NCBI GenBank assembly: GCA_016206155.1
Contig: JACQSC010000001.1
Coordinates: forward strand, 71,105-125,370
Source: Candidatus Uhrbacteria bacterium
GTDB lineage: Bacteria; Patescibacteriota; Patescibacteriia; JACQRZ01
Length of the DNA: 54,266 nucleotides
Reading direction: 5' to 3'
Made by a program: the position numbers and the translations under genes
Part shown: one piece after another, positions 1-54,266 of the stretch
Numbering within the stretch: the first letter of the stretch is position 1
Layout: every line of letters begins with the position of its first letter
The notes under the pieces: generated by a model
Databases searched by the model: none
What the model saw: only the letters and a program-made list of their open reading frames with translations
Told to the model about the DNA's origin: nothing

Positions 1-2
1 TT

Positions 3-533
3 ATTACTAAACCGCTTGGCGTGTGGTTCGGGCAGCCCATTATTTATGTTAGTGCATTTATTCTGTTGTTCATTGGAATCTCTGTTGAATCTTATTTTTT
101 CGTGGGTATCGGATTCGTCATCGCGCTTATTACGCCCTTTGTGCGCGGTCCCGAACTGCTATCAAAAAAGGGCATTGAAGCGTTCAAAAAAATTCTCGGG
201 TTTAAGGAGTATTTGAGTATGGTCGAAGCTGACCGATTGCGTCTGCTCAACGCGCCGGCTCTGAAGCCAGAAATGTTCGAGAGGTATTTGCCGTTTGCGA
301 TGATTTTTAAGGTTGAAAAGGAGTGGGCACAGAAGTTTGAGGCAATACCTCTGGTGCCGCCCCAATGGATGGAGGGATCGCTTGGAACATTTTCTGCCGT
401 GGCATTTGCCGGTTCTCTCTCGTCAATGAACTCATCATTTTCTTCGGCATTTTCCAGCGCCTCAAGTTCGGGCGGGAGTGGCGGCGGGTCATCTGGAGGC
501 GGCTCTGGCGGTGGCGGCGGAGGGAGTTGGTAG
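3..533 (+). CDS. DUF2207-like membrane protein, C-terminal part (5' end outside the window)
   Basis: The frame is open from the window edge, with no stop between nt 3 and the GTG at 21. It has TM helices, a conserved ERYLPFAMIF region and a Gly/Ser tail (GGSGGGSSGGGSGGGGGGSW). Confidence 0.6.
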   Translation: MTKPLGVWFGQPIIYVSAFILLFIGISVESYFFVGIGFVIALITPFVRGPELLSKKGIEAFKKILGFKEYLSMVEADRLRLLNAPALKPEMFERYLPFAMIFKVEKEWAQKFEAIPLVPPQWMEGSLGTFSAVAFAGSLSSMNSSFSSAFSSASSSGGSGGGSSGGGSGGGGGGSW

Positions 534-608
534 ATTGCCTATGTTTATTTAAGCAATTAAGTACTAAACATTATTGAGCAGACAAAAAAATCTCTCACGC
601 CAGAGCAG

Positions 609-761
609 ATGGCCTATGTCTGGATTGCAGTTGGCATCGGGTTGGCCGTGGCGTTTATCGTAATTGGGTCGGTGTTCTTCGGCCTCAAGCCTGGACCATC
701 GAGTTCGACACAATCCAACTACGAGCCGATTGACGCATCACAGTACGCTCCCATTGAGTAA
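609..761 (+). CDS. small single-pass membrane protein (50 aa), hypothetical
   Basis: ATG at 609, TAA at 759-761. Translation is MAYVWIAVGIGLAVAFIVIGSVFFGLKPG... It is below the ORF-track length cutoff. Confidence 0.35.
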   Translation: MAYVWIAVGIGLAVAFIVIGSVFFGLKPGPSSSTQSNYEPIDASQYAPIE

Positions 762-777
762 TTTACTCAATTTTCCC

Positions 778-805
778 TTGACTTGAGTGGAAAATAGTGT
801 AGTGT
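778..805 (+). promoter_or_regulatory. possible atp operon promoter
   Basis: TTGACT at 778-783, then a weak -10 (TAGTGT, 800-805) after 16 nt. It lies just upstream of the atpZ ATG at 813. Confidence 0.3.
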
Positions 806-812
806 TGTATGC

Positions 813-1070
813 ATGCAAAAGAGCGATAACAATCCACAACTGCTCGGCCTTGCGCTGCAGATGGGATACCTCATTGCGATTCCGCTTGTGGCGTTTGCGC
901 TGGTTGGCAGATTTGTTGATTCAATTTTTGGGAGTTCGCCGCTCTTTTTTTTAATCGGAATTCTTTTGGCGATTATACTCTCAACAATCCTCGTATACCG
1001 GAAGACAACGATGTTGCTCAAGGATGCTGAGGACAAGAACGATACTGGATCCCGCCCTTCGGCGGGATGA
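813..1070 (+). CDS. atpZ: AtpZ/AtpI-like small membrane protein of the ATP synthase operon
   Basis: 85 aa with two TM helices. It is the first gene of the atp operon and overlaps atpB by 4 nt. Confidence 0.7.
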   Translation: MQKSDNNPQLLGLALQMGYLIAIPLVAFALVGRFVDSIFGSSPLFFLIGILLAIILSTILVYRKTTMLLKDAEDKNDTGSRPSAG

Positions 1071-1819
1071 CAAACCCTATGGTTATTTCCATCGCCGCAG
1101 AACCCATCGCCCATATCGGAACATTCCCAGTCACCAACAGCATGGTGGTTGCATGGGTGATGAGCGTTGTACTGATTGCTTTTGGCTGGCTTGCTTCTCG
1201 GAGCGCTGTGCTTGTTCCCCGCGGCATTCAGAATACGTTTGAGGCGATTCTGGACCTTCTTCTCAAGATGGTAGACGGTGTTACCAAAAATCGCGCGCAA
1301 TCGAAAAAAATATTTCCGCTGATCGCTACGATTTTTTTGTTTGTGTTAGCCGTGAACTGGGCAGGCCTTCTTCCGGGTATGGGTGGCGCGGTCGGAGTTC
1401 TCGAAGAACACGAGGGCAAGCCCATTATAATCTCATTTATCCGCGCGACCTCTGCTGATCTCAATTTTACACTTGCCTTGGCGCTTATCAGCGTGGTGAC
1501 GGTTCAGGTTATTGGCATTGCGAGCATTGGATTTTTTAAATATGCAGGAAAATTCGTTAACTTTTCAAGCCCTATTAATTTTTTTGTCGGTATCCTGGAA
1601 ATGATATCCGAGGTTGCGAAGCTTGTTTCCTTTTCGTTTCGTCTCTTTGGCAATATCTTTGCCGGCGAAGTGCTCTTGACCGTCATGTCGTTTTTGGTAC
1701 CATATATTATTCCATTGCCATTTCTCGCGCTCGAGGTTTTTGTAGGTTTTATCCAGGCGTTGGTTTTTGCGATGCTGACGCTCGTGTTTTTGAAGATGGG
1801 CATGGAGGAAGCGCATTGA
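1067..1819 (+). CDS. atpB: F0F1 ATP synthase subunit a
   Basis: 250 aa polytopic protein with the conserved FRLFGNIFAGE motif (essential Arg). Operon context supports the call. Confidence 0.95.
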   Translation: MTNPMVISIAAEPIAHIGTFPVTNSMVVAWVMSVVLIAFGWLASRSAVLVPRGIQNTFEAILDLLLKMVDGVTKNRAQSKKIFPLIATIFLFVLAVNWAGLLPGMGGAVGVLEEHEGKPIIISFIRATSADLNFTLALALISVVTVQVIGIASIGFFKYAGKFVNFSSPINFFVGILEMISEVAKLVSFSFRLFGNIFAGEVLLTVMSFLVPYIIPLPFLALEVFVGFIQALVFAMLTLVFLKMGMEEAH

Positions 1820-1823
1820 ACAA

Positions 1824-2150
<327 letters not shown>

Positions 2151-2183
2151 TTGGTTTGACAGGATGATCCTTTCTTTGGTCGG

Positions 2184-2275
2184 CGAATTACGAATCAAGA
2201 ATCAAGAATTAAGCACATAAAACATCGGCCCGAATTCATATTCGTAATTCTTAATTCGAAATTCTTAATTCTTCG
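2184..2275. repeat. heptad-array hairpin: (CGAATTA/AGAATCA)x4, then (TTAATTC-type)x4-5
   Basis: cgaattacgaatcaagaatcaagaattaag ... ttcgtaattcttaattcgaaattcttaattcttcg. Confidence 0.85.
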
Positions 2276-2321
2276 CATTGAAAACGGCAATGGTGAAAGG
2301 AGAGAAACGTATAAATCGTGT

Positions 2322-2819
2322 ATGGAGATATTGAGTAAATTAGGCATTGATTGGAGACTGCTCATTGCGCAGATTGTTAACTTCGCAATTCTTCTCGCAC
2401 TTCTCTACAAGTTTGCCTACAAGCCGTTGCTTGCGCTTCTTGAAAAGCGCGAGGCGATGATTGCAAAAAGCGTTGAAGATGCGCGGGCGATTGAAGAACG
2501 CCTGCAGCAAACAGAAAAGAGCGCGCAAGAGGTTTTGATGGGCGCGCGAAAAGAAGCCGCGGAGATTTTTGAGGCTGCAGAGCATACTGCCGAGCAGCGA
2601 AGAAAGCAGTCTTTAGAGAAGACAAAAGAGGACCTGCGCCAGATTGTCGAGCAGACGCGCATGATGCTTAAAAATGAAAAAGAAGCGATGGTGCAAGAAG
2701 CGCGAGCTGAGATTGCCCACATTGTTGTCCGGGCCACAGAGCGTGTACTGGCGGATGTTGCGCACGAAAAGGTGAATGATTCCCTTGTACAAAAAACTCT
2801 TGAAAAGATTACGGGATGA
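2322..2819 (+). CDS. atpF: F0F1 ATP synthase subunit b
   Basis: 165 aa with an N-terminal TM helix and a long charged helix. It sits between atpE and atpH. Confidence 0.9.
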   Translation: MEILSKLGIDWRLLIAQIVNFAILLALLYKFAYKPLLALLEKREAMIAKSVEDARAIEERLQQTEKSAQEVLMGARKEAAEIFEAAEHTAEQRRKQSLEKTKEDLRQIVEQTRMMLKNEKEAMVQEARAEIAHIVVRATERVLADVAHEKVNDSLVQKTLEKITG

Positions 2820-3217
2820 GGAAGCAAAACGCAAAACAATTTGCCTCTGCGCTTCGAGCATTGACGCGGGGAAAGAAAAAAAGTGAAATAGACACAATCG
2901 TTCGCTCGGTTGTAGGGCGTTACGGCGTTACCGGACAGATGAAGTTTCTTGCTCGCGTCTGGCACCAACTCCACGATATTTTGAATAGTGAGAAGGGGGT
3001 GGCGCGCGTTGCGGTCCGCGTTCCATCCTGCGATAAAAAGCGCAATCGAGCGTTGACCGGACAAATTGCAAAACAGGTCGGTCGCGACAGTGAGATTTCC
3101 ATCACAGAAGACCCCTCGCTCATTGCCGGCGCTGTTGTGACAGTAGGTGATAAGCGTTACGACGGCAGCGTTAAGGCGCGAATACGGCAGTTGAGGAAAC
3201 ACCTTCAAAGGAATTAA
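2816..3217 (+). CDS. atpH: F0F1 ATP synthase subunit delta (OSCP), short form
   Basis: 133 aa with an ATGA overlap onto atpF. The C-terminal IAGAVVTVGDKRYDGSVKARIRQL matches the OSCP signature region. The stop TAA lies inside the first GAATTAA heptad. Confidence 0.85.
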   Translation: MRKQNAKQFASALRALTRGKKKSEIDTIVRSVVGRYGVTGQMKFLARVWHQLHDILNSEKGVARVAVRVPSCDKKRNRALTGQIAKQVGRDSEISITEDPSLIAGAVVTVGDKRYDGSVKARIRQLRKHLQRN

Positions 3218-3291
3218 GAATTATGAATTAAGAATTAAGCATGTTTAAACATCGTATCCTTGATTCTTAATTCGTAATTCTTTATTCTTCG
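3211..3291. repeat. heptad-array hairpin: (GAATTAA)x4, then (TTAATTC-type)x4
   Basis: gaattaagaattatgaattaagaattaagc ... ccttgattcttaattcgtaattctttattcttcg. It contains the atpH stop codon. Confidence 0.9.
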
Positions 3292-3336
3292 TATCATCAG
3301 AGTTCACTATCGATTTTGCAGATAATATTTTTCTCT

Positions 3337-4869
3337 ATGTCACAAACGAACTACATTCTTGAATCGCTAAAAACGCAGATCCAATCGTTCAAAGGAGAGA
3401 TTGAGGAGTCGGATGTTGGCCGGATTATCGAGGTTGGCGATGGTATTGCCCGCATTCTCGGATTGTCTGGCGCCAAGCAATCGGAGATGCTTGAGATTGA
3501 AACGCCCCATGGCGGTACGGTTACCGCCGTTGTTCTCAACCTCGAAGAGGATACCATCGGCGCCATGATCCTTGGTGACTATATGAATATTCATGAGGGG
3601 GATACGGTCAAAAGCACAGGGCGCATTTTGGAAGTACCGGTCGGAGATGGCCTCATTGGTCGAGTTGTGAGTCCCTTGGGCGAGGCGCTTGATGGAAAAG
3701 GCGCCATTGTTTCTGGCGCGAACTATCCGGTTGAAAAAATCGCACCTGGAGTGATCACGCGGAAGGGTGTGCATCAGCCGCTCCATACTGGCATTAAGGC
3801 AATCGACGCCATGATTCCGGTCGGGCGCGGACAGCGCGAACTGATTATCGGCGACCGCCAAACCGGAAAGACCGCCATCGCGATTGATACCATCATTCAT
3901 CAGAAGCATGAGCGGGCAGCAGGAAATGACATTCTCTGTGTTTACGTTGCTATTGGACAAAAGGAGGGAAAAATCGCAAAGCTTGTTGCCAAGCTCCAAG
4001 AAGAGGGGGCGATGGAGTATACCACGATTGTGCTTGCGGGCGCATCGGATCCTGCTTCGCTCTCATATCTCGCCCCGTTCGCGGGCTGTGCAATGGCTGA
4101 GTTTTTTATGGATCAGGGACGCGATGTGCTGGTTGTTTATGACGATCTATCAAAACATGCCGTTGCCTATCGTCAACTCTCACTGCTTCTCAGGAGACCG
4201 CCTGGACGCGAGGCCTATCCGGGTGATATTTTTTACCTCCATTCACGTCTCCTGGAACGCGCGGCAAAGCTGAACAAGGAGCATGGCGGGGGATCGCTTA
4301 CGGCGTTTCCGATTATCGAAACTCAAGCCGGTGATGTATCGGCATATATTCCAACCAACGTGATTTCCATTACTGACGGGCAAATCTATCTGGAGGCCGA
4401 TCTTTTTTACCAAGGCATTCGTCCGGCTGTCAATGTAGGTCTTTCAGTCTCTCGCGTGGGATCTGCGGCACAGACCAAGGCGATGAAAAAGGTTGCGGGC
4501 CGCTTGCGTCTTGAACTTGCGCAATATCGCGAATTGGCGGCCTTTGCGCAGTTCGGATCAGATTTGGATGAAGCGACGCAAAAGCAAATTAATCGCGGTG
4601 CGCGTCTGACGGAGATTCTCAAACAAGGACAATACGAACCAATGCCGTTCGAGTATCAGACCGTTGCGCTGTATGCCGGCGTCAATGCGTTGTTTGACGA
4701 TATTCCTGTTGAGAAAATCAAGAAAGTTGAACAGGCATTACACGAATATCTCCACATCAACAAGCGTAAACTCATGGAAACGATTGCGAAGGAACAGGCG
4801 TTGAGTGAGGATAGCGAGCAGCGGCTCAAAATTGCGATTGAGGAGTATAAAAAAACAATACCAATATAG
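3337..4869 (+). CDS. atpA: F0F1 ATP synthase subunit alpha
   Basis: Walker A GDRQTGKT and a full-length alpha fold sequence. The ATG at 3337 (MSQTNYILE) is preferred over the track's TTG at 3316. Confidence 0.97.
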
Positions 4870-4872
4870 GGG

Positions 4873-4942
4873 CTCGTAATCCGTAACTCGTAACTCGTAA
4901 AAAAATCATTACGGATTACGGATTACGGATTACGGATTACGA
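4873..4942. repeat. heptad-array hairpin: (CTCGTAA/TCCGTAA)x4, then (TTACGGA)x5
   Basis: ctcgtaatccgtaactcgtaactcgtaa aaaaatca ttacggattacggattacggattacggattacga. It starts 3 nt after the atpA stop and ends 3 nt before the atpG ATG. Confidence 0.9.
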
Positions 4943-4945
4943 TGT

Positions 4946-5871
4946 ATGAAAGGAACGTTACAGATACGCCGCCAGATCCGCTCAATCGGAAATACCAAAA
5001 AGATGACAAAGGCGATGGAGCTGGTATCTGCCGCAAAGATGCGAAAAGCGATTGTGGCGGTACTTGCGACCCGTCCGTATGCGACCTTTGCTCAGGATGT
5101 TTTGCGGTTTCTTGCCTCGCGTACCGTCGATGCGTCACGTCATCCGTTGCTTGAGGTGCGTGCCTTGCGCAAAGCGGGGTTTATCGTCATCAGTACGAAC
5201 AGGGGGCTGTGTGGTAGCTTCAACGCAACCCTGGCATCAACCGTGCGCCACGAAGTGACGCGCGCGAAAGAAGATGGCGCATCTTCCAGCGAGGCGCTGA
5301 GCATGGGCAAACGAGCACGTGACATTCTCGCCCGATCCGGGTTAAAGATTAGCGCTGATTTTTTAAAAAAAGACATGACGACAAGCATCATTGATGTATT
5401 GCCGCTTGCGCACACCATTATCGAGCGGTACGGAAAGGGCAACCTTGATCGTGTGTATGTGGCGTATACCGACTATATTTCATCCGTTAAGCAAAAACCT
5501 GTGTGTAAGCAATTACTCCCGCTTGAATTGGGGTCTGGCTCAGTTTCGCAAAGCGAATCTGTGCCTGACCCCAATTCAGTGTTACCAAGCTCCGAGGGCA
5601 GACATAAAGAATTTGCCGGCACGCTGTTCGAACCATCAGAAACTCAAGTACTCTCCTATGTTATACCTCGTCTTCTCGAGGTTCAGCTGTATCAGGCGGT
5701 GCTGGAGTCAGAGGCATCGGAGCACAGCGCGCGCATGCTTGCCATGCACAATGCCTCTGAGGCCGCAACTGATATTCTCTCTGAGCTCCGATTGGCCTAT
5801 AACCAGATTCGCCAGGCGGGCATTACGCAGGAGATCGCTGAGATCTCGAGCGGCAGAGCCGCGCTGGAATA

Positions 5872-5872
<1 letters not shown>
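4946..5872 (+). CDS. atpG: F0F1 ATP synthase subunit gamma
   Basis: 308 aa. The N-terminal IRRQIRSIGNTKKMTKAMELVSAAKMRKA and the C-terminal LAYNQIRQAGITQEIAEISSG are both gamma hallmarks. Confidence 0.95.
5525..5577. repeat. 53-nt imperfect palindrome translated in frame inside atpG (copy A of a palindromic element family)
   Basis: GAATTGGGGTCTGGCTCAGTTTCGC AAA GCGAATCTGTGCCTGACCCCAATTC. 22 of 25 arm positions pair, with three T:T mismatches. It encodes ELGSGSVSQSESVPDPN. Confidence 0.85.
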
Positions 5873-7375
<1,503 letters not shown>

Positions 7376-7378
7376 AAA

Positions 7379-7437
7379 GGGTATAGGGGTTAGGGTATAG
7401 GGTATAGTTTCAAACCCTGAACCCTGAACCATGAACC
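7379..7437. repeat. heptad-array hairpin: (GGGTATA/GGGGTTA)x4, then (CCCTGAA-type)x3.5
   Basis: gggtataggggttagggtatagggtatag ttt c aaaccctgaaccctgaaccatgaacc. It starts 3 nt after the atpD stop, and its right arm runs into the first atpC ATG. Confidence 0.9.
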
Positions 7438-7874
7438 ATATGAGATTGAACATCATCACCCCGGAAAAGATCGTTTTCTCCGAAGATGTCGACCAAGTGA
7501 CCATCCCGACAATGGATGGGGAGATTACTGTGTTGCCGCATCACATTCCCTTGGTTGGATTATTGAAAGCAGGGGAGTTGATTATTAAAAAAGGAGACGA
7601 GATTATTCCGCTCGCGGTGTCTGGCGGCATGCTGCAAGTCCGCGCTGATGGCGTAACAATCCTTGCAGATACTGCGGAGCGCGTCGAGGAGATTGTTGAA
7701 GAGCGTGCGGAGGAAGCACGAAAAGCAGCGGAAAAGCTCATGGAAGAAAAACGCTTTGACGCAGAAGAATATGCTACGATTGCGGCAAAGATGGATCGCG
7801 AGCTCGCGCGCCTCAAGGTCGCGCGCAAATGGAGACACAAAGCGCATTCAGTACCAGGGTATAAGTCGGAATAA
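7431..7874 (+). CDS. atpC: F0F1 ATP synthase subunit epsilon
   Basis: 147 aa with an N-terminal beta-sandwich (ITPEKIVFSEDVDQVTIPTMDGEITVLPHHIPL) and C-terminal helices. The start may be the ATG at 7440 (MRLNIITPE). Confidence 0.9.
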   Translation: MNHMRLNIITPEKIVFSEDVDQVTIPTMDGEITVLPHHIPLVGLLKAGELIIKKGDEIIPLAVSGGMLQVRADGVTILADTAERVEEIVEERAEEARKAAEKLMEEKRFDAEEYATIAAKMDRELARLKVARKWRHKAHSVPGYKSE

Positions 7875-7887
7875 GAGAATTAGAATT

Positions 7888-7919
7888 AAAAAAATCGTTA
7901 GCACTCCCAGCGGTTTTTT
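7888..7919 (+). terminator. weak hairpin plus T-run after atpC, possible operon terminator
   Basis: AAAAAATCG ... CGGTTTTTT gives a 9-bp A/U-rich stem with a 12-13 nt loop and is followed by a T-run. Confidence 0.25.
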
Positions 7920-7935
7920 GATATAGTAGCTATAT

Positions 7936-8067
7936 ATGAAGCGAGTAATTATTGTTCATTGCTGGAGCGGGACGCCGGAGTACTGCTGGTATCCTGCCGT
8001 AAAAAACGAAGCCTCCTGCACAGACCTTCCAGATGCTGTTGAAGTTATTTTTGAAATGTCTCTATGA
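7936..8067 (+). pseudogene. 43-codon remnant resembling the N-terminus of a YdeN/RBBP9-type alpha/beta hydrolase
   Basis: The MKRVIIVHCWSGTPEYCWYPAVKNE pattern matches this family's starts, but the frame stops after 43 codons. Confidence 0.3.
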
Positions 8068-8249
8068 ACGCACATGATATGAAAAAAGAAATGTATGTCG
8101 ATCAAAAGCATGAGGAGCATATGTTTGATAGCATCACCGAAGATCTTCTGGCATCTTCAAGCCCAGTGTATCTGGCGAACATAAAAAAAGCGCGAAGCGA
8201 ACGGAAACGTTATTCTTTAAAAGAGGTAAGACGGATGCTGGACATCTAA
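8064..8249 (+). CDS. hypothetical 61-aa protein
   Basis: ORF with an ATGA overlap onto the upstream remnant and a charged C-terminus (IKKARSERKRYSLKEVRRML). No family was recognised. Confidence 0.35.
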   Translation: MNAHDMKKEMYVDQKHEEHMFDSITEDLLASSSPVYLANIKKARSERKRYSLKEVRRMLDI

Positions 8250-8289
8250 GGCATATTTGGCCTCTCTTTATAGCAGTTTATTTTTTCCC

Positions 8290-8318
8290 TTGACAGGTGA
8301 ACGATTGTTCACTAGGAT
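8290..8318 (+). promoter_or_regulatory. lexA promoter with embedded Cheo-type LexA (SOS) box
   Basis: TTGACA (8290-8295), 17 nt, TAGGAT (8313-8318). TGAACGATTGTTCA (8298-8311) fits GAAC-N4-GTTC and fills the spacer. Confidence 0.7.
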
Positions 8319-8394
8319 TGAAAGGTTAGAAGGTTGAAAGGTTAGAAGGAATATTCAAGATACTCCCAACCTGCCAACCTCTTAACCATCTAAC
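8317..8394. repeat. periodic-array hairpin (8-nt period: TGAAAGGT/TAGAAGGT x2, then CCAACCTG-type x3.5) in the lexA 5' leader
   Basis: gattgaaaggttagaaggttgaaaggttagaagg ... cccaacctgccaacctcttaaccatctaac. Confidence 0.85.
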
Positions 8395-8418
8395 TTTTAT
8401 TTTAATTTCATTTTTCCT

Positions 8419-8988
8419 ATGGATAAAGAAAAAACAGTGAAAAAGATCCAGCAGTTTTATCAAAAGAGAAAGCGCATGCCCAGCTTTTCAGAAGTTGCAG
8501 AACTCATTGGGTATAAGTCAAAGAACGCGGTCAGTAAGCTTGTGGATAAGTTAGTTGAGCGAGAACTTCTTTCAAAAGACGAGCAGGGAAGACTTTTGCC
8601 CGGGCGGCTCATGCGGGGGGTGCAGGTGTTGGGGACCGTAGCTGCGGGTTTTCCTTCACCGGCAGAAGAGGAGTTGTGCGATACGTTAAGCCTCGATGAA
8701 TGGCTCGTCCCGCACCGTGAAGCAACGTTTCTTTTGAAGGTGACCGGAGACTCCATGCAAGATGCGGGGATTGTTGATGGGGATATGGTGCTTGCGGAGC
8801 GAGGGTGTCAGCCGCGATCGGGTGATATCGTTATCGCCGAGATCGATCACGAGTGGACTATGAAATATTTTGTCCGCGATGGCGCGAAGGTCGTCCTTCG
8901 GCCAGGAAACACAAAGTATCCCGTCCTTGTTCCGCGATGCGAACTGAAAATCGCGGCCATTGTCCGCGGGGTGATTCGAAAGTATTAA
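8419..8988 (+). CDS. lexA: LexA repressor (S24 peptidase)
   Basis: N-terminal winged HTH, Ala-Gly cleavage site (VAAGFPSP), catalytic Ser in TGDSM and Lys in WTMKYF. Confidence 0.9.
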   Translation: MDKEKTVKKIQQFYQKRKRMPSFSEVAELIGYKSKNAVSKLVDKLVERELLSKDEQGRLLPGRLMRGVQVLGTVAAGFPSPAEEELCDTLSLDEWLVPHREATFLLKVTGDSMQDAGIVDGDMVLAERGCQPRSGDIVIAEIDHEWTMKYFVRDGAKVVLRPGNTKYPVLVPRCELKIAAIVRGVIRKY

Positions 8989-8999
8989 GTTTGCCATGT

Positions 9000-9338
9000 A
9001 TGGTCGTTGCCTTTTTTGATAAAAGTATAGAAGAATTTGTCGAGGGTTTTGAAAAACCAATCCGCTCTCGTATAGCGCGGACGATTATGCTTCTTGAACG
9101 GTTTGGAAATCGTATCACCATGCCTTACAGCAAAAATGTCGAACATAATTTATTTGAGTTGAGAACCATGGGAAATCCTGCTATACGGATATTTTATACA
9201 TTCCACGGTAGTTGTGCCGTTCTTTTGTGTGGGTATATCAAAAAATATCAGAAGATTCCGCGAAAGGAATTTTTACTTGCTATTAAGAAGCTACATCTCT
9301 TGACAGAATATAACGTAAACGTTATATTCAGAACATAA
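9000..9338 (+). CDS. higB: HigB/Gp49-type (RelE/ParE superfamily) toxin
   Basis: 112 aa from the ATG at 9000. The longer track ORF from 8853 overlaps lexA. The gene precedes an XRE antitoxin, which is the HigBA order. Confidence 0.7.
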   Translation: MVVAFFDKSIEEFVEGFEKPIRSRIARTIMLLERFGNRITMPYSKNVEHNLFELRTMGNPAIRIFYTFHGSCAVLLCGYIKKYQKIPRKEFLLAIKKLHLLTEYNVNVIFRT

Positions 9339-9357
9339 TCAATAATAGCATACTTAT

Positions 9358-9678
9358 ATGCGTTTTCGTTCATTCGCAGTATTTAAGAAGAAGCTTTTAA
9401 AGGATAAAGCATTTCGGAAAGAGTATGAGAAATTAGAGCCAGAATTTGAGCTTGCTTGCAAGCTTATTGAAAAACGAATTCAGCGTGGATTGAGCCAGGA
9501 AGCTCTGGCAAAAAAGATGAATACGAAGCAATCCGCGATTGCGCGGCTTGAATCAGGCTCCTATAATATGACACTTGCATTTCTTGATAAAGCGGCAAAG
9601 GCCCTTGATACACGCGTTGCGATTTCATTGGTTGATAAGCCACGCGCGAGAACTGCCGCTCCGCATTCTGTACGATGA
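9358..9678 (+). CDS. higA: XRE-family HTH antitoxin (HigA-like)
   Basis: HTH segment GLSQEALAKKMNTKQSAIARLESG. It lies directly downstream of the toxin gene. Confidence 0.75.
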   Translation: MRFRSFAVFKKKLLKDKAFRKEYEKLEPEFELACKLIEKRIQRGLSQEALAKKMNTKQSAIARLESGSYNMTLAFLDKAAKALDTRVAISLVDKPRARTAAPHSVR

Positions 9679-10310
9679 ATTGTAGCATAATCTGTAAAAA
9701 AACTGCTCGGGCTATGAGGAGGGATCCAAGCAGCCGTTTGTTTATCACGAAGGTATTGCTGTTCTTTACACTTTTTTTTCTTGGTAGTATTGGTGTTACA
9801 ATGACAGCCATCGCCAGAGAAGGTGATATTGAAGAACTTGAATCGGCAGATGCGATTTTGGTGCTTGGCGCGGGTCAAATTGGCAATGAACCATCTTCCG
9901 TGTTTCGAGCACGACTTGATCGCGCCCGCGAGTTGTATAATAGAGAATTTGCCAAACTCATTATCATAACAGGTGGGATTGGCGAGGATTTTTCTGTTTC
10001 GGACTCTCGGGTAGGGAAGGAGTATCTCGTGCAACGAGGCATTCCCGCAGACGCTTTATTTATAGAAGAAAGAAGCAGGACAACACGGCAAAATATTATG
10101 GGCGCGCGCGATATTATCAATATTCAGGGTGTTCATACGAGTCTTCTTGTAAGTCATGATTTTCATATGATGCGAGCAAAAAAAATAGCGCGCGATCTTG
10201 GACTTATTGTGTTTTCTGCCCCAGTGCGGACAAAAAATAAATTACAGTATTTTCAATATTCTTTTCGGGAGGTTATGATGACATTCCTTTACATGGCGTT
10301 GAAGGTTTAA
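9675..10310 (+). CDS. YdcF/ElyC (DUF218) family membrane-anchored protein
   Basis: N-terminal TM helix, then ILVLGAG ... IIITGG ... LLVSHDFHMMRAKKIA, as in DUF218. It has an ATGA overlap with higA. Confidence 0.7.
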   Translation: MNCSIICKKTARAMRRDPSSRLFITKVLLFFTLFFLGSIGVTMTAIAREGDIEELESADAILVLGAGQIGNEPSSVFRARLDRARELYNREFAKLIIITGGIGEDFSVSDSRVGKEYLVQRGIPADALFIEERSRTTRQNIMGARDIINIQGVHTSLLVSHDFHMMRAKKIARDLGLIVFSAPVRTKNKLQYFQYSFREVMMTFLYMALKV

Positions 10311-10330
10311 TTAATTGAATCCATTGCTCT

Positions 10331-11611
10331 ATGACCCATGCAATCATTCATATCGATGGTGATGCATTCTTCGCCTCGTGCGAGCAGGCGCGAAATCCAG
10401 CACTCAAAGGCAGGCCGGTGATTACCGGCAAGGAGCGGGGGATTGCCTCGTCCATGAGCTATGAAGCAAAGCGTAAAGGTGTGACGCGCGGTATGCGATT
10501 GTTTGAGATTTTGCGCGCATGTCCCGATGCTGTGATTCTTCCTTCCGACTACGAACTGTACAGTATCATCTCACAGAGGTTTATGACGATTGTGCGGCGA
10601 TATACATCGGTTGTGGAAGAGTATGGCATCGATGAATGTTTTGCGGATTTGACCGGCATGGACAAGCCGCTGGGACTATCGTGCGAAGAAATTGGGCGCC
10701 GTATTCAGGCAGATCTCATACGCGAGCTTGATTGTTCTTTCTCCGTTGGTCTTGCTCCGACAAAGGTTTTGGCAAAGGTCGGGTCGAAGTGGGAGAAACC
10801 AAACGGGTTCACCGTTATTGAAGAACGCACAATCCCGCGATTTCTTAGAGAACTCCCGATCGAAAGCGTATGGGGCATCGGTGGTCAGACGGCAGGCCTT
10901 CTCCATCGCCACGGCATCTTTACCGCACTTGATTTTATGAATGCGCGTGAAGGATGGGTGCGCGATACGCTCACCAAGCCGTTTGTTGAGATTTGGCATG
11001 AGCTCAACGGCCAAGCCGCCTTAGCCATTGACTGTGAAGAAAAAAGGCCACAAGGGTCAATTCAAAAAGTAAAAACATTTACGCCGCCATCCGACAAGCG
11101 AGATCATATTTTTTCTCAACTTTCACGGAATATTGAAAACGCCTGTATTCGCGCGCGCAGGCATGGGTTGGCCGCACGAGAGGTGACGTTCTTTTTGCGG
11201 ACACAGGACTTTCGCCATTTTGGCGTACGGGCGCAGCTGTCAAGGGCAACGGCATTTCCCAATAAGATGATCAATGTTCTTGAGGGGATGATCGACGAGC
11301 TTTTTCATTCTCGCAACCTCTATCGCGCAACCGGCGTCGTGCTCTCAAAGCTTACCGACGAAGCATCGGCCCAGCTTGATCTCTTCGGCGATCACCTTGG
11401 GATTGAGAAAATGACGCGGCTCTACAATAGTGTCGATACCCTGGATCAAAAATTTGGCAAGCACACCGTCTTTGTTGGATCAAGTTTCAAGACAGAAAAT
11501 ACCCCTCAATTCGCCGGCGTTCGCGCAGACCGTCCCTGGCGCGAGGGGCATCTTTTGCAAGGCGAAACCATCCGTCAGCATATTGGTATTCCAATTTTTT
11601 CTCCGACTTAA
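10331..11611 (+). CDS. Y-family translesion DNA polymerase (UmuC/DinB-like)
   Basis: IHIDGDAFFASCEQ, SIDECFADLTG, and little-finger domain length (426 aa). No umuD partner was seen. Confidence 0.88.
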   Translation: MTHAIIHIDGDAFFASCEQARNPALKGRPVITGKERGIASSMSYEAKRKGVTRGMRLFEILRACPDAVILPSDYELYSIISQRFMTIVRRYTSVVEEYGIDECFADLTGMDKPLGLSCEEIGRRIQADLIRELDCSFSVGLAPTKVLAKVGSKWEKPNGFTVIEERTIPRFLRELPIESVWGIGGQTAGLLHRHGIFTALDFMNAREGWVRDTLTKPFVEIWHELNGQAALAIDCEEKRPQGSIQKVKTFTPPSDKRDHIFSQLSRNIENACIRARRHGLAAREVTFFLRTQDFRHFGVRAQLSRATAFPNKMINVLEGMIDELFHSRNLYRATGVVLSKLTDEASAQLDLFGDHLGIEKMTRLYNSVDTLDQKFGKHTVFVGSSFKTENTPQFAGVRADRPWREGHLLQGETIRQHIGIPIFSPT

Positions 11612-11618
11612 TCTGACA

Positions 11619-11646
11619 TTGACAAAGAGAATGACGCGACTATAAT
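11619..11646 (+). promoter_or_regulatory. sigma70-like promoter
   Basis: TTGACA (11619-11624), 16 nt, TATAAT (11641-11646). The track's ATG at 11645 lies inside the -10, so it is probably not the start. Confidence 0.55.
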
Positions 11647-11671
11647 GAAACTACGTATAGATCATATTTTT

Positions 11672-12001
11672 ATGCAGGACAACAATCAAAAAAATAGTGT
11701 TACAACCGACGAGATCATGAACTTTCTTGTCGATCATATGGTGACGAAAGAGGAACTTCGCTACGAAGTTGCTGAGATTAGAAAAGAAATGGCAACTAAG
11801 AGCGAGCTTGGTAAGCTTCGTTCTGACATGATTGATCATATGAATAAAAATACCCTTCAACTTGAGACCACATTCGGCACCATGATGCGAGCAGAAGATC
11901 GGAAAGTTGGAGCACTGATCAATCTTCTTGCAGATAAGAATGTAATTTCTTCGCAAGAGGCAGGAATGATTTTAAAACTGGAACCATTTCCGAGCATGTG
12001 A
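11672..12001 (+). CDS. hypothetical coiled-coil protein (about 109 aa)
   Basis: Same frame as track ORF 11645-12001, with the ATG at 11672 preferred (see promoter). The stop overlaps the helicase GTG start. Confidence 0.5.
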   Translation: MQDNNQKNSVTTDEIMNFLVDHMVTKEELRYEVAEIRKEMATKSELGKLRSDMIDHMNKNTLQLETTFGTMMRAEDRKVGALINLLADKNVISSQEAGMILKLEPFPSM

Positions 12002-15000
12002 GTGCTTCACAAGAGTTACTAAAAGATTTGAATCAAGAACAATCAACGGCCGTTACCCAAGGGGAGGGGCCGTTGTTGATTGTTGCTGGGGCGGGAACCG
12101 GAAAAACAACGGTCATCACGCGGAGAATCGCATGGCTCATTCTCTCCGGCAAGTGCAAACCCGATGAAGTCCTTGCGTTGACGTTCACGGAAAAGGCGGC
12201 TGGCGAGATGGAGGAGCGCGTTGACCGCCTCTTGCCATACGGGTATGTCAATTTGTGGATTTCGACATTCCATGCATTCTGTCAGCGTATCTTAGAGCGG
12301 CATGGGTTGGATATCGGCGTGCCGAATTCATTCAAGCTTCTTGACACGACGGCCAGCTGGCTCCTTGTCAGAAAGAATCTTGATCGTTTTGATCTTGATT
12401 ATTACCGTCCGCGCGGAAATCCCACTAAGTTCATTCACGCGCTCCTTCAGCACTTTTCTCGCGCGAAAGACGAAGGAATTCTGCCCGAGGACTATCTTCG
12501 GTATGCGCAAGATCAGAAACGGGGACAGTCACCGTTTCTGCAAGAAACGGTGACTGTCCCCGTTTCTGCCAAGCGATCCGAAGAAATTGCAAACGCGTAT
12601 CACATCTACCAGCAACTCCTCTTAGAAAACAATGCGCTTGATTTTGGCGACCTCCTCGTATACACCCGCGAGCTCTTTATGAACCGTCCCGCGATTCTTG
12701 AGCAGTACCGCGCACAATTTAAGTACATTCTTGTCGACGAGTTTCAAGATACCAACTGGATTCAATATACAATCGTGAATCTTCTTGCGACACCCGATGA
12801 CAATCTGACAGTGATGGCGGACGATGATCAGGCGATTTTTTTGTGGCGGGGCGCATCGTATCACAATATCCTTCAATTCAAAAAGGATTATCCGCAGAGC
12901 AGGGAGATATTTCTGACACAGAATTATCGTTCGTGCCAGAATATTCTTGATTGCGCCTATCAATTCATCCAGCACAATAATCCGGACCGCCTTGAATATC
13001 AGTTATCAGAGAAGGGCGGATTGTCAAAGCAACTTCGCGCGCAGCATGAGCGGCAGGGCAGTATTGAACACATTCATTGCACGACGCCCCAAGAGGAGGT
13101 CGCGCTTGTCTGTAAAAAAATTGCAGAGCTAAAAGAAAAAAATGTCGATCTCTGCTGGAGCGACATCGCGATTCTCGTACGCGCAAACGATACGGCAAAA
13201 CCCTTTTGTGAACATCTTCGTGATGCTCATATTCCCTATTATGTTGTTTCCGCTAAGGGATTGTACACAAAGCCCGTTATCATGGATATGCTTGCGTATT
13301 GCACCCTTCTTGTCCGACCGCACGACAGTCCGGCATTCTGGCGAGTGTTGACATGGCCTTTTTATACGTACGCGTCGGCAACCCTCATCGCGCTCTCTCA
13401 CTATGCGCATCGTTGCGGCATTTCGCTCTATGAGGCTTGCCAGAAGGTCGACGCGATCCCCGACATACGCCCCGAGGATCGGGTGGCGCTGAAAGGTCTG
13501 TGCGCTATCATTGAAAAGCATAGTATGCTTGCCAGAAGCGCGCGAGCGGCGGAAATTTTCCTCACTGTGGTACGCGATAGCGGATACCTTGCATATCTTA
13601 AGGATGGTGAAACAGAAGAAAAGCGCGAAGGATTAAAAGTTCTCGATGTATTTTATAAAAAAATTCGCGCATTGAGCCTTGACATGAATGATGCACGCTT
13701 AAAAGACATTCTCGATTGCGTGTCTCTTGAGCAAGAAGCAGGGGAGCAGGGAACGATGCCGCGCCGCGATGACGAGAGTCCTGACGCAGTGCATATCCTG
13801 ACATGCCACAGTGCGAAGGGTCTTGAATTTGACCATGTGTTCATCGTGAATATGGTTGACCGCAGGTTCCCGACAACGGAACGGCACGATGCGATTGAAC
13901 TTCCTGCGGAGCTACTGAAAGAAATAGTGCCGCAAGGGGATGCGCACCTTGAGGAGGAGCGGCGACTTTTTTATGTTGCGCTGACGCGGGCAAAACGGGG
14001 AGTGTATCTCACATCGTGTGAGGACACGGGCACGAACAGGAAGAAGAAACTTTCGCGGTTCTTGCATGAAATGGGGTTAAATGTGGGGTGGGGTCAGGCA
14101 CAGATTTTGCAGTCGCAAAAACTGAGCCAGACCCCAGCTGAGCCAGACCCCATTTCGACCGAAGAGCAAAAACAAAAATTCGGACCTGACACCAATTTTG
14201 CCGTTCTTCCCATTTCCCATGTTTTCAGCTACTCCCAGCTTGCCGCATTCCAAAAGTGCCCTTTGCAGTATAAATATGCGTTTGTCGTGAAGTTGCCGGT
14301 ATTTGGCAAGCCCGCTTTGAGCTTTGGACGAACTTTGCACCTCACGCTGCAAAAATTTTTTGAGCAATGCATTGAGTTGGAGAGAAGGGACCAGCAACAG
14401 CTGTTCAAGAGCGCGGAAAACCTGTATACTGACAATCATCAGGCGTTGCCATCCCTTGATACGTTGTTTGAGCTGTACGATCAGTGCTGGATCGATGAAT
14501 GGTTTTCCAGCAAGCGGCAAAAAGAGGAATACCGCCAACGCGGATGCGATATTCTCAAACGTCTGCATGAGGAAGTGTCGCGTACGCCCATGCGCACCAA
14601 GGCGCTTGAACGTGATTTTATCATCAGGTTTGGGGATTATCCCGATCAGATCACGATCAAAGGGCGCATGGATCGAGTCGATGAGTGCGATGACGGCACC
14701 GTTGAGATTATCGATTACAAGACGGGTACGCCAAAGGACAAGTTGACGCGCGAGGATAAGGAGCAGCTCCTTTACTATCAGATTGCGTCGCAAGAGGTAT
14801 TTGGCGAGCATCCCTCAAAGTTGACCTATTACTATCTTGATGACGGAAGCACGATTACGTTCATTGGGAGCGATGAGGATATCCAAAAACTGCGCAGTAA
14901 AGCAGCAACGATTGTTGGACAGATCAGGGAAAGCACATTTGAGGCGACACCTGGCTGGCACTGCAGATTTTGCGACTTCCGCGATATCTGTGAATATAGA

Positions 15001-15009
15001 GCCCACTAA
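11998..15009 (+). CDS. UvrD/PcrA-type SF1 helicase fused to a C-terminal PD-(D/E)XK, Cas4/AddB-like Fe-S nuclease domain
   Basis: Walker A AGAGTGKT, DEFQDTN, and QNYRS. In the C-terminal domain, the Cys in FQKCPLQYKY plus CRFCDFRDIC form a 4-Cys cluster pattern, alongside IIDYKTG (nuclease motif). GTG start. Confidence 0.9.
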   Translation: MSASQELLKDLNQEQSTAVTQGEGPLLIVAGAGTGKTTVITRRIAWLILSGKCKPDEVLALTFTEKAAGEMEERVDRLLPYGYVNLWISTFHAFCQRILERHGLDIGVPNSFKLLDTTASWLLVRKNLDRFDLDYYRPRGNPTKFIHALLQHFSRAKDEGILPEDYLRYAQDQKRGQSPFLQETVTVPVSAKRSEEIANAYHIYQQLLLENNALDFGDLLVYTRELFMNRPAILEQYRAQFKYILVDEFQDTNWIQYTIVNLLATPDDNLTVMADDDQAIFLWRGASYHNILQFKKDYPQSREIFLTQNYRSCQNILDCAYQFIQHNNPDRLEYQLSEKGGLSKQLRAQHERQGSIEHIHCTTPQEEVALVCKKIAELKEKNVDLCWSDIAILVRANDTAKPFCEHLRDAHIPYYVVSAKGLYTKPVIMDMLAYCTLLVRPHDSPAFWRVLTWPFYTYASATLIALSHYAHRCGISLYEACQKVDAIPDIRPEDRVALKGLCAIIEKHSMLARSARAAEIFLTVVRDSGYLAYLKDGETEEKREGLKVLDVFYKKIRALSLDMNDARLKDILDCVSLEQEAGEQGTMPRRDDESPDAVHILTCHSAKGLEFDHVFIVNMVDRRFPTTERHDAIELPAELLKEIVPQGDAHLEEERRLFYVALTRAKRGVYLTSCEDTGTNRKKKLSRFLHEMGLNVGWGQAQILQSQKLSQTPAEPDPISTEEQKQKFGPDTNFAVLPISHVFSYSQLAAFQKCPLQYKYAFVVKLPVFGKPALSFGRTLHLTLQKFFEQCIELERRDQQQLFKSAENLYTDNHQALPSLDTLFELYDQCWIDEWFSSKRQKEEYRQRGCDILKRLHEEVSRTPMRTKALERDFIIRFGDYPDQITIKGRMDRVDECDDGTVEIIDYKTGTPKDKLTREDKEQLLYYQIASQEVFGEHPSKLTYYYLDDGSTITFIGSDEDIQKLRSKAATIVGQIRESTFEATPGWHCRFCDFRDICEYRAH
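12515..12567. repeat. perfect 25-bp-stem/3-nt-loop palindrome translated in frame inside the helicase (copy B)
   Basis: AGAAACGGGGACAGTCACCGTTTCT GCA AGAAACGGTGACTGTCCCCGTTTCT. It encodes KRGQSPFLQETVTVPVS. Confidence 0.9.
14085..14151. repeat. palindromic element translated in frame inside the helicase (copy C; copy A in inverse orientation) with a 14-nt tail duplication
   Basis: GGGGTCAGGCACAGATTTTGC AGTC GCAAAAACTGAGCCAGACCCC (14090-14135) has three A:A mismatches. CTGAGCCAGACCCC is repeated at 14138-14151. Confidence 0.85.
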
Positions 15010-15014
15010 CCTTT

Positions 15015-15329
15015 ATGGCACTTACCGCATTTTCACAACTGGTGACAAAGAATATACATCGGACATCCATAGGTCCGCAGGTACAAACTGCTCTTGCGTT
15101 GGAGCGTGCTCGTAATGTCCTTCATGCCCTGCTTGATGAGGAAACAGATCGCGCTGTTCGTCCCGCCTATATCCGGTACAACGCGCTCACGCTTCGCTGT
15201 CGGCACTCATCGGCGGCAGCGTGCATCGGACCTTTTGAACAGGAAATTCTCGACTATGTGAATAAAGGATTTCCCGCTCCGGTGGCAAAACGGCTCCATG
15301 TCATTTTTGATACCAATGAAACATATTGA
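15015..15329 (+). CDS. DUF721/DciA-like protein (tentative)
   Basis: 104 aa. The pattern ...VRPAYIRYNALTLRCRHSSAAACI...LDYVNKGF...RLHVIF resembles DUF721. This call is from memory of the family only. Confidence 0.4.
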   Translation: MALTAFSQLVTKNIHRTSIGPQVQTALALERARNVLHALLDEETDRAVRPAYIRYNALTLRCRHSSAAACIGPFEQEILDYVNKGFPAPVAKRLHVIFDTNETY

Positions 15330-15807
15330 TTACAAAAAAATCCTTTCCCACGCAGCGCTGATCCTTGGAGCGCTTGTAGTTATTGCGGGGCTCATGATGT
15401 GGGTGCGAAGCGAGGAGGCGTATGCGCGCGATGCGCAGCGCATGGGGGATGTCATCGACATAAAGCTCGGGCTCTATCGCTACTATCTCCGGCATGCGGC
15501 CTATCCATCAAGCGCCACATCCGTTCTTCTTGGCGGGCCCGACGCCGATTGTTTAGGAGATAAAGGATTCGTGAGCCGCAAGGGATTGGATTGTTCGGGT
15601 CGCCCGTATCTTTCGCCGGTTCCCGCGAGTCTCGGCCTCACCGATCAGGATGTCTATACCTATACGCCCCTTGGCGCAGACAGCGATACGATCTGCGATT
15701 CCGCGACCGGATGTCCGCGCTACGGGATTCTCTTCTATTTTGAAACGAATGTTTTTGCAAAGAAAGGATTTCATGTGCTTACGCCTGAAGGGCTTCAAAC
15801 ACTATGA
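15298..15807 (+). CDS. membrane-anchored pilin-like protein without a prepilin cleavage motif
   Basis: A TM helix is followed by ARDAQRMGDVIDIKLGLYRYYLRHAAYPS, resembling the post-helix segment of CPR pilins, plus a Cys-rich globular part. The start may be the ATG at 15316. Confidence 0.5.
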   Translation: MSFLIPMKHIDYKKILSHAALILGALVVIAGLMMWVRSEEAYARDAQRMGDVIDIKLGLYRYYLRHAAYPSSATSVLLGGPDADCLGDKGFVSRKGLDCSGRPYLSPVPASLGLTDQDVYTYTPLGADSDTICDSATGCPRYGILFYFETNVFAKKGFHVLTPEGLQTL

Positions 15808-16190
15808 CACTTACTCGCTATCTTGTTCTCATGGCGTTTGCGACGGCCCTGTGCTGGGCGGCATGGACAACCGTCGTTGGGGCGGTCAATCCTTTTGATA
15901 CCGACATTGTCGGCTATTTTCTTTTTTATTCCAGCTTCTCCCTTGCGCTTGCCGGCACCTTTGCGCTTCTGGGGCTCTTGTTTCGCACGCTTCTGCTCAA
16001 GCAGGAGCTCATGTTTCAGAAGGTTGCCATTTCCTTTCGTCAGGGCATTTTTTTTGCTATTCTGATAGATGGGTTCCTTATCTTACAGGGCATGAGACTG
16101 CTCACATGGTATAACGTAGCGTTTTTGATTGTCGGATTAACAATAGCGGAGTTCTTCGTCATTTCACGCAAACCGCAAAGACGAAGATAG
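15804..16190 (+). CDS. hypothetical 4-TM membrane protein
   Basis: 128 aa, hydrophobic, with an ATGA overlap onto the upstream gene. Confidence 0.6.
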   Translation: MTLTRYLVLMAFATALCWAAWTTVVGAVNPFDTDIVGYFLFYSSFSLALAGTFALLGLLFRTLLLKQELMFQKVAISFRQGIFFAILIDGFLILQGMRLLTWYNVAFLIVGLTIAEFFVISRKPQRRR

Positions 16191-16270
16191 GGTGCAGGGT
16201 AGAGGGTACAGGGTATAGAAAAACCCTAACCCATAAACCCTAACCCCTAACCCCTAACCCCTAAACCCTA
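16190..16270. repeat. heptad-array hairpin: (GGGTNNA)x4, then a C-tract array (CCCTAA/CCCCTAA/CCCTAAA, 7 tracts)
   Basis: gggtgcagggtagagggtacagggtatag aa aaaccctaacccataaaccctaacccctaacccctaacccctaaacccta. It overlaps the upstream TAG stop by 1 nt. Confidence 0.9.
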
Positions 16271-16273
16271 GTA

Positions 16274-17491
16274 ATGCAATTCAAATACACAGCAAAAGAA
16301 AAAAATGGCGAGGAGGTCGTCGGCCAGGTTGAGGCAGAGAGCGCAAATGCCGCCGCCGACGAGCTCATGGGCCGCGAGCTCTACATCACCTCGCTTACTG
16401 AGGTAAGGGCTCATGAAGATATCGTGGGCGCAATCGGTAAGGTTTTTTCGCGGGTGACAAAAAAGGACCTTGCGATTTTCTTGCGCCAACTCTCCATTCT
16501 CATATCCGCGGCGGTGCCGCTCGTACAGGCGCTGAAGATTCTTGGCGGTCAAACGCCAAACAAGGTGCTGCGCCAAACCTTGATCGATGTCCAGCGGGAG
16601 GTTGAGGGCGGCATGAAGTTCTCACTCGCCCTTGAGCGCTACCCAAACGTCTTCTCATCTTATTTCATCAATATGGTGCGCTCGGGAGAGACCTCGGGAC
16701 GCTTGGAAGAGATTTTGGGATACCTTGCGGATCAGGAGGAGAAGGATTACGAGCTTCAAGGCAAGATCATCGGGGCGCTTGTGTACCCTGGGTTTATTAT
16801 ATCCGTGCTGTTTGGCGGCAGTTTTTTTATGCTTGTTTTTGTGCTGCCAAAAATCCTCAAGATGTTTGAGGAGTTCGGAGCGACAGCCGATCTTCCGCTT
16901 GCAACCCGTGCACTCATGTTTTTATCAAAGACTGCCCAGTCCTACTGGTGGGTTGTGATACTTGCAGTCATTGTCGGCGCGCTTCTTTTCCGCTCCTATA
17001 TCAAAACTGAGCAGGGGCGTGCATGGTTTGACTTTGTAAAATTAAAGGCGCCGGTCTTTGGCCAGCTTTTCCAATATCTCTATGTGATTCGATTTGCGCG
17101 GAGCTTTAATACCATTCTTGTTGGAGGTATCACCATTCCGCAAGGTCTTCGTATCGTTCGCACCGTTATTGGAAGTCCTTTGTTTGAGAAACTGATAGAC
17201 GAAACCATCAAAGAGGTCGAGGAAGGCAATCCAATGTCTGGCGTTTTTGCAAAAAGTCCACATATGCCGGCGATGGTCACTCAAATGCTTGCGGTAGGGG
17301 AGCAGACAGGGCGCCTGGACGATGTCTTGGAGAAAATAACGAATTTTTATAACCGTGAGATTAACAGTGTCATTGAGATAGCACTCAAGCTGGTCGAACC
17401 GGTTATTATGATTATCCTCGGCATAGGAGTCGGTTTTCTTGTCGCCGGTGTCATCTTGCCCATGATGAACCTCGCTTCTGTAGCGCAGTAG
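16274..17491 (+). CDS. pilC: type IV pilus platform protein PilC (GspF/T2SS-F family)
   Basis: 405 aa with two T2SSF repeats and 3 TM segments. Confidence 0.9.
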   Translation: MQFKYTAKEKNGEEVVGQVEAESANAAADELMGRELYITSLTEVRAHEDIVGAIGKVFSRVTKKDLAIFLRQLSILISAAVPLVQALKILGGQTPNKVLRQTLIDVQREVEGGMKFSLALERYPNVFSSYFINMVRSGETSGRLEEILGYLADQEEKDYELQGKIIGALVYPGFIISVLFGGSFFMLVFVLPKILKMFEEFGATADLPLATRALMFLSKTAQSYWWVVILAVIVGALLFRSYIKTEQGRAWFDFVKLKAPVFGQLFQYLYVIRFARSFNTILVGGITIPQGLRIVRTVIGSPLFEKLIDETIKEVEEGNPMSGVFAKSPHMPAMVTQMLAVGEQTGRLDDVLEKITNFYNREINSVIEIALKLVEPVIMIILGIGVGFLVAGVILPMMNLASVAQ

Positions 17492-17566
17492 CACGGAGAA
17501 AATTATCCACAGCCGCTCTTCCCTTTGTTCTTTATTTATGGTATAATAGTAACAGATGTGCATAAT

Positions 17567-17663
17567 CGTAATGTCATTGTGAGCATCAGCGAGGAATCCC
17601 CATAAAGGCGGGATTGCCACGGTCGCTTCGCTAACCTGCTTGCAGGCGGGCCCGTAATGACAC
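17567..17663. repeat. composite palindromic element upstream of the pilin gene (GTCATTG...TAATGAC ends, AATCCC/GGGATT core)
   Basis: cgtaatgtcattgtgagcatcagcgaggaatcccc ataaaggc gggattgccacggtcgcttcgc ... cccgtaatgacac. The core resembles the hairpins at 26652 and 35176 in inverse orientation. Confidence 0.6.
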
Positions 17664-17699
17664 TAATTTATATTTTAACAATATAATTAATTTAAAATT

Positions 17700-18191
17700 A
17701 TGACCAATAAAAAAGGTTTTACATTGGTGGAACTACTCGTTGTCATCGGCATCATCGGTGTTCTTGCGACTATTAGTGTCGCGTCGCTTCAGTCGGCGCA
17801 GAAGCGTGCCCGTGACACAAAGCGTATTGCGGTTGTGAAGGGTATGTCAACGATGATTGAAGGGGAAGATGCTGGATCTCCGGGAACCGCGATAGTATGT
17901 GCTGCTGGCGCCGCGTGCGGAGATCTTGTTGATACTACAACCGTTACAGGACCGTCAACATTAGCTGACGCCGGTTTTAAGGGGGCAGTTGACCCACAAG
18001 CGCCAACCGATGTCTGTACGGCTGCAAGCGTTAAAGCGTGCAAATATGCGATATCAACGAGCACAGGTGCCGCCGAACCGAAAACAAACGATTATCAAAT
18101 TTGTTTTTTTCTTGAGGCCGGTGGCGCAGGATTACAATGGGGTATGAACAGTATCGTAACTGGGGGAGCATTTACTAAAGGATGTAAATAG
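17700..18191 (+). CDS. type IV pilin (prepilin-type N-terminal cleavage/methylation domain)
   Basis: MTNKKG|FTLVELLVVIGIIGVLA class III signal peptide, and a Cys-containing C-terminal domain. Confidence 0.9.
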   Translation: MTNKKGFTLVELLVVIGIIGVLATISVASLQSAQKRARDTKRIAVVKGMSTMIEGEDAGSPGTAIVCAAGAACGDLVDTTTVTGPSTLADAGFKGAVDPQAPTDVCTAASVKACKYAISTSTGAAEPKTNDYQICFFLEAGGAGLQWGMNSIVTGGAFTKGCK

Positions 18192-18206
18192 GTAAAATCT
18201 ATATTC

Positions 18207-18245
18207 AAAAAGAACGCCGGACAACCTCCGGCGTTCTTTTTTTTA
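18207..18245 (+). terminator. canonical Rho-independent terminator after the pilin gene
   Basis: GAACGCCGGA caacc TCCGGCGTTC followed by T9. Confidence 0.85.
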
Positions 18246-18252
18246 TTACCCA

Positions 18253-18261
18253 TGCTATGAT
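18253..18261 (+). promoter_or_regulatory. extended -10 (TGcTATGAT) placed for a leaderless DUF3800 mRNA
   Basis: The -10 ends at 18261 and the ATG is at 18268, the expected +1 position. No SD is possible. Confidence 0.45.
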
Positions 18262-18267
18262 GAATGC

Positions 18268-18825
18268 ATGATTGTTTTTATAGATGAATCAGGAGTTCAT
18301 AAGACAGATGGGCATTCGTGCTTTTCCCTTGTTTATGTGACTACAGACAACGCAGAATTTTTGGAACATTCAATTATTGAAATTGAGCGGCAAAATCGTA
18401 TGTCAGTATTCCATTGGACAGATCAACCCTGGAAGCTGAGAAGCGTTTTTTTGCAGGCCGTAGCGAAGCTTCCATTCACAGCGAAGGTCGCTCTTTTTAG
18501 AAACCCAATCATAGAAACTAAAGCACTGGAGTGGGCGCTAAGGCACGTGCTTGTTGAGAAGAATTTTCGAGCCATCATTCTTGACGGAAAGAAGCCAAAA
18601 TGGGTTGAACGTCAGTTGAAGAAAGTGTTGCGCGACAATGGTATATCAGTAAAGAAACTTAAAACCGTTCGGCAGGAATCCTCTGCGGGGGTACGCCTTG
18701 CCGACGCTATTGCAGGACTGAGTCGAACATATTTTGACGATCCTTGTGGGAGGGCGCAGCCGTTATGGAGATGCATTGAATATAAAATAACCACCCAGCT
18801 TGTGGGTGGTCAGACAGATAGGTAA
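18268..18825 (+). CDS. DUF3800 family protein
   Basis: N-terminal MIVFIDESG hallmark. 185 aa. Confidence 0.7.
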   Translation: MIVFIDESGVHKTDGHSCFSLVYVTTDNAEFLEHSIIEIERQNRMSVFHWTDQPWKLRSVFLQAVAKLPFTAKVALFRNPIIETKALEWALRHVLVEKNFRAIILDGKKPKWVERQLKKVLRDNGISVKKLKTVRQESSAGVRLADAIAGLSRTYFDDPCGRAQPLWRCIEYKITTQLVGGQTDR

Positions 18826-18896
18826 GCCTTTCGGCCCCTCCTAACGGGAGGTGTCCCTACCTTCTTGTTAGTACAATCATATCAATGCGATACAAT

Positions 18897-18924
18897 TTGT
18901 CAAGATATAATTCATTGATATACT
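18897..18924 (+). promoter_or_regulatory. promoter placed for a leaderless pilD mRNA
   Basis: TTGTCA (18897-18902), 16 nt, TATACT (18919-18924). The ATG at 18931 is 6 nt after the -10. Confidence 0.45.
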
Positions 18925-18930
18925 GTCAGC

Positions 18931-19740
18931 ATGTTTGAATATATCATCATCTTCATTTTTGGCACGATTGTCGGGAGTTTTCTGAATGCATTGGTATGGA
19001 GGCTATCGGTCGGCGAATCGGTGCTTCATGGGAGGTCGTATTGCACTGACTGTCATACATCTCTCAATGCAGGGGATCTTATCCCGCTACTCAGCTTTTT
19101 TCTTCTTCGGAGAAGGTGCCGCTACTGCCGGTCAAACATTTCTTGGCGCTATCCGATTATTGAAGCGTGCGGTGGACTGCTGTTCGTCCTCGCGTACAGC
19201 ATTTTCCTGAAAACCGCACCCGATGGGCTAGCGCAGTCTCTGTTGCTTGGTGAGCATGGCAGGGATATCCTGCTCCTTATACGAAATTGGTTTTTTATAA
19301 GCGTACTCCTCGCGCTCTTTTATTATGATCTGCGCTGGTCCCTGCTGCCAGACAGTATAACGCTTCCGGCAATCGTTATCGGCCTTGTATTTCAGCTTAT
19401 TCTCCTCCCACAGCAGTTTTTGTTTATTATCATTGCCGCGCTGGTTGGCGCCGGGTTTTTTGCGGCGCAATACCTCCTTTCTCGCGGCGCATGGATTGGC
19501 GGGGGCGATATTCGTCTGGGTGCGCTCATGGGCGTCATGCTGGGTTGGCCCGGCGTTTTACTTGCGCTCTTTGTCGCGTATATCGTTGGCGCTGCTGGTG
19601 CGATTGTGCTTCTTGCGCTAAAACTAAAGGATCGCAAAAGCGCAATTCCCTTTGGTCCCTTTCTTGCGGGCGCGACAGGTATGGTGCTTTTATACGGTGA
19701 TCAATTGATGAGCGTAATACGAAACTGGTATGGGATATAG
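18931..19740 (+). CDS. pilD: prepilin peptidase (A24 family)
   Basis: N-terminal CxxC...CxxC zinc motif (CTDCHTS...CRYCRSNI), polytopic, and GGGDIRLG with the catalytic Asp. Confidence 0.92.
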   Translation: MFEYIIIFIFGTIVGSFLNALVWRLSVGESVLHGRSYCTDCHTSLNAGDLIPLLSFFLLRRRCRYCRSNISWRYPIIEACGGLLFVLAYSIFLKTAPDGLAQSLLLGEHGRDILLLIRNWFFISVLLALFYYDLRWSLLPDSITLPAIVIGLVFQLILLPQQFLFIIIAALVGAGFFAAQYLLSRGAWIGGGDIRLGALMGVMLGWPGVLLALFVAYIVGAAGAIVLLALKLKDRKSAIPFGPFLAGATGMVLLYGDQLMSVIRNWYGI

Positions 19741-20416
19741 AGGAGCTTTCAACTTTCAACTTTCAACTTTTCCGTTACAGAAAAACCAGCAGAGGGGGTT
19801 TACCCTGGTTGAGATTCTTGTTTCAATGGGTATATTATTATCCTTGATGACGATCTCGATTATCGGTTTTAGCAAGGCAACGCGAAGTGAATATTTGCGC
19901 TACGGCGCGCGTCGTCTTGCCGATGCTCTACAAAGCACCATAAGCTTTGCGCAAAGCGGCACTCATGCACAGTATACCACAGCGCAAAGTTACGGGGTGC
20001 ACACTGATATTGTCTCCCAGCAGATCGTCCTTTTTGCCGATCAGAATATATCTACTGGAGTCGGGCGTTGGGACGGAGCCACTGCTGACGCATCATTAAA
20101 AAAAGATGAGCCGATGCAGGAAGTGCTCACGTATGATGTTGGCAAACGGGGTGACGTGAAGCTAGAGAGAATCGTCGTTATGTATCACATAGATGGTGGC
20201 GCACAGCAATCAAAAGATGTTACCATGATTGACATAGCATCTGTGCCGCCAAGCGCGAACATGGTATTCTCAGGCGGTTCTGATTTTCCAGCAGGATCGG
20301 CTGGTCAGATGCTTTCTGTTGAGCGTGTGGAGTTGATAATAAAGGAAATCTCAACAGGAAAAACATCGAAAGTTGTTATTCACGCGCTTTCTGGCCGTAT
20401 TGATGTTGATTACTAA
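19730..20416 (+). CDS. pseudopilin / minor pilin (prepilin-type N-terminal domain)
   Basis: QRG|FTLVEILVSMGILLSL motif after an unusually long 22-aa leader that includes the heptad repeat. Confidence 0.8.
   Translation: MGYRGAFNFQLSTFPLQKNQQRGFTLVEILVSMGILLSLMTISIIGFSKATRSEYLRYGARRLADALQSTISFAQSGTHAQYTTAQSYGVHTDIVSQQIVLFADQNISTGVGRWDGATADASLKKDEPMQEVLTYDVGKRGDVKLERIVVMYHIDGGAQQSKDVTMIDIASVPPSANMVFSGGSDFPAGSAGQMLSVERVELIIKEISTGKTSKVVIHALSGRIDVDY
19746..19772. repeat. orphan heptad array (CTTTCAA)x3.5, translated as part of the pseudopilin leader
   Basis: ctttcaactttcaactttcaacttttc with no inverted partner nearby. Its reverse complement TTGAAAG resembles the 8317 array. Confidence 0.8.
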
Positions 20417-20421
20417 TTCGA

Positions 20422-20456
20422 GGGTATAGGGTATAGGATAAAGGGTATAGGGATAG
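20422..20456. repeat. orphan heptad array (GGGTATA-type x5), no inverted partner
   Basis: gggtatagggtataggataaagggtatagggatag. It starts 5 nt after the pseudopilin stop and ends 1 nt before the GT2 ATG. Confidence 0.85.
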
Positions 20457-20457
20457 T

Positions 20458-21525
20458 ATGATAAAGAGAGTTTTTGTTATTGTCATTACGCACAACGGGG
20501 AAGATGATATCGGCGATTTTCTAGAAACGTATCGACAGTACACGCCGGAGGACGTATCGCTTGTTGTTGTTGACAATGCATCCAGCGACAACACACTTGA
20601 TATCGTTCGTGATCGGATGCCAGATGTCGCGATACTCCAAAACGTAATGAATAGAGGATATGCTGGAGGCGCGCGAGAGGGTATGGAGTATGCTCTTGCG
20701 CAGGGTGCTGCGACCATTGCTCTGGTGAATCAGGACTTGAGATTCACTCAACACTGGCTCGAGCCGATGGTTGAATATCTTGATTCGCATACGGCCTGCG
20801 CTGCGGTTCAGCCGCGCATTATGATGTACCCCCAAAGCGATATCATCAACTCCTACGGCAACGCCCAGCACTATCTTGGCTTTGGATATACAATAGGGTA
20901 CAGAAAAGCAGATAATGACTATTCTTGTGAAAACGGCAAACAGCTTGCAACATGCAGCGGCGCGGCAACCCTCTTTCGTGCATCAGCTCTGAAGGAAGTC
21001 GGTTTGATAGATGAACATTTTTTTATGTACTATGAGGATAGCGACCTGTCGTGGCGTTTGCGCATGGCGGGTTATACGCTCTCACTATGTTGTGATTCAA
21101 CGGTGTATCACCGCTACGAATTTTCCCGCAGTATACAAAAGTTTTACTATATGGAGCGCAATCGCCTCATAACGGCTATGGCGAACTATTCCGTGCGTAC
21201 ACTCCTGCTGCTCGCGCATATGATGCTTGTCATGGAGGCGGGGATGGTCGGGTATAGCATACTCGGGACACTAAAAGGCAAACGGGCATACCTTACCGCT
21301 CGGGAGAAGCTGCGCAGCTATGCCTATTTTCTTTTTCCTTCGTCTTGGCGATATATTTTGCAAAAGCGCCGCGTTGCGCAGCGTATCAGAAAGGTTTCCG
21401 ACCACGAAATCGTGGGACTCTTTGTCGACACCATAGAATTTCAAGATATTGACAACGGAGTCTTGCGGCGCATAGTCAATCCATTAATGCATTGGTATTG
21501 GACATGGATACAGCGCATCATCTGA
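20458..21525 (+). CDS. family 2 glycosyltransferase (rhamnosyltransferase-like)
   Basis: VIVITHNG...VVDNASSDNT and DxD-like YEDSDLSWR. Confidence 0.85.
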   Translation: MIKRVFVIVITHNGEDDIGDFLETYRQYTPEDVSLVVVDNASSDNTLDIVRDRMPDVAILQNVMNRGYAGGAREGMEYALAQGAATIALVNQDLRFTQHWLEPMVEYLDSHTACAAVQPRIMMYPQSDIINSYGNAQHYLGFGYTIGYRKADNDYSCENGKQLATCSGAATLFRASALKEVGLIDEHFFMYYEDSDLSWRLRMAGYTLSLCCDSTVYHRYEFSRSIQKFYYMERNRLITAMANYSVRTLLLLAHMMLVMEAGMVGYSILGTLKGKRAYLTAREKLRSYAYFLFPSSWRYILQKRRVAQRIRKVSDHEIVGLFVDTIEFQDIDNGVLRRIVNPLMHWYWTWIQRII

Positions 21526-22658
21526 CAATTATTAGTCCCGTGTTTCCGCCATATCGGAGCGGACAAGGTTCTGTTGCGTATGAAAATGCGCGCATGGCGT
21601 CGCAGGCCGGTATTGAGACAGCGGTGTATACTCCCTGGTATCAAAAACTTCGGACCCAAACACCTCATCAGGAGCGCACGGACGGATTTACCATCCAACG
21701 TCTGCGGCCATTCTTTTCCTATGGCAATGCCGCATGTCTTGTGCAGCTTTTTTGGAAATTGCGATCAGCGCAAACGATTCATCTTCACTATCCCGCACTC
21801 GGCATGGAATTGCCGGTGTTGTTCTGGTCTCTTCTTGGAAAGCGGCTCATTGTAACCTATCACATGGATCTTGTTGGAAAGGGACGGTGTATGCAGGCGT
21901 TCTTTCGTGCGTACTCCGCGCTTTTTCTTCCACTCATTCTTAGCAAGGCCGCAGTACTATTTGTCACCTCCTCTGATTACGCCGAACAATCGTTGCTCCT
22001 GCGTCCGTTTTATAAGAACCTACGAAAAAAAATCATTGAACTGCCCAATAGCGTGGATACGAATATATTCTCGCCCATGGCCCCCGCTCCGATGATTGGG
22101 GAACAACCAATGAATGATTATATTCTTTTTGTCGGTGCGCTTGATGCCGCCCACTATTCAAAAGGCGTGGCCGTACTTCTTGAAGCATGCGCCCGCCTTA
22201 CTGGGTCGTATACCCTTGTGCTTATCGGAGACGGGGACATGCGCGCTCTCTATGAACAGCAGGCGCATGATAGGGGTATTTCTAATCACGTTCTCTTTAT
22301 CGGATCATGCGCGCACGACGATCTGCCGCGTTGGTATGCCCATGCGCGATGCCTTGTACTTCCTTCAACAGATTCGACCGAGGCCTTTGGTATTGTTATT
22401 ATTGAAGCGGGGGCAAGCGGGGTTCCTTCAATTGCAACACGCATTCCCGGCGTGCGGAGTGTTGTCCAAGAGGGGGAAACGGGCTTTCTTGTCGCGCCAA
22501 AAAATGCCATCGAGCTTGCGGAGAAGATACAATTCATACTTTCGCATCCTGACCGTGCACGTTCCATGGGCCACGCAGCACAACGGCGCGTGAATGAGCG
22601 CTACGCCTATGATGCGGTGGGACGAATCTATGTACGCGCCATTACCGGCTGTATGTGA
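21492..22658 (+). CDS. GT-B glycosyltransferase (family 4/1)
   Basis: E-x7-E region EAFGIVIIEAGASGVPSIAT...GETGFLV. The start may be the ATG at 21504. Confidence 0.85.
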   Translation: MVLDMDTAHHLTIISPVFPPYRSGQGSVAYENARMASQAGIETAVYTPWYQKLRTQTPHQERTDGFTIQRLRPFFSYGNAACLVQLFWKLRSAQTIHLHYPALGMELPVLFWSLLGKRLIVTYHMDLVGKGRCMQAFFRAYSALFLPLILSKAAVLFVTSSDYAEQSLLLRPFYKNLRKKIIELPNSVDTNIFSPMAPAPMIGEQPMNDYILFVGALDAAHYSKGVAVLLEACARLTGSYTLVLIGDGDMRALYEQQAHDRGISNHVLFIGSCAHDDLPRWYAHARCLVLPSTDSTEAFGIVIIEAGASGVPSIATRIPGVRSVVQEGETGFLVAPKNAIELAEKIQFILSHPDRARSMGHAAQRRVNERYAYDAVGRIYVRAITGCM

Positions 22659-24756
22659 ATACAACAGCCTTTTCGCTATCAATTTCACGCCATTCGTCAG
22701 CGGTTGCTTTTCCGTCGCGTACGATGATAGGAAAACGGAATTCGTAGTCACGGACCACGAAATAGATTCGATCAACACCGACGATATCCATTGCCCGCGC
22801 CGCCGTTTCTCGCGATGGCGCACGCAGCATCGCGTAGTATTGTTCCGCAAGCGGTGATCCGCTTGGTACAGGATAATAAAAAACCTCACCATAGGCGGGA
22901 ACATTAAAGTAGCGCGCAAAGCCAAACTCGCGGATTGCGGCAGATGCCACAACTTGGTTTGAGAGGACGGCATAATCTCGCCCTCCGGCATCAGCATCAA
23001 TGGCATGAACCGCGTTAATGTCAGTCTGGGAAAGCGTGTAGGCATGAGAGGGGACATAGACATCGTTGCGGGGATAGGAAAGATATAGCCCGGCGGTGAG
23101 CAGTCCTGCAAGCCCGAGCAGTGTAACAAGGCGTATTATTGGAGTGCCATCGCGTATTCGCGAAAGGAGCGTGTCAAGGGTAATTGCGGCAAGTGGGAGT
23201 AGAAAAAGCGCGGCAGCCTCGAAGAGACGCTTTGCATAGTCCTGCTGTTCAAAACCGGCAATCGAATCAATGCGCAGCAGAGAGCCGGTTAAGATACCAG
23301 TGATTGCAATAAAGAGCGCTGAAAAAAGGCATGCCCGGAAAAATGGCTGAGATCGGATCTCAGCCATTTTGGCGAGGATGATGCCGATGAGAGCGAGTAT
23401 TAGAAGGACAAGGTGACCATGATAATGAGCGGCGTATGTAGCGTCGAGGAGCGGGGAAAAGCGTGTTTGAAGCGTGCCTTCAAGCCGTATGATCTGTATA
23501 AGATCGTGAATCGTGGGCAGAGAAAGTGAGAGATGAAACTGCGGTGAGATGAACGCGTTTGCAATAAAGGCGAGAGGTATACTGACTGCGCCCAGCACAA
23601 ACACTCCAGCAGTCATGAGGTGCCGTCGAGCAATGGATGTTGCAAGTATCGCGAGAAAAAAGAGAAGGGGAATACCGGCAAGCGGGTGGAGCATGAGCGT
23701 AAAGAGCGCAAGAGCTCCAACAAGGATCCAGTGGCGGCGATTACGTGTTTGAGCGGCAAACCCACTCGACAACAGGGTAAGAATTGTGGTACCATAAGCC
23801 AGACCCCACGGCGTCGTCATCACGAGGTGCGGAAAGGGGATGATAAAAAAGCAGAGCGCGACGAGGAGCGGATTTTTTACATAGCGTGTGAGCGCCGTGA
23901 CAAGCAGTACCGGTAAAGAAAGTCCGATCACGATCAAGGTGAGCGGCTGATGAACAGACGCAACAGAAAGATCAAAGATTCGCGCAAAAAATGGAATAAC
24001 GGCATATTGGGCAAGATAATAGAATGTTTTTGGCAAAACAGATCCGTGTTCGAGAACCAGTTTTTCCGCGGCGTGATGAATAATCGGATCAAAGCCGAAC
24101 GAAAGCGGAAAGCGTATGAGGGCGACGGAGAGTGAGGTTGTTGTGTGAAGAATGAGGAGTAAGAGCGAGAGCGCAGATGGTATGCCAATCCAAAGAAGGA
24201 CGACCAAAAGAAATGAGGAAAAAAAGAACAAGACAAACATGATTGGCCCCACACCGTCCCAAGGTCCGAGTACCGCGTCTGTTGTTTGCAGGAAATAAAG
24301 ACCAGCAAGAAATGCTATGATGCAAAGGACGTACAGCGAGGAAAACAGAAGCGTATGCGGCCGCAGCGGTAAGGATGGCTGAGGTGAAGAGGGTTCCAAT
24401 GCGGTATGATTGCCAAGACGTGCTGAAAGAAGCGTTGCGGCAAGCACAAGCCAGAGGAGAAGAATGACAATCGGAAGCGAGAGGTCAAAGAAAAAATAAA
24501 TAATGCCGCCAATGCCGCCAATAAAAGAAACCAGTGCCAGAGGAGCGCACAGCAATGCGCGCACCCAGGAAATGCCTGTGCAATTGCGAACAATGAGAGC
24601 GCCAGTTCCCAAAAAATATACCACCGCAACACCGCGCATGATCCCTGTTCCGGTCGCGTCAAAAATGAGTCCGCCAGTGATTGTCACGGCACAGAGTCCG
24701 AGAAGAGAGATGAGAATCTTCATATGATGAGCTTTCCATCCTTTTGTGATCGTCAT
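22642..24756 (-). CDS. large polytopic membrane protein with a C-terminal extracytoplasmic domain (GT-C-like glycan transferase/polymerase is a guess)
   Basis: 704 aa with more than 12 predicted TM helices. It converges on GT4 with a 17-nt overlap. An alternative start lies at 24723 (MKILISLL). Confidence 0.75.
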   Translation of the reverse strand: MTITKGWKAHHMKILISLLGLCAVTITGGLIFDATGTGIMRGVAVVYFLGTGALIVRNCTGISWVRALLCAPLALVSFIGGIGGIIYFFFDLSLPIVILLLWLVLAATLLSARLGNHTALEPSSPQPSLPLRPHTLLFSSLYVLCIIAFLAGLYFLQTTDAVLGPWDGVGPIMFVLFFFSSFLLVVLLWIGIPSALSLLLLILHTTTSLSVALIRFPLSFGFDPIIHHAAEKLVLEHGSVLPKTFYYLAQYAVIPFFARIFDLSVASVHQPLTLIVIGLSLPVLLVTALTRYVKNPLLVALCFFIIPFPHLVMTTPWGLAYGTTILTLLSSGFAAQTRNRRHWILVGALALFTLMLHPLAGIPLLFFLAILATSIARRHLMTAGVFVLGAVSIPLAFIANAFISPQFHLSLSLPTIHDLIQIIRLEGTLQTRFSPLLDATYAAHYHGHLVLLILALIGIILAKMAEIRSQPFFRACLFSALFIAITGILTGSLLRIDSIAGFEQQDYAKRLFEAAALFLLPLAAITLDTLLSRIRDGTPIIRLVTLLGLAGLLTAGLYLSYPRNDVYVPSHAYTLSQTDINAVHAIDADAGGRDYAVLSNQVVASAAIREFGFARYFNVPAYGEVFYYPVPSGSPLAEQYYAMLRAPSRETAARAMDIVGVDRIYFVVRDYEFRFPIIVRDGKATADEWREIDSEKAVVFTYSR

Positions 24757-25326
24757 TATTATCCGGCAGAAAAAGTATTAGTGACCGATCGCATTATTGC
24801 CGCGCTCTTTCTGTGGGCCGTGCCGTCGGTGCTTACCCCGAATCATATCACGCTTTTTCGAATCGTAGCAACGGTGCCGACAATCACTCTTCTGCTCTTC
24901 GAACAGTACGCGGTTGGTATCCCGCTGTTTCTATTCGTCGCCCTGACCGACGCGCTTGACGGCGCGCTTGCCCGCACGCGGAACATGATCACGGACTGGG
25001 GGAGAATCTTTGATCCCGTTGCCGATAAACTGCTCGTGATTCCATCGCTTGCGATTCTCATGGTGAAGAATCTGCCAATCGAGTTGGTGTTGCTTATTAT
25101 CGCGCTTGAACTGTTTGTGATGGGCGCGGCGCTTGTCTGGCGCAATCGCGGTGGAGTGATTTCCGCGAACATGTGGGGGAAGGTAAAGATGATCCTGCAG
25201 ATTGTTGGCATCTTCCTTCTTCTGCTCTCGCTCTGGCTTGGATTTCCTACGCACCAGGTCGCGGCTCTTGTCTTGGGAGCGAGCGTCTATTGTTCAATCA
25301 TGAGTATTGTCTATCATGGCATCTAA
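24724..25326 (+). CDS. CDP-alcohol phosphatidyltransferase family protein
   Basis: DALDGALARTRNMITDWGRIFDPVADK fits the D-x2-D-G-x2-A-R...G-x3-D-x3-D motif. Confidence 0.88.
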   Translation: MMSFPSFCDRHYYPAEKVLVTDRIIAALFLWAVPSVLTPNHITLFRIVATVPTITLLLFEQYAVGIPLFLFVALTDALDGALARTRNMITDWGRIFDPVADKLLVIPSLAILMVKNLPIELVLLIIALELFVMGAALVWRNRGGVISANMWGKVKMILQIVGIFLLLLSLWLGFPTHQVAALVLGASVYCSIMSIVYHGI

Positions 25327-25894
25327 TACCATATGGCGGGGATTCCTTACCACGATAATGATCGGACTTGTTCTCTTCGTTGCGAACTATCATGTACCAC
25401 TCTCGGGAACAAAGACGATTACCTATGATTTTCGCGGACCCGATGGGACGATAAGCCATGCTTATCCCGTTGCGCGAGTGCGCGATATGGCGCGGCAGAA
25501 CGGGCGCACCTATCGGCCCATGATTGAAGATCCTGTCTATGTTGATGTCAAGACACTTCTGCCCTATCGAGTTGCCCGCATTGATCTTATTTTTCAAAAT
25601 ACCACATCAATACCTCTTGCTGTGGGGATGAAGCGCGCGGGCGGCACCCCTTCATTTGATTTGAAATCCGTCGAGGAAGCACCCACCGAGGGGGGGTGGT
25701 CCCGTGGGTCGGTATTATTTGATTTATCTACAGCGAGTTACTACAATGGTAAATATACGTTTGCGTTCTCGGTACCGGGCTTGCGTACTGAACGGCCCGG
25801 TCAGGGCGAAGTGCGACTGTCACAGATGCGCCTGATCCTGGAGCGTCCGCCGCTCTCATGGGATGATATTTTAACGCTATGGAAAAATTTTTAA
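25307..25894 (+). CDS. hypothetical membrane-anchored exported protein
   Basis: 195 aa with an N-terminal TM helix. No family was recognised. Confidence 0.55.
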   Translation: MSIMASNTIWRGFLTTIMIGLVLFVANYHVPLSGTKTITYDFRGPDGTISHAYPVARVRDMARQNGRTYRPMIEDPVYVDVKTLLPYRVARIDLIFQNTTSIPLAVGMKRAGGTPSFDLKSVEEAPTEGGWSRGSVLFDLSTASYYNGKYTFAFSVPGLRTERPGQGEVRLSQMRLILERPPLSWDDILTLWKNF

Positions 25895-26232
25895 GAATCA
25901 TATCGCTCATGCTTTCGGATATCTTTCTGGCGTCACTGTTTTTATATCTCGCGGCGGTGTACATTGATCTTTCGTTTGAGGGGGTTGTTTCGCGCGCATT
26001 TAATGTCACGATTCTGCTCATCATCTGTATTGCTTCCGGTATTGGGACTGTTCTATTTCCCCATCCGCGCCGCTCATGGGTTCCTATCGTCGTACTAAGC
26101 GTTATGGTCGGATCGATCGTTGCAAAGATTTCGGAATCTCTCTCTCCATTGGCGCTGCTTATCGGCGCTGCCGGTGGGATCGTTGTTTTTTTGGCGGGTT
26201 CTGCTATGATACGGCAATATGACGGGGAATAA
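25879..26232 (+). CDS. hypothetical 4-TM membrane protein
   Basis: 117 aa, hydrophobic, overlapping both neighbours. Confidence 0.55.
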   Translation: MEKFLRIISLMLSDIFLASLFLYLAAVYIDLSFEGVVSRAFNVTILLIICIASGIGTVLFPHPRRSWVPIVVLSVMVGSIVAKISESLSPLALLIGAAGGIVVFLAGSAMIRQYDGE

Positions 26233-26635
26233 AGATTGTATTTTTTGTAAGGTTATTGCCGGCGAGCTACCGTGCTGGAGAGTCTATGAGGATGAACGTG
26301 CTGTGGCGTTCCTTGACCTCTATCCGACAAGTAAAGGCCACACGTTGGTTGTCCCCAAGAAACATTGCGCGGATTTCGTGAGTGCCGACATCGAGTGTCT
26401 TCAATCGGTTCTTTTGACAACGCAGAAGATAGCGCGCGCAGTAGTGGCGGGAACAAATGCAGATGGGTGTAATGTGACAACGAATAACGGCAAGGCGGCA
26501 GGTCAATCAGTGCTCCACCTTCACTGGCATATTATTCCTCGCTTTGATGGAGACGGACTCGTGATGTGGCCTCAGGCGCCATACGATGAAGGAGAAAAAG
26601 AAGTATTTCAGGAAAGAATAGGAAAGTTTTTATAA
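26219..26635 (+). CDS. HIT (histidine triad) family nucleotide hydrolase
   Basis: CIFCKV...GHTLVVPKKH and the histidine triad HLHWHIIPR. Confidence 0.92.
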   Translation: MTGNKDCIFCKVIAGELPCWRVYEDERAVAFLDLYPTSKGHTLVVPKKHCADFVSADIECLQSVLLTTQKIARAVVAGTNADGCNVTTNNGKAAGQSVLHLHWHIIPRFDGDGLVMWPQAPYDEGEKEVFQERIGKFL

Positions 26636-26651
26636 GAATTTATTTTACAAT

Positions 26652-26679
26652 CTGGATCCCGGCCTTCGCCGGGATGACA
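26652..26679. repeat. 28-nt conserved hairpin CTGGATCCCGGC-CTTC-GCCGGGATGACA
   Basis: An 8-bp perfect stem, ATCCCGGC/GCCGGGAT. A second copy at 35176 carries compensatory changes. Confidence 0.8.
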
Positions 26680-26684
26680 CGAGT

Positions 26685-27695
26685 ATGAAACTCCTGATCA
26701 CTGGCGGATGCGGATTCATGGGATCGAACGCGGTTCGCTATTTTCTAAAGAACTATCCTGACTATCGCATCATTAATCTCGACGCACTGACGTATGCCGG
26801 TAATCCTGAGAACGTGCGTGACATCGAAAACGATCCTCGCTACACTTTTGTTCATGGACGGATCGAGGATGAGACAGTGGTCGAAAAGATTTTTTCCACC
26901 TTCAGGCCCGATGTCGTGATCAATTACGCAGCGGAGACACACGTTGATCGTTCGATAATGGATCCGAAGGCATTTTTGACAACAGAGATTTTTGGCACCC
27001 ATACGCTCCTTGAAGCCGTACGTCGGCACGAAACCAGCCGATATGTCCAGATTTCAACCGATGAGGTGTACGGCAGCATTGCTGATGGGGTGTGGACCGA
27101 AAGGGCGCCCTTCGACCCGTCGAGCCCCTATTCGGCGGCAAAGGCTGGCGCGGATCATCTTTGTCTGGCATATTGGAGAACCTACCACACTCCCGTTATC
27201 GTGACGCATTCATGCAATTTTTACGGACCTTACCAATACCCCGAGAAGATGATTCCGTTGTTCATCATTAACCTGCTCGAGAACAAGAAGGTACCATTGT
27301 ATGGCGATGGGGGCAATGTTCGCGAGTGGATCTATACCGAGGATCATTGCCGCGCCATTGACCGTATCGTTCATGACGGGCGGTTTGGCGAGTCATATAA
27401 TATCGGCACCGGGGAGCGCATGACCAATCTCGAACTGACGAAAAAAATTCTTTTGATGCTCGGCAGAGGCGATGAGATGATCGAACCCGTGAAGGATCGT
27501 CCCGGGCACGACCGTCGTTATGCAGTCGATCCCTCCAAGCTCATCACGTCGCTTGGCTGGAAACCTGATACGGCGTTTCAGGATGGACTTGCCAAAACAA
27601 TCGAATGGTATCGGACTCATGAGCAGTGGTGGAAGCCGCTTCGTAATGGGGAATATCTTGAGTACTACAAAAAGCAATACGCGACTGCGCGATGA
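26685..27695 (+). CDS. rfbB: dTDP-glucose 4,6-dehydratase
   Basis: ITGGCGFMGSN, catalytic YSAAKAG, and full-length RmlB-like sequence. Confidence 0.92.
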   Translation: MKLLITGGCGFMGSNAVRYFLKNYPDYRIINLDALTYAGNPENVRDIENDPRYTFVHGRIEDETVVEKIFSTFRPDVVINYAAETHVDRSIMDPKAFLTTEIFGTHTLLEAVRRHETSRYVQISTDEVYGSIADGVWTERAPFDPSSPYSAAKAGADHLCLAYWRTYHTPVIVTHSCNFYGPYQYPEKMIPLFIINLLENKKVPLYGDGGNVREWIYTEDHCRAIDRIVHDGRFGESYNIGTGERMTNLELTKKILLMLGRGDEMIEPVKDRPGHDRRYAVDPSKLITSLGWKPDTAFQDGLAKTIEWYRTHEQWWKPLRNGEYLEYYKKQYATAR

Positions 27696-29110
27696 AAATT
27701 ACTAAAAAATCAAAAAAAGAGAATCCGTCGCGAATGATCTCAGCTGAATTTGGCGTCTATCCCGTGGTTGTTCTCGTGGGGCGCGTGAACGTCGGCAAGT
27801 CAACACTCTTCAATACGCTACTTGAACAACGTAAAGCAGTGACATCTGCAGTACCGGGGACAACGCGTGATGTGAACCATGGATTGTGCACATGGCGGGG
27901 CGCCACCTTTATTCTGGTTGATACGGGAGGATTTGCGGGCGGGAGCACAACAGAGATAGAGAAGAAAACCGCAGAGCATGCGCGGCGCATGATCAGTAGG
28001 GCAGATATTGTGCTCTTTATGACCGATCGCCGCGCAGGCTTGAATCCCGACGACCGGCGGTTTGTTCGTCTTATACGCACACTGACTCAGGCGCCGTTGG
28101 TGCTTACGGTTAACAAGGCAGAACACAAGAGTCCCACGGAAGCAGACGAGTGGAGTGAATGGCATAAGCTCGGGTTGGGGGAGCCACAGTATATTTCAGC
28201 GATGAACGGACGGGGGACCGGTGATCTTCTTGACTACGTTGTAAGGCTGCTTCCTGAAAAAAAGAAGGAGCAGAAAAAGGAGCAGTCTTCGCGCGAAGAG
28301 GTGCGCGTCGCTATCGTCGGTCGGACAAATGTTGGCAAATCATCTATTCTGAATCGTCTTCTCGGCGAGGAGCGGGTGATTGTCAGTCCTCAGGCGCACA
28401 CGACGCGGGAGCCCCACGATACGCTATTCGAATATGACGGTATACCTCTTCGCATCATTGATACCGTTGGCATGCGTAAAAAGTCACGAATTTCCTCCCG
28501 CATGGATCGGGAAGGCCTTGAGCGCAGCATCGTTGCGATTGAACAAGCCGACATCGTGCTGCTCATTCTCGAGAGCATCGTGAGTCCCTCAAAGCAGGAG
28601 AGCCGTCTGGTTGGCATCGCGCAAGAACGAGGGGCGGGATTGATGATTATCGTGAACAAATGGGACTTGATTTCGGAAAAGACAACAAAAACCCCCCAGG
28701 CATATGAAGAGTTTTTTCGGCAGTATTTCAAAGGCGCGCTCTGGGCTCCGGTAATGTTTGTCTCAGCATCATCCGGACAACGTGTATCGCGGATTCTCGA
28801 GGCTGTGGGGCTCTGCATTGAGAACAGGGGGCGCATTATCGCGCAAGAAGACCTGGATACGTTCCTTGCCAAAGTCATCGCGCACCAGCAGCCCCAATGG
28901 CAACGCGGGAAGAAGAAGCCCGCTATTTATCGATTTCGCCAGACAACAACCAATCCACCAACCTTTGCGCTAGACGTCAATGAGCGAAATAGTATCAGTT
29001 ATGCGTATTTGCGCTATCTGGAGAATCGTCTTCGTGACGTGTATGGATTTCAGGGTACGCCGATTCGGATCCATACGGAAGAAAGAGGGCGCTTAACTCG
29101 TAATCCGTAA
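27692..29110 (+). CDS. der: ribosome-biogenesis GTPase Der (EngA)
   Basis: Two G domains (GRVNVGKSTL; GRTNVGKSSI) plus a KH-like C-terminus. The stop TAA lies inside a heptad array. Confidence 0.93.
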   Translation: MKITKKSKKENPSRMISAEFGVYPVVVLVGRVNVGKSTLFNTLLEQRKAVTSAVPGTTRDVNHGLCTWRGATFILVDTGGFAGGSTTEIEKKTAEHARRMISRADIVLFMTDRRAGLNPDDRRFVRLIRTLTQAPLVLTVNKAEHKSPTEADEWSEWHKLGLGEPQYISAMNGRGTGDLLDYVVRLLPEKKKEQKKEQSSREEVRVAIVGRTNVGKSSILNRLLGEERVIVSPQAHTTREPHDTLFEYDGIPLRIIDTVGMRKKSRISSRMDREGLERSIVAIEQADIVLLILESIVSPSKQESRLVGIAQERGAGLMIIVNKWDLISEKTTKTPQAYEEFFRQYFKGALWAPVMFVSASSGQRVSRILEAVGLCIENRGRIIAQEDLDTFLAKVIAHQQPQWQRGKKKPAIYRFRQTTTNPPTFALDVNERNSISYAYLRYLENRLRDVYGFQGTPIRIHTEERGRLTRNP

Positions 29111-29124
29111 CTCGTAACTCGTAC
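29097..29124. repeat. orphan heptad array CTCGTAA-TCCGTAA-CTCGTAA-CTCGTAC, 27/28 identical to the left arm at 4873
   Basis: It contains the der stop codon and ends 1 nt before the pth ATG. No TTACGGA partner arm is present. Confidence 0.85.
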
Positions 29125-29125
29125 A

Positions 29126-29761
29126 ATGGAAATGAAGTTGATCGTAGGACTGGGAAATCCTGGAGCGGAATATACATACACCTTCCATAATGCAGGTTTT
29201 CAGGTTATTGATGAATTGTCACAGCGTCTGCGTGGTGATATGCGTTTTGTGGCCCCGGCAAGCAAGCGACATCGGTTCTTCGAGAGCGAAGAGTTTCAAT
29301 TCCAGAAAGCGGACGGCAGCGAGGAGCGCATCGTGCTTCTCAAGCCACAAACATACATGAATGAGTCAGGGCGCGCGGTAGCTGAGTTTTCCCGCCGGTT
29401 CAAATCAATGATCGATCCGCAGAGCGATCTCTGGGTCGTTCATGATGATGGTGATATCCAGCTTGGGCGCATTCGCGTTGATATGGCAAAGCGAGCGGCG
29501 GGGCACCGTGGAGTTGTGAGTATCATGACCACCCTCGGCATAAGGAACGGTATCCGTTTTCGCATGGGTATACGGCGAGAGGGTGATGCGCGGCGCACCG
29601 AAACGTTTGTGTTAAAAAAACCATTGGCGGCAGATCGCGAATTATGGAAGGAGACGATAACACGCTGCGCGCACGGTATCATCGATGCGCTTGAGAACGG
29701 TATTCCGCATGCTCAAATGACGCTCCATGCAAATAATAAGCACGAAAAACGACCGTCGTAA
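29126..29761 (+). CDS. pth: peptidyl-tRNA hydrolase
   Basis: LIVGLGNPGAEYTYTFHNAGF N-terminal signature and HDDGDIQLGRIR. Confidence 0.92.
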   Translation: MEMKLIVGLGNPGAEYTYTFHNAGFQVIDELSQRLRGDMRFVAPASKRHRFFESEEFQFQKADGSEERIVLLKPQTYMNESGRAVAEFSRRFKSMIDPQSDLWVVHDDGDIQLGRIRVDMAKRAAGHRGVVSIMTTLGIRNGIRFRMGIRREGDARRTETFVLKKPLAADRELWKETITRCAHGIIDALENGIPHAQMTLHANNKHEKRPS

Positions 29762-29921
29762 AAAAATAACGACCAGGATGCTCCGTACCAGTGTAAGGGG
29801 CACGAGAGAACTCACGCGTCCTTAACTTGCTGACGCAATCGTTGATGAGGAGGACATCTTCGATCGTGTCACTGGCACAGAACATGCTAGTCATTAATGA
29901 GCATTAACATATCTTATTTCT

Positions 29922-30662
29922 ATGTCCATGTCAACAGTACGTCGTACCGCTCGCAAGCCTCGCTGGAAGCGCGTTCTCGTAAAAATATCAGGTGAAACTT
30001 TGGCCGGGAAAGGGCACCATGGGTTTGATGCAGAATCACTCTCTTTTATTGCGCGAGAGATCGCTGCTGCCGCGCGCTGCGGGGTGCAAATCGCCATTGT
30101 TATCGGAGGAGGCAACCTCATTCGCGGATCAGAGATCGAGGGCGTCGGCATTGATCGCTCCTCCGCCGACTACATGGGAATGCTTGCAACGATGGCAAAT
30201 GGTATCGCGCTTCAGACAGTCCTGGAACGGGAGGGACTTGACACGCGCGTACTTTCTGCACTGCCCTTGAGCCAGGTTGCAGAACCGTTTATTCGCCGTC
30301 GGGCGATTCATCATCTTGAAAAGGGACGCATTGTTATTTGTGTCGGTGGAACCGGGAACCCTCATTTTACCACCGATACCGCAGCGGCGCTGCGCGCGAG
30401 GGAATTGCGCGCCGACGTGCTAGTGAAGGGGACGACCGTTGATGGCGTATTTACCGCAGATCCGAAAAAATCAAAAAATGCCAAGCGCCTCTCCACCGTG
30501 CGGTACAAGGAGATTATAACCAAGGATTTGCGTGTTATGGACCTCACAGCCGTAACACTCGCACAGGAGACGGCGATGCCTATCGTTGTGTTTGATGTTT
30601 TTCGCCAAGGTAATTTGAAGCGACTTTTGTGTGGTAAGCGTATTGGTACGGAAATTTCATAA
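29922..30662 (+). CDS. pyrH: UMP kinase
   Basis: RVLVKISGE, IVIGGGN, and TTDTAAALRA motifs. Confidence 0.93.
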   Translation: MSMSTVRRTARKPRWKRVLVKISGETLAGKGHHGFDAESLSFIAREIAAAARCGVQIAIVIGGGNLIRGSEIEGVGIDRSSADYMGMLATMANGIALQTVLEREGLDTRVLSALPLSQVAEPFIRRRAIHHLEKGRIVICVGGTGNPHFTTDTAAALRARELRADVLVKGTTVDGVFTADPKKSKNAKRLSTVRYKEIITKDLRVMDLTAVTLAQETAMPIVVFDVFRQGNLKRLLCGKRIGTEIS

Positions 30663-30668
30663 TCGTAC

Positions 30669-31544
30669 GTGATGGACACCATCAAGACAATACATATTGA
30701 TGATCCGGAATACCCCGCGCTCTTACGTCAGAGCGCGTGTCCGCCAAAGACGCTTTACTGTCGCGGCTCGATTCCACTTCCTCTAGGCCGCATCCTTGGA
30801 GTCGTTGGCACACGAAAAATGAGTGTCATCGGCAGGAGATCGTGCGAGGCGATTATTCCATCGCTTGCCCGCGCCGGCTATACGATTGTCAGCGGGCTTG
30901 CCTATGGCGTTGACGCGCTCGCACACCAGCAGACGGTTGACAATAAAGGCATTGCTGTTGGCGTGCTTGCAAATGGACTGGATGACGAGAGTATTTACCC
31001 TCGGGAGAATCGTCCTCTGGTTCATCGTATCATTGAATCGGGTGGATGCGTACTGTCCGAGTTTCCGGCAGGAACCAGGCCGCGCCGGGAATTTTTCCCT
31101 CAGCGCAACAGGATTGTCGCGGGCATGAGTCACGGCATTTTGGTGATTGAGGCTCCGGAAAAGTCCGGCACGCTCATCACGGCTTTTCGCGCCCTGCACG
31201 AAAATCGCGAGGTGCTCGCCGTTCCCGGTCCGATCACTCATCCTACATTTGCCGGCGCCAATCGGCTCCTCCAGCTTGGGGCGCACGTCATAACTTCAGC
31301 AGAGGACGTCTTCAATGTCTTTGGAGATTCGTTATTATCTAAAGACGGAGAGCGCGTCGATCCCGATTCTCTGTCTGAACAAGAACGTGTTATCTTCGAG
31401 TGCATTGCACGGGAAGTGTTTCATCTCGACGAGATTGCCGATCAGACAAAACTTGACATACGAACCGTTCACAGTACACTGGGAACCATGGAATTAAAGG
31501 GACTCATACAGTCAATGGGCAATGGTCGCTTTATCAAGAAGTAG
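30669..31544 (+). CDS. dprA: DNA-processing protein DprA (Smf)
   Basis: GVVGTRKMSVIGR and SGLAYGVDALAH in the Rossmann-like domain, plus a C-terminal winged helix. The ATG at 30672 is the likely start. Confidence 0.9.
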   Translation: MMDTIKTIHIDDPEYPALLRQSACPPKTLYCRGSIPLPLGRILGVVGTRKMSVIGRRSCEAIIPSLARAGYTIVSGLAYGVDALAHQQTVDNKGIAVGVLANGLDDESIYPRENRPLVHRIIESGGCVLSEFPAGTRPRREFFPQRNRIVAGMSHGILVIEAPEKSGTLITAFRALHENREVLAVPGPITHPTFAGANRLLQLGAHVITSAEDVFNVFGDSLLSKDGERVDPDSLSEQERVIFECIAREVFHLDEIADQTKLDIRTVHSTLGTMELKGLIQSMGNGRFIKK

Positions 31545-31568
31545 TTTAAACCCTTTGCAAAAGGTCTT

Positions 31569-33728
31569 ATGCCAAAGAAATTACAGGATACGACACTCAT
31601 CATCGTCGAGTCGCCAACCAAGGCAAAAACATTGGGACGTTTTTTGGATTCGAGCTACACCATCACGTCATCGCTTGGCCATATTCGGGATTTGCCAAAA
31701 AGTAAAATGGGCGTTGATATCGAGCACGATTTTGCGCCACAGTATGTCATTCCGCGAGACAAGCAAAAGCATGTTACCGCACTCAAGAAGTTAGCGGAAA
31801 AAGCCGACCATATCCTTTTTGCAACTGATGAAGACCGAGAGGGGGAAGCGATATCGTGGCATCTTAAGGAAATTCTTGGCGTTCCAGAGGAGAGAGCAGA
31901 GCGTATCGTGTTTCATGAGATTACCCAAAGCGCGCTTGAACATGCACTCAAACACCCGCGGCGACTTGATATGCATCGCGTTGACGCCCAACAGGCGCGG
32001 CGGATTCTTGACCGTCTGGTCGGGTATGAACTCTCGCCTTTTTTGTGGAGAAAGGTGACAAAGGGCCTTTCGGCAGGACGCGTGCAATCTGTTGCGGTCC
32101 GTCTTATTGTCGAGCGCGAGCGCGACATTCAAGCATTTGTTCCGGTGGAGTATTGGAGCATTGAGGCTCTACTGCATCCACCTCAAAACGAGTCTGAGCA
32201 ATTTACTGCCCATCTTGTCAAGATGGGAGAGGAGACAGTCGACAAACATGATATTAAAAACCAAGAGCACGCAGAGAGCATAACCACTGCACTCCAGAGC
32301 CAAGCATACAGCGTTTCATCCATCGTAAAAAAGGATGTCAAAAAGTCGCCATTGCCGCCGTACACGACATCAACGTTGCAGCAGGACGCGTATCGCCGTT
32401 TGCGGTATTCTCCCAAGCAAACCATGATGTTTGCCCAACAGCTCTATGAGGGTGTTGAGCTTAAAGGGGGGTCTGAAGGACTGATCTCATATATGCGCAC
32501 CGATTCCGTCAATCTCGCGCAGGATTTTTTGCAGGAAGCGCAAAGCGTTATTGCGGCACAGTGCGGTAAGCAGTACGCACAAGGTACGCGGGCATACAAG
32601 ACAAAATCAAAACTTGCCCAAGAAGCGCACGAGGCGATTCGTCCAACATCGGCCGCCCGTACCCCCGAGAGTATTAAACAGCATCTCAATGACCAGCAGT
32701 GGAAGCTCTACGACCTCATTTGGCGCCGCGCGATTGCAAGCCAGATGAGTGATGCACAATTCGAGGCAACAACGATCGATGTTGCCGCCAATGGCTCTGA
32801 CGGAAAGTCATACACCTTCCGCGCAAACGGCCAAGTATGCCGCTTTGATGGATTTTTGAATGTATATAAAACAGAGTCAGAAGAGGTAAATCTTCCATCA
32901 CTCACTCAAGGCCAAGAGCTTATCTGTAAAGAATTAAAGCCCGAACAGCATTTTACCAAGCCTCCCGCGCGATATTCCGAGGCTTCGCTTGTGAAGGCAC
33001 TCGAAGAATACGGCATCGGCCGTCCGTCAACTTATGCCCCGACAATCAGCACTATCATCGAGCGGAATTACGTTCAACGCGAAGAGGGCAGACTGAAGCC
33101 AACCGACATCGCTTTTCTCGTGATCGATTTGCTCGTGGAACATTTTCCATCAATTGTTGATTATGAGTTTACCGCACGGATGGAGGATGATCTTGATACG
33201 GTTGCGGAAGGAAGGAAGGAGTGGGTGCCGGTTTTGCGAGAATTTTATGAACCATTCCATACAACGCTGAAGATAAAAGAAAAGGAACTGGAGAAGACGA
33301 AGATTTCAGTAGAAGAGACTGACGAGCTGTGTGACAAGTGCGGCAAGCCTATGGTGATTCGCACCGGCCGCTTTGGCAAGTTCATGGCATGTTCGGGTTT
33401 TCCTGAATGTAAAAACGCAAAACCTCTGCCCGGCGAGGAGAGCGCGCAGGAAACCGCGGATGTTGAACCGTGCGAAAAGTGCGGCAAGCCCATGGTGCAA
33501 AAGCGCGGACGCTTCGGTCCCTTCTACGGATGCTCGGGCTATCCGGACTGTAAAAATATCAGGAACGCGCGTGATAAAAAATTGGACATGAAGTGTCCAA
33601 AGTGCGGACAAGGCGATGTCGTCATGAAGCGCAGTAAACGCGGCAAAACGTTTTTTGGCTGCAACAAGTATCCCGACTGCGACTTTGTGTCATGGACCAA
33701 ACCGGAGGAGGCAATCGCTAACTCGTAA
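31569..33728 (+). CDS. topA: DNA topoisomerase I
   Basis: TOPRIM LIIVESPTKAKTL, active-site SYMRTDS, and three C4 zinc ribbons at the C-terminus. The stop TAA lies inside a heptad array. Confidence 0.96.
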   Translation: MPKKLQDTTLIIVESPTKAKTLGRFLDSSYTITSSLGHIRDLPKSKMGVDIEHDFAPQYVIPRDKQKHVTALKKLAEKADHILFATDEDREGEAISWHLKEILGVPEERAERIVFHEITQSALEHALKHPRRLDMHRVDAQQARRILDRLVGYELSPFLWRKVTKGLSAGRVQSVAVRLIVERERDIQAFVPVEYWSIEALLHPPQNESEQFTAHLVKMGEETVDKHDIKNQEHAESITTALQSQAYSVSSIVKKDVKKSPLPPYTTSTLQQDAYRRLRYSPKQTMMFAQQLYEGVELKGGSEGLISYMRTDSVNLAQDFLQEAQSVIAAQCGKQYAQGTRAYKTKSKLAQEAHEAIRPTSAARTPESIKQHLNDQQWKLYDLIWRRAIASQMSDAQFEATTIDVAANGSDGKSYTFRANGQVCRFDGFLNVYKTESEEVNLPSLTQGQELICKELKPEQHFTKPPARYSEASLVKALEEYGIGRPSTYAPTISTIIERNYVQREEGRLKPTDIAFLVIDLLVEHFPSIVDYEFTARMEDDLDTVAEGRKEWVPVLREFYEPFHTTLKIKEKELEKTKISVEETDELCDKCGKPMVIRTGRFGKFMACSGFPECKNAKPLPGEESAQETADVEPCEKCGKPMVQKRGRFGPFYGCSGYPDCKNIRNARDKKLDMKCPKCGQGDVVMKRSKRGKTFFGCNKYPDCDFVSWTKPEEAIANS

Positions 33729-33749
33729 CTCGTAACTCGTAACTCGAAG
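33718..33749. repeat. orphan heptad array (CTCGTAA)x3 plus CTCGAAG
   Basis: ctaactcgtaactcgtaactcgtaactcgaag. It contains the topA stop codon. Confidence 0.85.
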
Positions 33750-33796
33750 TCAATACCGCCTTTTTTCATCCACTCATTCTTTGTCATCCCGCAGCA

Positions 33797-33848
33797 GGAA
33801 ATGGTGTCAGGAATAGTTTTTGCAGAAACTATTCCTGACGCCATTTCC
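33797..33848. terminator. 52-nt palindrome between convergent topA and vapC (copy D, distantly related to copies A-C), a likely bidirectional terminator-like hairpin
   Basis: GGAAATGGTGTCAGGAATAGTTT ttgcag AAACTATTCCTGACGCCATTTCC, an approximately 23-bp stem. GTCAGGAATAGTTTTTGC compares with GTCAGGCACAGATTTTGC in copy C. Confidence 0.6.
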
Positions 33849-33869
33849 ACACAAAGTAAATACCTTGCG

Positions 33870-34250
33870 TTACCACGATTTTGCGAGTTTTTTATCAAAT
33901 GTCGCGAAATGCTTTGCGCCATGCGTTCGCGCGTATACAATGTTATACGCATCTTCAAGCTCAATCGTCCTTGCTCGAAACATTCGGAGTGCTTCTTCTA
34001 AGATTGGACGTTCCTCAATATCGATAAATTCCAAATTGAGAATATCTTCCAGTAAGGAAAGGAGTTCTGTTTTTCTTTTGTTGTAGAAGCTTGATAGAAC
34101 CCAGGATACTTCAAAGAAAACAATAACGGAAGTAAAAAGCTTGACTTTTGCTTGCGCGGCGGAATCAAAAAGAGACCGAGCGATTTTGTGGTGTGTCTCG
34201 ACATCGGCAATAAGAAGGCGCAGGAAGTAATTCGTATCGACAAACGTCAT
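33870..34250 (-). CDS. vapC: PIN-domain toxin VapC
   Basis: MTFVDTNYFLR (first acidic residue) and further PIN acidic positions. 126 aa, with a 4-nt overlap onto the antitoxin gene. Confidence 0.85.
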   Translation of the reverse strand: MTFVDTNYFLRLLIADVETHHKIARSLFDSAAQAKVKLFTSVIVFFEVSWVLSSFYNKRKTELLSLLEDILNLEFIDIEERPILEEALRMFRARTIELEDAYNIVYARTHGAKHFATFDKKLAKSW

Positions 34251-34501
34251 GCGCGTTTTTTGCTGAAATGTTCGTCCTTTGCCTTGCGGATCATTCCATC
34301 AATTGACATACCGTGGAATCGTCTCGGGAGCTTCACCGATCCGGCAATCCGGCTGATAATTTTTTCAGCGGGTTCAACAATCATTTTATTGCCGCGATTG
34401 GTGACAATAACTTTTTCACCTTCGCGAAAGCCAACCTTCCGGTAGACCTCTACCGGAATCGTGAATTGTCGTTTGTCGGTGATGGTTGCTGTTTGAGCCA
34501 T
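34247..34501 (-). CDS. vapB: AbrB/SpoVT-type antitoxin VapB
   Basis: KRQFTIPVEVYRKVGFREGEKVIV swapped-hairpin motif. It lies upstream of vapC. Confidence 0.8.
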   Translation of the reverse strand: MAQTATITDKRQFTIPVEVYRKVGFREGEKVIVTNRGNKMIVEPAEKIISRIAGSVKLPRRFHGMSIDGMIRKAKDEHFSKKRA

Positions 34502-34508
34502 AAAAAAT

Positions 34509-34580
34509 TCCTTATTGATTCAAGTATAACAAAAACAAGGAATTTTTGTCAATACAAGGAAAAATCTAGAAAACAAGGAA
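34509..34580 (-). promoter_or_regulatory. vapBC promoter/operator region with phased ACAAGGAA repeats
   Basis: ACAAGGAA occurs at 34535, 34554 and 34573, spaced exactly 19 bp apart. An inverted TTCCTTAT sits at 34509-34516. The minus-strand TTGACA is at 34547-34552. Confidence 0.5.
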
Positions 34581-34600
34581 CCGGCAGACCCTTCTGTTGA

Positions 34601-35167
34601 TTACGCGACAAATCGTTGCTCCACAACAGACCAGTCGATGGCTTTCATAAACGCCTCAATATAGTCGGCGCGTTTGATGCCGTAGTCGGTGATGTAGGCG
34701 TGCTCAAAGACGTCCATCACGAGGAGAGGTTTTGTTTCTACAAAGTGACCGAGATCATGTTCGTTAATCCACACATTGAAGAGTTCGTCTGATTTTTTGT
34801 CATAGACCAACAACGCCCAGCCAATACCACGCATTGCTCCCACGCCGATGAAATTTTTTTTCCAGTCCTCTATGGTGCCGTAGATTGATTCAAGTTTCTG
34901 CTTGAATGGTCCATCAGAAAGTTCCTTGGCATCTTTTGACATATTTTCAAAATACAATTCATGGAGTCGCATGCCATTCCACTCCCAGCCAAATCGTCGT
35001 TGGAGTTCGGAGTATTCGGGTGTCCTCACTTCCTTTGTTGATAAAAGATCAAGAAACGTGTTCGTATTTTTCACATACCCCTCGTACAAGGTAAAGTGAT
35101 TTTTGAGGAGCGTGTCAGAGAATCCCGGCGTGCCGAGAAGATGATCAAAGTTTTTTGCTTGATACAT
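34601..35167 (-). CDS. Fe/Mn superoxide dismutase family protein (divergent N-terminal domain)
   Basis: C-terminal signature DVFEHAYITDY and metal-ligand His candidates in LKNHFTLYEGY and RLHELYF. Confidence 0.8.
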   Translation of the reverse strand: MYQAKNFDHLLGTPGFSDTLLKNHFTLYEGYVKNTNTFLDLLSTKEVRTPEYSELQRRFGWEWNGMRLHELYFENMSKDAKELSDGPFKQKLESIYGTIEDWKKNFIGVGAMRGIGWALLVYDKKSDELFNVWINEHDLGHFVETKPLLVMDVFEHAYITDYGIKRADYIEAFMKAIDWSVVEQRFVA

Positions 35168-35175
35168 ATTTTAGA

Positions 35176-35203
35176 CTGGATTCCGGCCTACGCCGGAATG
35201 ACA
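35176..35203. repeat. 28-nt conserved hairpin CTGGATTCCGGC-CTAC-GCCGGAATGACA
   Basis: An 8-bp perfect stem, ATTCCGGC/GCCGGAAT. Relative to 26652, C->T in the 5' arm is matched by G->A in the 3' arm. Confidence 0.8.
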
Positions 35204-35207
35204 ATAC

Positions 35208-35792
35208 TTAAATCTTACCGACCAGATCGAGTCCCGGTGTTAATGTCGCTTTGCCGGGTTCCCACGATGCAGGGCAAACCTGGCCGGGGTTTTGCGCAAC
35301 GAATTGTGCCGCTTTTAGTTTTCGCAAAAGCTCTTTTGCGCTTCGGCCTATGCTGTTGTCGTGTATTTCGTATGCCTTCAAGATGCCATCCGGGTTGATG
35401 ATGAATGTTCCGCGCAGAGAAAGCCCCTCATGGGGGATATAGGTGCCGAATGTTTTGCACAGGGTGCCGGTTGGATCGGCTGCCATGGGGTAGGTGATTT
35501 TCTTAATCGCAGGCGAATTGTCATGCCATGCCTTGTGCACGAATACTGTATCGGTGCTCACGCTGAGCACTTCAGCGCCGATGCTCTGGAATTCCGCATA
35601 ATGATCCGCAAGCTCCTCAAGCTCGGTGGGACAGATAAAAGTAAAGTCGGCAGGGTAGAAGACAAGCGCAAGCCACTTCCCTTCGAAGTCCGAGAGTTTT
35701 ATTTTCTTTATCTCTTCATTCTGAAAAACATCGAACGTGAGATCGGGAACCGGCTGGCCGATCTGGAGATGCTGGCACATTGCGTCTTGCAT
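35208..35792 (-). CDS. typical 2-Cys peroxiredoxin (AhpC/TSA family)
   Basis: Peroxidatic Cys in FYPADFTFICPTE and resolving Cys in GQVCPASW. Confidence 0.92.
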   Translation of the reverse strand: MQDAMCQHLQIGQPVPDLTFDVFQNEEIKKIKLSDFEGKWLALVFYPADFTFICPTELEELADHYAEFQSIGAEVLSVSTDTVFVHKAWHDNSPAIKKITYPMAADPTGTLCKTFGTYIPHEGLSLRGTFIINPDGILKAYEIHDNSIGRSAKELLRKLKAAQFVAQNPGQVCPASWEPGKATLTPGLDLVGKI

Positions 35793-35800
35793 ACGTTATA

Positions 35801-35885
35801 GAATTAAGAATCAAGAATTAAGAATCAAGCAGAATTGGATCCAGACGGCTCCATTCGTCATTCTTGATTCGTAATTCTTAATTCT
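35801..35885. repeat. heptad-array hairpin: (GAATTAA/GAATCAA)x4, then (TTGATTC/TTAATTC-type)x4
   Basis: gaattaagaatcaagaattaagaatcaagc ... tcgtcattcttgattcgtaattcttaattct. It lies between rubredoxin and peroxiredoxin and overlaps the rubredoxin stop. Confidence 0.9.
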
Positions 35886-36054
35886 ATTCCCCGTAGGGTT
35901 CAAACATGGATTTCGCCACCCCGCACACGGGGCAAATCCAGTCATCGGGAATTTCTTCAAATGGCGTGCCAGGCATAATACCGCCATCGGGATCGCCAAG
36001 CTCCGGATCATAGACATAGCCACAGGGCGGACAGATGTACTTTTTTTTGCTCAT
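35884..36054 (-). CDS. rubredoxin
   Basis: 56 aa, [23 protein letters not shown]...[14 protein letters not shown], with two CxxCG knuckles. It is the only credible part of the 318-aa track ORF. Confidence 0.9.
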
Positions 36055-36072
36055 ATTTTTACTTGTTATATC

Positions 36073-36105
36073 ATAGCGATCGCTATCAACCCCGTCAACC
36101 CCGTT
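36073..36105. promoter_or_regulatory. 14-bp perfect palindrome plus direct repeats in the rubredoxin/rel divergent region
   Basis: ATAGCGATCGCTAT (36073-36086) is followed by CAACCCCGT x2 (36087-36104). Confidence 0.4.
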
Positions 36106-36129
36106 AGACGCATTCAACCCAATCTGGAC

Positions 36130-37617
36130 GTGACAAATACTCACGGTTCTGGTAGCATGAGAATGGAAGGCGGTCATATGAGATTTCAAGAGCTTGAACA
36201 AGCTGTATCTGCATATAACCCCGAAGCCGATCTGGAAATGATAAGGCTTGCTTATGATTTTGCGGAAAGCGCGCATCGCGGCCAAGTGCGGAAAACAGGC
36301 GAGGATTACATCCAGCATCCACTGAAAACAGCACACTATCTTTCGCGAATGCAGGTTGATGACGCGACGATCATCGCAGCGCTTCTGCACGAAGTGCCAG
36401 ATCTTACAGGGGTCACGATTGACGATATTCACAAGAATTTTGGCGCCGATATTGCGACGCTGGTCGACGGTGTAAGCCGCCTTGGCAACGTCAAATATCG
36501 CGGGATCGATCGTTACGTTGAGAATTTGCGGAAGATGTTTGTCAGTATCGCGCAGGACACGCGGATTATTCTCATTAAATTTGCCGGTCGCATCCACAAT
36601 CTTGAAACACTGGCCATCCTGCCCGAGCAGAAGCAGCTGCGGATCGCAACCGAGGTACTCGAGATCTATGCGCCGATTGCCGATCGTCTGGGTATCGCAT
36701 TTCTGAGAGGAGAGCTGGAGGATCGCGCGTTTCAGTTTGTCTATCCGGAAGAATATCGGCGCGTCACGACGCTGGTTGAGCCGCATCTGCGGCAGAAAGA
36801 GCAATACCTGGATCGTGTGCGCGAAATTCTCGAGCAGCATCTTGCCGATGGGGAGATTGAGGCTGTATCCATCTCAAGCCGCGTCAAACGATTGTTTTCG
36901 ACGTACAAAAAAATGGAAACTCTTGGGCTGACAACCGTAGAGGGGCTCTACGACCTTGTTGCCATGCGCGTTATTGTTCCAACCATTGCCGACTGCTACG
37001 CGGCGCTAGGGGTTATTCATCAATATTGGAAGCCACTCAAGGACCGCATTAAGGATTATATCGCACAGCCCAAGCCGAACAATTATCGCTCTCTTCACAC
37101 GACGGTATTTTGCGAAGACGGGCAGATTGTCGAATTTCAGATTCGAACGCCCGAGATGCAATATGAGGCGGAGGTGGGCATTGCGGCGCACTGGCATTAT
37201 ACCGAATCGCAGAAAACATCGAGAAAAATCACCGCGAAGCAGCTGGACTGGGTTCAAGAGATATTAAAATTTCAAGGAATTTCCACAACGACCGACCAGG
37301 AATATCTCAAGGTGCTCAAGCTTGATATCTTCCAACACCGTATTTTTGTATTCACGCCAAAAGGAGATGTTATCAATCTTCCGGATGGCTCAACGCCGGT
37401 TGACTTTGCCTATCACATTCATAGTGATGTGGGACGGCGCTGTTCGGGCGCGCGCGTGAATGATGTGCTTGTTCCGCTTGAGACACCACTGAAAAGCGGG
37501 GATGTTGTGGAAATTATTATTGAAAAAAACAGAAAAGCGCCAAGCATCGATTGGCTCACGTTCGTCAAAACGCATATTGCGCGCAGCCATATCAAGCAGC
37601 AGCTGCGCCGAAGATAA
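36130..37617 (+). CDS. RelA/SpoT-homologue (p)ppGpp synthetase/hydrolase, short form (HD, synthetase, TGS; no ACT/RRM)
   Basis: HD domain (HPLKTAHYL...LLHEVPD), synthetase region ([16 protein letters not shown]), and TGS ([24 protein letters not shown]). The real start is probably the ATG at 36157 or 36178. Confidence 0.9.
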
Positions 37618-37633
37618 TTTACTCAACTCTGTC

Positions 37634-38974
37634 ATGCCGCGCGCACTTCGCAGAATCATCTTTACGCTTTTTGTCCTTCTTTTTATCATTACGGCAACAA
37701 CGCTTTTGTTTTACGCAAGCGGCTATCGGTACCATGTTGGAAAGCGAGTGATTGAAAAGACCGGCAAATTGATCGTGGAAACCCAGCCACGCGGGGCGCG
37801 GATTATCGTTGCGGGCGCAGCAGTCCAACCCCTCCAGACACCGACAAGCATTTCATATCTTCTCTCGGGTGAGTATGAGCTCACCATTGAAAAGGATGGG
37901 TATTTTCCTGTACGCAAGCGCATCTCTATCGCGCCGGGTGTCAGTACTGTTGTCAATGATATTGTTCTGATCAAAAAAGAAGAACCGCGTCTGCTTATTG
38001 GCACCGACGGTGTGAAGGAGGCCATATCCATCGCCGACATCATTGTCATGCATGACGGCAAACGAGTGTTCGATTTTGACGTGTATCCGGAGCGGTTGAG
38101 CGAGCGCTTTGCCGCATCCGAGCCTATTGGGGTGTTGCGAATTTCCGAGAGTGGAGCGCAGAGCGCAATCAAAACAGAACGCGGGTGGAGTATTAGCAGT
38201 AAAGGGGAGGAGATTTTTTTCGAGAAGGAGGACTCTTCAATTTTGGATATACGATTTGCAAAAGGATCGGATGAAGCGTATGCGCGCACCGCGCAGGGTA
38301 TTGCGCGGTTTGAACCTGCCAAACGCGCATTTATATTACTCGTAAAACGCACGGATATCGTTTCATATGTTGTCACCGGAACCTCTCTTTTTCTTTTCAG
38401 GGAGATACTCGGCAAGGGACTTGTACTTGAGGAGGTTGGATTACCGAGCGGGGCGAACGTACGAACAATTTCTGACTTACCGGCGATTACCGACATTCTC
38501 GAGAGTTCTGACGGAACGCTTGTTCTGCAAGGTATTGGCAAGTCGCTCTATCTCTTTGATGCGCGCGCGCAGCAAGCGGCTTTTCAACTGGTGAGCGATG
38601 CGCGCGCGGTCGTATTTACCAACAAAGAGCGATTCTTCTCATTCAATGATTTTGAAATTTGGGAGCATTTGTTTTCTCATGAGCGCTATAGCCGTTCTCT
38701 TGTGACGCGTAAAAGCAACCCCATCGTCACTATCCTTCCCTTTACAACACGCCAACTCATGGTGACGGTGGCGCAGAACGGGGAGCTGCACCTCAGACGG
38801 CTCGGCGCGCGAGAGAGCGGAGAGCTCCTCCTTGCAACATTCGACGCCATAGTCGGCATTGCCTTGAATCAAAAAGAGGACACGCTTTTTATAGTCGGAT
38901 CCATCAATGGAAAACAAGGAATCTACGCCATGACCCTTATTGAGGAAGAGCAGGTATTTCCGCTTGTGAAGTAG
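37634..38974 (+). CDS. PEGA-domain membrane-anchored protein
   Basis: ATG at 37634 (MPRALRRIIFTLFVLLFII), a TM helix, then a PEGA domain (LIVETQPRGARIIVAG...YELTIEKDGYFPVRKRISI). The track ORF from 37502 overlaps rel. Confidence 0.75.
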   Translation: MPRALRRIIFTLFVLLFIITATTLLFYASGYRYHVGKRVIEKTGKLIVETQPRGARIIVAGAAVQPLQTPTSISYLLSGEYELTIEKDGYFPVRKRISIAPGVSTVVNDIVLIKKEEPRLLIGTDGVKEAISIADIIVMHDGKRVFDFDVYPERLSERFAASEPIGVLRISESGAQSAIKTERGWSISSKGEEIFFEKEDSSILDIRFAKGSDEAYARTAQGIARFEPAKRAFILLVKRTDIVSYVVTGTSLFLFREILGKGLVLEEVGLPSGANVRTISDLPAITDILESSDGTLVLQGIGKSLYLFDARAQQAAFQLVSDARAVVFTNKERFFSFNDFEIWEHLFSHERYSRSLVTRKSNPIVTILPFTTRQLMVTVAQNGELHLRRLGARESGELLLATFDAIVGIALNQKEDTLFIVGSINGKQGIYAMTLIEEEQVFPLVK

Positions 38975-40414
38975 TTACTGTATGGGAGCGATCTCAGACT
39001 GTTGAGCGGTTTGCGCAAGTGATGGCGGGAGGTCGGTGCCCAGAATAATAAGAAAGTCCGCGCCGGAGACCGAGTCGAGCTCCGGAGAATACGGATCATA
39101 AATACTTTCTCCCCTGAGGGTGTCTGCCAGGAATTTTTTTGTCAATGGTTTGTTGCCTTGTGAAAGATCGAAAACAAGTGTTTTTTGGTAGGTTCGCTCG
39201 CGGGCATTTTCGACCGATGCAACCGTAAACTCGTATCGCTTCAAAAGCGCGGCTGTTTTGTTTCCGATGCCATCAAGCGTAGTGCCGTTGCGGATAATAA
39301 CCGTGCTATCCTTGCCGATGGTGCGCATGTCGTCGTCGGGATATTCGGTAAAAATCCGTTGAACTTTCGCCTGAAGCGTCCCAAAGCTGCTATCGCGCGG
39401 GCGTAAGACATAGGCGCCGTCAATCATCTCAGAGACCAGGAGACCATTGACGTCATCATCAAAGACAACCGAAACGATATCGCGATCATCTACTTTCCGC
39501 AAAGCATTTCCCATGGCAAGCAACTGCCACACTTCCATGTTTGTAGATATATTTTCTTTCAGTGTGCCAAGAATCTCGCCTACCTTCTGAGGACGGAAAA
39601 AAAGAGTTGTGGAGAACATCTTTTCCTTTACTGCCGTTATGATTTTTTGCTGCCGGCGGCTTCGCGCAAAATCAGATCCTTCATTGTTGTTTAGGCTGTG
39701 GCGCGAACGGACATACATCAGCGCGCGCTGGCCATCCATTGTTTGCGGTCCGGCGTCAAAAGATATCGTCTGATATTTTTTATCAAGCGTGGGATATTTA
39801 TAGTCGGTAAAACTATTGTCAACCGTAATAGGGATACCGCCAAGAATGTCGACAATATCGGCAAAGCCCTGGAAATCGACGCGAACAAAATAGGGGATCG
39901 AGACGCCAAGGACCTGTTCCACGGTCTTTCGCGCAAACTCGCCGCCATATCCTTCTTGGATCGTCTCGCCAAAGGCGTTTGCGTTGTTTATTTTTCGCCA
40001 GCCATAGCCATCGATTGGTATCAGAAGGTCGCGTGGGATGGAAAAAAAGGCAACGCGTCCGGTTTTTGGCACGATGCTTGCAAGCATAATGGTGTCGGTA
40101 AGGTCTGCGCCCTCATGATTTCCGCCGCCGATGCCAAGAAGGAGCACATTAACGCGACCGTCATCAGAAACGATATCATTGTTTGCGTTCTCGGCAAGGC
40201 CGCGAAGAGGGGGAATGCTGGTGAGCGCATTCCATGTTTGAGAAAGCGCCGACCCTTCATCTTGCGCAGTTTGATATGAGAATACCGCGGTTCCTCCAAG
40301 CAAAAGAAAAAAGATCGAGCAAGCGGTGAGGATTTTTGGAAGAGGGGAGCGGTAGGTTTGGTATGCGGGAAGGATGGTCGGCTTTTTGATCAGGTTAATG
40401 GGTGAATGTTCCAT
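38975..40414 (-). CDS. LytR-CpsA-Psr (LCP) family protein
   Basis: VNVLLLGIGGG...DTIMLASI...FSIPRDL LCP core. The ATG at 40414 (MEHSPINL) is preferred. Its stop abuts the PEGA gene stop. Confidence 0.85.
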   Translation of the reverse strand: MEHSPINLIKKPTILPAYQTYRSPLPKILTACSIFFLLLGGTAVFSYQTAQDEGSALSQTWNALTSIPPLRGLAENANNDIVSDDGRVNVLLLGIGGGNHEGADLTDTIMLASIVPKTGRVAFFSIPRDLLIPIDGYGWRKINNANAFGETIQEGYGGEFARKTVEQVLGVSIPYFVRVDFQGFADIVDILGGIPITVDNSFTDYKYPTLDKKYQTISFDAGPQTMDGQRALMYVRSRHSLNNNEGSDFARSRRQQKIITAVKEKMFSTTLFFRPQKVGEILGTLKENISTNMEVWQLLAMGNALRKVDDRDIVSVVFDDDVNGLLVSEMIDGAYVLRPRDSSFGTLQAKVQRIFTEYPDDDMRTIGKDSTVIIRNGTTLDGIGNKTAALLKRYEFTVASVENARERTYQKTLVFDLSQGNKPLTKKFLADTLRGESIYDPYSPELDSVSGADFLIILGTDLPPSLAQTAQQSEIAPIQ

Positions 40415-40490
40415 AAAAAAACAATGCTCTCGTGAATTGACAGCTGATATGGGTGAGTATACACTAGTGATGCGCGCGACACAAGAGCGA

Positions 40491-40530
40491 GCACCCTTCT
40501 TACTCAGTTTGTTAGAGAATTGCGTTTTCA
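40491..40530 (+). pseudogene. 5' half of a second tRNA-like gene (outer tRNA), degenerate
   Basis: GCACCCT..ACTCAGTTTGTTAGAGAATTGCGTTTTCAC aligns with the D-arm to anticodon of tRNA-Val. The acceptor GCACCC pairs with GGGTGC at 40683-40688. Confidence 0.5.
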
Positions 40531-40546
40531 CCCCGTTAGAAATTTT

Positions 40547-40623
40547 GGGCGTTTAGCTCAGCTGGTTAGAGCGTTGCGTTCACATCGCAAAGGTCACAGG
40601 TTCGAGTCCTGTAACGCCCACCA
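40547..40623 (+). tRNA. tRNA-Val (anticodon CAC), CCA encoded
   Basis: Acceptor GGGCGTT/AACGCCC, D-arm GCTC-AGCTGGTTA-GAGC, anticodon stem TTGCG/CGCAA with loop TTCACAT, T-arm ACAGG-TTCGAGT-CCTGT, and discriminator A plus CCA. Confidence 0.92.
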
Positions 40624-40654
40624 AACGAGCCAATACATTTCTAACGGGGCATGT

Positions 40655-40689
40655 CGCAAAGGTCACTGGTTCGAGTCCAGTTGGGTGCA
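40655..40689 (+). pseudogene. 3' half of the outer tRNA-like gene
   Basis: CGCAA AGGTC ACTGG TTCGAGT CCAGT TGGGTGC A. The T-stem changes are compensatory relative to tRNA-Val. No CCA is encoded. Confidence 0.55.
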
Positions 40690-40694
40690 TAGAG

Positions 40695-40719
40695 ATTTGT
40701 AACGGGGCAGGTCGCAAAG
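40695..40719 (+). repeat. third copy of the 25-nt repeat ATTT(C/G)TAACGGGGCA(T/G)GTCGCAAAG
   Basis: The direct copy is at 40637-40661. An inverted partial copy (CCCCGTTAGAAAT) is at 40531-40543. Confidence 0.7.
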
Positions 40720-40790
40720 TTTATCCGCTAGTTTCTTTGATCCAGATTTTCAAAAAACCTATATCCATTACAGCATGTTGTATTTATTAT

Positions 40791-40846
40791 TTTGTCCAGT
40801 ATAATATGTGTATTGGACAAAATTGGTATTTTTTGTCCAATATAAG
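40791..40846 (+). promoter_or_regulatory. promoter/operator-like repeats upstream of the AAA+ ATPase gene
   Basis: TTTGTCCA-gTATAAT (40791-40805), inverted TTGGACAAAA (40813-40822), and TTTTGTCCAA-TATAAG (40831-40846). Confidence 0.4.
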
Positions 40847-40855
40847 CAAAATAGT

Positions 40856-42133
40856 ATGCTTAAAAACATAGTTTTTGATCAAAAACTGCAAAAAGAGGAA
40901 CTTTTATCTTTTCAGTACATAGCGCGAACCAAAGAGCCATTTGCTAAAAAATGGTTTGATTCAAGTTTGATTAAAGTAGTTCTGGGTCCCAGACGAGCAG
41001 GAAAGTCTATTTTTTCTCTCATGCTTTTAAGAGATCGGCCATTTATGTACTTCAATTTTGATGATGAGGTAGTTGCGGGCATGAGCGGTATAGTTCCCAA
41101 TGAGCTTATGAAGGAATTGCATGCCGTCTACGGCCCTGAAAAGACCGTTCTTTTTGATGAAATACAGAACCTTCCGAATTGGGAGCTGTTTGTCAATCGT
41201 TTGCATAGAGCGGGCTACAATCTTGTGCTTACCGGATCGAACGCACGGTTGCTTTCGCAAGAACTGGCAACGCATCTGACTGGAAGGCATATGCCCATAG
41301 AAATAATGCCATTCAATTTTGATGAATTTCTTAAGGCAAAAAAATTCACACTAGATCCGCAATACGCCTCCTTGCCACAAAAGCGAGGTGAGCTTTTGAT
41401 GCTTATGGATGATTTTTTATTGCGCGGCGGGTTTCCGGAGGTTGTCATCAGTAATCTTAGCGCACATGATTATCTCGAGGTGCTGTTTGACGCTCTGCTT
41501 TTCAAAGATGTGGTTAAAAGGCATAGAGTTAAATTTTCGACCCAAATAGCAAATTTGGGCGGACATTTAATAAACAATTTTGCCAGTTTGTATACGGTGC
41601 GCAAGCTGCTCGAGGTTTTGAATTTAAAGAGCGCCTCTACTACGGAAAAGTACATAAGTTATCTAGAAGAAGCATATCTTGTTTTTTCATTGCTTCGGTA
41701 TTCCCCGAAATCCGTGCAACGCATAAAGTCTCCTCGCAAGGTCTATGCCGTGGATAATGGTTTTGTAAGCGCCAAAGCAATTCAACATTCTCCGGACAAG
41801 GGTAAGCTCATGGAAAATCTTGTTTTTACAGAGCTTGTCAAGCGAGGACAAAAACCGAACAGAGATTTGTTTTATTATAAGACGCGAAATAATCGCGAGG
41901 TTGATTTCGTTTTAAAAAATGGAACAGATGTTATAGAACTCATACAAGTTTGTTACGAATCGATGCGTTCAGATGTAGAGCAGCGGGAAACAAAGGCTTT
42001 GGCTGAGGCGGGTGGCGAGTTGAACGTACAAAAACTCACGGTGCTTACATGGGACGAGAAGAGGGAAATAAAAAAAGACGGCAACGTCATACGAGTTACG
42101 CCCCTCTGGGGATGGCTGCTTGATAAGAATTAG
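40856..42133 (+). CDS. AAA+ ATPase with a C-terminal DUF4143-like domain
   Basis: Walker A GPRRAGKS and Walker B LFDEIQ. The ATG at 40856 (MLKNIVFDQ) is preferred over the track's GTG at 40808. Confidence 0.8.
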   Translation: MLKNIVFDQKLQKEELLSFQYIARTKEPFAKKWFDSSLIKVVLGPRRAGKSIFSLMLLRDRPFMYFNFDDEVVAGMSGIVPNELMKELHAVYGPEKTVLFDEIQNLPNWELFVNRLHRAGYNLVLTGSNARLLSQELATHLTGRHMPIEIMPFNFDEFLKAKKFTLDPQYASLPQKRGELLMLMDDFLLRGGFPEVVISNLSAHDYLEVLFDALLFKDVVKRHRVKFSTQIANLGGHLINNFASLYTVRKLLEVLNLKSASTTEKYISYLEEAYLVFSLLRYSPKSVQRIKSPRKVYAVDNGFVSAKAIQHSPDKGKLMENLVFTELVKRGQKPNRDLFYYKTRNNREVDFVLKNGTDVIELIQVCYESMRSDVEQRETKALAEAGGELNVQKLTVLTWDEKREIKKDGNVIRVTPLWGWLLDKN

Positions 42134-42135
42134 CT

Positions 42136-43089
42136 ATGAAAATATTTATCACGGGCGCGGCAGGGTATATCGGCGTGATGCTTGCGGAACGATTCGCAGA
42201 GCGTGACGATATCGAGGAGATAGTTTGCCTTGACAAGAATCCGATCACGCCCGAACTGTTAGCGCTTCCCAAGATTCTCTATCTGCGCGCAAACACATCA
42301 GATGACACATGGCAGGGAATCGCCGCGGAGCGCAAGCCCGATGTTGTCATTCACTGTGCGTGGCAGATTCGGGAGTTTTATTTTAGGAAAAAGCTTCATC
42401 ATGCGTGGAATATCTGTGGCTCGCGCAATGTCTTTGCGTTTGCTCTCTCTTGTGCACGACATCTGATTTATCTCTCATCTGTTGCGGTGTACGGAGCATA
42501 TTCCGATAACCGTGTCGATAGGCCATTTACCGAAGAGGATCCTATGCGTGAAGACGAATATCTCTACGGTGTTCAAAAAAAACAGTCGGAGCAGGATCTT
42601 TATGATATCTGCCAAAAATCCCTATCGCCAATATGCGCTACGGTGTTGCGCATTTGCTCTGTGGCCGGTCCGCGATACAAAAGAGCCAAAAAGGGATTTA
42701 CTTTGCAAAATTTGCTTGCGCTCCTTCCATTTATTCCTATTGCAAATCAGGAGTGGGGGAGACAGTTCGTGCATGAGGAGGATCTTATGGGAATTATTGA
42801 CAATGTCGCCAACGAGCCCCCTCAGAGCGCCCATCGCGTGTTTAATGTTGCCCCGCCGATGTATCTGCGAGCCAGTGAAATTGTGCACGCATATGGCAAG
42901 CGAGCATTTCATGTGCCAAAAGAACTTGTTCGTCTTGGATTTTTTGTTCTCCGCCATCTCTCGCTTGGCCGCCTGCCCACCTCCCGTGGCGGCTGGCGGT
43001 TTTATGTGTATCCGGTTGCCGTGGACGGGGGGGCGATAAAAGGCATGCTTGGCAATAATTTTATCCAGTCTATTCTCTATAATAGGTAG
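42136..43089 (+). CDS. NAD-dependent epimerase/dehydratase (extended SDR)
   Basis: ITGAAGYIG Rossmann motif and catalytic YGVQK. Confidence 0.85.
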   Translation: MKIFITGAAGYIGVMLAERFAERDDIEEIVCLDKNPITPELLALPKILYLRANTSDDTWQGIAAERKPDVVIHCAWQIREFYFRKKLHHAWNICGSRNVFAFALSCARHLIYLSSVAVYGAYSDNRVDRPFTEEDPMREDEYLYGVQKKQSEQDLYDICQKSLSPICATVLRICSVAGPRYKRAKKGFTLQNLLALLPFIPIANQEWGRQFVHEEDLMGIIDNVANEPPQSAHRVFNVAPPMYLRASEIVHAYGKRAFHVPKELVRLGFFVLRHLSLGRLPTSRGGWRFYVYPVAVDGGAIKGMLGNNFIQSILYNR

Positions 43090-43154
43090 AATTATAGAAT
43101 TTTATCGATTATGCAAGAAAAAATGGATAAAAATGAACAAAAAAATGATACAGT

Positions 43155-43961
43155 ATGGGACACTTATGTATCGTGAACGCTTATAAAAAATACCTTCATT
43201 ATCGTGAGCTGATCTGGAGCTTTGTTCGGCGGGATATCAACGCGCGATACAGGGGGACGATCATGGGGGTTTTTTGGTCTGTCATTCATCCGCTCGCGAC
43301 ATTTTCAGTTTACTTGCTGGTGTTTGGATTTTTTCTCAAGATACGCATGCCGCAGAGTACATCAGTGCTGGATTTTGCTCTCTACTTCAGCGCGGGATAT
43401 TTTCCGTGGGTTTTTTTCAGCAACGCTGTTACGCGAGCGGCAACCTGCATCGTTGACAATAGAAACTACATCAAAAAGGTAGCCTTCCCATCTGAGATTT
43501 TCCCCTTTTCACTTATGCTTTCAGAAGGCGTCTCGCTTTTGATAAGCATTACGATTGTGGTGATATTTTCAATCTCTGTCCATGGATTTTCATTTTTACT
43601 TCTTTTGCTCCCAATCGTTATTCTCTTGGAAATGATTTTTGTTCTCTCGTGCGTCCTGCTCGCCTCGGCAATAACGGTTTTTTTTCGAGATATTCCCCAG
43701 CTTCTCAATTCGGTTTTTATGGTGTGGTTTTGGCTGACTCCTATTGCCTATACCGTCGATCTGATCCCAAAGAAGCTCGAGATTCTTGTCTTTGCAAATC
43801 CGATGCATCACGTCCTTGCATTATATCGCTCCATGCTGTTAAATAGCAGCATGCCGAACATGAAAGTGCTGTTGTTATTCACGCTATTTTCACTCACGTT
43901 GTTATATGTTTCGCTGTTGATTTTTCAGAGAGCAAAGCGACATTTCAGTGATTTACTATGA
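43155..43961 (+). CDS. wzm: ABC-2 type polysaccharide exporter permease (Wzm-like)
   Basis: N-terminal YRELIWSFVRRDINARYRGTIMGVFW hallmark and 6 TM helices. It is followed by the ATPase gene with a 4-nt overlap. Confidence 0.88.
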   Translation: MGHLCIVNAYKKYLHYRELIWSFVRRDINARYRGTIMGVFWSVIHPLATFSVYLLVFGFFLKIRMPQSTSVLDFALYFSAGYFPWVFFSNAVTRAATCIVDNRNYIKKVAFPSEIFPFSLMLSEGVSLLISITIVVIFSISVHGFSFLLLLLPIVILLEMIFVLSCVLLASAITVFFRDIPQLLNSVFMVWFWLTPIAYTVDLIPKKLEILVFANPMHHVLALYRSMLLNSSMPNMKVLLLFTLFSLTLLYVSLLIFQRAKRHFSDLL

Positions 43962-45937
43962 ATGCAATTGAAGTTCGTAATCTTTCAAAAAAGTTTGTCT
44001 ACTATCCCTCGCAGCGTGATCGATTATTTGACATGGTATCGGGAGGTAGAACAAAAAAAGGGAATGACTTCTGGGCGTTAAAGGATATTAGTTTTGAGGT
44101 GCCAAAAGGTACAACTTTCGGCATTATTGGACAAAATGGATCTGGAAAAAGTACATTATTAAGCATTCTTGCCGGTGTTCTCCGGCCAACATCGGGATCA
44201 TATACCGTTAATGGAAAAGTGGCTGCAATTTTAGAACTTGGTTCCGGATTTCATCATGAGTTTACCGGGCGAGAGAATGTGTATATGTATGGAGCGATAC
44301 TTGGTCTATCGCGAGCAGAGATCGGTAGTCGTTTTGATGACATCATAGATTTTTCCGAACTCCATGAATTTATCGATCGACCGTTATATACCTATTCTTC
44401 CGGCATGGTTGTTCGGCTCGCTTTTTCTGTTGCCGTCAACGTTGACGCGGATATATTGATTATCGATGAAGCGCTGGCTGTTGGGGATGCGCTGTTTCAG
44501 CATAGATGCTTTTTGAAAATTCAAGCGCTTCAAGCGGCCGGGAAATCTATTTTATATGTTGGTCATGACATAGAAACACTTCGCAGTATATGTAACGCCG
44601 CGCTTCTTCTTGATGGAGGAAAAATAATCCGACAGGGGCACACAGCGAACGATGTCGTTAATTTTTACGCAGCTCTTATTAAAGAACGCGAACAACAGTA
44701 TAGAGAAAAATCGGCAAGCCCGAAAAAAAATATTTACAACGGCGCGTTCATTGCAGACAATGAACACCATGCTAAAAAAAGGGGTATACGATTTGGCACA
44801 AAAGATGTTGAAATTCAAAACATAGAGATGCTGGGTAATGGACTTCAGCCAAAAAATAATTTTCAATCAGGTGAAAATGTTCATATACGAATATCGTTAC
44901 GATCTAACAAAGATATTGAAAGCGGGTTAAATATAGGGTTTGTCGTCAGGAGTAACTATGGAGAGGTCTACGGCATAAACACACATTGGCTCAAGGTAGA
45001 CGTCACGCCAAAAAGATGCGGTGATACATTTGAGGTCGAATTTGTTCAAAAATTGAATCTTGGAGCAGGCATGTATACGTTATCACCAATTGTTGCCTAC
45101 AAATATTCAGCAGATGACGAGGCGCCACTGGATTGGCTGAATGACTGGTTTACGTTCACTATACAATCAAATGATATTTTTCTTGGGTGCGCCAATCTGC
45201 AATCGAGCGTTTCTGTTTCTGGTCAGACAATGCCGCAAATCATGAATACGGATGAGTTAGCAACATGCCATAGAAATGTTTTATCATTGTATGGCGCTTC
45301 GGGAATAGCCGCGCGCATACTTGAACAATGGTCAATTCCAGTATCGGATTATGAAATACTTGCTAATGGAATTCACGAAAAAAAACCTGCAAAAATTTTG
45401 GAAATAGGAACATTCGTAGGTGTGTCGACATTTCTCATGTCTGCGCTTCTTGATGATACGCAACACATATATTCTATAGATCCAAATCTTTTACTGATCG
45501 ATGAAATTGAAGCTGTTGATGGCGCGCAGGAGCTTCTCCCACGGTCAATTCGAACTCAAGATATTGCAAGAGCGGTAAAAAACAGGCATTTTGCCGAAAA
45601 GAATATAGATTTTCTTGAAGGCTGTTTAAATTATGATTCATCTTATAGCCAGGTAGGCGGTATTCGAAAACTACTTCCCGACCTGCTGGACCAGAAGGTA
45701 ACATTTGATTTTATTTTTATCGATGGCCTTCATTTTACAGATGCTGTTTTATCAGATCTTTGTGCCTCCGTTAAAATTCTCGCAAAAGAAGGTGTTATTT
45801 TTCTCCATGACGGAAGGGGAAGATGGGCCGAAGAGGTGTTGTTTGGGGTTTGCAAGTTTATCGAGAAGCATCAACACTATGAATTGACCCGTTTTCCGGA
45901 TAGCTCCATTGTGAAATTACGAAATACGTATGAATGA
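43958..45937 (+). CDS. wzt: Wzt-like ABC ATPase with a Wzt_C-type carbohydrate-binding module and a C-terminal class I methyltransferase-like domain
   Basis: Walker A GQNGSGKST, signature YSSGM and Walker B ILIIDEAL. A beta-sandwich region spans about aa 275-415. About aa 430-659 carry ILEIGTFVGVSTF...FDFIFIDGLH...LHDGRGRWAEEVL. Confidence 0.85.
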   Translation: MNAIEVRNLSKKFVYYPSQRDRLFDMVSGGRTKKGNDFWALKDISFEVPKGTTFGIIGQNGSGKSTLLSILAGVLRPTSGSYTVNGKVAAILELGSGFHHEFTGRENVYMYGAILGLSRAEIGSRFDDIIDFSELHEFIDRPLYTYSSGMVVRLAFSVAVNVDADILIIDEALAVGDALFQHRCFLKIQALQAAGKSILYVGHDIETLRSICNAALLLDGGKIIRQGHTANDVVNFYAALIKEREQQYREKSASPKKNIYNGAFIADNEHHAKKRGIRFGTKDVEIQNIEMLGNGLQPKNNFQSGENVHIRISLRSNKDIESGLNIGFVVRSNYGEVYGINTHWLKVDVTPKRCGDTFEVEFVQKLNLGAGMYTLSPIVAYKYSADDEAPLDWLNDWFTFTIQSNDIFLGCANLQSSVSVSGQTMPQIMNTDELATCHRNVLSLYGASGIAARILEQWSIPVSDYEILANGIHEKKPAKILEIGTFVGVSTFLMSALLDDTQHIYSIDPNLLLIDEIEAVDGAQELLPRSIRTQDIARAVKNRHFAEKNIDFLEGCLNYDSSYSQVGGIRKLLPDLLDQKVTFDFIFIDGLHFTDAVLSDLCASVKILAKEGVIFLHDGRGRWAEEVLFGVCKFIEKHQHYELTRFPDSSIVKLRNTYE

Positions 45938-46754
45938 TTTCTCGCGATCGGATTACGATAAGGTGTTTTTTGATTCAATAAAAGACGGATCACTATCTTC
46001 GGCAAAAATAATTGTTCCAAAGATAATTGATGTATTTCAACCAAAGAACGTGATTGATGTTGGATGTGGTACCGGATCATGGCTTTCAGTGTTTGAAGCC
46101 GCGGGCATCGATATTTTTGGTGTTGACGGAGGTTCCATTGACGAGAGTCAGTTACTGATACCGAGGGATAAGTATGTATCAATGGATGTGTCATCAGATA
46201 TTCATTTTGATCGTACATTTGATATAGCCCTTTGTTTAGAAGTTGCTGAACATCTTCCACCCGAGAAGTCGGAAAAGTTTATAGGTTTTCTTGCGTCGTT
46301 AGCTCCTATTGTAATTTTTTCCGCCGCTATTCCCGGGCAAGGGGGAACAAACCATATCAACGAGCAATGGCCCATATATTGGATCGAACTATTTAGCGCT
46401 CATTCATTCGATGTGCTTGATATTTTTAGAACTATTTTTTGGGATAATCAGGATATTGAGCCGTGGTATCGTCAAAATCTCTTTGCTTTTGTTAGCAAGA
46501 AATACCCTCATTTTTCTCATAATCATCCAGCAAGTGGTCAGATTTCTGCACTTGTTCATCCAGAAATTTTTTCTCGACGCGTAGATTCGATCATCACGGA
46601 AAAAGATTCGATCATCACGGAAAAAGATTCTATCATCACGGAAAAAGATTCGATCATCGCTAATTGCAATGCGCATCTTGACTACATCGCTCATTCATTT
46701 TCATGGAAGGTCACAAAGCCGCTAAGATATTTGAAGAGATTGACGCGATTGTGA
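45930..46754 (+). CDS. class I SAM-dependent methyltransferase with a C-terminal heptad-repeat tail
   Basis: VIDVGCGTGSWL motif I. The tail is DSIITEK x3.7 followed by SFSWKVTKPLRYLKRL. Confidence 0.85.
   Translation: MNDFSRSDYDKVFFDSIKDGSLSSAKIIVPKIIDVFQPKNVIDVGCGTGSWLSVFEAAGIDIFGVDGGSIDESQLLIPRDKYVSMDVSSDIHFDRTFDIALCLEVAEHLPPEKSEKFIGFLASLAPIVIFSAAIPGQGGTNHINEQWPIYWIELFSAHSFDVLDIFRTIFWDNQDIEPWYRQNLFAFVSKKYPHFSHNHPASGQISALVHPEIFSRRVDSIITEKDSIITEKDSIITEKDSIIANCNAHLDYIAHSFSWKVTKPLRYLKRLTRL
46584..46660 (+). repeat. 21-bp tandem repeat x3.7 (GATTCGATCATCACGGAAAAA) encoding DSIITEK heptads
   Basis: Units start at 46584, 46605 and 46626, with a partial unit at 46647. Unit 3 differs by one synonymous change (tcg->tct). 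Confidence 0.9.
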
Positions 46755-46765
46755 ACAGAAATTTT

Positions 46766-48835
46766 ATGGCTCAAAAAGATGAAAAGGACTTATTTTTTTC
46801 CATCGCAATTGCATCCGCCGGTGAATTGCCCGCTATAGGAAATACGGTAGCGCTAGACCTGTCTGAAAGAGCTTTAAAGGCTAGAGATGAGCAGATTGGC
46901 CGTCTAGAATTGGAGGTAGTAGAACTAAAAAAACAGATTCAGTCAACAGCAATAGAACTAGTACAAATTAAGAAAACAATTCACTGGAAAATATCAACGG
47001 CATATGTTTTTTTTGATTACCTGTTTCCACGCAATTCAAAAAGGCGAGCTGCGGTTTTATCATTTATTTTTTTTATAAAAAAAAACATCCATTTTGTGCA
47101 GAATTTATTTCGGAAAAATAGTAGGAAAAATTTACACCAAGACGAACCAGTCAAGGGAGGCGTTGCGATTTATATTGGTTCGAACAGTCAGCAATGTCTG
47201 GGTGAGGTTGCAGAGTTATTGCGCTGTGGGTTTGAAGAAATAGGCATGAATGTTAGATGCGGGAACGAAAAATTGGGATTTTTTGATGATGTGGAATGGC
47301 ACATAATTATAGCGGCTTGCGAATTTTTTTTCAATACCCCAGAGGGCCAGGGATTAGCAGAAAAATTGCCAAGAAATTCCATACTTTTTATCTTAGAGCA
47401 ACCTTATTCACATTGGTATACGCAAATAGAATCATTATTCAAATTCGCCCACGCATTGTGGAGCCCGGATTATTCCACTTGCAGACTATTGGAAGCTCAA
47501 AACTATAAGCATGTCGTATTTATGCCACTCGGATATTCTGCAAAATTTAATCTGTATAAGGAAATTCCCATTCTCCCGAACAATACGTTCACGAGCTTCC
47601 TTCCCGATAGCACAAAAAAATATTCCTTTTCCCATCATCCATGGCACGAAAGACCAATTGATATAACAATTTTCTGTCACTTGACCGAAAGGAGAAACGA
47701 ATTTTTTGCGAAAAATGCCCACATATTTTCTAAATATAATTGCTATTTTGTATTCGTAAATGCCGCTAACGGATTAGTTGTTGCAAGTGATAGTCGCCCC
47801 CCGGATACGGAAACAACAAATGGCATTATTCAACGAAGCAAAATATTGATAAATATCCATAGAAGTTCATTGCAGTATTTTGAATGGCATAGGATTGTGA
47901 TGCAGGGCGTTTGGAACAAAGCGTTGATAATCAGTGAAAAATGTGAGGACGGCTTTCCCTTTCAAAATGGCAAAGACTATGTTATGTGCGAGATCGAAGA
48001 AATTGCAGATAGGGTTGATTTTTTTTTGTCACCTAAGGGTGAAGTGTCAGCCAACGAAATGACATCAAGCGCATATCGTAAATTAACGACACAGTGCCAA
48101 ATCAGTGATTTTCTAAACAAAAATATATCCACATTTTCTACTAAAAAAGCAAGAGATATTCACAAGGACGTATTGGCGATGTACAAGCATTATGGTATTG
48201 ACGAGACAATATTACGACAATGGTCAATTTTCGAGGACGATTGGGAAATTATTGATACAGAGTTGCAACAAGCAGCCAGTCTTAAAAATGTATTAGAGGT
48301 AGGCACGTTTATGGGCGTTTCTACTTTCTGCATTGCACAGCGTTTAATTAATAATGACCAGCACCTATACACCATTGATCCGAACGCATTATTGGAAACA
48401 GAGGTGCCGTCAGTTGACAAGGAGTTTGCTGGTGGGAGGTACACGTTATTAGGAAGGCCTCAGGATATTGCAAAGAATATTTTTCGAGCGACTGGTTTGA
48501 AAAGAAATATACACTTTCTTCAAGGATGTCTCGACTATCAGCGATCAAATGACGGCAGCCAGAATTTAAGGAGGTGGTCTTTAGATTTTACCAAGAAAGA
48601 AATGAAATTTGATTTTATTTTTATTGACGCAAACCATTGCGCAGATGCGGTATATTCCGATGTTAGCTCGTCGACAAAAATTCTTGCTGATGGCGGAGTA
48701 ATTCTCTTGCATGATGGAAGGGGGCGATGGGCAGAGGAAGTGTTATATGGCATCTGCAAGTTCTTAGAGGAAAATAATAATTACACCGTATCCCGTCGAT
48801 TAAATGGCACAATACTAAAGCTGGAAAGAAAATGA
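46766..48835 (+). CDS. WbdD-like multidomain protein: N-terminal coiled coil, GT-B-like central region, C-terminal methyltransferase-like domain
   Basis: Coiled coil RDEQIGRLELEVVELKKQIQ plus IHWKIS. The central region has ILINIHRSSLQYFEWHRIVMQG. The C-terminus (VLEVGTFMGVSTF...FDFIFIDANH...LHDGRGRWAEEVL) is paralogous to the Wzt C-terminus. The ATG at 46766 is preferred. Confidence 0.75.
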   Translation: MAQKDEKDLFFSIAIASAGELPAIGNTVALDLSERALKARDEQIGRLELEVVELKKQIQSTAIELVQIKKTIHWKISTAYVFFDYLFPRNSKRRAAVLSFIFFIKKNIHFVQNLFRKNSRKNLHQDEPVKGGVAIYIGSNSQQCLGEVAELLRCGFEEIGMNVRCGNEKLGFFDDVEWHIIIAACEFFFNTPEGQGLAEKLPRNSILFILEQPYSHWYTQIESLFKFAHALWSPDYSTCRLLEAQNYKHVVFMPLGYSAKFNLYKEIPILPNNTFTSFLPDSTKKYSFSHHPWHERPIDITIFCHLTERRNEFFAKNAHIFSKYNCYFVFVNAANGLVVASDSRPPDTETTNGIIQRSKILINIHRSSLQYFEWHRIVMQGVWNKALIISEKCEDGFPFQNGKDYVMCEIEEIADRVDFFLSPKGEVSANEMTSSAYRKLTTQCQISDFLNKNISTFSTKKARDIHKDVLAMYKHYGIDETILRQWSIFEDDWEIIDTELQQAASLKNVLEVGTFMGVSTFCIAQRLINNDQHLYTIDPNALLETEVPSVDKEFAGGRYTLLGRPQDIAKNIFRATGLKRNIHFLQGCLDYQRSNDGSQNLRRWSLDFTKKEMKFDFIFIDANHCADAVYSDVSSSTKILADGGVILLHDGRGRWAEEVLYGICKFLEENNNYTVSRRLNGTILKLERK

Positions 48836-48838
48836 TTT

Positions 48839-49594
48839 ATGCGAAGACGCGCTGTTTATACTCTTGTGCACAATGAATCGATATTTCTCCCCATCTGGCT
48901 AACATACTACAGCAGATATTTCGATTACTCGGACATATATGTGATCGACCATCAGAGTACGGACGGAAGCACCACAAAATTACCGTGCAATGTTATTCAA
49001 GTGACGCATGAATTTGTGCACGATGATTTGTTCATGCATGAAATGATAACGAAATTTCAGTATAGATTACTGGAGGGGTATAAATATGTTTTATATGTTG
49101 ATTGCGATGAGTTTGTTTACCATCAAGATGGTCTGGATGCCTACATCGATTCGATGGATCGTCCATGCATAATGGCAAACGGCTATGAACTAGTCCACAT
49201 GAGAAATCGAGAAGCGCCAATTAACCTATCTCAGCCGATTCTAAATCAGCGAAATTATTGGATTCGAAGCAAATACTACTCTAAACCAGTTTTATCAGCG
49301 ATTCCATTTTATTGGGGCATAGGAAGGCATGGCGCAGAAAACGGTGGTTATTTTGATGAAAATTTTTTTCTTTTACATTTAAAAAGAATGGATTATGATA
49401 TTGCATTAAAAAAAAATGAATTGACGGCAGTTTCAAATATTAGTCCTATCAACAAAAAATATGCGTGGGGTTATCAATGTTGGCTCACAGGTCAAGGATT
49501 TGACTCCTGGTTTTATACAGATTTCTATCCAAATTATCTTGATGCGCATATTGAGCCAATCATCGATAAAGTTAAAAAATTTATGCCACTTTAA
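48839..49594 (+). CDS. putative glycosyltransferase (GT2/GT92-like fold)
   Basis: IYVIDHQSTDGS and DxD-like YVDCDEF. Confidence 0.6.
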   Translation: MRRRAVYTLVHNESIFLPIWLTYYSRYFDYSDIYVIDHQSTDGSTTKLPCNVIQVTHEFVHDDLFMHEMITKFQYRLLEGYKYVLYVDCDEFVYHQDGLDAYIDSMDRPCIMANGYELVHMRNREAPINLSQPILNQRNYWIRSKYYSKPVLSAIPFYWGIGRHGAENGGYFDENFFLLHLKRMDYDIALKKNELTAVSNISPINKKYAWGYQCWLTGQGFDSWFYTDFYPNYLDAHIEPIIDKVKKFMPL

Positions 49595-49609
49595 TACGGG
49601 CTATCATAT

Positions 49610-50332
49610 ATGAACAATGAGGATCTTATCTTTGATACCAGAAATCCTAATCGAAAAGCTGAAGTGTCAGTAGTTTTGGTTTTTAATAGCTCAAATTATC
49701 ATATCGACATAAAATCAGTTCTGGAGTCAATAGAAGGACAAACTTTGAAGAGCTTAGAAATTATCATTTATGATAATGGATCAAACACATATAGACTTAA
49801 GTCGCTCCGATCATATTTATCTCGTAGTAGGCAATTCGGCGGAGGGGCGCTATTGCTAAATTTTATTAGTCAAAGAACTTTTTCGCAAATTTCAAGCATG
49901 ACTCTAAAATATGCCACGGCGCAATATATCTTATTTCTTGATGACAATATTTTTCTCTACCCGCGTTGCATTGGCTCATTGTTAAGCGCACTAAAAAATT
50001 CTAATGCGAGTTTTACTCATTGTTATATAGAAATATTCGGCGCATCTAGAGGAATATTCAATGCATATCCATGGAACGATCAATCGTTAATGGTCGGTGA
50101 ACCGGCTGAGAAATTTGTGCTAATAAAAAAAGCTATTTTGGAAAAGTCTAGAAATTACTCAGAGGATTGTCTTAAATCGGAAAACTATCAATTTTGGTCA
50201 AAGGTTAACGCGATCGGAGGCGACGGAATTCTGGTTCCTGAAATTTTGATGAGATGCAAGATTAATTCGAACACAAAATATAGACCGATAGAGTCACAAC
50301 TTGAACGAACGATATCGTATGAATATTTTTAA
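49610..50332 (+). CDS. family 2 glycosyltransferase-like protein
   Basis: VSVVLVFNSS...IIIYDNGSN...ILFLDDNIFL (DxD). Confidence 0.7.
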   Translation: MNNEDLIFDTRNPNRKAEVSVVLVFNSSNYHIDIKSVLESIEGQTLKSLEIIIYDNGSNTYRLKSLRSYLSRSRQFGGGALLLNFISQRTFSQISSMTLKYATAQYILFLDDNIFLYPRCIGSLLSALKNSNASFTHCYIEIFGASRGIFNAYPWNDQSLMVGEPAEKFVLIKKAILEKSRNYSEDCLKSENYQFWSKVNAIGGDGILVPEILMRCKINSNTKYRPIESQLERTISYEYF

Positions 50333-51056
50333 TGAAAACCGACAAATCTGCTTCTCCACTCCGCGGCGGCTTACCGAAGACACGTCGTGGCATATTCATA
50401 TTCCGCTCGCATTTTATTTAGTTCAACAGTTGCGACCAAAGGTAATTGTTGAGCTCGGTGTGGGAGCTGGCGATTCATACGGCGCATGGTGTCAAGCAGT
50501 CACGGAATTAGAAATTTTTGCAACGTGCTATGGTTTTAATATTACATCTAATTGTAAACATGGGCGCAATATTAACGAGAGTAAATTCGAAGAGCTTGTA
50601 TCCTATCATGATCAACTCTACGGTAAATTTTCTAAACTAAATCATACAACCGCCCATGGCGCACTTAGTTATTTTGATGACGGCGCCATAGATCTACTGC
50701 ATATTAACGGTTTAAATGTCGATGAATTTTTAAATTGCGATTTCGATCTATGGCTTCGAAAGATGAGTAAAAATGGAATAATACTAATACACGGTATCAA
50801 TGTGAAGAATCAGAATATATGTTTCTCTAAGTTTAGCGCGCATTTAAGAAAGAATTTTCCTTATATTGAATTTCCGCATGGTTTCGGCCTTGGTATCGCA
50901 GCTATTAATCAGTTTGCACCAGCCGCCATAAAATGTTTTTTTAATAAAAATGGTGTGGAAATCGGAAATATAATTCGTTTTTTTTATCTACTAGGTCGGA
51001 GCGTGCTTCTTTATTCCAATGAAAAAAAATGGCCGTTATCTGGCGGGCATGAATAG
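50319..51056 (+). CDS. class I methyltransferase-like protein (Methyltransf_24/CmcI-like)
   Basis: SWHIHIPLAFYLVQQLRPKVIVELGVGAGDSY...IDLLHINGLN...IILIHG. It is paralogous to 52460-53362. The ATG at 50319 is preferred over the track's TTG at 50301. Confidence 0.7.
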   Translation: MNIFNENRQICFSTPRRLTEDTSWHIHIPLAFYLVQQLRPKVIVELGVGAGDSYGAWCQAVTELEIFATCYGFNITSNCKHGRNINESKFEELVSYHDQLYGKFSKLNHTTAHGALSYFDDGAIDLLHINGLNVDEFLNCDFDLWLRKMSKNGIILIHGINVKNQNICFSKFSAHLRKNFPYIEFPHGFGLGIAAINQFAPAAIKCFFNKNGVEIGNIIRFFYLLGRSVLLYSNEKKWPLSGGHE

Positions 51057-51096
51057 TTCCCGAGACCTCATATAGAAATGATGTTGCATAAGCAGG

Positions 51097-52329
51097 ATGA
51101 GTAACTTTCAATCCAATATGGACAAATGCACAATTAAACCAATTGCATTTTATCTTCCCCAGTACCATCCAATTCCAGAAAACGATCGCTGGTGGGGGGA
51201 TGGTTTTACTGAGTGGGTGAATGTAAAAAAAGCAAAGCCTCTATTTAACGGGCATTATCAGCCGCATGTTCCGTCGGATACTATTGGGTATTATGATTTG
51301 CGAGATGATAGAGTACGAGAGCGCCAGGCAGAAATTGCTAAACATTACGGCATCTATGGATTTTGCTATTATTATTACTGGTTTAACGGTAAAAAATTGC
51401 TGGATTACCCATTATCAGAGGTACTTCGTCTTAAGCGTCCCGATTTTCCATTTTGCGTATGTTGGGCGAACGAGAACTGGACAAGAAGATGGGATGGGAC
51501 AACTGGTGTTGTTTTAATGAAGCAGTCGGAGCAAAGTAATGATGCAATAAAAATTATTTACGATTTATTACCAATTTTTAATGATAATCGCTATATTCGC
51601 ATTGGCGGGAAACCACTATTTATCGTCTATAGGGCAGATTTACTTCAAGATCCACTCAGGGTTACTCAAGCATGGCGAAGAATATGTGCCGAGAATGGCA
51701 TGGGCGGAATTTACTTATGTTGTGTGCGGTCATTTGATGTAATTGATCCAAAAATTTTTGGATTCGATTCAGCGATTGAAATGCCCCCACATCAGTACAT
51801 GAGAAGTCTAGAGATAAGGAATTTTCACGCATATCATGCTAATGAATTTAAAGGAAAGGCATATGACTACGGAAAAATTCTAAATACTGCGCGCACTAGA
51901 GCAGAACATGAGTATACGTTGTTTAGGGGAATTATGCCATCATGGGATAATACAGCTCGTTTAGGTAAAAACGCATTAGTTTACATCAATGTTGATTCGG
52001 AGGAATATCGATCATGGCTTCAATATATTTGTGCCTATACTACCATCATGAACGAGCCAGATAAGCAGTATATTTTTATAAACGCATGGAATGAATGGGG
52101 TGAGGGATGTCATCTTGAGCCAGATAAAAAAAACGAATACAGATATTTGGAGATAACGAAGGATGTTGTCGGAGACAATGAGAGATCACTGCAAGCGATT
52201 ATTTTTAATCTCCAATCAGCTACCGAAAAACTTCTGATCTCGGCTGACGATTTATGCGCAATAAAAAAAACAATTTTCCGGAAGATTTCAAAAAAAATTT
52301 ATGCTTTTTATGATAAAGTTTTTAAGTGA
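51097..52329 (+). CDS. WbsX-family (GH99-like) glycan biosynthesis protein
   Basis: IAFYLPQYHPIPENDRWWGDGFTEWVNV...CWANENWTRRWDG...NAWNEWGEG hallmarks. Confidence 0.8.
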   Translation: MSNFQSNMDKCTIKPIAFYLPQYHPIPENDRWWGDGFTEWVNVKKAKPLFNGHYQPHVPSDTIGYYDLRDDRVRERQAEIAKHYGIYGFCYYYYWFNGKKLLDYPLSEVLRLKRPDFPFCVCWANENWTRRWDGTTGVVLMKQSEQSNDAIKIIYDLLPIFNDNRYIRIGGKPLFIVYRADLLQDPLRVTQAWRRICAENGMGGIYLCCVRSFDVIDPKIFGFDSAIEMPPHQYMRSLEIRNFHAYHANEFKGKAYDYGKILNTARTRAEHEYTLFRGIMPSWDNTARLGKNALVYINVDSEEYRSWLQYICAYTTIMNEPDKQYIFINAWNEWGEGCHLEPDKKNEYRYLEITKDVVGDNERSLQAIIFNLQSATEKLLISADDLCAIKKTIFRKISKKIYAFYDKVFK

Positions 52330-52360
52330 AATGAATGGCGTAAGGGACGATTCATTTTTT
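52328..52360 (+). terminator. weak AT-rich hairpin plus T-run after the WbsX-like gene
   Basis: AAATGAAT ... ATTCATTT followed by a T-run. Confidence 0.3.
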
Positions 52361-52459
52361 AACTGCTAGCTGAATTACTAATATCTTCCAAACTTTAATT
52401 TTGCGGATATATTGCTAATTGTGGAGCAATCAGTATGACAAGTAGGACATAGAAGTTTT

Positions 52460-53362
52460 ATGCCAACAGTACATCACAATATGTATTTTCTTCGAGAGCC
52501 TCGTCTGCTAACAGATGTCAATTCGTGGCATATGCATATTCCATTCGCTTTTTATCTTATAGGAATCTTGCAACCAAGACTTATTGTAGAACTCGGCACT
52601 CATAGAGGCGATTCATACTGTTCATTTTTGCAGGCTGTCGCGGATCTCGGCATAGATACTAAGTGTTATGCCGTGGATCACTGGACGGGTGATCAACATT
52701 CTGGATATTACGGAGATGAGGTCTATAATGAGTTGCGACAATACCATGATAAATTCTATTCCGACTTTTCACAATTATTAAGAATGACATTTGATGAAGG
52801 GCTTCAATATTTTTCGGAAAAAAGCATTGATTTTCTCCATATTGACGGAGAGCATACATATGAGGCGGTCAAGCATGATTTTGATTTATGGCTGCCAAAG
52901 ATGAGCGAGAGCGGGGTTCTTCTTCTTCACGATACGGATAAAAAGGACAAAAATTTTGGCGTTTATCGACTATGGGAAAAGCTAAAAAAAATATATCCAT
53001 CAATAAATTTCTCGTACGGTAATGGTCTTGGGATTCTGTTTGTCGGAACTAAAATTTCTTACGAGGTTATCAATGATATAACAAAGAGCTTCCCCCCAGA
53101 TTTTTTTAGAGCACTAGGGGAAAGAGTTTACTTCAAAAAAAAACATGAACTACTCAACTATCAATTAGATGCCACCACCGCAGAGCTCCAATCCACCACC
53201 GCAGAGCTCCATATGATAGAGCGAACTATTTTATGGCGCGCGGCAAGAAAGTTTTATTTCCTGGTCGATAAGTTATTTCCATCTAATACACGGAGGCGTC
53301 AATGGTATAGTCTTATGGTTGAGCGTATTAAGGGTGGCAGAGGCGAGCATAATCTGATATGA
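52460..53362 (+). CDS. class I methyltransferase-like protein with a C-terminal coiled-coil/heptad tail
   Basis: SWHMHIPFAFYLIGILQPRLIVELGTHRGDSY...IDFLHIDGEH...VLLLHD. The tail is TTAELQS x2 followed by TILWRAARKFYFLVDKLFP. Confidence 0.8.
   Translation: MPTVHHNMYFLREPRLLTDVNSWHMHIPFAFYLIGILQPRLIVELGTHRGDSYCSFLQAVADLGIDTKCYAVDHWTGDQHSGYYGDEVYNELRQYHDKFYSDFSQLLRMTFDEGLQYFSEKSIDFLHIDGEHTYEAVKHDFDLWLPKMSESGVLLLHDTDKKDKNFGVYRLWEKLKKIYPSINFSYGNGLGILFVGTKISYEVINDITKSFPPDFFRALGERVYFKKKHELLNYQLDATTAELQSTTAELHMIERTILWRAARKFYFLVDKLFPSNTRRRQWYSLMVERIKGGRGEHNLI
53174..53215 (+). repeat. 21-bp tandem repeat x2 (ACCACCGCAGAGCTCCAATCC) encoding TTAELQS
   Basis: The same repeat family as 54179-54249 in the next gene. 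Confidence 0.85.
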
Positions 53363-54266
53363 AAATTGCCGTTATAGCGCATATTTATTACACTGATCTG
53401 ATAGAAGAATTTATTAATTATTTTCAGAATCTTCCTGTTGGTACAGATTTCCATATATCAACCACTGCAGAATCAGAACAGAAAGTAAAGAATGATTTTT
53501 TGAATTTTTTTGATGAGGCTCACGTGCATGTAATTGGCGTAGAGAACAGAGGCGTGGACATAGCGTCTTTTGTGATGTTCTATAAAAAAATTTATTCACA
53601 GTATGATCTCATATGCAAAGTTCATACAAAGAAGGAGAATAGGGTAGGTTTTCTCGACGGATGGAGATTATATCTGTTGGAAAATTTGCTTGGATCGAAA
53701 AAAATTGTCGACAAAATTATTTCAGAATTTCAGAGCGATAATATGCTGGGGGTTATTTTCCCCGAGCATTTTTATTTTATTAATAATTGGATAGATTGGG
53801 GAAATAATTTTAATAGAGCTCACGAATTAATGCGGAAAATTGGCTTAGATATTTCTTCCTACGAGGTGGAATTCCCGTCAGGATCAATGTTTTGGTTTAG
53901 ACCAGCCGCATTAATTTCATTAAATAAACTTAATCTTGAACCTATCGATTTTAAGCAGGCGAATGAATATGCCCCCGATGGACTCCTTGAACACGCTATC
54001 GAAAGAATTTTTTTATATCTTGCAGAAGTAAATGGCTTTTATTGGAAGAAAGTTCTATTTCAGCCCCTGCTGAAAAAAGATTATAAGGTTCAGACATATT
54101 CTAAAAGCATTCTTGATCATTTATCTATAACAAACAAAAATATTCTTGTACTTACTGGTTCTTTAAGGGGTTATGAGGCAGAGCTCCAATCAACCACCGC
54201 AGAGCTCCAATCAACCACCGCAGAGCACCAATCAACCACCGCAGAGCCTGTCTCTAAAACACATCA
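53359..54266 (+). CDS. rhamnan synthesis protein F (RgpF)-like glycosyltransferase, 3' end outside the window
   Basis: ATGA overlap with the upstream stop. Translation reads MKIAVIAHIYYTDL...GVENRGVDIASF...FPSGSMFWFRP. The frame is open to the window end and is not in the ORF track. Confidence 0.75.
   Translation, partial: MKIAVIAHIYYTDLIEEFINYFQNLPVGTDFHISTTAESEQKVKNDFLNFFDEAHVHVIGVENRGVDIASFVMFYKKIYSQYDLICKVHTKKENRVGFLDGWRLYLLENLLGSKKIVDKIISEFQSDNMLGVIFPEHFYFINNWIDWGNNFNRAHELMRKIGLDISSYEVEFPSGSMFWFRPAALISLNKLNLEPIDFKQANEYAPDGLLEHAIERIFLYLAEVNGFYWKKVLFQPLLKKDYKVQTYSKSILDHLSITNKNILVLTGSLRGYEAELQSTTAELQSTTAEHQSTTAEPVSKTH
54179..54249 (+). repeat. 21-bp tandem repeat x3.3 (GCAGAGCTCCAATCAACCACC) encoding AELQSTT heptads
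   Basis: Units start at 54179, 54200 and 54221 (one substitution, CTC->CAC), with a partial unit at 54242. Confidence 0.9.

Follow-up and report, generated by a model that had tools for sequence, protein, structure and literature searches.

How an intact atpG gene of Candidatus Uhrbacteria came to carry a 53-base DNA palindrome within its reading frame, and whether this palindrome is a local peculiarity or a member of a mobile repeat family, is the question that is raised by the locus described here. It was approached using the whole 54,266-nucleotide stretch of DNA in which the gene lies (hereafter, the window), related loci from other genomes and a comparison with the known palindromic elements. 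The host gene and the element that it contains are as follows:

4946..5872, plus strand: host gene atpG, which encodes the F1 gamma subunit of 308 amino acids, intact (Pfam ATP-synt).
5523..5579, plus strand: palindromic element of the canonical type, in frame in atpG (covariance model R1, DNA fold and AlphaFold2).

The palindrome proper, at positions 5525-5577, reads GAATTGGGGTCTGGCTCAGTTTCGC-AAA-GCGAATCTGTGCCTGACCCCAATTC and is composed of a left arm of 25 nt (5525-5549), a loop of 3 nt (5550-5552) and a right arm of 25 nt (5553-5577). Its coordinates, the open reading frame and the translation, ELGSGSVSQSESVPDPNS, which corresponds to AtpG residues 194-211, were confirmed as the initial annotation of this DNA had given them, and both the sequence and the DNA fold bore out its count of 22 paired arm positions out of 25, the three mismatches all being T:T. 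The coding strand of atpG presents the T:T form of the element. As single-stranded DNA, the element folds into a single hairpin with three single T:T mismatches and a dG of -24.7 kcal/mol (fold z = -10.6 against 200 shuffles), and it matches the covariance model R1 with 60.5 bits (E = 5e-15). The element-derived segment of AtpG includes LLPLELGSGSVSQSESVPDPNSVLPSSEGR. The product of 308 amino acids has a full-length match to Pfam ATP-synt (272 bits), and the exact AtpG is also found on the Logan contig L001 from the run SRR12113428. The nearest named relatives of AtpG, as well as those of the helicase that is described below, belong to Candidatus Uhrbacteria (Patescibacteria/CPR).

The added peptide had been assigned to the linker that precedes the C-terminal helix, and the AlphaFold2 model agrees with this placement. 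The pLDDT is below 50 at residues 196-216, compared with a model mean of 85, and this low-confidence coil is located between the strand at 183-191 and the helix at 219-225. The inserted peptide of approximately 17-18 residues is thus predicted to be a disordered loop that links the last beta strand to the C-terminal helix. The regulatory insertion of the chloroplast gamma subunit, which also follows the LLPL motif, occupies the identical position. Among the orthologues, AtpG P0002-P0005 (73-82% identity) have the palindrome at the same place; P0006 and P0008 (72-76% identity) and all of the more distant orthologues are without it, and none of the relatives below approximately 72% identity carries the element. 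The expectation that approximately 17 residues would prove to be cleanly absent elsewhere was therefore right in that the distant orthologues lack the peptide, but the difference is not a clean indel because the length of the linker varies anyway. A comparison of six copies, i.e., those of the AtpG orthologues and one helicase copy, revealed six stem pairs with compensatory double changes and one T:T position that is unpaired in all six. In the atpG copy of L003, one T:T mismatch has gone via a change that restored the pairing. The orthologous series L002-L005 offers an example of a coding palindrome that diverges with its pairing retained.

The atpG copy is not the only one in the window, in which 12 hairpins had a score of at least 11, compared with none in ten first-order Markov simulations of the window. 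The further members of the family that were distinguished, most of which lie in one helicase gene, are listed below:

11998..15009, plus strand: host gene for a protein of 1003 amino acids with UvrD-helicase, UvrD_C and PDDEXK_1 nuclease domains; it contains two full elements and extra arms.
12514..12568, plus strand: variant palindrome (GGGGACAG subtype), the 26-nt arms of which pair perfectly (R1 27.4 bits, E = 1e-5).
14083..14136, plus strand: second canonical copy, in frame in the helicase-nuclease linker (R1 match at 14083-14142 with 50 bits, E = 4e-12).
14138..14151, plus strand: extra tandem right arm, CTGAGCCAGACCCC, with a 16-nt period relative to 14122-14135.
14176..14203, minus strand: single half arm that belongs to the GGTGTCAGG subtype and reads AATTGGTGTCAGGTCCGAATTT on that strand.
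23796..23807, minus strand: possible decayed half arm, GGGGTCTGGCTT, in an ORF for a membrane protein of 704 amino acids (low confidence).
33796..33849, plus strand: variant palindrome of the GGTGTCAGG subtype, intergenic (R1 29.1 bits, E = 3e-6).

The canonical helicase copy at 14090-14135 had been described as the same element in the opposite orientation with A:A mismatches at the same positions, and this description is correct. The copy is made up of the arms of the atpG element exchanged (GGGGTCAGGCACAGATTTTGC...GCAAAAACTGAGCCAGACCCC), and because of this exchange its A:A mismatches occur at the same stem positions. It presents the A:A form on the coding strand and encodes WGQAQILQSQKLSQTP. 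The tandem right arm at 14138-14151, which had gone unmentioned, gives it a layout of one left arm and two right arms, and such a duplication of the right arm was also found at the right ends of the Y1 genes in L062, L018, L138, L147, L166 and L205. In the helicase linker, the half arm at 14176..14203 yields the residues FGPDTNF, and its subtype, GGTGTCAGG, also flanks a Y1 gene in L123. The variant at 12514..12568 is in frame in the helicase, where it encodes the peptide QKRGQSPFLQETVTVPVS, and its core matches the terminal repeat AAGAAAAGGGGACAGGCTACTT of Y1 genes. The variant at 33796..33849 (fold z = -11.5) is situated between two convergent genes, topA, which ends at 33728, and a minus-strand ORF of 126 amino acids, which ends at 33870. 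The palindrome is perfect in both of these divergent copies (12514 and 33796). The half arm at 23796..23807 reached E = 1.1 against R1. The family is thus dispersed as head-to-head dimers (window 5523, 14083, 12514 and 33796) and as solitary arms (14138-14151 and 14182-14193), and clusters of hairpins are present in L062, L072, L018 and L073.

That these copies represent a discrete and oriented repeat family, as had been suggested from two of them, was borne out by a scan of one genome per species with the pattern GGGTCWGRCWCA-N6-30-TGWGYCWGACCC, which retrieved at least 113 stretches. Nearly all of the matches listed have the asymmetric arm pair GGGTCAGGCACA / TGAGCCAGACCC, an outer stem of 12 bp, together with its two mismatches, which thus recurs at more than 100 loci, and among the matches listed, stem positions 6 and 10 oppose A to A on one strand and T to T on the other. 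The search pattern itself is partly responsible for the constancy of the outer stem; however, it allowed four A/T combinations, and that nearly all copies use a single one of them was not imposed by it. Among the matches listed, Planctomycetota contribute many genomes, each with many copies, and the remainder come from Nitrospirales and from two genomes of Uhrbacteria. The inner stem and the loop are lineage-specific, and the 5' flank is purine-rich (GAAG, AAAC, AAAT or GGAG) and is followed by G; in the Uhrbacteria copies, the flanks pair as well (GAAAATG...CATTTTC), which extends the palindrome to approximately 54 nt. The covariance model R1, which was built from 41 copies and run without filters, carried out the search for more copies that the initial annotation had proposed. 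It had four matches in the window (four copies per 54 kb) and 15 in 12 loci of two other Uhrbacteria genomes, these loci, approximately 90 kb in all, having been chosen for containing a copy. Rfam yielded no matching family at the gathering threshold for the window and seven loci or at a permissive E-value for 5450-5650, and its output consisted of tRNAs and meaningless matches to miRNA hairpins only. Viral contigs that were scanned with the asymmetric pattern gave no matches and hence no sign of a phage origin. A search for the literal arm sequence in the full-text literature returned primer matches only.

In the window and the Uhrbacteria loci, 12 of the 19 copies are in frame in Pfam-supported ORFs, which agrees with the earlier view that the family tolerates insertion into reading frames. 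The hosts are atpG, the helicase (two copies), RadA (two), RecG, RsmA/KsgA, a TsaB-like protein (two), an M32 carboxypeptidase, a phosphoribosyltransferase and a GT2-Wzy_C fusion. Within the Uhrbacteria genes, the element is found in either orientation and in several phases, the reading frames are open through every copy, and, when its sequence is read directly, the element is free of stop codons in four out of six frames. A hairpin like that of an SRP RNA or of a BHB intron was dropped as a candidate, given that the element occurs in genes in both orientations and that the frames run through it. In Planctomycetota, 16 of the 62 copies among the matches listed are in ORFs that are supported by their third-position G+C. 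The Nitrospirales copies are intergenic in 19 of 20 cases among the matches listed, and most of them lie 4-50 nt past the stop codon of the upstream gene; on the sense strand, these intergenic copies have the U:U form and, downstream of it, a pyrimidine-rich tail, i.e., a terminator-like layout.

It could be argued from this last layout that the hairpin is a signal that functions at the level of the host, for instance a terminator, a hairpin for the stabilisation or processing of mRNA, or a DNA site, which is kept by selection and has spread only secondarily. The compensatory changes that preserve pairing among the orthologues and the position of the window copy at 33796-33849 between convergent genes would also suit such a signal. 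However, no single RNA strand is preserved in the Uhrbacteria genes, in which both orientations and several phases occur, a terminator within atpG, radA or recG would be harmful, and orthologues exist that have no hairpin. We therefore consider this explanation to be unlikely; host signals are better read as a secondary use of the intergenic copies, comparable to the use of REPs that is discussed in PMC3733652.

Evidence that the element has moved came from the helicase. At the site that is occupied by 12514-12568 in the window, the orthologues P0123, P0124 and P0126 have a canonical element, and the same site is empty in P0122, P0125, P0127 and all of the more distant orthologues. The peptide of P0126 at this site is ELGSGSVSQGESVPDPNS, and its DNA in L121 (GCA_030688725.1), GAATTGGGGTCTGGCTCAGTTTCGCAGGGCGAATCTGTGCCTGACCCCAATTCG, is only 3 nt different from the atpG copy of the window. 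That one and the same variant occupies different genes in different genomes is strong evidence of movement. In both the helicase and atpG, the filled and empty sites are too diverged for a clean empty site to be defined, or for a target-site duplication of the kind that flanks the terminal repeats of a classical MITE.

A candidate for the enzyme was found in L123, which had been fetched solely as the locus of the helicase orthologue P0123 and is syntenic with the window at 12-24 kb. It contains a Y1_Tnp gene for a protein of 241 amino acids between the pilin and prepilin-peptidase genes, where the window has a DUF3800 gene. This Y1 gene (7129-7854) is flanked by a perfect inverted repeat of 22 nt, AAATCGGTGTCAGGTCTGGTTT (7064-7085 and 7805-7826), and arms of this subtype also occur at 33796 and 14182-14193 in the window and in L081. 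The flanks are of the GGTGTCAGGTC subtype and differ from the exact arms of the atpG copy, which counts against the explanation that we favour. The protein has the motifs NHIH, WQ and YIELNPVRAG and matches Pfam Y1_Tnp with 60 bits. Its best NCBIfam match is NF047646, the REP-associated tyrosine transposase (E = 3.4e-21, 75.7 bits against a curated cut-off of 80), and it scores 17.8 bits against the IS200 model NF033573, the cut-off of which is 55. In the 54-kb window itself, no Y1 gene was detected by tblastn with the Y1 protein or by a domain search of some ORFs, including small ones, and the organism of the window may therefore lack one. The search for a Y1 transposase that had been recommended was thus successful in the syntenic relative but not in the window.

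Further Y1 homologues were identified by tblastn in L062, L072 and L018, and the C-terminal part only in L073, among approximately 65 Planctomycetota loci in the matches listed, which had been fetched by the hairpin pattern alone. Clustering of the ORFs near the hairpins revealed no large recurrent family; one cluster of four loci is the Y1 gene. The Planctomycetota homologues have the motifs NHFH, WQ and YVERNP and a conserved tail, and in their genes two to four family hairpins lie in frame directly past the Y1 core, after which the ORF continues into the conserved tail; a half arm, AAAGGGGTCAGGCTCC, is present approximately 40-55 nt upstream of the start codon. A RAYT-like Y1 gene flanked by arms of the family is therefore found both in a syntenic relative and in Planctomycetota, in line with the REP/RAYT likeness that had been pointed out from the palindromes. 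Moreover, flanking inverted repeats of 12-24 nt were found in 24 of 36 metagenomic Y1 relatives (36-49% identity), on one side 40-60 nt ahead of the start and on the other at or past the 3' end, and nearly all of them share the core GG[G/T]G[T/A]CA. The recurrent terminal repeats of these relatives are AAAAGGGGTCAGAACTATTT, AAGAAAAGGGGACAGGCTACTT, AAATTGGTGTCAGTTCATTTTTC and AAAATGGTGTCAACTCTATTTTC, and because they match, the window variants GGGGACAG (12514) and GGTGTCAG (33796) can be regarded as other arm subtypes. The named relatives of the Y1 protein include entries from Uhrbacteria, Magasanikbacteria and Nitrospirota that are annotated as 'transposase'. The Nitrospirota homologue in L205/L206 has no canonical hairpin, only a duplicated right arm of the GGTGTCAG type, and no Y1 gene was seen at the 20 Nitrospirales hairpin loci among the matches listed. 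Pairs of hairpins approximately 0.5 kb apart (L074 and L105) were also considered as the ends of transposons and rejected; they bracket ordinary genes, not transposases.

The physical linkage between the arms and the Y1 genes also bears on a further explanation, according to which the palindromes arise and persist locally, through template switching (quasipalindrome correction) or gene conversion, with no dedicated transposase and with the Y1 genes as mere targets. The perfect palindromes at 12514 and 33796, the restored pairing in L003 and the resemblance of the duplicated right arms to slippage products are all what such processes might leave behind, and the in-frame hairpins within the Planctomycetota Y1 genes indicate that these genes are indeed targets. 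Local processes, however, cannot bring one 53-nt variant into both the atpG gene of one genome and the helicase gene of another, they leave the identical stems across three phyla unexplained, and arms that stand at a regular distance around the Y1 genes, as at 24 of the 36 loci, are the ends of an element rather than random targets. As an account of the family, this explanation seems to us quite improbable; template switching probably acts as a maintenance process. An artefact of assembly or binning, with the palindrome or its contig being chimeric, is hardly credible: palindromes and repeats can misassemble and many of the related contigs are short, but the same atpG sequence is present in the independent Logan contig L001, orthologous copies come from six other samples and more copies from NCBI assemblies, and the reading frames are open through every copy.

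We consider it probable, then, that the atpG element is a non-autonomous miniature derivative of a RAYT/TIRYT-type Y1 (HUH tyrosine) transposase element that was presumably moved in trans, and the 53-base palindrome most likely represents the two ends of such a tyrosine-transposase mobile element, copied without its gene. The full element would consist of a Y1 gene of approximately 230-240 codons between inverted arms of 20-24 nt with the core GG[G/T]G[T/A]CAG, and the miniature form would be its left and right arms in head-to-head fusion across a short loop. The ends are unlike at two fixed positions, and the fold consequently has T:T on one strand and A:A on the other. By analogy with IS200/IS605 and RAYT, these mismatches may mark the strand and the end for a strand-specific enzyme that works on single strands. 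The IS200/IS605 and RAYT enzymes act on single-strand hairpins. The Y1 protein would likewise act on single-stranded DNA, and it presumably mobilises the copies in trans by working on their hairpin form. In the densely coding Uhrbacteria genome, the copies that survive would mostly be those that landed in frame in tolerant loops, and they would persist where the added peptide is harmless; that of AtpG is likely to be neutral. In older copies, arm-to-arm correction by template switching may have followed, which would fit both the perfect palindromes at 12514 and 33796 and the mismatch loss in L003.

Several aspects of this family appear to be new: its occurrence in the phylum Patescibacteria, the large proportion of copies that are in frame in essential genes and a stem with two fixed mismatches that is conserved across three phyla. 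A search of the literature for palindromic elements in Patescibacteria found nothing relevant, and to this extent the initial annotation was right in regarding such elements as undescribed in this kind of genome; elements of the same kind are, however, known elsewhere (PMC3733652). Reduced, gene-dense CPR genomes carry miniature mobile palindromes that persist mainly within essential genes (atpG, radA, recG and ksgA), which has consequences for the annotation of CPR genomes, for protein alignment and for the interpretation of lineage-specific 'insertions'. Element-derived peptides (…GSGS…VPDP… and …WGQAQ…LSQTP…) can cause a false similarity of unrelated proteins. Additionally, the two-mismatch hairpin that is common to three phyla is a concrete biochemical substrate for a poorly understood class of Y1 enzymes. 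We tentatively suggest a broader possibility, i.e., that TnpA_Y1 subclass 2.1 (Bertels group 1), the most widespread class of RAYT, might have its cognate substrate in the stem GGGTCAGGCACA/TGAGCCAGACCC, in which both A:A (T:T) mismatches are invariant, that this stem might have been kept almost unchanged, or exchanged, among Planctomycetota, Nitrospirales and CPR, and that in CPR it might regularly give rise to in-frame loop insertions in essential proteins. If this is true, subclass 2.1, which was published without identifiable flanking repeats, would gain a testable DNA substrate, and the stem could be used to trace gene flow between CPR cells and the other phyla that share it.

Among the known systems, the closest comparison is with the TIRtrons, Y1 genes with flanking terminal repeats that form dispersed families, some of which share GGGGWSAS (Di Nocera et al. 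2013, BMC Genomics 14:522, PMC3733652). As in TIRtrons or TIRYTs, a Y1/HUH gene is placed here between long terminal inverted repeats at a regular distance (L123 and 24 of 36 relatives), and copies of the repeat are scattered singly, as dimers and in clusters. The motif GGGGWSAS fits the arms of the atpG and helicase copies (GGGGTCAG or GGGGTCTG) and the 12514 variant (GGGGACAG), whereas the GGTGTCAG subtype (33796 and L123) is one base off. Patescibacteria are not among the hosts that are listed in PMC3733652, and the text consulted describes neither a head-to-head dimer whose two fixed A:A/T:T mismatches are conserved in three phyla nor a predominance of in-frame copies. Similarities to the REP/REPIN-RAYT systems (the REPtrons of Proteobacteria) can also be seen, namely, short imperfect palindromes, often as inverted doublets, that flank a low-copy Y1 gene, the HuH and Y---NP motifs of the L123 protein and the many copies that are located just downstream of genes. 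Unlike the REPs, the stems here are longer, at 20-25 bp, and approximately 100 oriented copies among the matches listed have no GTAG/GTGG 5' foot; in the absence of this classical foot, the element was filed with the TIRtron-type repeats rather than with the classical REPs.

Regarding the placement within genes, the initial comparison with the Rickettsia palindromic elements was apt, as the insertions are in frame and leave the host genes intact (12 of 19 copies, with atpG at full length). According to PMC3733652, REPs also occur inside genes, many of them for DNA repair, including UvrD/REP helicases, where they add 20-30 residues; RPE-4 and RPE-6 of Rickettsia, which are counted among these intragenic repeats, are CGTC-tagged and without a dedicated transposase, and RPE-1 is a longer palindromic insertion. 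The family described here shares with the RPEs and with the intragenic REPs of Opitutus terrae, Thauera and others the in-frame palindromes in unrelated housekeeping genes and the DNA repair hosts, including UvrD/REP helicases, sometimes with two copies per gene. It differs from the RPEs in lineage, probably in sequence and in having a candidate Y1 partner, and it is likened to them in its mode of working only.

With IS200/IS605, the family has in common a Y1 HUH transposase, imperfect subterminal hairpins that are unequal at the left and right ends and, presumably, strand-specific single-strand transposition. The protein found here differs in its length of 241 amino acids with a C-terminal tail, in having Y---NP instead of Y---Q and in the lack of tnpB; the TnpA of IS200/IS605, with approximately 150 amino acids and Y---Q, is a type that the L123 protein does not fit. 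In the classification of Quentin et al. (2018, PMC6006769), TnpA_Y1 subclass 2.1 is defined by the motifs NH[VYF]H, W[EQ] and YIELNP, by a conserved C-terminal tail and by lengths with a median of 238 amino acids. The same study lists subclass 2.1 without identifiable flanking REP-like structures and reports the in-frame insertion of a REP in a transposase gene as unique to subclass 2.4. With NHIH, WQ, YIELNP and 241 amino acids, the Y1 protein of L123 resembles, to judge by its motifs, subclass 2.1 (Bertels group 1).

A family of palindromic hairpins with two unlike arms is not the only repeat system in the window, as most spacers between genes of the atp operon, along with several elsewhere, contain a facing pair of tandem-heptamer arrays with three to six units in each. 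The two arrays of each pair are mutual reverse complements and are therefore hairpins. Three heptamer types, AGGGTAT, GAATTAA and CTCGTAA, were found at the following window positions:

1823-1889, 2192-2273, 3211-3289, 4873-4941, 5871-5966 and 7379-7437, heptamer arrays
16189-16270, 20421-20456, 29094-29123, 33719-33746 and 35800-35885, heptamer arrays, continued

These arrays are a second repeat system that is unrelated to the family of which one copy lies in atpG. A 31-nt perfect palindrome, AAAATGGCTGAGATC-G-GATCTCAGCCATTTT (23340-23370), lies in frame within a 704-aa membrane-protein ORF on the minus strand (22642-24756) and had no match to R1, the covariance model of the family.

Two genes lie on the 5' side of the helicase-nuclease gene that carries another family copy: one encodes a LexA-like peptidase of the S24 type, the other a DinB polymerase. 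A Gp49-like ORF is also present in the window. Some of the helicase-nuclease orthologues (P0145, P0146 and P0200; 1357-1470 aa) contain Hint/intein Pfam domains. Two mutually overlapping minus-strand ORFs of 126 and 84 aa adjoin the intergenic palindrome, and were taken by eye to be a toxin-antitoxin pair.

Window 8419-8988, 8853-9338, 10331-11611 and 33870-34501, positions given jointly for the S24 and DinB genes, the Gp49-like ORF and the small-ORF pair

At window positions 18268-18825, genes for a pilin and a prepilin peptidase flank a DUF3800 gene, whereas the same interval in a syntenic relative (L123, 7129-8333) holds a Y1 transposase and a 160-aa ORF; this interval is therefore a variable slot. 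Over the final 14 kb (40000-54266) of the window, G+C content drops from about 0.50 to about 0.38.

Miniature copies, and likewise the right ends of Y1 genes, repeatedly show a tandem doubling of the family right arm, which may be a footprint of end processing.

Window 14122-14151, doubled right arm
L062 4312-4345 and L018 3765-3792 (Planctomycetota), doubled right arm
L205 4716-4750 (Nitrospirota), doubled right arm
L138, L147 and L166, further loci with a doubled right arm

In the Planctomycetota chromosome CP070790.1, family hairpins sit in the middle of repeat units of about 105 nt. Each unit has 20-nt inverted repeats of its own at the termini, ATACGGATTCCACTTCAAAC, and is a nested palindrome (loci L010, L014, L025, L030, L058, L064, L065, L076, L088, L093 and L113).

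Planctomycetota Y1 genes (subclass 2.1-like) carry two to four family hairpins in frame, after the catalytic core and ahead of the C-terminal tail:

L072 5299-5410, in-frame hairpins
L062 4126-4331, in-frame hairpins
L018 3642-3782, in-frame hairpins
L073 1-241, in-frame hairpins

In-frame self-insertion of this sort into the transposase gene is reported as unique to subclass 2.4 by Quentin et al. 2018 (PMC6006769).

Follow-up and report, generated by a model that had tools for sequence, protein, structure and literature searches.

Introduction

The closest described counterparts of the palindrome analysed here are the REP/REPIN-RAYT systems, represented by the E. coli REPs with TnpA_REP and the Pseudomonas REPINs, and reportedly described by Nunvar 2010, Bertels & Rainey 2011 and Ton-Hoang 2012. 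REP units are short (~20–40 nt), form a stem-loop as a single strand and are extragenic, while in a REPIN two such units in inverted orientation fold into a larger hairpin. The Rickettsia palindromic elements (RPEs) are ~100–150 bp long, Rickettsia-specific and inserted in-frame in genes that stay intact, and to our knowledge no transposase has been identified for them; their description is reportedly due to Ogata et al. 2000, 2002. End hairpins are also a feature of IS200/IS605 insertion sequences, of which gene-less derivatives (MITEs or PATEs) exist.

Intragenic REP dimers of the GTAG/CGTC type have been found in-frame, coding for ~20–30 aa, notably in replication and repair genes including those for the UvrD/Rep helicase and recBCD (Di Nocera et al. 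2013, PMC3733652). Different REPs occupy about the same recB site in two Xanthomonas species, and flexible linkers or loops have been proposed to accommodate such intragenic copies (PMC3733652).

Here, we analyse a 54,266-nt stretch of Uhrbacteria DNA (the window), in which a perfect palindrome, element B, lies inside a helicase gene. We consider it likely that B is a REPIN-like non-autonomous mobile element, composed of two inverted ~27-nt REP-type units, which a RAYT would have mobilised and which a helicase loop tolerates. In-frame insertion of a REP-type element is a known kind of event; for the repeat type and the bacterial group, by contrast, our literature search found no published description, either of the B unit sequence or of RAYT/REPIN in Patescibacteria.

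Anatomy and folding of the palindrome

Element B (12514–12568, no strand assigned) is a 55-nt perfect inverted doublet of REPIN-like build that is carried in-frame by the helicase gene, in which it encodes residues 173–190 (QKRGQSPFLQETVTVPVS). A repeat search places its arms at 12514–12539 and 12543–12568, 26 nt each and 100% complementary, on either side of a 3-nt GCA spacer (12540–12542); the 25-bp-stem palindrome that a sequence-only reading had reported at 12515–12567 is therefore real, and one base pair longer on each side. B begins at codon position 1 and leaves the ORF intact, in agreement with the in-frame position given by that reading, and two of the three frames on each strand are stop-free. 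It is the sole perfect hairpin with arms of at least 20 nt in the window. Calculated analytically for a sequence of 54,266 nt, with loops of 0–10 nt allowed, the expected number of palindromes of this kind is ~1.3e-10, in line with the earlier view that a chance origin is very unlikely.

The doublet is built from one hairpin unit of ~27 nt, (C)AGAAACGG-GGACAGTCA-CCGTTTCT(G), present twice in inverted orientation; in the unit an A/T-rich stem (AGAAACGG/CCGTTTCT) surrounds the loop GGACAGTCA. The left unit (12514–12540, plus strand) reads CAGAAACGG-GGACAGTCA-CCGTTTCTG and contains the core AACGGGGACAGTCACCGTTT, which units on 21 DNA stretches of other genomes share without a difference, and the right unit (12542–12568, minus strand) carries the sequence of the left in inverted orientation. 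As DNA the doublet folds at −35.3 kcal/mol (z = −12.2 relative to shuffles), and as RNA at −53 kcal/mol. The self-folding previously ascribed to the arms is borne out, with −9.9 kcal/mol for the left unit alone (z = −6.5) and −6.9 kcal/mol for the right, and copies of the unit in two other loci give −4.4 kcal/mol (L017) and −3.6 kcal/mol (L024). The conserved part of the unit is the loop, GGKGWCAGK, and on direct reading of the window and of L005–L025 neither a GTAG nor a CGTC tetranucleotide is present at its foot or flanks. The 54-kb window holds no B-type copy besides this doublet. Searches of the window with Rfam 15 gave a tRNA as the sole match; no family reached its gathering score at the palindrome, around which there were only generic hairpin matches to miRNA models (17–35 bits, with cut-offs of 76–100).

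Library and assembly artefacts can yield perfect palindromes, and the evidence here consists of assemblies and not of reads. A separate per-run Logan assembly of SRR12113422 (L031, 5,511 nt) is nonetheless 100% identical to positions 10433–15943 of the window, palindrome included, which makes an assembler-specific artefact unlikely. In addition, the reading frame is preserved across the palindrome, other genomes carry the B unit as a repeat, and four further assemblies have equivalent doublets in this helicase gene. The chance that B stems from a fold-back or chimeric join is in our estimation negligible, and at the level of assemblies the palindrome can be taken as genuine. The identical 5.5-kb Logan contig was the only one found, and an allele of this species with an empty site was not among the sequences.

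Position of the palindrome in the helicase

The host gene (11998–15009, plus strand) is intact and encodes a protein of 1003 aa that joins a helicase of UvrD/PcrA type to a PD-(D/E)XK nuclease, with the UvrD-helicase, UvrD_C and PDDEXK_1 domains all present. In the AlphaFold model the B peptide sits between predicted helices 163–175 and 189–210, and pLDDT falls below 50 at residues 177–187 and 695–735, the two palindrome-coded stretches of the protein. When aligned with PcrA, the peptide corresponds to residues ~155–172, which we take to be domain 1B. Our best reading of the model is that the peptide is probably tolerated in this low-confidence loop, which varies in length and sequence among homologues.

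Among 120 helicase homologues, only the window’s own protein contains the B peptide; related helicases do not share it, a point on which the earlier suggestion of a recent insertion had been made to depend, and a lineage-specific, probably recent insertion fits. In three orthologues (L001, L002 and L004) the same loop holds a doublet of another type, the A type described below, of which the copies in L002 and L004 are decaying, and in three others (L026, L027 and L028) the native loop is kept. One sister pair is itself split at this loop, L001 with an A-type doublet and L028 without.

A net insertion of 17–18 aa, as first supposed, is not what we find. From FSRAKDE to AYH the window’s protein has 50 aa and element-free orthologues have 49, and the B site is without ~8 conserved native codons (GLRLSxDx) and the middle of the native loop; the sequences that border the loop are ...TATGCGCAAGAT and ...AAGCGATCC. 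This loss of native codons, in place of a clean insertion, is a counterpoint to a mobile origin, as simple peel-and-paste movement predicts otherwise. We also considered a rule by which each doublet adds half its length (+27 nt) and overwrites 27 nt of native sequence; it fits atpG and L002, but was dropped as L001 (+18), L004 (+39) and the window (+3) need extra assumptions.

A net change of just +3 nt relative to the native loops looks like replacement, and small palindromic centres are seen on direct reading of native loops (CTTCATGAAG in L028 and CTGCGCAG in L026). Both observations would suit a palindrome that arose in place, through the perfection of a loop quasi-palindrome by intrastrand template switching at replication, with no mobile element involved. 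Against this, there are no intermediate forms among the orthologues, and the 20-nt arm core of B is identical in 21 unrelated DNA stretches, several of which adjoin Y1 genes. An identical 20-mer in unrelated genomes makes independent local origin not credible, and we reject this explanation as highly improbable.

The B unit in other genomes and its association with Y1 genes

The 20-nt core of the B unit occurs verbatim in 21 DNA stretches of MAGs labelled as Acidobacteriota, Nitrospirales, Myxococcota, Planctomycetota, Bathyarchaeia and Uhrbacteria, with exact matches on five contigs of a Nitrospirales MAG and on seven of a Vicinamibacterales MAG. In the Vicinamibacterales MAG the unit forms inverted doublets whose outer ends, CAGAAA...TTTCTG, are those of B. 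Locus L017 contains a 224-aa Y1 gene with the B unit at both sides in inverted orientation, the two arms of B being equal to the units 5' and 3' of this gene, as expected of PATE or MITE ends. The unit also lies directly upstream, and upstream only, of another Y1 gene in L024, and it precedes many 50-aa N-terminal Y1 fragments in the Nitrospirales MAG. Among JGI metagenome contigs just two matches to the B doublet with a 0–30-nt spacer were obtained, both on high-GC non-CPR contigs, so that the exact 55-nt doublet is not demonstrated to be multi-copy; viral contigs gave no match to the B unit. Stop-free stretches were tried as a test of extragenic B-type units in other phyla and dropped, being uninformative in high-GC DNA.

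Within Uhrbacteria, loci L002 and L004 carry one Y1 gene each, flanked by inverted sister units; its syntenic position is the same in both, with a pilin gene on one side and a peptidase A24 gene on the other. L002 has, in addition, a perfect doublet of its Y1-flanking unit type in-frame in the helicase-nuclease linker; the linker doublet of L004 is of a different sister type than its Y1-flanking units. Both Y1 proteins match PF01797 (Y1_Tnp) at 60–70 bits and reach 76 bits on the NCBIfam model for the ‘REP-associated tyrosine transposase’ (NF047646), slightly below its cut-off of 80, compared to 18–23 bits on the IS200 model. The L017 Y1 protein is 50% identical to that of L002, Y1 proteins accompanied by the same 20-nt unit can be only 26% identical, and the HUH-like motifs NHWHL and NHIHL are visible in an alignment of four Y1 proteins. 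Sister units flank Y1 genes, again inverted, in L032–L035, with two Y1 copies ~1.1 kb apart in each of L034 and L035, and homologues from Kaiserbacteria have ACGGGGACAGGCACAG on their flanks, a sequence that stands between types B and A. Many homologues are on contigs of 1–2 kb. Among the genes called next to the Y1 genes no TnpB family was noted, and tblastn found no Y1/RAYT gene in the 54-kb window.

These loci bear on the class of transposase behind B. Multiple copies of the unit with a Y1 N-terminal fragment in the Nitrospirales MAG, the paired Y1 genes of L034 and L035, the repeat-like character of the many short contigs and a cross-phylum unit suggestive of horizontal spread would all be in keeping with B as the left-end plus right-end remnant of an ordinary multi-copy IS200/IS605-type insertion sequence (a MITE or PATE), and not a product of a domesticated single-copy REPIN-RAYT partnership. 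We regard such a remnant as very unlikely, given that the RAYT model fits the Y1 proteins of L002 and L004 with a much higher score than the IS200 model does and that their gene occupies the same slot in both loci. The remnant and the REPIN-like reading differ solely in transposase class; the nature of B is the same in both.

Sister elements in the window

Element A (5524–5578, no strand assigned) lies in-frame in atpG, where it encodes the peptide LELGSGSVSQSESVPDPNSV, and has 26-nt arms with three fixed T/A mismatches; the atpG copies decay in relatives. Element C (14085–14140, no strand assigned), of the A type in opposite orientation, occupies the helicase-nuclease linker, and a partial duplicate of its right end is found at 14140–14156. 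Solo arm D (14173–14199; minus strand, AAAATTGGTGTCAGGTCCGAATTTTTG) is what is left of a doublet, which orthologue L004 retains in full (3174–3234). Element E (33797–33848, no strand assigned), with 26-nt arms, two mismatches and no spacer, is extragenic, lying between the convergent topA (which ends at 33728) and a PIN-domain gene (33870–34250, minus strand). Single arms of types A and E do not fold on their own and were rejected as hairpins, leaving the B-type and L002-type units as the only convincing mini-hairpins.

The arm core of B matches copy C at 16 of 21 positions by direct reading, the figure given in the sequence-only reading, and B does belong to a wider group of palindromes with the atpG element and that at 14085–14140. 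Its description as a diverged member of the atpG family, in contrast, does not hold: going by sequence, the type of A and C is a sister type and B a separate repeat type, with a 20-nt core found verbatim in distant phyla.

Origin and possible function

In the mechanism that we propose, the hairpin would have been recognised, as single-stranded DNA, by a RAYT whose gene lies in another part of the genome or has since been lost, and the doublet would have entered the helicase gene by transfer or copying. This copy may have survived through landing in a stop-free frame and in a variable loop modelled with low confidence, where it would be translated as 18 residues in place of the native loop. We think the perfect symmetry of B reflects its youth, with an insertion that is presumably young too; a young doublet of one unit looks perfectly symmetric, and the ‘active maintenance of pairing’ suggested previously is unsupported. 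The sequence-only reading made no connection to REP/RAYT.

We likewise think that B is without host function and presumably neutral. If the hairpin were kept for the host, it could act as mRNA structure (slowing translation or affecting the stability of the helicase mRNA), as a DNA cruciform or protein-binding site, or through an 18-aa peptide that alters helicase activity, the last in line with a suggestion by Di Nocera that repair genes tagged with REPs may promote mutator states. The RNA hairpin is indeed very stable at −53 kcal/mol, a different palindrome type occupies the same loop in three orthologues, and in unrelated bacteria REP-type inserts recur in genes for UvrD/Rep and recBCD. Tolerance of the loop explains such recurrence equally well, however, and the peptide is in a low-confidence loop of the model. 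Neither palindrome nor peptide is conserved: three orthologues have an unaltered loop, and in L002 and L004 the A-type doublets at this site are decaying, as are the atpG copies in relatives. A role for the host therefore seems to us rather unlikely, and a tolerated mobile element is the reading we prefer.

A wider generalisation is possible, though we hold it to be doubtful: that RAYT-associated hairpin repeats (GGKGWCAGK, no GTAG) of Uhrbacteria and other CPR bacteria, in place of random insertion, repeatedly overwrite the same loops and linkers of essential proteins, namely helicase residues 173–190, the helicase-nuclease linker and the atpG loop, with different types at the same boundaries in different lineages, and that the unit is far more conserved than the transposase. 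If this were so, replacement of native codons at the same boundaries would imply target-guided integration into coding DNA, and the presence of one 20-mer with 26%-identical Y1 proteins across phyla would point to an ancient or horizontally moving REP-RAYT lineage, in contrast to the strictly vertical picture of the Pseudomonas and enterobacterial REPINs.

Seen as a mobile repeat, an odd perfect palindrome is explained as ordinary biology, which guards against over-reading it as a regulatory or engineered feature. It would also mean that REP/RAYT-type elements are present in CPR bacteria, where, with little intergenic space available, they would settle in-frame in housekeeping genes such as those for the helicase and ATP synthase gamma, at loops that vary, in an RPE-like manner. 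For annotation, the peptides RGQSPF/TVTVP, GSGSVS/VPDP and VIPAEAGIQ/RHRGND in CPR proteins would be better read as translated repeats, and a repeat type shared across phyla could be used to test hairpin recognition by RAYTs.

Comparison with known systems

With the REP/REPIN-RAYT systems B shares a short hairpin unit, which at ~27 nt is of REP size and forms a stem-loop as a single strand, and the pairing of two inverted units into a longer hairpin. The likeness extends to Y1/HUH genes flanked by inverted units in loci outside the window (L017 for the B unit), to several unit types in one genome and to the dispersal of units as singletons and doublets. The B system is, however, without a 5' GTAG tag, and the spacer between units is 0–6 nt here, REPIN spacers being longer. 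B is also in-frame inside the ORF at 11998–15009, unlike the extragenic REPs and its own extragenic sister copy E; copies are few in 54 kb, the element is hosted by a CPR bacterium, and the same 20-nt unit accompanies Y1 proteins just 26% identical.

Like the RPEs, B is palindromic, in-frame in a gene that stays intact, hosted by a small genome and presumably translated as a surface segment, RPEs residing in functional, often essential protein genes. It differs in its 55-nt length, short of the ~100–150 bp of RPEs, in its Uhrbacteria host and in the link of its unit to RAYT-like genes. Compared to IS200/IS605 elements and their gene-less derivatives, B resembles a left end joined to a right end with the gene removed, its arms being the units that flank the L017 Y1 gene, and movement as single-stranded DNA would be expected of B likewise. 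In contrast to these elements, no cleavage or target tetranucleotide is defined for B and no TnpB was noted beside the Y1 genes, and the associated proteins score as RAYT over IS200 TnpA (L002, L004).

From the intragenic GTAG/CGTC REPs B is set apart by its superfamily, having the core GGKGWCAGK and neither GTAG nor CGTC, by the phylum of its host, and by the native loop codons that it has largely replaced, leaving a protein that is barely longer.

Results and discussion

The sequence-only reading described a palindrome with a 25-bp stem within the helicase gene, and an inverted-repeat search finds it slightly better than that, with arms of 26 nt each (12514–12539 and 12543–12568) that are 100% complementary around a GCA loop. 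No other short-range inverted repeat of the window forms a perfect long hairpin, and about 1e-10 such palindromes would be expected there by chance. The palindrome folds with −35.3 kcal/mol as single-stranded DNA (z = −12) and −53 kcal/mol as RNA. The same reading raised the possibility of an artefact; the Logan per-run assembly of SRR12113422 (L031) is 100% identical to the window over 5,511 nt including the palindrome, so an assembler artefact is unlikely. Each arm is itself a mini-hairpin, with stem (C)AGAAACGG/CCGTTTCT(G) and loop GGACAGTCA (−9.9 kcal/mol for the left arm alone, −6.9 kcal/mol for the right), so that the 55-mer, hereafter B, consists of a ∼27-nt unit present twice, in inverted orientation and 3 nt apart.

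B lies in a 1003-aa ORF (11998–15009, plus strand) with UvrD-helicase, UvrD_C and PD-(D/E)XK nuclease domains, starts on a codon boundary and is translated as QKRGQSPFLQETVTVPVS; one frame in three contains a stop on each strand. The closest helicases (62–71% identity) belong to Candidatus Uhrbacteria and Patescibacteria MAGs. The B peptide is limited to the window's lineage among 120 homologues. Some homologues of 1357–1470 aa (proteins P0025, P0026 and P0080) contain Hint/intein domains (PF01079, PF14890), and P0006 and P0007 have in common some 50 additional residues inserted after RLEWQLN.

The window holds several sister palindromes. Copy A (5524–5578) is in frame in atpG, with progressively decayed versions in close relatives and a short native loop in others; C (14085–14140), of the A type in inverted orientation, lies in the helicase linker; D (14173–14199) is a solo arm whose complete doublet is still present in the related locus L004; and E (33797–33848) is intergenic, between convergent genes. 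At the linker position of C, L002 has a nested insertion (6354–6536, flanks GAAATGGGGTCTGG ... AAAAACTGAGCCAGACC) of an L002-type doublet within an A/C-type element. Other repeats also occur. A near-palindrome at 23330–23380 (arms 21–25 nt, 3 mismatches), inside a 704-aa ORF (22642–24756, minus strand; peptide ..IILAKMAEIRSQPFFRA..), has no sequence relationship to either the B or the A type. A palindromic repeat of yet another type, GTCATTCCCGCGAAGGCGGGAATCCAG, and its inverse are translated within helicase linkers (L026 ∼3120–3200, L028 ∼10480–10575, L001 ∼2270–2300, P0025 aa ∼1174) as VIPAEAGIQ, SRHRGND, PRRRES and FRRDD. Tandem heptamers and their inverse (TAGGGTA/TAAACCC, AAGAATT/AAGAATC, CGTAACT/CGTAATC) form intergenic hairpins directly after genes, e.g. 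between atpA, atpG and atpD (1829–1882, 3211–3287, 4874–4942, 5871–5966, 33720–33747 and 35800–35878), and CCCTAAA heptamers are translated within the helicase linker of L027 (∼12180–12215).

Protein and DNA alignments place B between the conserved motifs YLRYAQ and R.EEIANAYH, in a loop that corresponds roughly to PcrA residues 155–172. In the AlphaFold model pLDDT is below 50 for residues 177–187, between two helices, and for residues 695–735, the linker with C and D. Orthologues L026, L027 and L028 have a native loop homologous to those of distant homologues, and L001, L002 and L004 carry an atpG-type palindrome at B's site, decayed in L002 and L004 and intact in L001, where arms and three T/A mismatches are those of 5524–5578. 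A neighbour-joining tree pairs L001 with L028 as sisters despite their different occupancy, so the loop is either a repeated target or exchanged by recombination. The right boundary of B is that of the A-type copies in orthologues; to its left some 8 conserved codons (GLRLSxDx) are missing, as is the middle of the native loop, and the FSRAKDE-to-AYH segment measures 150 nt compared with 147 nt for native loops.

A scan of 185,579 species genomes with the 20-nt core AACGGGGACAGTCACCGTTT found it in 21 DNA stretches, from MAGs labelled Solibacteraceae, Nitrospirales (5 contigs), Vicinamibacterales (7 contigs), Myxococcota, Planctomycetota, Tepidisphaeraceae, Bathyarchaeia and unclassified bacterium, and from the Uhrbacteria MAG that is also the source of L002. 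The Vicinamibacterales MAG has the unit in inverted doublets with a 12–14-nt spacer and the outer ends CAGAAA...TTTCTG of B. Locus L017 has a 224-aa Y1 gene flanked by two oppositely oriented copies of the B-type unit, with the outer half of the unit partly duplicated in tandem; in L024 the unit stands just upstream of another Y1 gene, beside a −35-like hexamer, and in the Nitrospirales MAG it stands before a 50-aa N-terminal piece of Y1 that recurs in many copies. With only 26% identity between the L017 and L024 proteins, the unit is better conserved than the enzyme. L024 (DATKVG010000172.1), a bacterial-type unit and Y1 gene in a MAG labelled Bathyarchaeia, could reflect either genuine spread across domains or misbinning.

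The L017 protein has 3,341 homologues at E ≤ 1e-20, among them Kaiserbacteria proteins listed in the sources simply as 'hypothetical protein', with other hits called 'transposase' or 'putative transposase'. Two of these homologue loci are flanked by ACGGGGACAGGCACAG and its inverse, intermediate between the B and atpG types; all unit types share the core GGKGWCAGK within a variable stem, with compensated changes such as AAACGG/CCGTTT versus AAAAGG/CCTTTT. In L034 (4215–6678) and L035 (6001–8464), where the contig was matched by a protein attributed to Kaiserbacteria in one source, two Y1/RAYT (REP-associated tyrosine transposase) gene copies of like orientation lie ∼1.1 kb apart, and each has flanking units of its own.

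A slot shared by L002 and L004, bounded by pilin and peptidase A24 genes, holds in each a PF01797 (Y1) gene of 225–241 aa that is flanked by inverted sister units (GAAAAGGTGTCAGGTACCTTTTT and GAAATCGGTGTCAGGTCTGGTTT, respectively); the proteins score 76 bits against the NCBIfam model 'REP-associated tyrosine transposase' (cut-off 80) and 18–23 bits against the IS200 model. The helicase-nuclease linker holds a perfect, in-frame doublet of the L002 unit in L002, and in L004 a near-perfect doublet of another type. The slot is variable, with a DUF3800 gene in the window (18268–18825), an IS66 transposase and a RAYT cassette containing two unknown ORFs in L002 (10923–14720), a RAYT and one ORF in L004 (7061–8370), and nothing in L027 and L028. 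Beside RAYT genes and some dispersed copies, the outer half of the unit is partially duplicated in tandem (L002 12470–12525 and 13228–13340, L004 7800–7845, L017 5360–5440, window 14124–14156; e.g. CACCTTTTCTG five times, or GAGCCAGACCCCAGCT then GAGCCAGACCCCATTTC), which may be a trace left by cleavage and rejoining.

B is genuine, and its mechanism is an ordinary one; it is best read as a REPIN-like element made of two RAYT-associated REP units. The doublet would have been mobilised in trans as single-stranded DNA, and kept owing to its in-frame position in a loop that tolerates it; we infer that a RAYT moved it, recently and with neutral effect. Against the REPIN-like reading, the B unit has no GTAG tag, neither a RAYT gene nor a second B copy was found within the 54-kb window, metagenome contigs rarely contain the exact doublet, and native sequence at the site is replaced instead of being cleanly interrupted.

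In our literature search, no paper connected Patescibacteria with RAYT or REPIN, and the B unit sequence appeared in none. The novelty of B lies in a repeat type and host group for which we found no published description; the kind of event is known already, the Rickettsia RPEs being the classical in-frame case. Di Nocera et al. (2013, PMC3733652) described intragenic, in-frame REPs and REP dimers that code for 20–30 aa, most notably in genes for replication and repair, UvrD/Rep helicase and recBCD among them. Two Xanthomonas species have different REPs at about the same recB site, and intragenic REP inserts were proposed to occupy flexible loops (PMC3733652).

Follow-up and report, generated by a model that had tools for sequence, protein, structure and literature searches.

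Elements that target tRNA genes have a known outcome: an island flanked by a restored tRNA gene and a 3′ fragment. The sublocations within tRNA genes at which integration takes place were reportedly surveyed by Williams in 2002. Bacterial 23S rRNA genes harbor intervening sequences that are bounded by a helix, and are tolerated because the host RNA still works. Archaeal-type tRNA introns have each of their splice sites in a 3-nt bulge, with a helix of 4 bp between the two bulges. Phage T4 SegB, a free-standing GIY-YIG homing endonuclease linked to a tRNA gene region, promotes the replacement of alleles and not their nesting. Intron-containing and split tRNA genes are described from archaea, and include genes with bulge-helix-bulge introns, the split tRNAs of Nanoarchaeum and the mobile introns of the Thermoproteales (PMC4090602, PMC10714607); introns and insertions are also present in the rRNA genes of CPR bacteria (PMC10714607). 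In full-text searches of the literature, no account came up of CPR bacteria with tRNA genes that are nested or interrupted by hairpins, the matches being limited to CPR rRNA introns and archaeal split or intron-containing tRNAs.

Here we describe a tRNA-Val(CAC) locus in a stretch of 54,266 nucleotides from a Candidatus Uhrbacteria bacterium (the whole of this stretch is referred to as the window). An intact tRNA-Val gene lies between the two halves of a second one, and is enclosed by an inverted repeat. We consider it probable that a hairpin-bounded DNA insertion, bringing with it a replacement tRNA, broke the resident tRNA-Val gene, and that the outer shell is now decaying. Comparison with relatives shows a process that recurs at this locus among CPR bacteria, of which the window is a single instance.

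Results

The tRNA-Val locus and its surroundings

ARAGORN reports a single tRNA in the whole 54-kb window, a tRNA-Val(cac). The locus is flanked by a divergent LytR/LCP gene and by a gene encoding an AAA_14/DUF4143 ATPase (Table 1), downstream of which lies a polysaccharide-synthesis cluster of lower G+C. Relatives of the LytR protein place the host in the CPR/Patescibacteria, the closest named relative being from Candidatus Uhrbacteria (58% identity). A tRNA-Val(CAC) gene divergent from LytR is a conserved arrangement in the genomes of many CPR relatives, which makes the locus comparable across lineages. Conservation extends to the promoter: a TTGACA...TATAC(T/A)CT site and the leader that follows it are found upstream of tRNA-Val in relatives.

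Table 1. Features of the nested tRNA-Val locus and of its immediate neighbors (positions in the window)
Feature	Position	Strand	Basis
LytR/LCP gene	38975-40414	minus	
Promoter-like site TTGACA-17-TACACT, belonging to the resident tRNA-Val gene	40437-40465	+	
Outer tRNA-Val(CAC), 5′ part (positions 1-37), GCACCCT type, decayed remnant	40491-40530	+	alignment to L107 and L109
Proposed inserted cassette	40531-40653 (123 bp) or 40531-40649 (119 bp)	+	MAFFT alignment / sequence reading
Left arm of 13-bp inverted repeat, CCCCGTTAGAAAT; left insertion end	40531-40543	+	repeat finder
Inner intact tRNA-Val(CAC), GGGCGTT type, encoded CCA	40547-40623	+	ARAGORN; Rfam
Right arm of inverted repeat, ATTTCTAACGGGG	40637-40649	+	repeat finder
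Outer tRNA-Val, 3′ part (positions 38-73)	40654-40689	+	nhmmer, model positions 39-70, E=4e-4
Second direct copy of junction repeat, ATTTGTAACGGGGCAGGTCGCAAAG (right-arm-like sequence plus tRNA positions 38-46)	40695-40719	+	
AAA_14/DUF4143 ATPase gene	40856-42133		

Going downstream of the tRNA, GC content drops from approximately 0.49 to approximately 0.40. An earlier note on this DNA, made from the sequence alone, had a compositionally distinct island begin at this point. That claim is partly right: GC does fall, but the first block downstream (40789-43035, the ATPase and an epimerase) occupies the same place, at 78% DNA identity, in L048, a relative whose LytR identity is 57%. The ATPase was also considered, and rejected, as a marker of a tRNA-targeting element: in addition to its presence at the same place in L048, copies in L110 and L111 reside in unrelated contexts that are free of tRNA genes, and so the ATPase is not tied to the tRNA site.

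Pfam scans (27.7-53.4 kb and most of 1-24.8 kb) found no integrase, recombinase or transposase among 38 window ORFs. No nuclease able to move the cassette was found within the window, and the GIY-YIG gene present at some related loci (see below) is absent there. The organism does encode DprA. Elsewhere in the window are near-perfect palindromes of 52-55 nt, two of which lie inside the genes for ATP synthase gamma and a UvrD-like protein. They were not accepted as members of the cassette family, having only a 7-mer in common with the cassette arms, and that in opposite polarity.

A resident tRNA-Val gene in two halves

The earlier note had recognized an intact tRNA-Val nested between the halves of another tRNA gene, and all of its coordinates hold. 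The downstream half comprises the 3′ strand of the anticodon stem, the variable loop, a T-arm (ACTGG/CCAGT) and the acceptor strand TGGGTGC plus A. Both halves resemble the inner gene: the repeat at 40503-40526 in the 5′ half is 83% identical to it, and that at 40654-40681 (28 nt) in the 3′ half is 93% identical. A tRNA-Val profile, built from 12 orthologous genes, places the outer pieces at consecutive model positions, namely 11-38 for the upstream and 39-70 for the downstream piece. The outer acceptor strand GCACCC (40491-40496) pairs with GGGTGC (40683-40688), such that six of seven positions are paired, with a T7/T66 mismatch; the 3′ strand TGGGTGC is complementary to this upstream GCACCC and not to the GGGCGTT of the inner gene. 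Because the pieces are consecutive in the profile, and because each acceptor strand finds its partner in the other half and not in the inner gene, we read the two outer halves as one split gene, as had been proposed. The T-stem had been invoked as a further tie between the halves; however, both of its strands are in the 3′ half, and the acceptor stem is the only stem that connects the two. The same ACTGG/CCAGT T-stem is found in relative L106.

An uninterrupted tRNA-Val of the GCACCCT type is present in L107 (LytR approximately 88% identical) and in L109 (72%). Directly after the leader it reads GCACCCT-TA-GCTC-AGCTGGTTA-GAGC-G-[CT]TGCG-TTCACAT-CGCA[AG]-AG. The outer 5′ half in the window has the same start, the same distance to the promoter and the same acceptor strand. 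This comparison covers the 5′ part of the gene, the orthologues being visible over their first 46 nt only, at which point the contigs end; within that span it shows the outer gene to be the old resident tRNA-Val(CAC), orthologous to the intact gene of L107 and L109. The search for an uninterrupted orthologue that the earlier note had called for was thus successful for the 5′ part, and what that note regarded as the conservative reading, a pseudogene split by insertion, is borne out.

Relative to the L107/L109 gene the outer 5′ half has a 2-nt indel and approximately seven substitutions in 37 nt. Two nucleotides are inserted after position 8; the D-loop is AGTTTGTTA where the orthologues have AGCTGGTTA, the change from CTGG to TTTG removing G18/G19; the D-stem is mismatched (ACTC/GAGA); GAGCG has become GAGAA; and in the anticodon region TTCACA has become TTTTCA. 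The insertion, the D-stem mismatch and the loss of GG had all been listed before as signs of degeneracy, and the orthologues identify each of them as a lesion. ARAGORN at default settings made no call in approximately 10 distinct joined variants of the outer gene, calls being obtained only with the threshold relaxed to 80-95%; its intron mode, applied to the native sequence, found the inner gene and did not call the outer one. Interrogation of 40400-40800 with Rfam at E≤10 gave no tRNA match for the outer halves in their native context, and no intron family. By detector score, by G18/G19, and by its D and acceptor stems, the outer gene fails as a functional tRNA. On the basis of the lesions, the lack of an ARAGORN call at default settings and the lack of an Rfam match, the outer gene appears to be a pseudogene. 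Its halves are, to judge from these features, functionless and decaying, the decay being demonstrated for the 5′ half. The 3′ half is far better preserved, a difference for which simple neutral decay does not account.

The inverted repeat and the limits of the insertion

The arms of the inverted repeat are complementary at 13 of 13 positions (100%). A perfect inverted repeat of at least 13 bp bridging the flanks arose in only 7 of 200,000 shuffles (chance 3.5e-5), and the perfect 13-bp repeat that had been noted around the inner tRNA is confirmed. The nesting and the repeats of the window are real, and are not products of chance. The repeat arm has no further copy at ≤1 mismatch in the 54-kb window.

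A MAFFT alignment with the intact orthologues puts the break after position 37, which gives an insertion of 123 bp; alternatively, the split may be read as falling within the anticodon, with CA on both sides, which gives 119 bp. The boundary is thus ambiguous by 4 nt. There is no clear target-site duplication: it amounts to CA on both sides at most, disappears if the sequences are aligned the other way, and is missing from most related insertions. The insert of 119-123 nt is almost wholly a tRNA.

A direct repeat of 25 nt connects the right-hand junction with sequence further downstream (40637-40661 and 40695-40719; 23 of 25 positions match), and follows the pattern ATTT[CG]TAACGGGGCA[TG]GTCGCAAAG. 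Three direct copies had been counted; two are present, the supposed third being the inverted arm. No further copy exists within three mismatches in the window, where zero are expected by chance. The second copy may derive from an older layer, as a remnant or as its right end, or from duplication in place. Viral-contig scans returned no match to the 25-nt repeat or to the outer 3′ half. Beyond the second copy, the right flank (TTTATCCGCTAG at 40720) is suggestive of homology to L103; we treat this as tentative, since local alignment did not recover the match.

The predicted minimum-energy fold of 40488-40692 is the nested structure itself (-70.1 kcal/mol, z = -4.05). In agreement with the arrangement envisaged in the earlier note, the 13-bp helix extends and stacks on the outer anticodon stem, from which the fold separates this flush helix by an asymmetric 6 x 5 internal loop.

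The inner gene

The inner tRNA-Val matches Rfam RF00005 with 72.8 bits, against a gathering score of 29, and has both the detector score and the canonical cloverleaf of a functional tRNA. Its acceptor stem (GGGCGTT/AACGCCC) and its T-stem (ACAGG/CCTGT) are both unlike those of the outer gene. Between it and the resident tRNA-Val of L046 (LytR 58%) there are just 2 differences in 74 positions. As far as its sequence allows such an assignment, the inner gene is of a different (foreign) allelic type, near-identical to the resident gene of more distant relatives, and it is presumably the working copy of the locus.

Nested tRNA-Val loci in relatives

An identical order of parts (5′ fragment, left arm, intact tRNA-Val, right arm, 3′ fragment) is found in L008 and L034, both Falkowbacteria, and in L081. 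In all three loci the two acceptor strands of the outer gene form a stem with one another. The repeat arms measure 9-13 bp and differ in sequence (CCGCACCTTTTAT, CCCGCCCACCTT and CCCGCCCGC). The site of the split differs too: L034 and L081 are broken in the D-loop, L008 in the anticodon arm. ARAGORN still calls the joined outer genes of L034 and L081 as tRNA-Val(cac); the outer gene of L008 has lost its anticodon stem. Further layers are present in L034 and L081. The outermost tRNA-Val of L081 is intact once three insertions are removed; that of L034 is decayed, its anticodon region reading TAC. Inner and outer copies have identical central regions in L034. One insertion among the related loci interrupts a T-loop. 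In several nested relatives LytR and a signal-peptidase-like reading frame (identified by reading the sequence, unconfirmed by Pfam) lie approximately 1 kb apart and enclose the whole structure. Fragments of the 3′ end of tRNA-Val are common downstream of the intact gene in relatives. L005 was not counted as a clean nested locus: it has repeat arms and fragments, and there is no pairing between the 5′ and the 3′ fragment. The short motif CGGGGCATG is the only link between the window cassette and L008.

Perfect repeats of at least 9 bp that bridge a tRNA were found in 4 of approximately 33 loci, where the chance expectation is 1.3% per locus, and all four are nested. As read from these sequences, nesting is shown to recur at this locus in at least three other CPR lineages, with different repeats and different split points.

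The same positions harbor hairpins that lack a tRNA. These 'empty' hairpins are near-perfect, 47-52 nt long, have the ends CCCGCCCG...CGGGCGGG and lie at the same position, 21/22. The 1.16 Mb of fetched DNA contain six true hairpins that end in CCCGCC...GGCGGG, and for five of these the site is position 21/22 or 37/38 of a tRNA-Val remnant. The hairpins in tRNA-Val remnants are not accompanied by target duplication. Every nested locus retains an uninterrupted copy of tRNA-Val, and hairpins are seen only in the interrupted copies. In order to detect hairpin insertions in otherwise intact single-copy tRNAs, every segment bounded by an inverted repeat in the 1.16 Mb was deleted in silico and ARAGORN was re-run; beyond the nested tRNA-Val loci this gave only a few borderline calls. 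The 1.16 Mb also contain two GIY-YIG genes of one small family, the sole members present, and both reside inside nested tRNA-Val loci (L034 and L048).

Very close relatives differ at this locus. Within one LytR cluster defined at 90% identity, L107 has the intact 5′ part of the GCACCCT gene, and L102, L108 and L112 have a 5′ fragment of the GGCATT type cut in the D-loop, a repeat arm, and a tRNA of the TGGGCTCA type. The arm of L112, ATTTCTCAA, is complementary to the trailer TTGAGAAAT behind the same tRNA in L103. The clade as a whole retains TTGCG/CGCAA as its anticodon stem and varies in the acceptor stem (GCACCCT, GGGCATT, GGGCGTT, GGGCTCA). Comparison of these sequences thus shows a tRNA-Val locus that evidently turns over fast, with very close relatives polymorphic for nesting.

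Discussion

A probable history of the locus

The history that we favor begins with the resident tRNA-Val(CAC) gene, the anticodon loop of which would have been interrupted, at the level of DNA, by an insertion of 119-123 bp ending in the 13-bp inverted repeat. The cargo of this cassette is a complete tRNA-Val(CAC) of a different allelic type, with an encoded CCA. Transcription of the inner gene would start from the resident promoter, which would now drive the nested transcript as a whole, and run through the dead 5′ half; in the transcript the repeat arms would pair, and the 13-bp helix may insulate the inner pre-tRNA from the closely similar outer halves. RNase P and 3′ processing would then release the inner tRNA. 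More generally, hairpin-bounded insertions sit at exact points in the conserved D and anticodon loops of tRNA-Val genes, or of what is left of them, and these loop sequences would be their targets. If the target is a live gene, selection may keep only those insertions that bring a replacement tRNA; dead shells, by contrast, would be free to collect 'empty' hairpins, and repeated insertion would build nested layers.

The cassette is, we infer, a mobile unit. It has the terminal inverted repeats of MITE-like elements, and multiple copies are absent within the 54-kb window; with no second copy of the repeat in 54 kb, multi-copy behavior of the MITE kind is not supported. Since the repeat arms differ between lineages, the window cannot be assigned to a single element family. 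The small GIY-YIG nucleases of the L034 and L048 loci are candidates for the agent, by way of nuclease-driven replacement of tRNA alleles, given that the only two such genes in 1.16 Mb sit in nested loci. A broader proposition, which we advance tentatively and hold to be somewhat less likely than its negation, is that CPR bacteria harbor an undescribed class of hairpin-bounded cassettes specific to tRNA genes, which target loops, persist in live genes by providing a replacement tRNA, and give rise to nested 'Russian-doll' loci and a rapid turnover of acceptor alleles; the window would then be a recent example with two layers.

Alternative histories

That the locus results from serial site-specific integration at a tRNA att site, the integrase-bearing elements having later been lost and att-type partial tRNAs left behind, was suggested in the earlier note. 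The two direct 25-nt copies do end in tRNA positions 38-46, so that the repeat includes tRNA sequence; relatives commonly have 3′ tRNA-Val fragments behind an intact gene; the GC content falls beyond the tRNA; and the neighboring ATPase gene looks horizontally spread. An attL, however, would be a hybrid of native 5′ and element-derived 3′ sequence, and the displaced 3′ copy should match the 5′ part of that intact hybrid; here the intact gene pairs within itself, with the displaced 3′ half pairing with the displaced 5′ half upstream, an arrangement that integration does not produce. The acceptor pairing of the outer halves excludes the classic att-site hybrid, and only a literal insertion gives the observed layout. 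With no integrase among the 38 ORFs scanned, no viral-contig match for either the repeat or the outer 3′ half, and the whole nested structure confined in several relatives to the approximately 1 kb between LytR and the signal-peptidase-like frame, we regard serial att-site recombination as distinctly improbable. Still less probable, and highly so, is a functional nested or intron-like RNA, in which the outer halves would be joined after release of the inner tRNA and two tRNAs obtained from one locus. Such a reading would explain why the interruption lies at or beside position 37/38, the canonical site of introns, why the minimum-energy fold has the 13-bp helix stacked on the anticodon stem of the outer gene, why the insertions of relatives fall precisely in tRNA loops, and why ARAGORN finds the joined outer genes of L034 and L081 intact. 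It is disfavored by the decay of the outer gene (no G18/G19, mismatches in the D-stem and at T7/T66, TTTTCA in the anticodon region), every joined form of which fails ARAGORN at default settings, with no Rfam match at E≤10; by the predicted junction, which is an asymmetric internal loop and a flush helix and not a bulge-helix-bulge; and by the absence of a group I intron match in 40400-40800 (E≤10) or in L034 (E≤1). The outer gene of L008, moreover, has no anticodon stem, and the restriction of hairpins to interrupted copies, with an uninterrupted copy in every nested locus, runs against it. Neither a tRNA splicing endonuclease nor an RNA ligase is present among the 38 ORFs scanned in the 54-kb window.

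A dedicated element may also be dispensed with altogether if divergent tRNA-Val alleles, acquired by transformation, recombined, or if template switching occurred during repair, the repeat then being a product of quasi-palindrome correction. The organism has DprA, close relatives circulate alleles that share an anticodon stem and differ in the acceptor stem, the identical central regions of the inner and outer copies in L034 are what gene conversion would give, and the window repeat is single-copy in 54 kb. Yet independent lineages repeat the same architecture, with precise positions in loops and G+C-rich repeat ends, and 'empty' hairpins with the same ends at the same tRNA positions argue for a specific insertion process; we therefore consider recombination or repair an unlikely source, if less so than either of the foregoing. 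As to the assembly, breaks in the Logan contigs of this population fall within the tRNA, and the locus is polymorphic among close relatives, as would be expected had two strain alleles of the tRNA-Val locus been stitched together. However, the left junction (5′ half, left arm and start of the inner tRNA) is base-identical in two independent Logan assemblies from other samples, which renders a stitching artefact unlikely; in addition, the unique repeat arms belong to neither allele and the same architecture is found in unrelated assemblies. Such an artefact we find scarcely credible.

Significance

The nesting at tRNA-Val points to an undescribed route of tRNA-gene turnover. Should the cassette be mobile, then it would represent a novel means by which selfish DNA settles in a tRNA gene and keeps a working copy in place, and would explain why the acceptor stem of tRNA-Val diverges among close CPR relatives with the body of the tRNA unchanged; it would further provide a bacterial comparison, at the level of DNA, for debates on the origin of archaeal split and intron-containing tRNA genes. 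There are practical consequences as well: annotation pipelines report the inner gene only and miss the shells, and metagenome assemblies tend to break at nested tRNA loci.

Comparison with known systems

What is seen here is of a known kind, namely mobile DNA that occupies a tRNA gene while preserving its function, and the window is a clear and recent example. As in tRNA-att islands and prophages, a tRNA is the target, the break is in a loop, the incoming DNA keeps a working tRNA and partial copies are left. Unlike them, the insertion in the window is of 119-123 bp, brings a whole tRNA and not a 3′ segment, has no integrase, leaves both 5′ and 3′ remnants, and is bounded by an inverted and not a direct repeat. 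The known outcome is an island; here it is a whole replacement tRNA inside a dead gene, in a hairpin-bounded unit of approximately 120 bp.

Archaeal intron-containing and split tRNA genes are similar in the position of the break, at 37/38 in the window (D and T loops in relatives), and in the complementary sequences beside it, which pair into a helix that would keep the two halves in contact. They differ in that the host here is a bacterium, the helix lacks a bulge-helix-bulge, the outer gene is degenerate and has a complete tRNA inside it, and there is no sign of splicing. With the insertions of 23S and CPR rRNA genes the cassette shares its shortness, its complementary ends, its location in a loop of a structural RNA and a lineage known for interrupted RNA genes. 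In contrast to those rRNAs, which still work, the host tRNA in the window is dead, and function is supplied by the cargo.

MITEs, REPINs and the palindromic elements of Rickettsia are likewise short and non-coding, with terminal inverted repeats or the shape of a hairpin. In contrast to these, the cassette is single-copy in the window, has a tRNA as cargo and no evident target duplication, and the hairpins of relatives are almost confined to tRNA-Val remnants. Finally, the window, unlike the SegB region, is without a GIY-YIG gene; the nested L034 and L048 loci, in contrast, do contain a small GIY-YIG gene, as in the SegB system, and this is consistent with nuclease-driven replacement of tRNA alleles.

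Hairpins and nuclease genes within layered tRNA-Val loci

Loci at which tRNA-Val shells (interrupted outer genes enclosing a further tRNA) are built up in several layers occur on a number of the related contigs fetched for comparison (see table). In these shells G+C-rich hairpins, often ending CCCGCC...GGCGGG, sit at positions 21/22 and 37/38, where they break the D-loop and the anticodon loop without target duplication; in L034 and L048 the T-loop is interrupted too. A tRNA-Val(GAC) is nested as well in L020. The nested regions of L034 and L048 each contain a small GIY-YIG nuclease gene; the fetched DNA, 1.16 Mb in all, has no other member of this family. The reading frame in L034 begins in the anticodon loop of the decayed outermost tRNA-Val, the anticodon region of which is TAC.

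Table. Coordinates of features in the window and on related contigs
Feature	Location	Remark
Multi-layer tRNA-Val locus	L081 4003-4355 (minus strand)
Multi-layer tRNA-Val locus	L034 about 8830-9515 (minus strand)
Further multi-layer tRNA-Val loci	L020/L096, L090, L023/L097, L086, L091
GIY-YIG nuclease gene (PF01541)	L034 9160-9546 (minus strand)	within nested region
GIY-YIG nuclease gene (PF01541)	L048 5317-5622 (minus strand)	within nested region
tRNA-like gene with insertion	L015 14381-14564 (minus strand)
tRNA-like gene with insertion	L019 5883-6070 (minus strand)
tRNA-like gene with insertion	L099 9749-9945 (minus strand)
AAA_14/DUF4143 ATPase adjoining tRNA	window 40856-42133	palindromes upstream, 40789-40845
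AbiEii toxin gene, its neighbour, then epimerase	L103/L104 381-1693	first genes downstream of tRNA-Val
Near-perfect palindromes (three, 52-55 nt)	window 12514-12568, 5524-5578, 33797-33848
Intergenic hairpins of heptamer-like repeats	window 3211-3287, 4874-4942, 5871-5966, 35798-35887	tandem AGAATTAAGAATCAAG... and CGTAATCCGTAACTCG...

Three further tRNA-like genes (L015, L019, L099) have normal acceptor, D and T arms and lack a nested tRNA; the anticodon loop is replaced by a conserved, structured insertion of ~110 nt, the closing helix of which co-varies among the three. The L015 gene had no match in Rfam at E<=1. These genes may carry an unknown intron, or may be Y-RNA-like tRNA mimics.

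Genes downstream of the tRNA

The ATPase has 76-90% identity across proteins of many CPR phyla (2873 matches, E<=1e-80), whereas in the genomes concerned LytR reaches just 40-58%. The gene is also housed in unrelated contexts, and is accompanied by a conserved operator-like palindrome, TTGTCCAGTATA...TACTGGACAAAA. It looks like a self-contained, horizontally spreading module. Relatives differ in the genes directly downstream of tRNA-Val, because the 72% relative (L103/L104) has the AbiEii group there and is missing the ATPase.

Palindromes and repeats in the window

A 704-aa reading frame (22642-24756, minus strand) had no match in Pfam. The heptamer-like-repeat hairpins recur at several gene ends; they could be terminators, or else form a further family of repeats. 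The three near-perfect palindromes have in common a GTTTCTGCAAGAAAC-like centre, and two lie within genes that Pfam confirms as real, one for a UvrD-like helicase and one for ATP synthase gamma, recalling the Rickettsia palindromic elements, which are inserted in reading frames.

Follow-up and report, generated by a model that had tools for sequence, protein, structure and literature searches.

The DNA analyzed here, a stretch of 54,266 nucleotides from a Candidatus Uhrbacteria genome (the window), encodes a Wzt protein in which an ABC transporter nucleotide-binding domain (NBD), a carbohydrate-binding module (CBM) and a methyltransferase are carried on one polypeptide. The open reading frame (positions 43958–45937, plus strand; 659 aa plus stop) is open throughout and is a genuine gene fusion, not an artefact. 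Alignments with its nearest relatives, in which wzt is immediately followed by a separate methyltransferase gene, indicate that these two genes have been joined here. We somewhat favor the reading that the added domain is an active glycan O-methyltransferase, probably the writer of the cap, tethered to the cap reader and the exporter. Cap-dependent export by ABC transporters, a textbook case of quality control, applies to O antigens, S-layer glycans and wall polymers, and the fusion bears on how capping enzyme and exporter are coordinated in space.

Domain Organization of the Fused Wzt

The NBD comprises aa 1–250 (43958–44707, plus strand) and was delimited by Pfam ABC_tran (aa 41–173, 73.8 bits, above the gathering cut-off) and by phmmer, which gave A. 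aeolicus Wzt (8dku/7k2t) as the best PDB match with an E value of 7e-74 over aa 4–240. The set of ABC ATPase motifs is intact: Walker A (GQNGSGKST, aa 58–66), the signature (YSSGM, aa 146–150), Walker B (ILIIDEAL, aa 166–173) with the catalytic Glu171, and the H-loop His203. The TagH and galactan-Wzt equivalogs of NCBIfam matched the open reading frame below their cut-offs, and the fused protein is therefore not an equivalog of either.

The second part is a Wzt_C module and putative cap reader at aa 278–413 (44789–45196, plus strand; PF14524, 87 bits against a cut-off of 30.4, E 1.6e-24). It is homologous to the carbohydrate-binding domain (CBD) of A. aeolicus Wzt (6o14/8dky, E ∼1e-7), and its pocket residues Val329, Ser376, Val379 and Trp393 align with Leu300, Thr346, Ala348 and Trp362 of that protein. 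Trp362 forms the lid of the 3-O-methyl pocket in A. aeolicus (PMC9445017). With this homology and the pocket tryptophan kept, the CBM would suit a reader of methyl caps.

A linker of aa 414–428 (45197–45241, plus strand), defined by junction alignments with the related loci L031 and L035, leads into a Methyltransf_24 domain of the COMT/MeT1-like O-methyltransferase type at aa 429–659 (45242–45934, plus strand), as assigned by Pfam, AF2 and Foldseek. The Pfam match covers aa 481–618 (PF13578, 51.9 bits against a cut-off of 26.3, E 1.5e-13), and the domain contains the motifs LEIGTFVGVST (aa 481–491), FIFIDGLH (aa 585–592) and FLHDGRGRW (aa 615–623). An earlier note, made from the letters of the DNA alone, had read a three-part architecture from this Wzt. 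That reading is borne out: ABC_tran, Wzt_C and Methyltransf_24 all score above the Pfam gathering cut-offs, and the six sequence motifs spelled out above, which it had quoted, are all present in the open reading frame.

A Methyltransferase Accompanies wzt in Related Loci

The closest relatives of the window locus, L031 and L035/36, both have separate wzt and methyltransferase genes. In L031, Wzm shares 71% identity with its window counterpart, and a 430-aa Wzt (66%) is followed after a 20-nt gap by a 229-aa Methyltransf_24 gene (62%). The gene order in L035/36 is AAA_14, epimerase, Wzm, a 433-aa Wzt and, after a 3-nt gap, a 234-aa Methyltransf_24 gene; the L035 genes are 62% (wzt) and 55.5% (methyltransferase) identical to the corresponding halves of the window protein. 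The stand-alone methyltransferase P0126 is 62% identical to the domain of the window protein.

This pairing extended to all loci that we examined of this Wzt clade. In nine of nine, a methyltransferase either is part of the wzt reading frame or is encoded immediately 3' of it, and the methyltransferases belong to four Pfam families: Methyltransf_24 (the window, L031, L035 and L039), CmcI/RMNT (fused in L003 and L032, split in L033), Methyltransf_23/11 (L038) and FkbM, similar to V. cholerae RfbT (L005). The split CmcI/RMNT methyltransferase of L033 is 66% identical to the corresponding domain of a fused protein, P0012. In the tree, every fused Wzt groups with an unfused sister (support 97/92 and 99/96), and three independent fusion or fission events are required. 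As judged from this tree, the fusions arose independently, including those with another methyltransferase family, CmcI/RMNT.

Further Wzt-enzyme fusions were P0012 and P0047 (NBD-Wzt_C-CmcI/RMNT) and G314 (NBD-Wzt_C-GT2). A survey of CPR genomes gave two extended Wzt_C frames, and a survey of Bacteroidota gave none. A scan of genome contigs with the methyltransferase domain revealed no Wzt fusion; its matches, from Bacteroidota, Proteobacteria and other groups, were all distant, none exceeding 32% identity across most of the domain. When a methyltransferase region was used by itself in word-indexed searches, no Wzt fusion besides the query came back for any of these regions. The searchable literature yielded no description of the NBD-Wzt_C-methyltransferase architecture. 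The earlier note had thought this architecture uncharacterized, which agrees with our search within that scope; the fusion is an uncharacterized variant of a well-known export system.

Gene Neighborhood and the Candidate Cap Writer

Upstream of the fusion lies wzm (43155–43961, plus strand), encoding a 268-aa ABC-2 permease subunit (Pfam ABC2_membrane, E 3.2e-15; below the cut-off of the Wzm/RfbD-like family of NCBIfam), whose stop overlaps the wzt start by 4 nt. Downstream, the gene for a 274-aa Methyltransf_23 protein (45930–46754, plus strand; assigned by Pfam and 46% identical to the product of an L031 gene) begins with an 8-nt overlap of the stop of the fused gene. It is followed by a gene (46766–48835, plus strand) for a protein with a coiled coil, a GT-like part and a Methyltransf_24 domain, of 689 aa when counted from the Met at 46766 and 710 aa when counted from 46703. 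The surrounding low-GC island, which occupies 42136–54266 and has its 3' part outside the window, also includes RgpF, WbsX and GT2 genes. RmlB is encoded in the window (TIGR01181, 450 bits against a cut-off of 365), RmlC is located elsewhere in the genome, and an LCP ligase gene adjoins the island. The gene content would fit a glycan of the rhamnan type. The host genome is small (∼0.9 Mb) and of the CPR/Patescibacteria type; this, together with the LCP ligase gene beside the island, makes an LPS O antigen an unlikely destination of the glycan. Bacteria of this type with tiny genomes are thought to live attached to other cells.

The earlier note had suggested modification or capping of the substrate by the exporter itself as a possibility, and this general idea is consistent with the evidence. 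In the mechanism that we propose, the tethered domain would be an active SAM-dependent sugar O-methyltransferase acting at the transporter on a cytoplasmic lipid-linked glycan, which probably contains rhamnose. Methylation would most likely occur on the non-reducing terminal residue, as the conserved adjacency of wzt and methyltransferase and their fusion suggest. The methylated end would then be bound by the adjacent CBM, either on the same chain or on the other subunit of the Wzt dimer, and this binding would license export through Wzm, so that writing of the cap, its reading and export of the chain would be co-localized.

The island contains five methyltransferase modules, the Wzt-linked one and four others, and the cap could thus be written elsewhere. 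On this alternative, the main one, the protein encoded at 46766–48835 would be a WbdD-like ruler and terminator, and the Wzt-linked methyltransferase, although active, would place its methyl group elsewhere, on a different position of the terminal sugar or on residues within the chain as this enters the transporter. The candidate terminator resembles a WbdD-type ruler and terminator more than the fused Wzt does. It has an N-terminal coiled coil and a C-terminal domain paralogous to that of Wzt (BLASTP: 44% identity, E 7e-56, Wzt aa 429–654 against aa 478–707), an arrangement like that of known terminators (PMC3482155, PMC11231755), and the clusters with CmcI-fused Wzt proteins contain additional methyltransferases as well. 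However, the methyltransferase whose position is conserved across the nine loci is the one adjacent to wzt; the stand-alone genes homologous to the middle domain of the candidate, in L003 and L032, have no methyltransferase domain; and among 1.84 billion representatives the candidate has no close whole-protein homologue but itself. We therefore regard a separate terminator as rather unlikely, and retain the tethered domain as the probable cap writer.

We also considered the Wzt methyltransferase as a recent duplicate of the paralogous domain. The wzt-linked methyltransferases of three loci are 55–62% identical to one another and all ∼43–44% identical to that domain, indicating that the paralogue is older than the split of the three lineages, and the recent-duplicate origin was rejected.

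Integrity of the Open Reading Frame

The 659-aa open reading frame is identical in two Logan assemblies of separate sequencing runs, SRR12113422 and SRR12113390, which match the window over 42310–48930 and 42391–48003, respectively, at 100% identity and with no indel. An artificial joining of two genes by a frameshift, which the earlier note had raised against its own claim, was thus not found at the assembly level.

The junction itself was located by alignment with the split relatives. Their wzt stop codon aligns with codon 427 of the window gene, CAA (Gln427, 45236–45238), and Met429 of the fused protein corresponds to the start codon of their stand-alone methyltransferases. In L035 the junction reads TGA-GTG-ATG, placing the fusion, by this alignment, one stop-codon substitution away from the L035-type split arrangement. 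The two halves have diverged from their orthologues to about the same degree (62% identity for the methyltransferase domain and 66% for NBD plus CBM). Because a single point mutation separates the two states, and because fusion with this methyltransferase subfamily was seen in a single genome, the fusion may be recent and neutral, and may itself be selectively near-neutral.

The same one-base difference and the occurrence in one genome only would also be expected if the single frame were an error (a consensus artefact, or a miscalled base where the stop codon should be) or a very recent read-through without consequence, with two functional proteins as in the relatives. We consider this very unlikely, as three assemblies (two assemblers, at least two runs) are identical at every base over 5.6–6.6 kb, and analogous fusions are present in two other lineages; moreover, the product of a read-through would in any case be a fused protein in the cell.

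Fold and Conserved Residues of the Methyltransferase Domain

An AF2 model of the methyltransferase domain, run on this domain and not on the full-length protein, had a pLDDT of 92.7 and a pTM of 0.91, with a pLDDT of 68 for its first 10 residues (aa 421–430). Alignments of Wzt and stand-alone methyltransferases prepared for a full-length model were discarded because the LEIG motif was misplaced against the ILELG segment of the NBD. In Foldseek, the best neighbor of the modeled domain was the sugar O-methyltransferase MeT1 (6g80/6g7d; E 2e-11, TM 0.63–0.70), followed by cation-dependent COMT/CCoAOMT enzymes, and the best 50 PDB matches were all O-methyltransferases of the COMT/CCoAOMT/MeT1 class with a probability of 1.00. 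By its Pfam match and its predicted structure, the C-terminal domain is a class I O-methyltransferase with a COMT/MeT1-like fold, in line with the methyltransferase features that had been noted in these ∼230 residues.

Conservation was assessed in a family alignment of 42 sequences. All five invariant residues (Gly484, Gly488, Asp508, Asp589 and His592) and all 12 near-invariant residues (Leu481, Glu482, Pro509, Phe587, Val597, Asp600, Leu601, His617, Asp618, Trp623, Val627 and Gly650) are kept in the window protein. The SAM-binding residues, whose integrity the earlier note had left to be checked, are retained: Glu482, Gly484 and Gly488 form motif I (ExGxxxG), which aligns with motif I of COMT and YrrM, and Asp508 is the acidic, ribose-binding residue that closes strand 2. 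Of the metal-binding triad, Asp589 and Asp618 align with Asp141 and Asp169 of COMT, but the position of Asn170 is taken by Gly619, so that the domain may or may not depend on a metal; His592 and His617 are conserved in the family instead. The retained family residues and the confident model suggest that the domain is probably active.

That the domain is a catalytically dead fold serving as a second glycan-recognition or scaffolding module, the alternative offered by the earlier note, is highly improbable, for although the Asn of the COMT metal triad is Gly619 here and a search of the genome (94% complete) gave no SAM synthetase gene, every invariant and near-invariant residue is present, including Glu482/Gly484/Gly488, Asp508 and Asp589/His592/His617/Asp618, the LHDG sequence also occurs in the stand-alone methyltransferases P0126 and L035 and so is not specific to the fusion, and most relatives also lack a SAM synthetase (8 of 26 have one). 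The absence of this gene thus says nothing specific about the fused domain; it does mean that SAM would need to be imported.

Discussion

The fusion is chiefly of value as Rosetta-stone evidence for a methyltransferase next to wzt that works at the transporter, and the split and fused versions in sister lineages provide comparative evidence for such action. Lying one mutation from the split state, the fusion is useful rather than surprising. Recurrent independent fusions, the invariant adjacency of wzt and methyltransferase and the interchangeability of the methyltransferase families also suggest, tentatively, a broader possibility: in a large clade of cap-dependent exporters, the cap-writing methyltransferase might physically dock on the CBM dimer of Wzt even when separately encoded, the newly methylated chain end being passed directly from writer to reader. 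If so, the prototype model, which has the terminator acting with the polymerase and independently of the transporter, would be revised, and the fusion would be a natural single-chain construct with which to capture the terminator-transporter complex structurally. The NBD-CBM-methyltransferase polypeptide is in itself a natural stoichiometric writer-reader-motor construct for experiments. It is also one of few leads on methylated, probably rhamnose-based, surface glycans of CPR-type bacteria.

The closest characterized exporter is A. aeolicus WzmWzt (7k2t, 8dku; CBD 6o14/8dky), a cap-dependent O-antigen ABC transporter whose CBD reads a 3-O-methyl-Man/Rha cap (PMC9445017). Its NBD and C-terminal jelly-roll CBD are homologous to those of the window protein, and Wzm is adjacent in the window too. 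Whereas A. aeolicus Wzt (404 aa) stops at the end of its CBD, the window protein adds a 231-aa O-methyltransferase. The A. aeolicus CBD undergoes large movements driven by nucleotide (PMC9445017), which a 26-kDa domain attached to the CBD C terminus must tolerate.

In E. coli O8/O9a (Klebsiella O5/O3), WbdD halts polymerization by giving the non-reducing end a methyl-type modification, which the C-terminal module of Wzt reads before export (PMC3482155). The window system would share this logic of capping followed by reading. WbdD, however, is a coiled-coil protein of its own that associates with the membrane and works alongside the polymerase, whereas the window methyltransferase is part of Wzt, lacks a coiled coil and is of the Methyltransf_24/COMT-like group. 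Between CBM and methyltransferase we found no helical spacer that could form a coiled-coil ruler, the linker being ∼15 aa, and the coiled coil of the island is on the neighboring protein. The fused Wzt is for this reason not classed as a member of the WbdD family, though it may do the same job.

In G. stearothermophilus, wzt is directly followed by wsaE, the stop codon of the one overlapping the start codon of the other, and wsaE begins with a cap-forming O-methyltransferase domain (PMC2943079). WsaE and K. pneumoniae O7 ORF6 are methyl-capping terminators with the layout MT-(coiled coil)-GT-GT (PMC2943079, PMC11231755). This layout matches that of the 950–1284-aa MT...GT4-GT1 proteins in which the window methyltransferase subfamily mostly occurs, at the N terminus. 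In these terminators the methyltransferase is fused to polymerizing glycosyltransferases, whereas in the window it is fused to the ATPase and CBM of the exporter. The best structural neighbor of the modeled domain, M. hassiacum MeT1 (6g80, 6g7d), shares only ∼15% sequence identity with it and is described as a SAM-dependent O-methyltransferase whose substrate is a methylated mannose oligosaccharide (PMC9883506). MeT1 stands alone in the cytoplasm and acts at the reducing end of a polysaccharide that is not exported. P0012, P0047 and G314 have the three-part layout of the window protein, in that a glycan-modifying enzyme follows the CBM; their enzyme families and origins differ from those of the window protein, and all three are uncharacterized metagenomic sequences.

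A three-domain Wzt and its proposed role

One open frame of 659 codons occupies window positions 43958–45937 (+), and its product carries ABC_tran (aa 41–173), Wzt_C (aa 278–413; 87 bits against a cut-off of 30.4) and Methyltransf_24 (aa 481–618; 51.9 bits against 26.3), each above the Pfam gathering cut-off. The ATPase motifs are intact (Walker A at 58–66, YSSGM at 146–150, Walker B with Glu171, and His203), and the gene overlaps by 4 nt the stop of wzm, the ABC-2 permease gene (43155–43961, +). These open-frame, profile and motif data bear out the coordinates, domain order and motifs in the earlier note, including its suggestion of Wzt_C plus a Methyltransf_24/CmcI-like domain in aa 270–659; the product is a real three-domain protein.

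The Wzt_C carbohydrate-binding module (CBM) is homologous to that of Wzt from A. aeolicus (6o14, 8dky; E about 1e-7), in which the 3-O-methyl group of the cap lies in a pocket of Leu300, Thr346, Ala348, and Trp362; binding is lost in the W362L mutant (PMC9445017). A HMMER alignment placed these positions at Val329, Ser376, Val379, and Trp393 of the window protein, which is consistent with a methyl-reading pocket without proving one. Given the fused polypeptide with its nucleotide-binding domain (NBD), the intact methyltransferase signature, the conserved wzt-methyltransferase adjacency and the independent fusions, we lean slightly toward an active methyltransferase on the exporter writing the cap that the CBM reads. 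At the transporter, the enzyme would add a methyl group to the non-reducing end of the lipid-linked glycan; the CBM would then bind the methylated product and license export.

The glycan island and a second candidate terminator

The window lies in a 125-kb contig of a 913,686-bp genome (94% complete); this size and those of the sampled relatives, all 0.7–1.5 Mb, fit a CPR/Patescibacteria-type organism. From about 44 kb on, GC drops from about 0.50 to 0.37–0.41. The island runs 5′ to 3′ on the + strand throughout: an AAA_14/DUF4143 ATPase (40808–42133), an epimerase, wzm, the fusion, a Methyltransf_23 protein, a coiled-coil, GT-like, Methyltransf_24 protein (46766–48835), two GT2 genes, a Methyltransf_24 gene, a WbsX glycosyltransferase, another Methyltransf_24 gene and an RgpF (rhamnan synthesis) gene truncated by the contig end. 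Just upstream of the island is an LCP (LytR-CpsA-Psr)/LytR_C ligase gene (38975–40531, −), itself directly preceded by a gene for a PEGA-domain protein (37502–38974, +), and these neighbors suggest that the exported glycan is joined to the wall and not to lipid A. A dTDP-glucose 4,6-dehydratase in the window scored above the equivalog cut-off, and RmlC is encoded elsewhere in the genome. The island's likely product is a wall or surface glycan that contains rhamnose and is methylated. The island has five methyltransferase modules, yet the 94%-complete genome yielded neither a bacterial (PF02773) nor an archaeal (PF01941) SAM synthetase. MetK is present in only 8 of 26 related genomes (this one and 25 relatives), and SAM is presumably scavenged.

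The AAA_14/DUF4143 gene also stands at the island's 5′ edge in two relatives' loci, L031 (62–1360) and L035 (171–5113), with four copies or fragments in L035 and only 35% identity between the window and L031 copies; it may flag a boundary, mobile or prone to recombination, adjoining the tRNA-Val locus. At L033:3430–6462, in another relative, a 1010-aa protein unites Methyltransf_24, WbsX, and RgpF domains whose window counterparts are separate consecutive genes (50301–51056, 51097–52329, 52460–53362, and 53359–end). Fusions and fissions of domains seem to be very common across these clusters.

The main rival explanation is that the coiled-coil protein at 46766–48835 could be the terminator instead of the Wzt-linked enzyme. 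The C-terminal domain of this protein and the methyltransferase domain of Wzt share 44% identity (E 7e-56). Because the wzt-linked orthologues of three lineages are 55–62% mutually identical and about 43–44% identical to this paralogue, the paralogue predates the split of those lineages. Homologues of the coiled-coil protein's middle domain in loci L003 and L032 come without a methyltransferase, which favors, only moderately, the wzt-linked enzyme as the exporter's conserved partner. The rival protein looks like a fusion of a coiled coil, a GT-like domain and a methyltransferase. The stand-alone homologues of its middle domain (aa ~140–478) are 37–41% identical and lie at L003:257–1264 and L032:9885–10967, the two clusters with a CmcI methyltransferase on Wzt; one of these homologues gives a weak Glyco_trans_1_2 match.

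The methyltransferase domain is probably active

In an alignment of 42 subfamily members (full-protein numbering), G484, G488, D508, D589, and H592 were invariant and L481, E482, P509, F587, V597, D600, L601, H617, D618, W623, V627, and G650 nearly so; the window protein retains every one. Alignment with YrrM and COMT puts motif I and D508 at the SAM-binding elements of those enzymes, and D589 and D618 at the metal ligands D141 and D169 of COMT. The position of COMT Asn170 is occupied by Gly619; the stand-alone orthologues also have Gly there, so this residue is not peculiar to the fusion. An AF2 model of aa 421–659 (pLDDT 92.7, pTM 0.91) had M. hassiacum MeT1 as its best PDB neighbor (6g80/6g7d; E 2e-11, TM 0.63–0.70), with catechol, caffeoyl-CoA, and norbelladine O-methyltransferases, all cation-dependent, coming next. 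Other subfamily carriers are mostly 500–1300-aa proteins with the domain N-terminal, and several end in GT4-GT1 modules, an arrangement shared with known methyl-capping terminator/polymerases. A Wzt NBD or CBM was absent from all of the 149 best matches to the domain. The conserved residues, the confident O-methyltransferase-like model and the layout of the terminator-like carriers argue against a catalytically dead fold serving as a second recognition module, which the earlier note had offered as an alternative. The domain is probably an active glycan O-methyltransferase tethered to a cap-reading exporter.

Fusion within a conserved wzm-wzt-methyltransferase module

A frameshift or assembly artefact as the source of the fused frame is very improbable, since two Logan contigs, one from each of two separate runs (SRR12113422 and SRR12113390), encode the same 659-aa protein beside the same neighbor genes and match the window gaplessly at 100% identity across 6621 and 5613 bases.

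Among 5.8 billion proteins, the closest Wzt homologue is P0002 (430 aa, 66% identical), which lacks a methyltransferase domain, and the closest homologue of that domain among 1.84 billion representatives (P0126; 229 aa, 62% identical) stands alone; both genes lie on L031. The order there runs AAA_14/DUF4143, Wzm (71% identical), Wzt, a 20-nt gap and Methyltransf_24; after these come more methyltransferase and GT genes that the window also has. In L035/L036, AAA_14, an epimerase, Wzm, and a 433-aa Wzt precede, after a 3-nt gap, a 234-aa Methyltransf_24 product 55.5% identical to aa 433–659 of the window protein. The junction reads CCA TAA, 20 nt, ATG AAT GAT in L031, ACA TGA GTG ATG ACT in L035 and CCG CAA ATC ATG AAT ACG in the window; aligned, these place Gln427 (CAA, 45236–45238) at the relatives' wzt stop codon and Met429 at the methyltransferase start. 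In L035 this stop and start are in frame, one codon apart, and the junction sequences indicate that a single stop-codon substitution in such an arrangement yields the fusion. A gene fusion that took one step, inside a conserved module, is the best account of the frame.

Among the best 120 full-length matches, P0012 (647 aa) and P0047 (630 aa) share the three-part layout with a CmcI/RMNT (PF04989) methyltransferase. The gene for P0006, a 423-aa Wzt and sister of P0012, is followed 14 nt later by a stand-alone CmcI gene whose 214-aa product is 66% identical to aa 437–646 of P0012. In a maximum-likelihood tree built from the NBD+CBM region, the window protein is paired with unfused P0002 (support 97/92), P0012 is paired with unfused P0006 (99/96), and P0047 stands apart. 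Given the well-supported branches of this tree, the fused state must have been gained or lost three times. Directly 3′ of wzt lies a Methyltransf_24 gene in L039 and a Methyltransf_23/11 gene in L038, and in G012, a genome from the same family (L005 = L040), the gene after wzt starts with an FkbM/V. cholerae RfbT-like methyltransferase domain. A methyltransferase was fused to wzt or was the next gene in all nine distinct loci examined, and these gene orders indicate a conserved wzm-wzt-methyltransferase module with interchangeable methyltransferases.

Frequency and relation to known systems

Within the phylum, Wzt_C occurred in 52 of 401 sampled genomes, in open frames of 385–472 aa except for those of the window (661 aa) and G314 (662 aa); none of the 35 frames from 301 Bacteroidota genomes was extended (385–493 aa). 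By these surveys of frame length, NBD-CBM-enzyme fusions are rare but recurrent. The G314 protein (L037:3010–4983 (−), G314:C32, 657 aa) combines ABC_tran and Wzt_C with a C-terminal GT2 (Glyco_tranf_2_4), a glycosyltransferase instead of a methyltransferase at the same position after the CBM. It may be a tethered terminating glycosyltransferase; the following gene encodes a 1004-aa GT4-MT11-GT2 protein.

No description of a Wzt-CBM-methyltransferase protein was found in the searchable literature, in line with the earlier view of the architecture as uncharacterized; the fused layout itself is also that of P0012 and P0047, with CmcI/RMNT. The fused protein varies a known cap-dependent ABC export system and offers a useful experimental handle. 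In the S-layer glycan cluster of G. stearothermophilus the order is wzm-wzt-wsaE, the N-terminal domain of WsaE being the cap-forming methyltransferase (PMC2943079); there, as in the unfused loci of this Wzt clade, a methyltransferase-bearing gene follows wzt.
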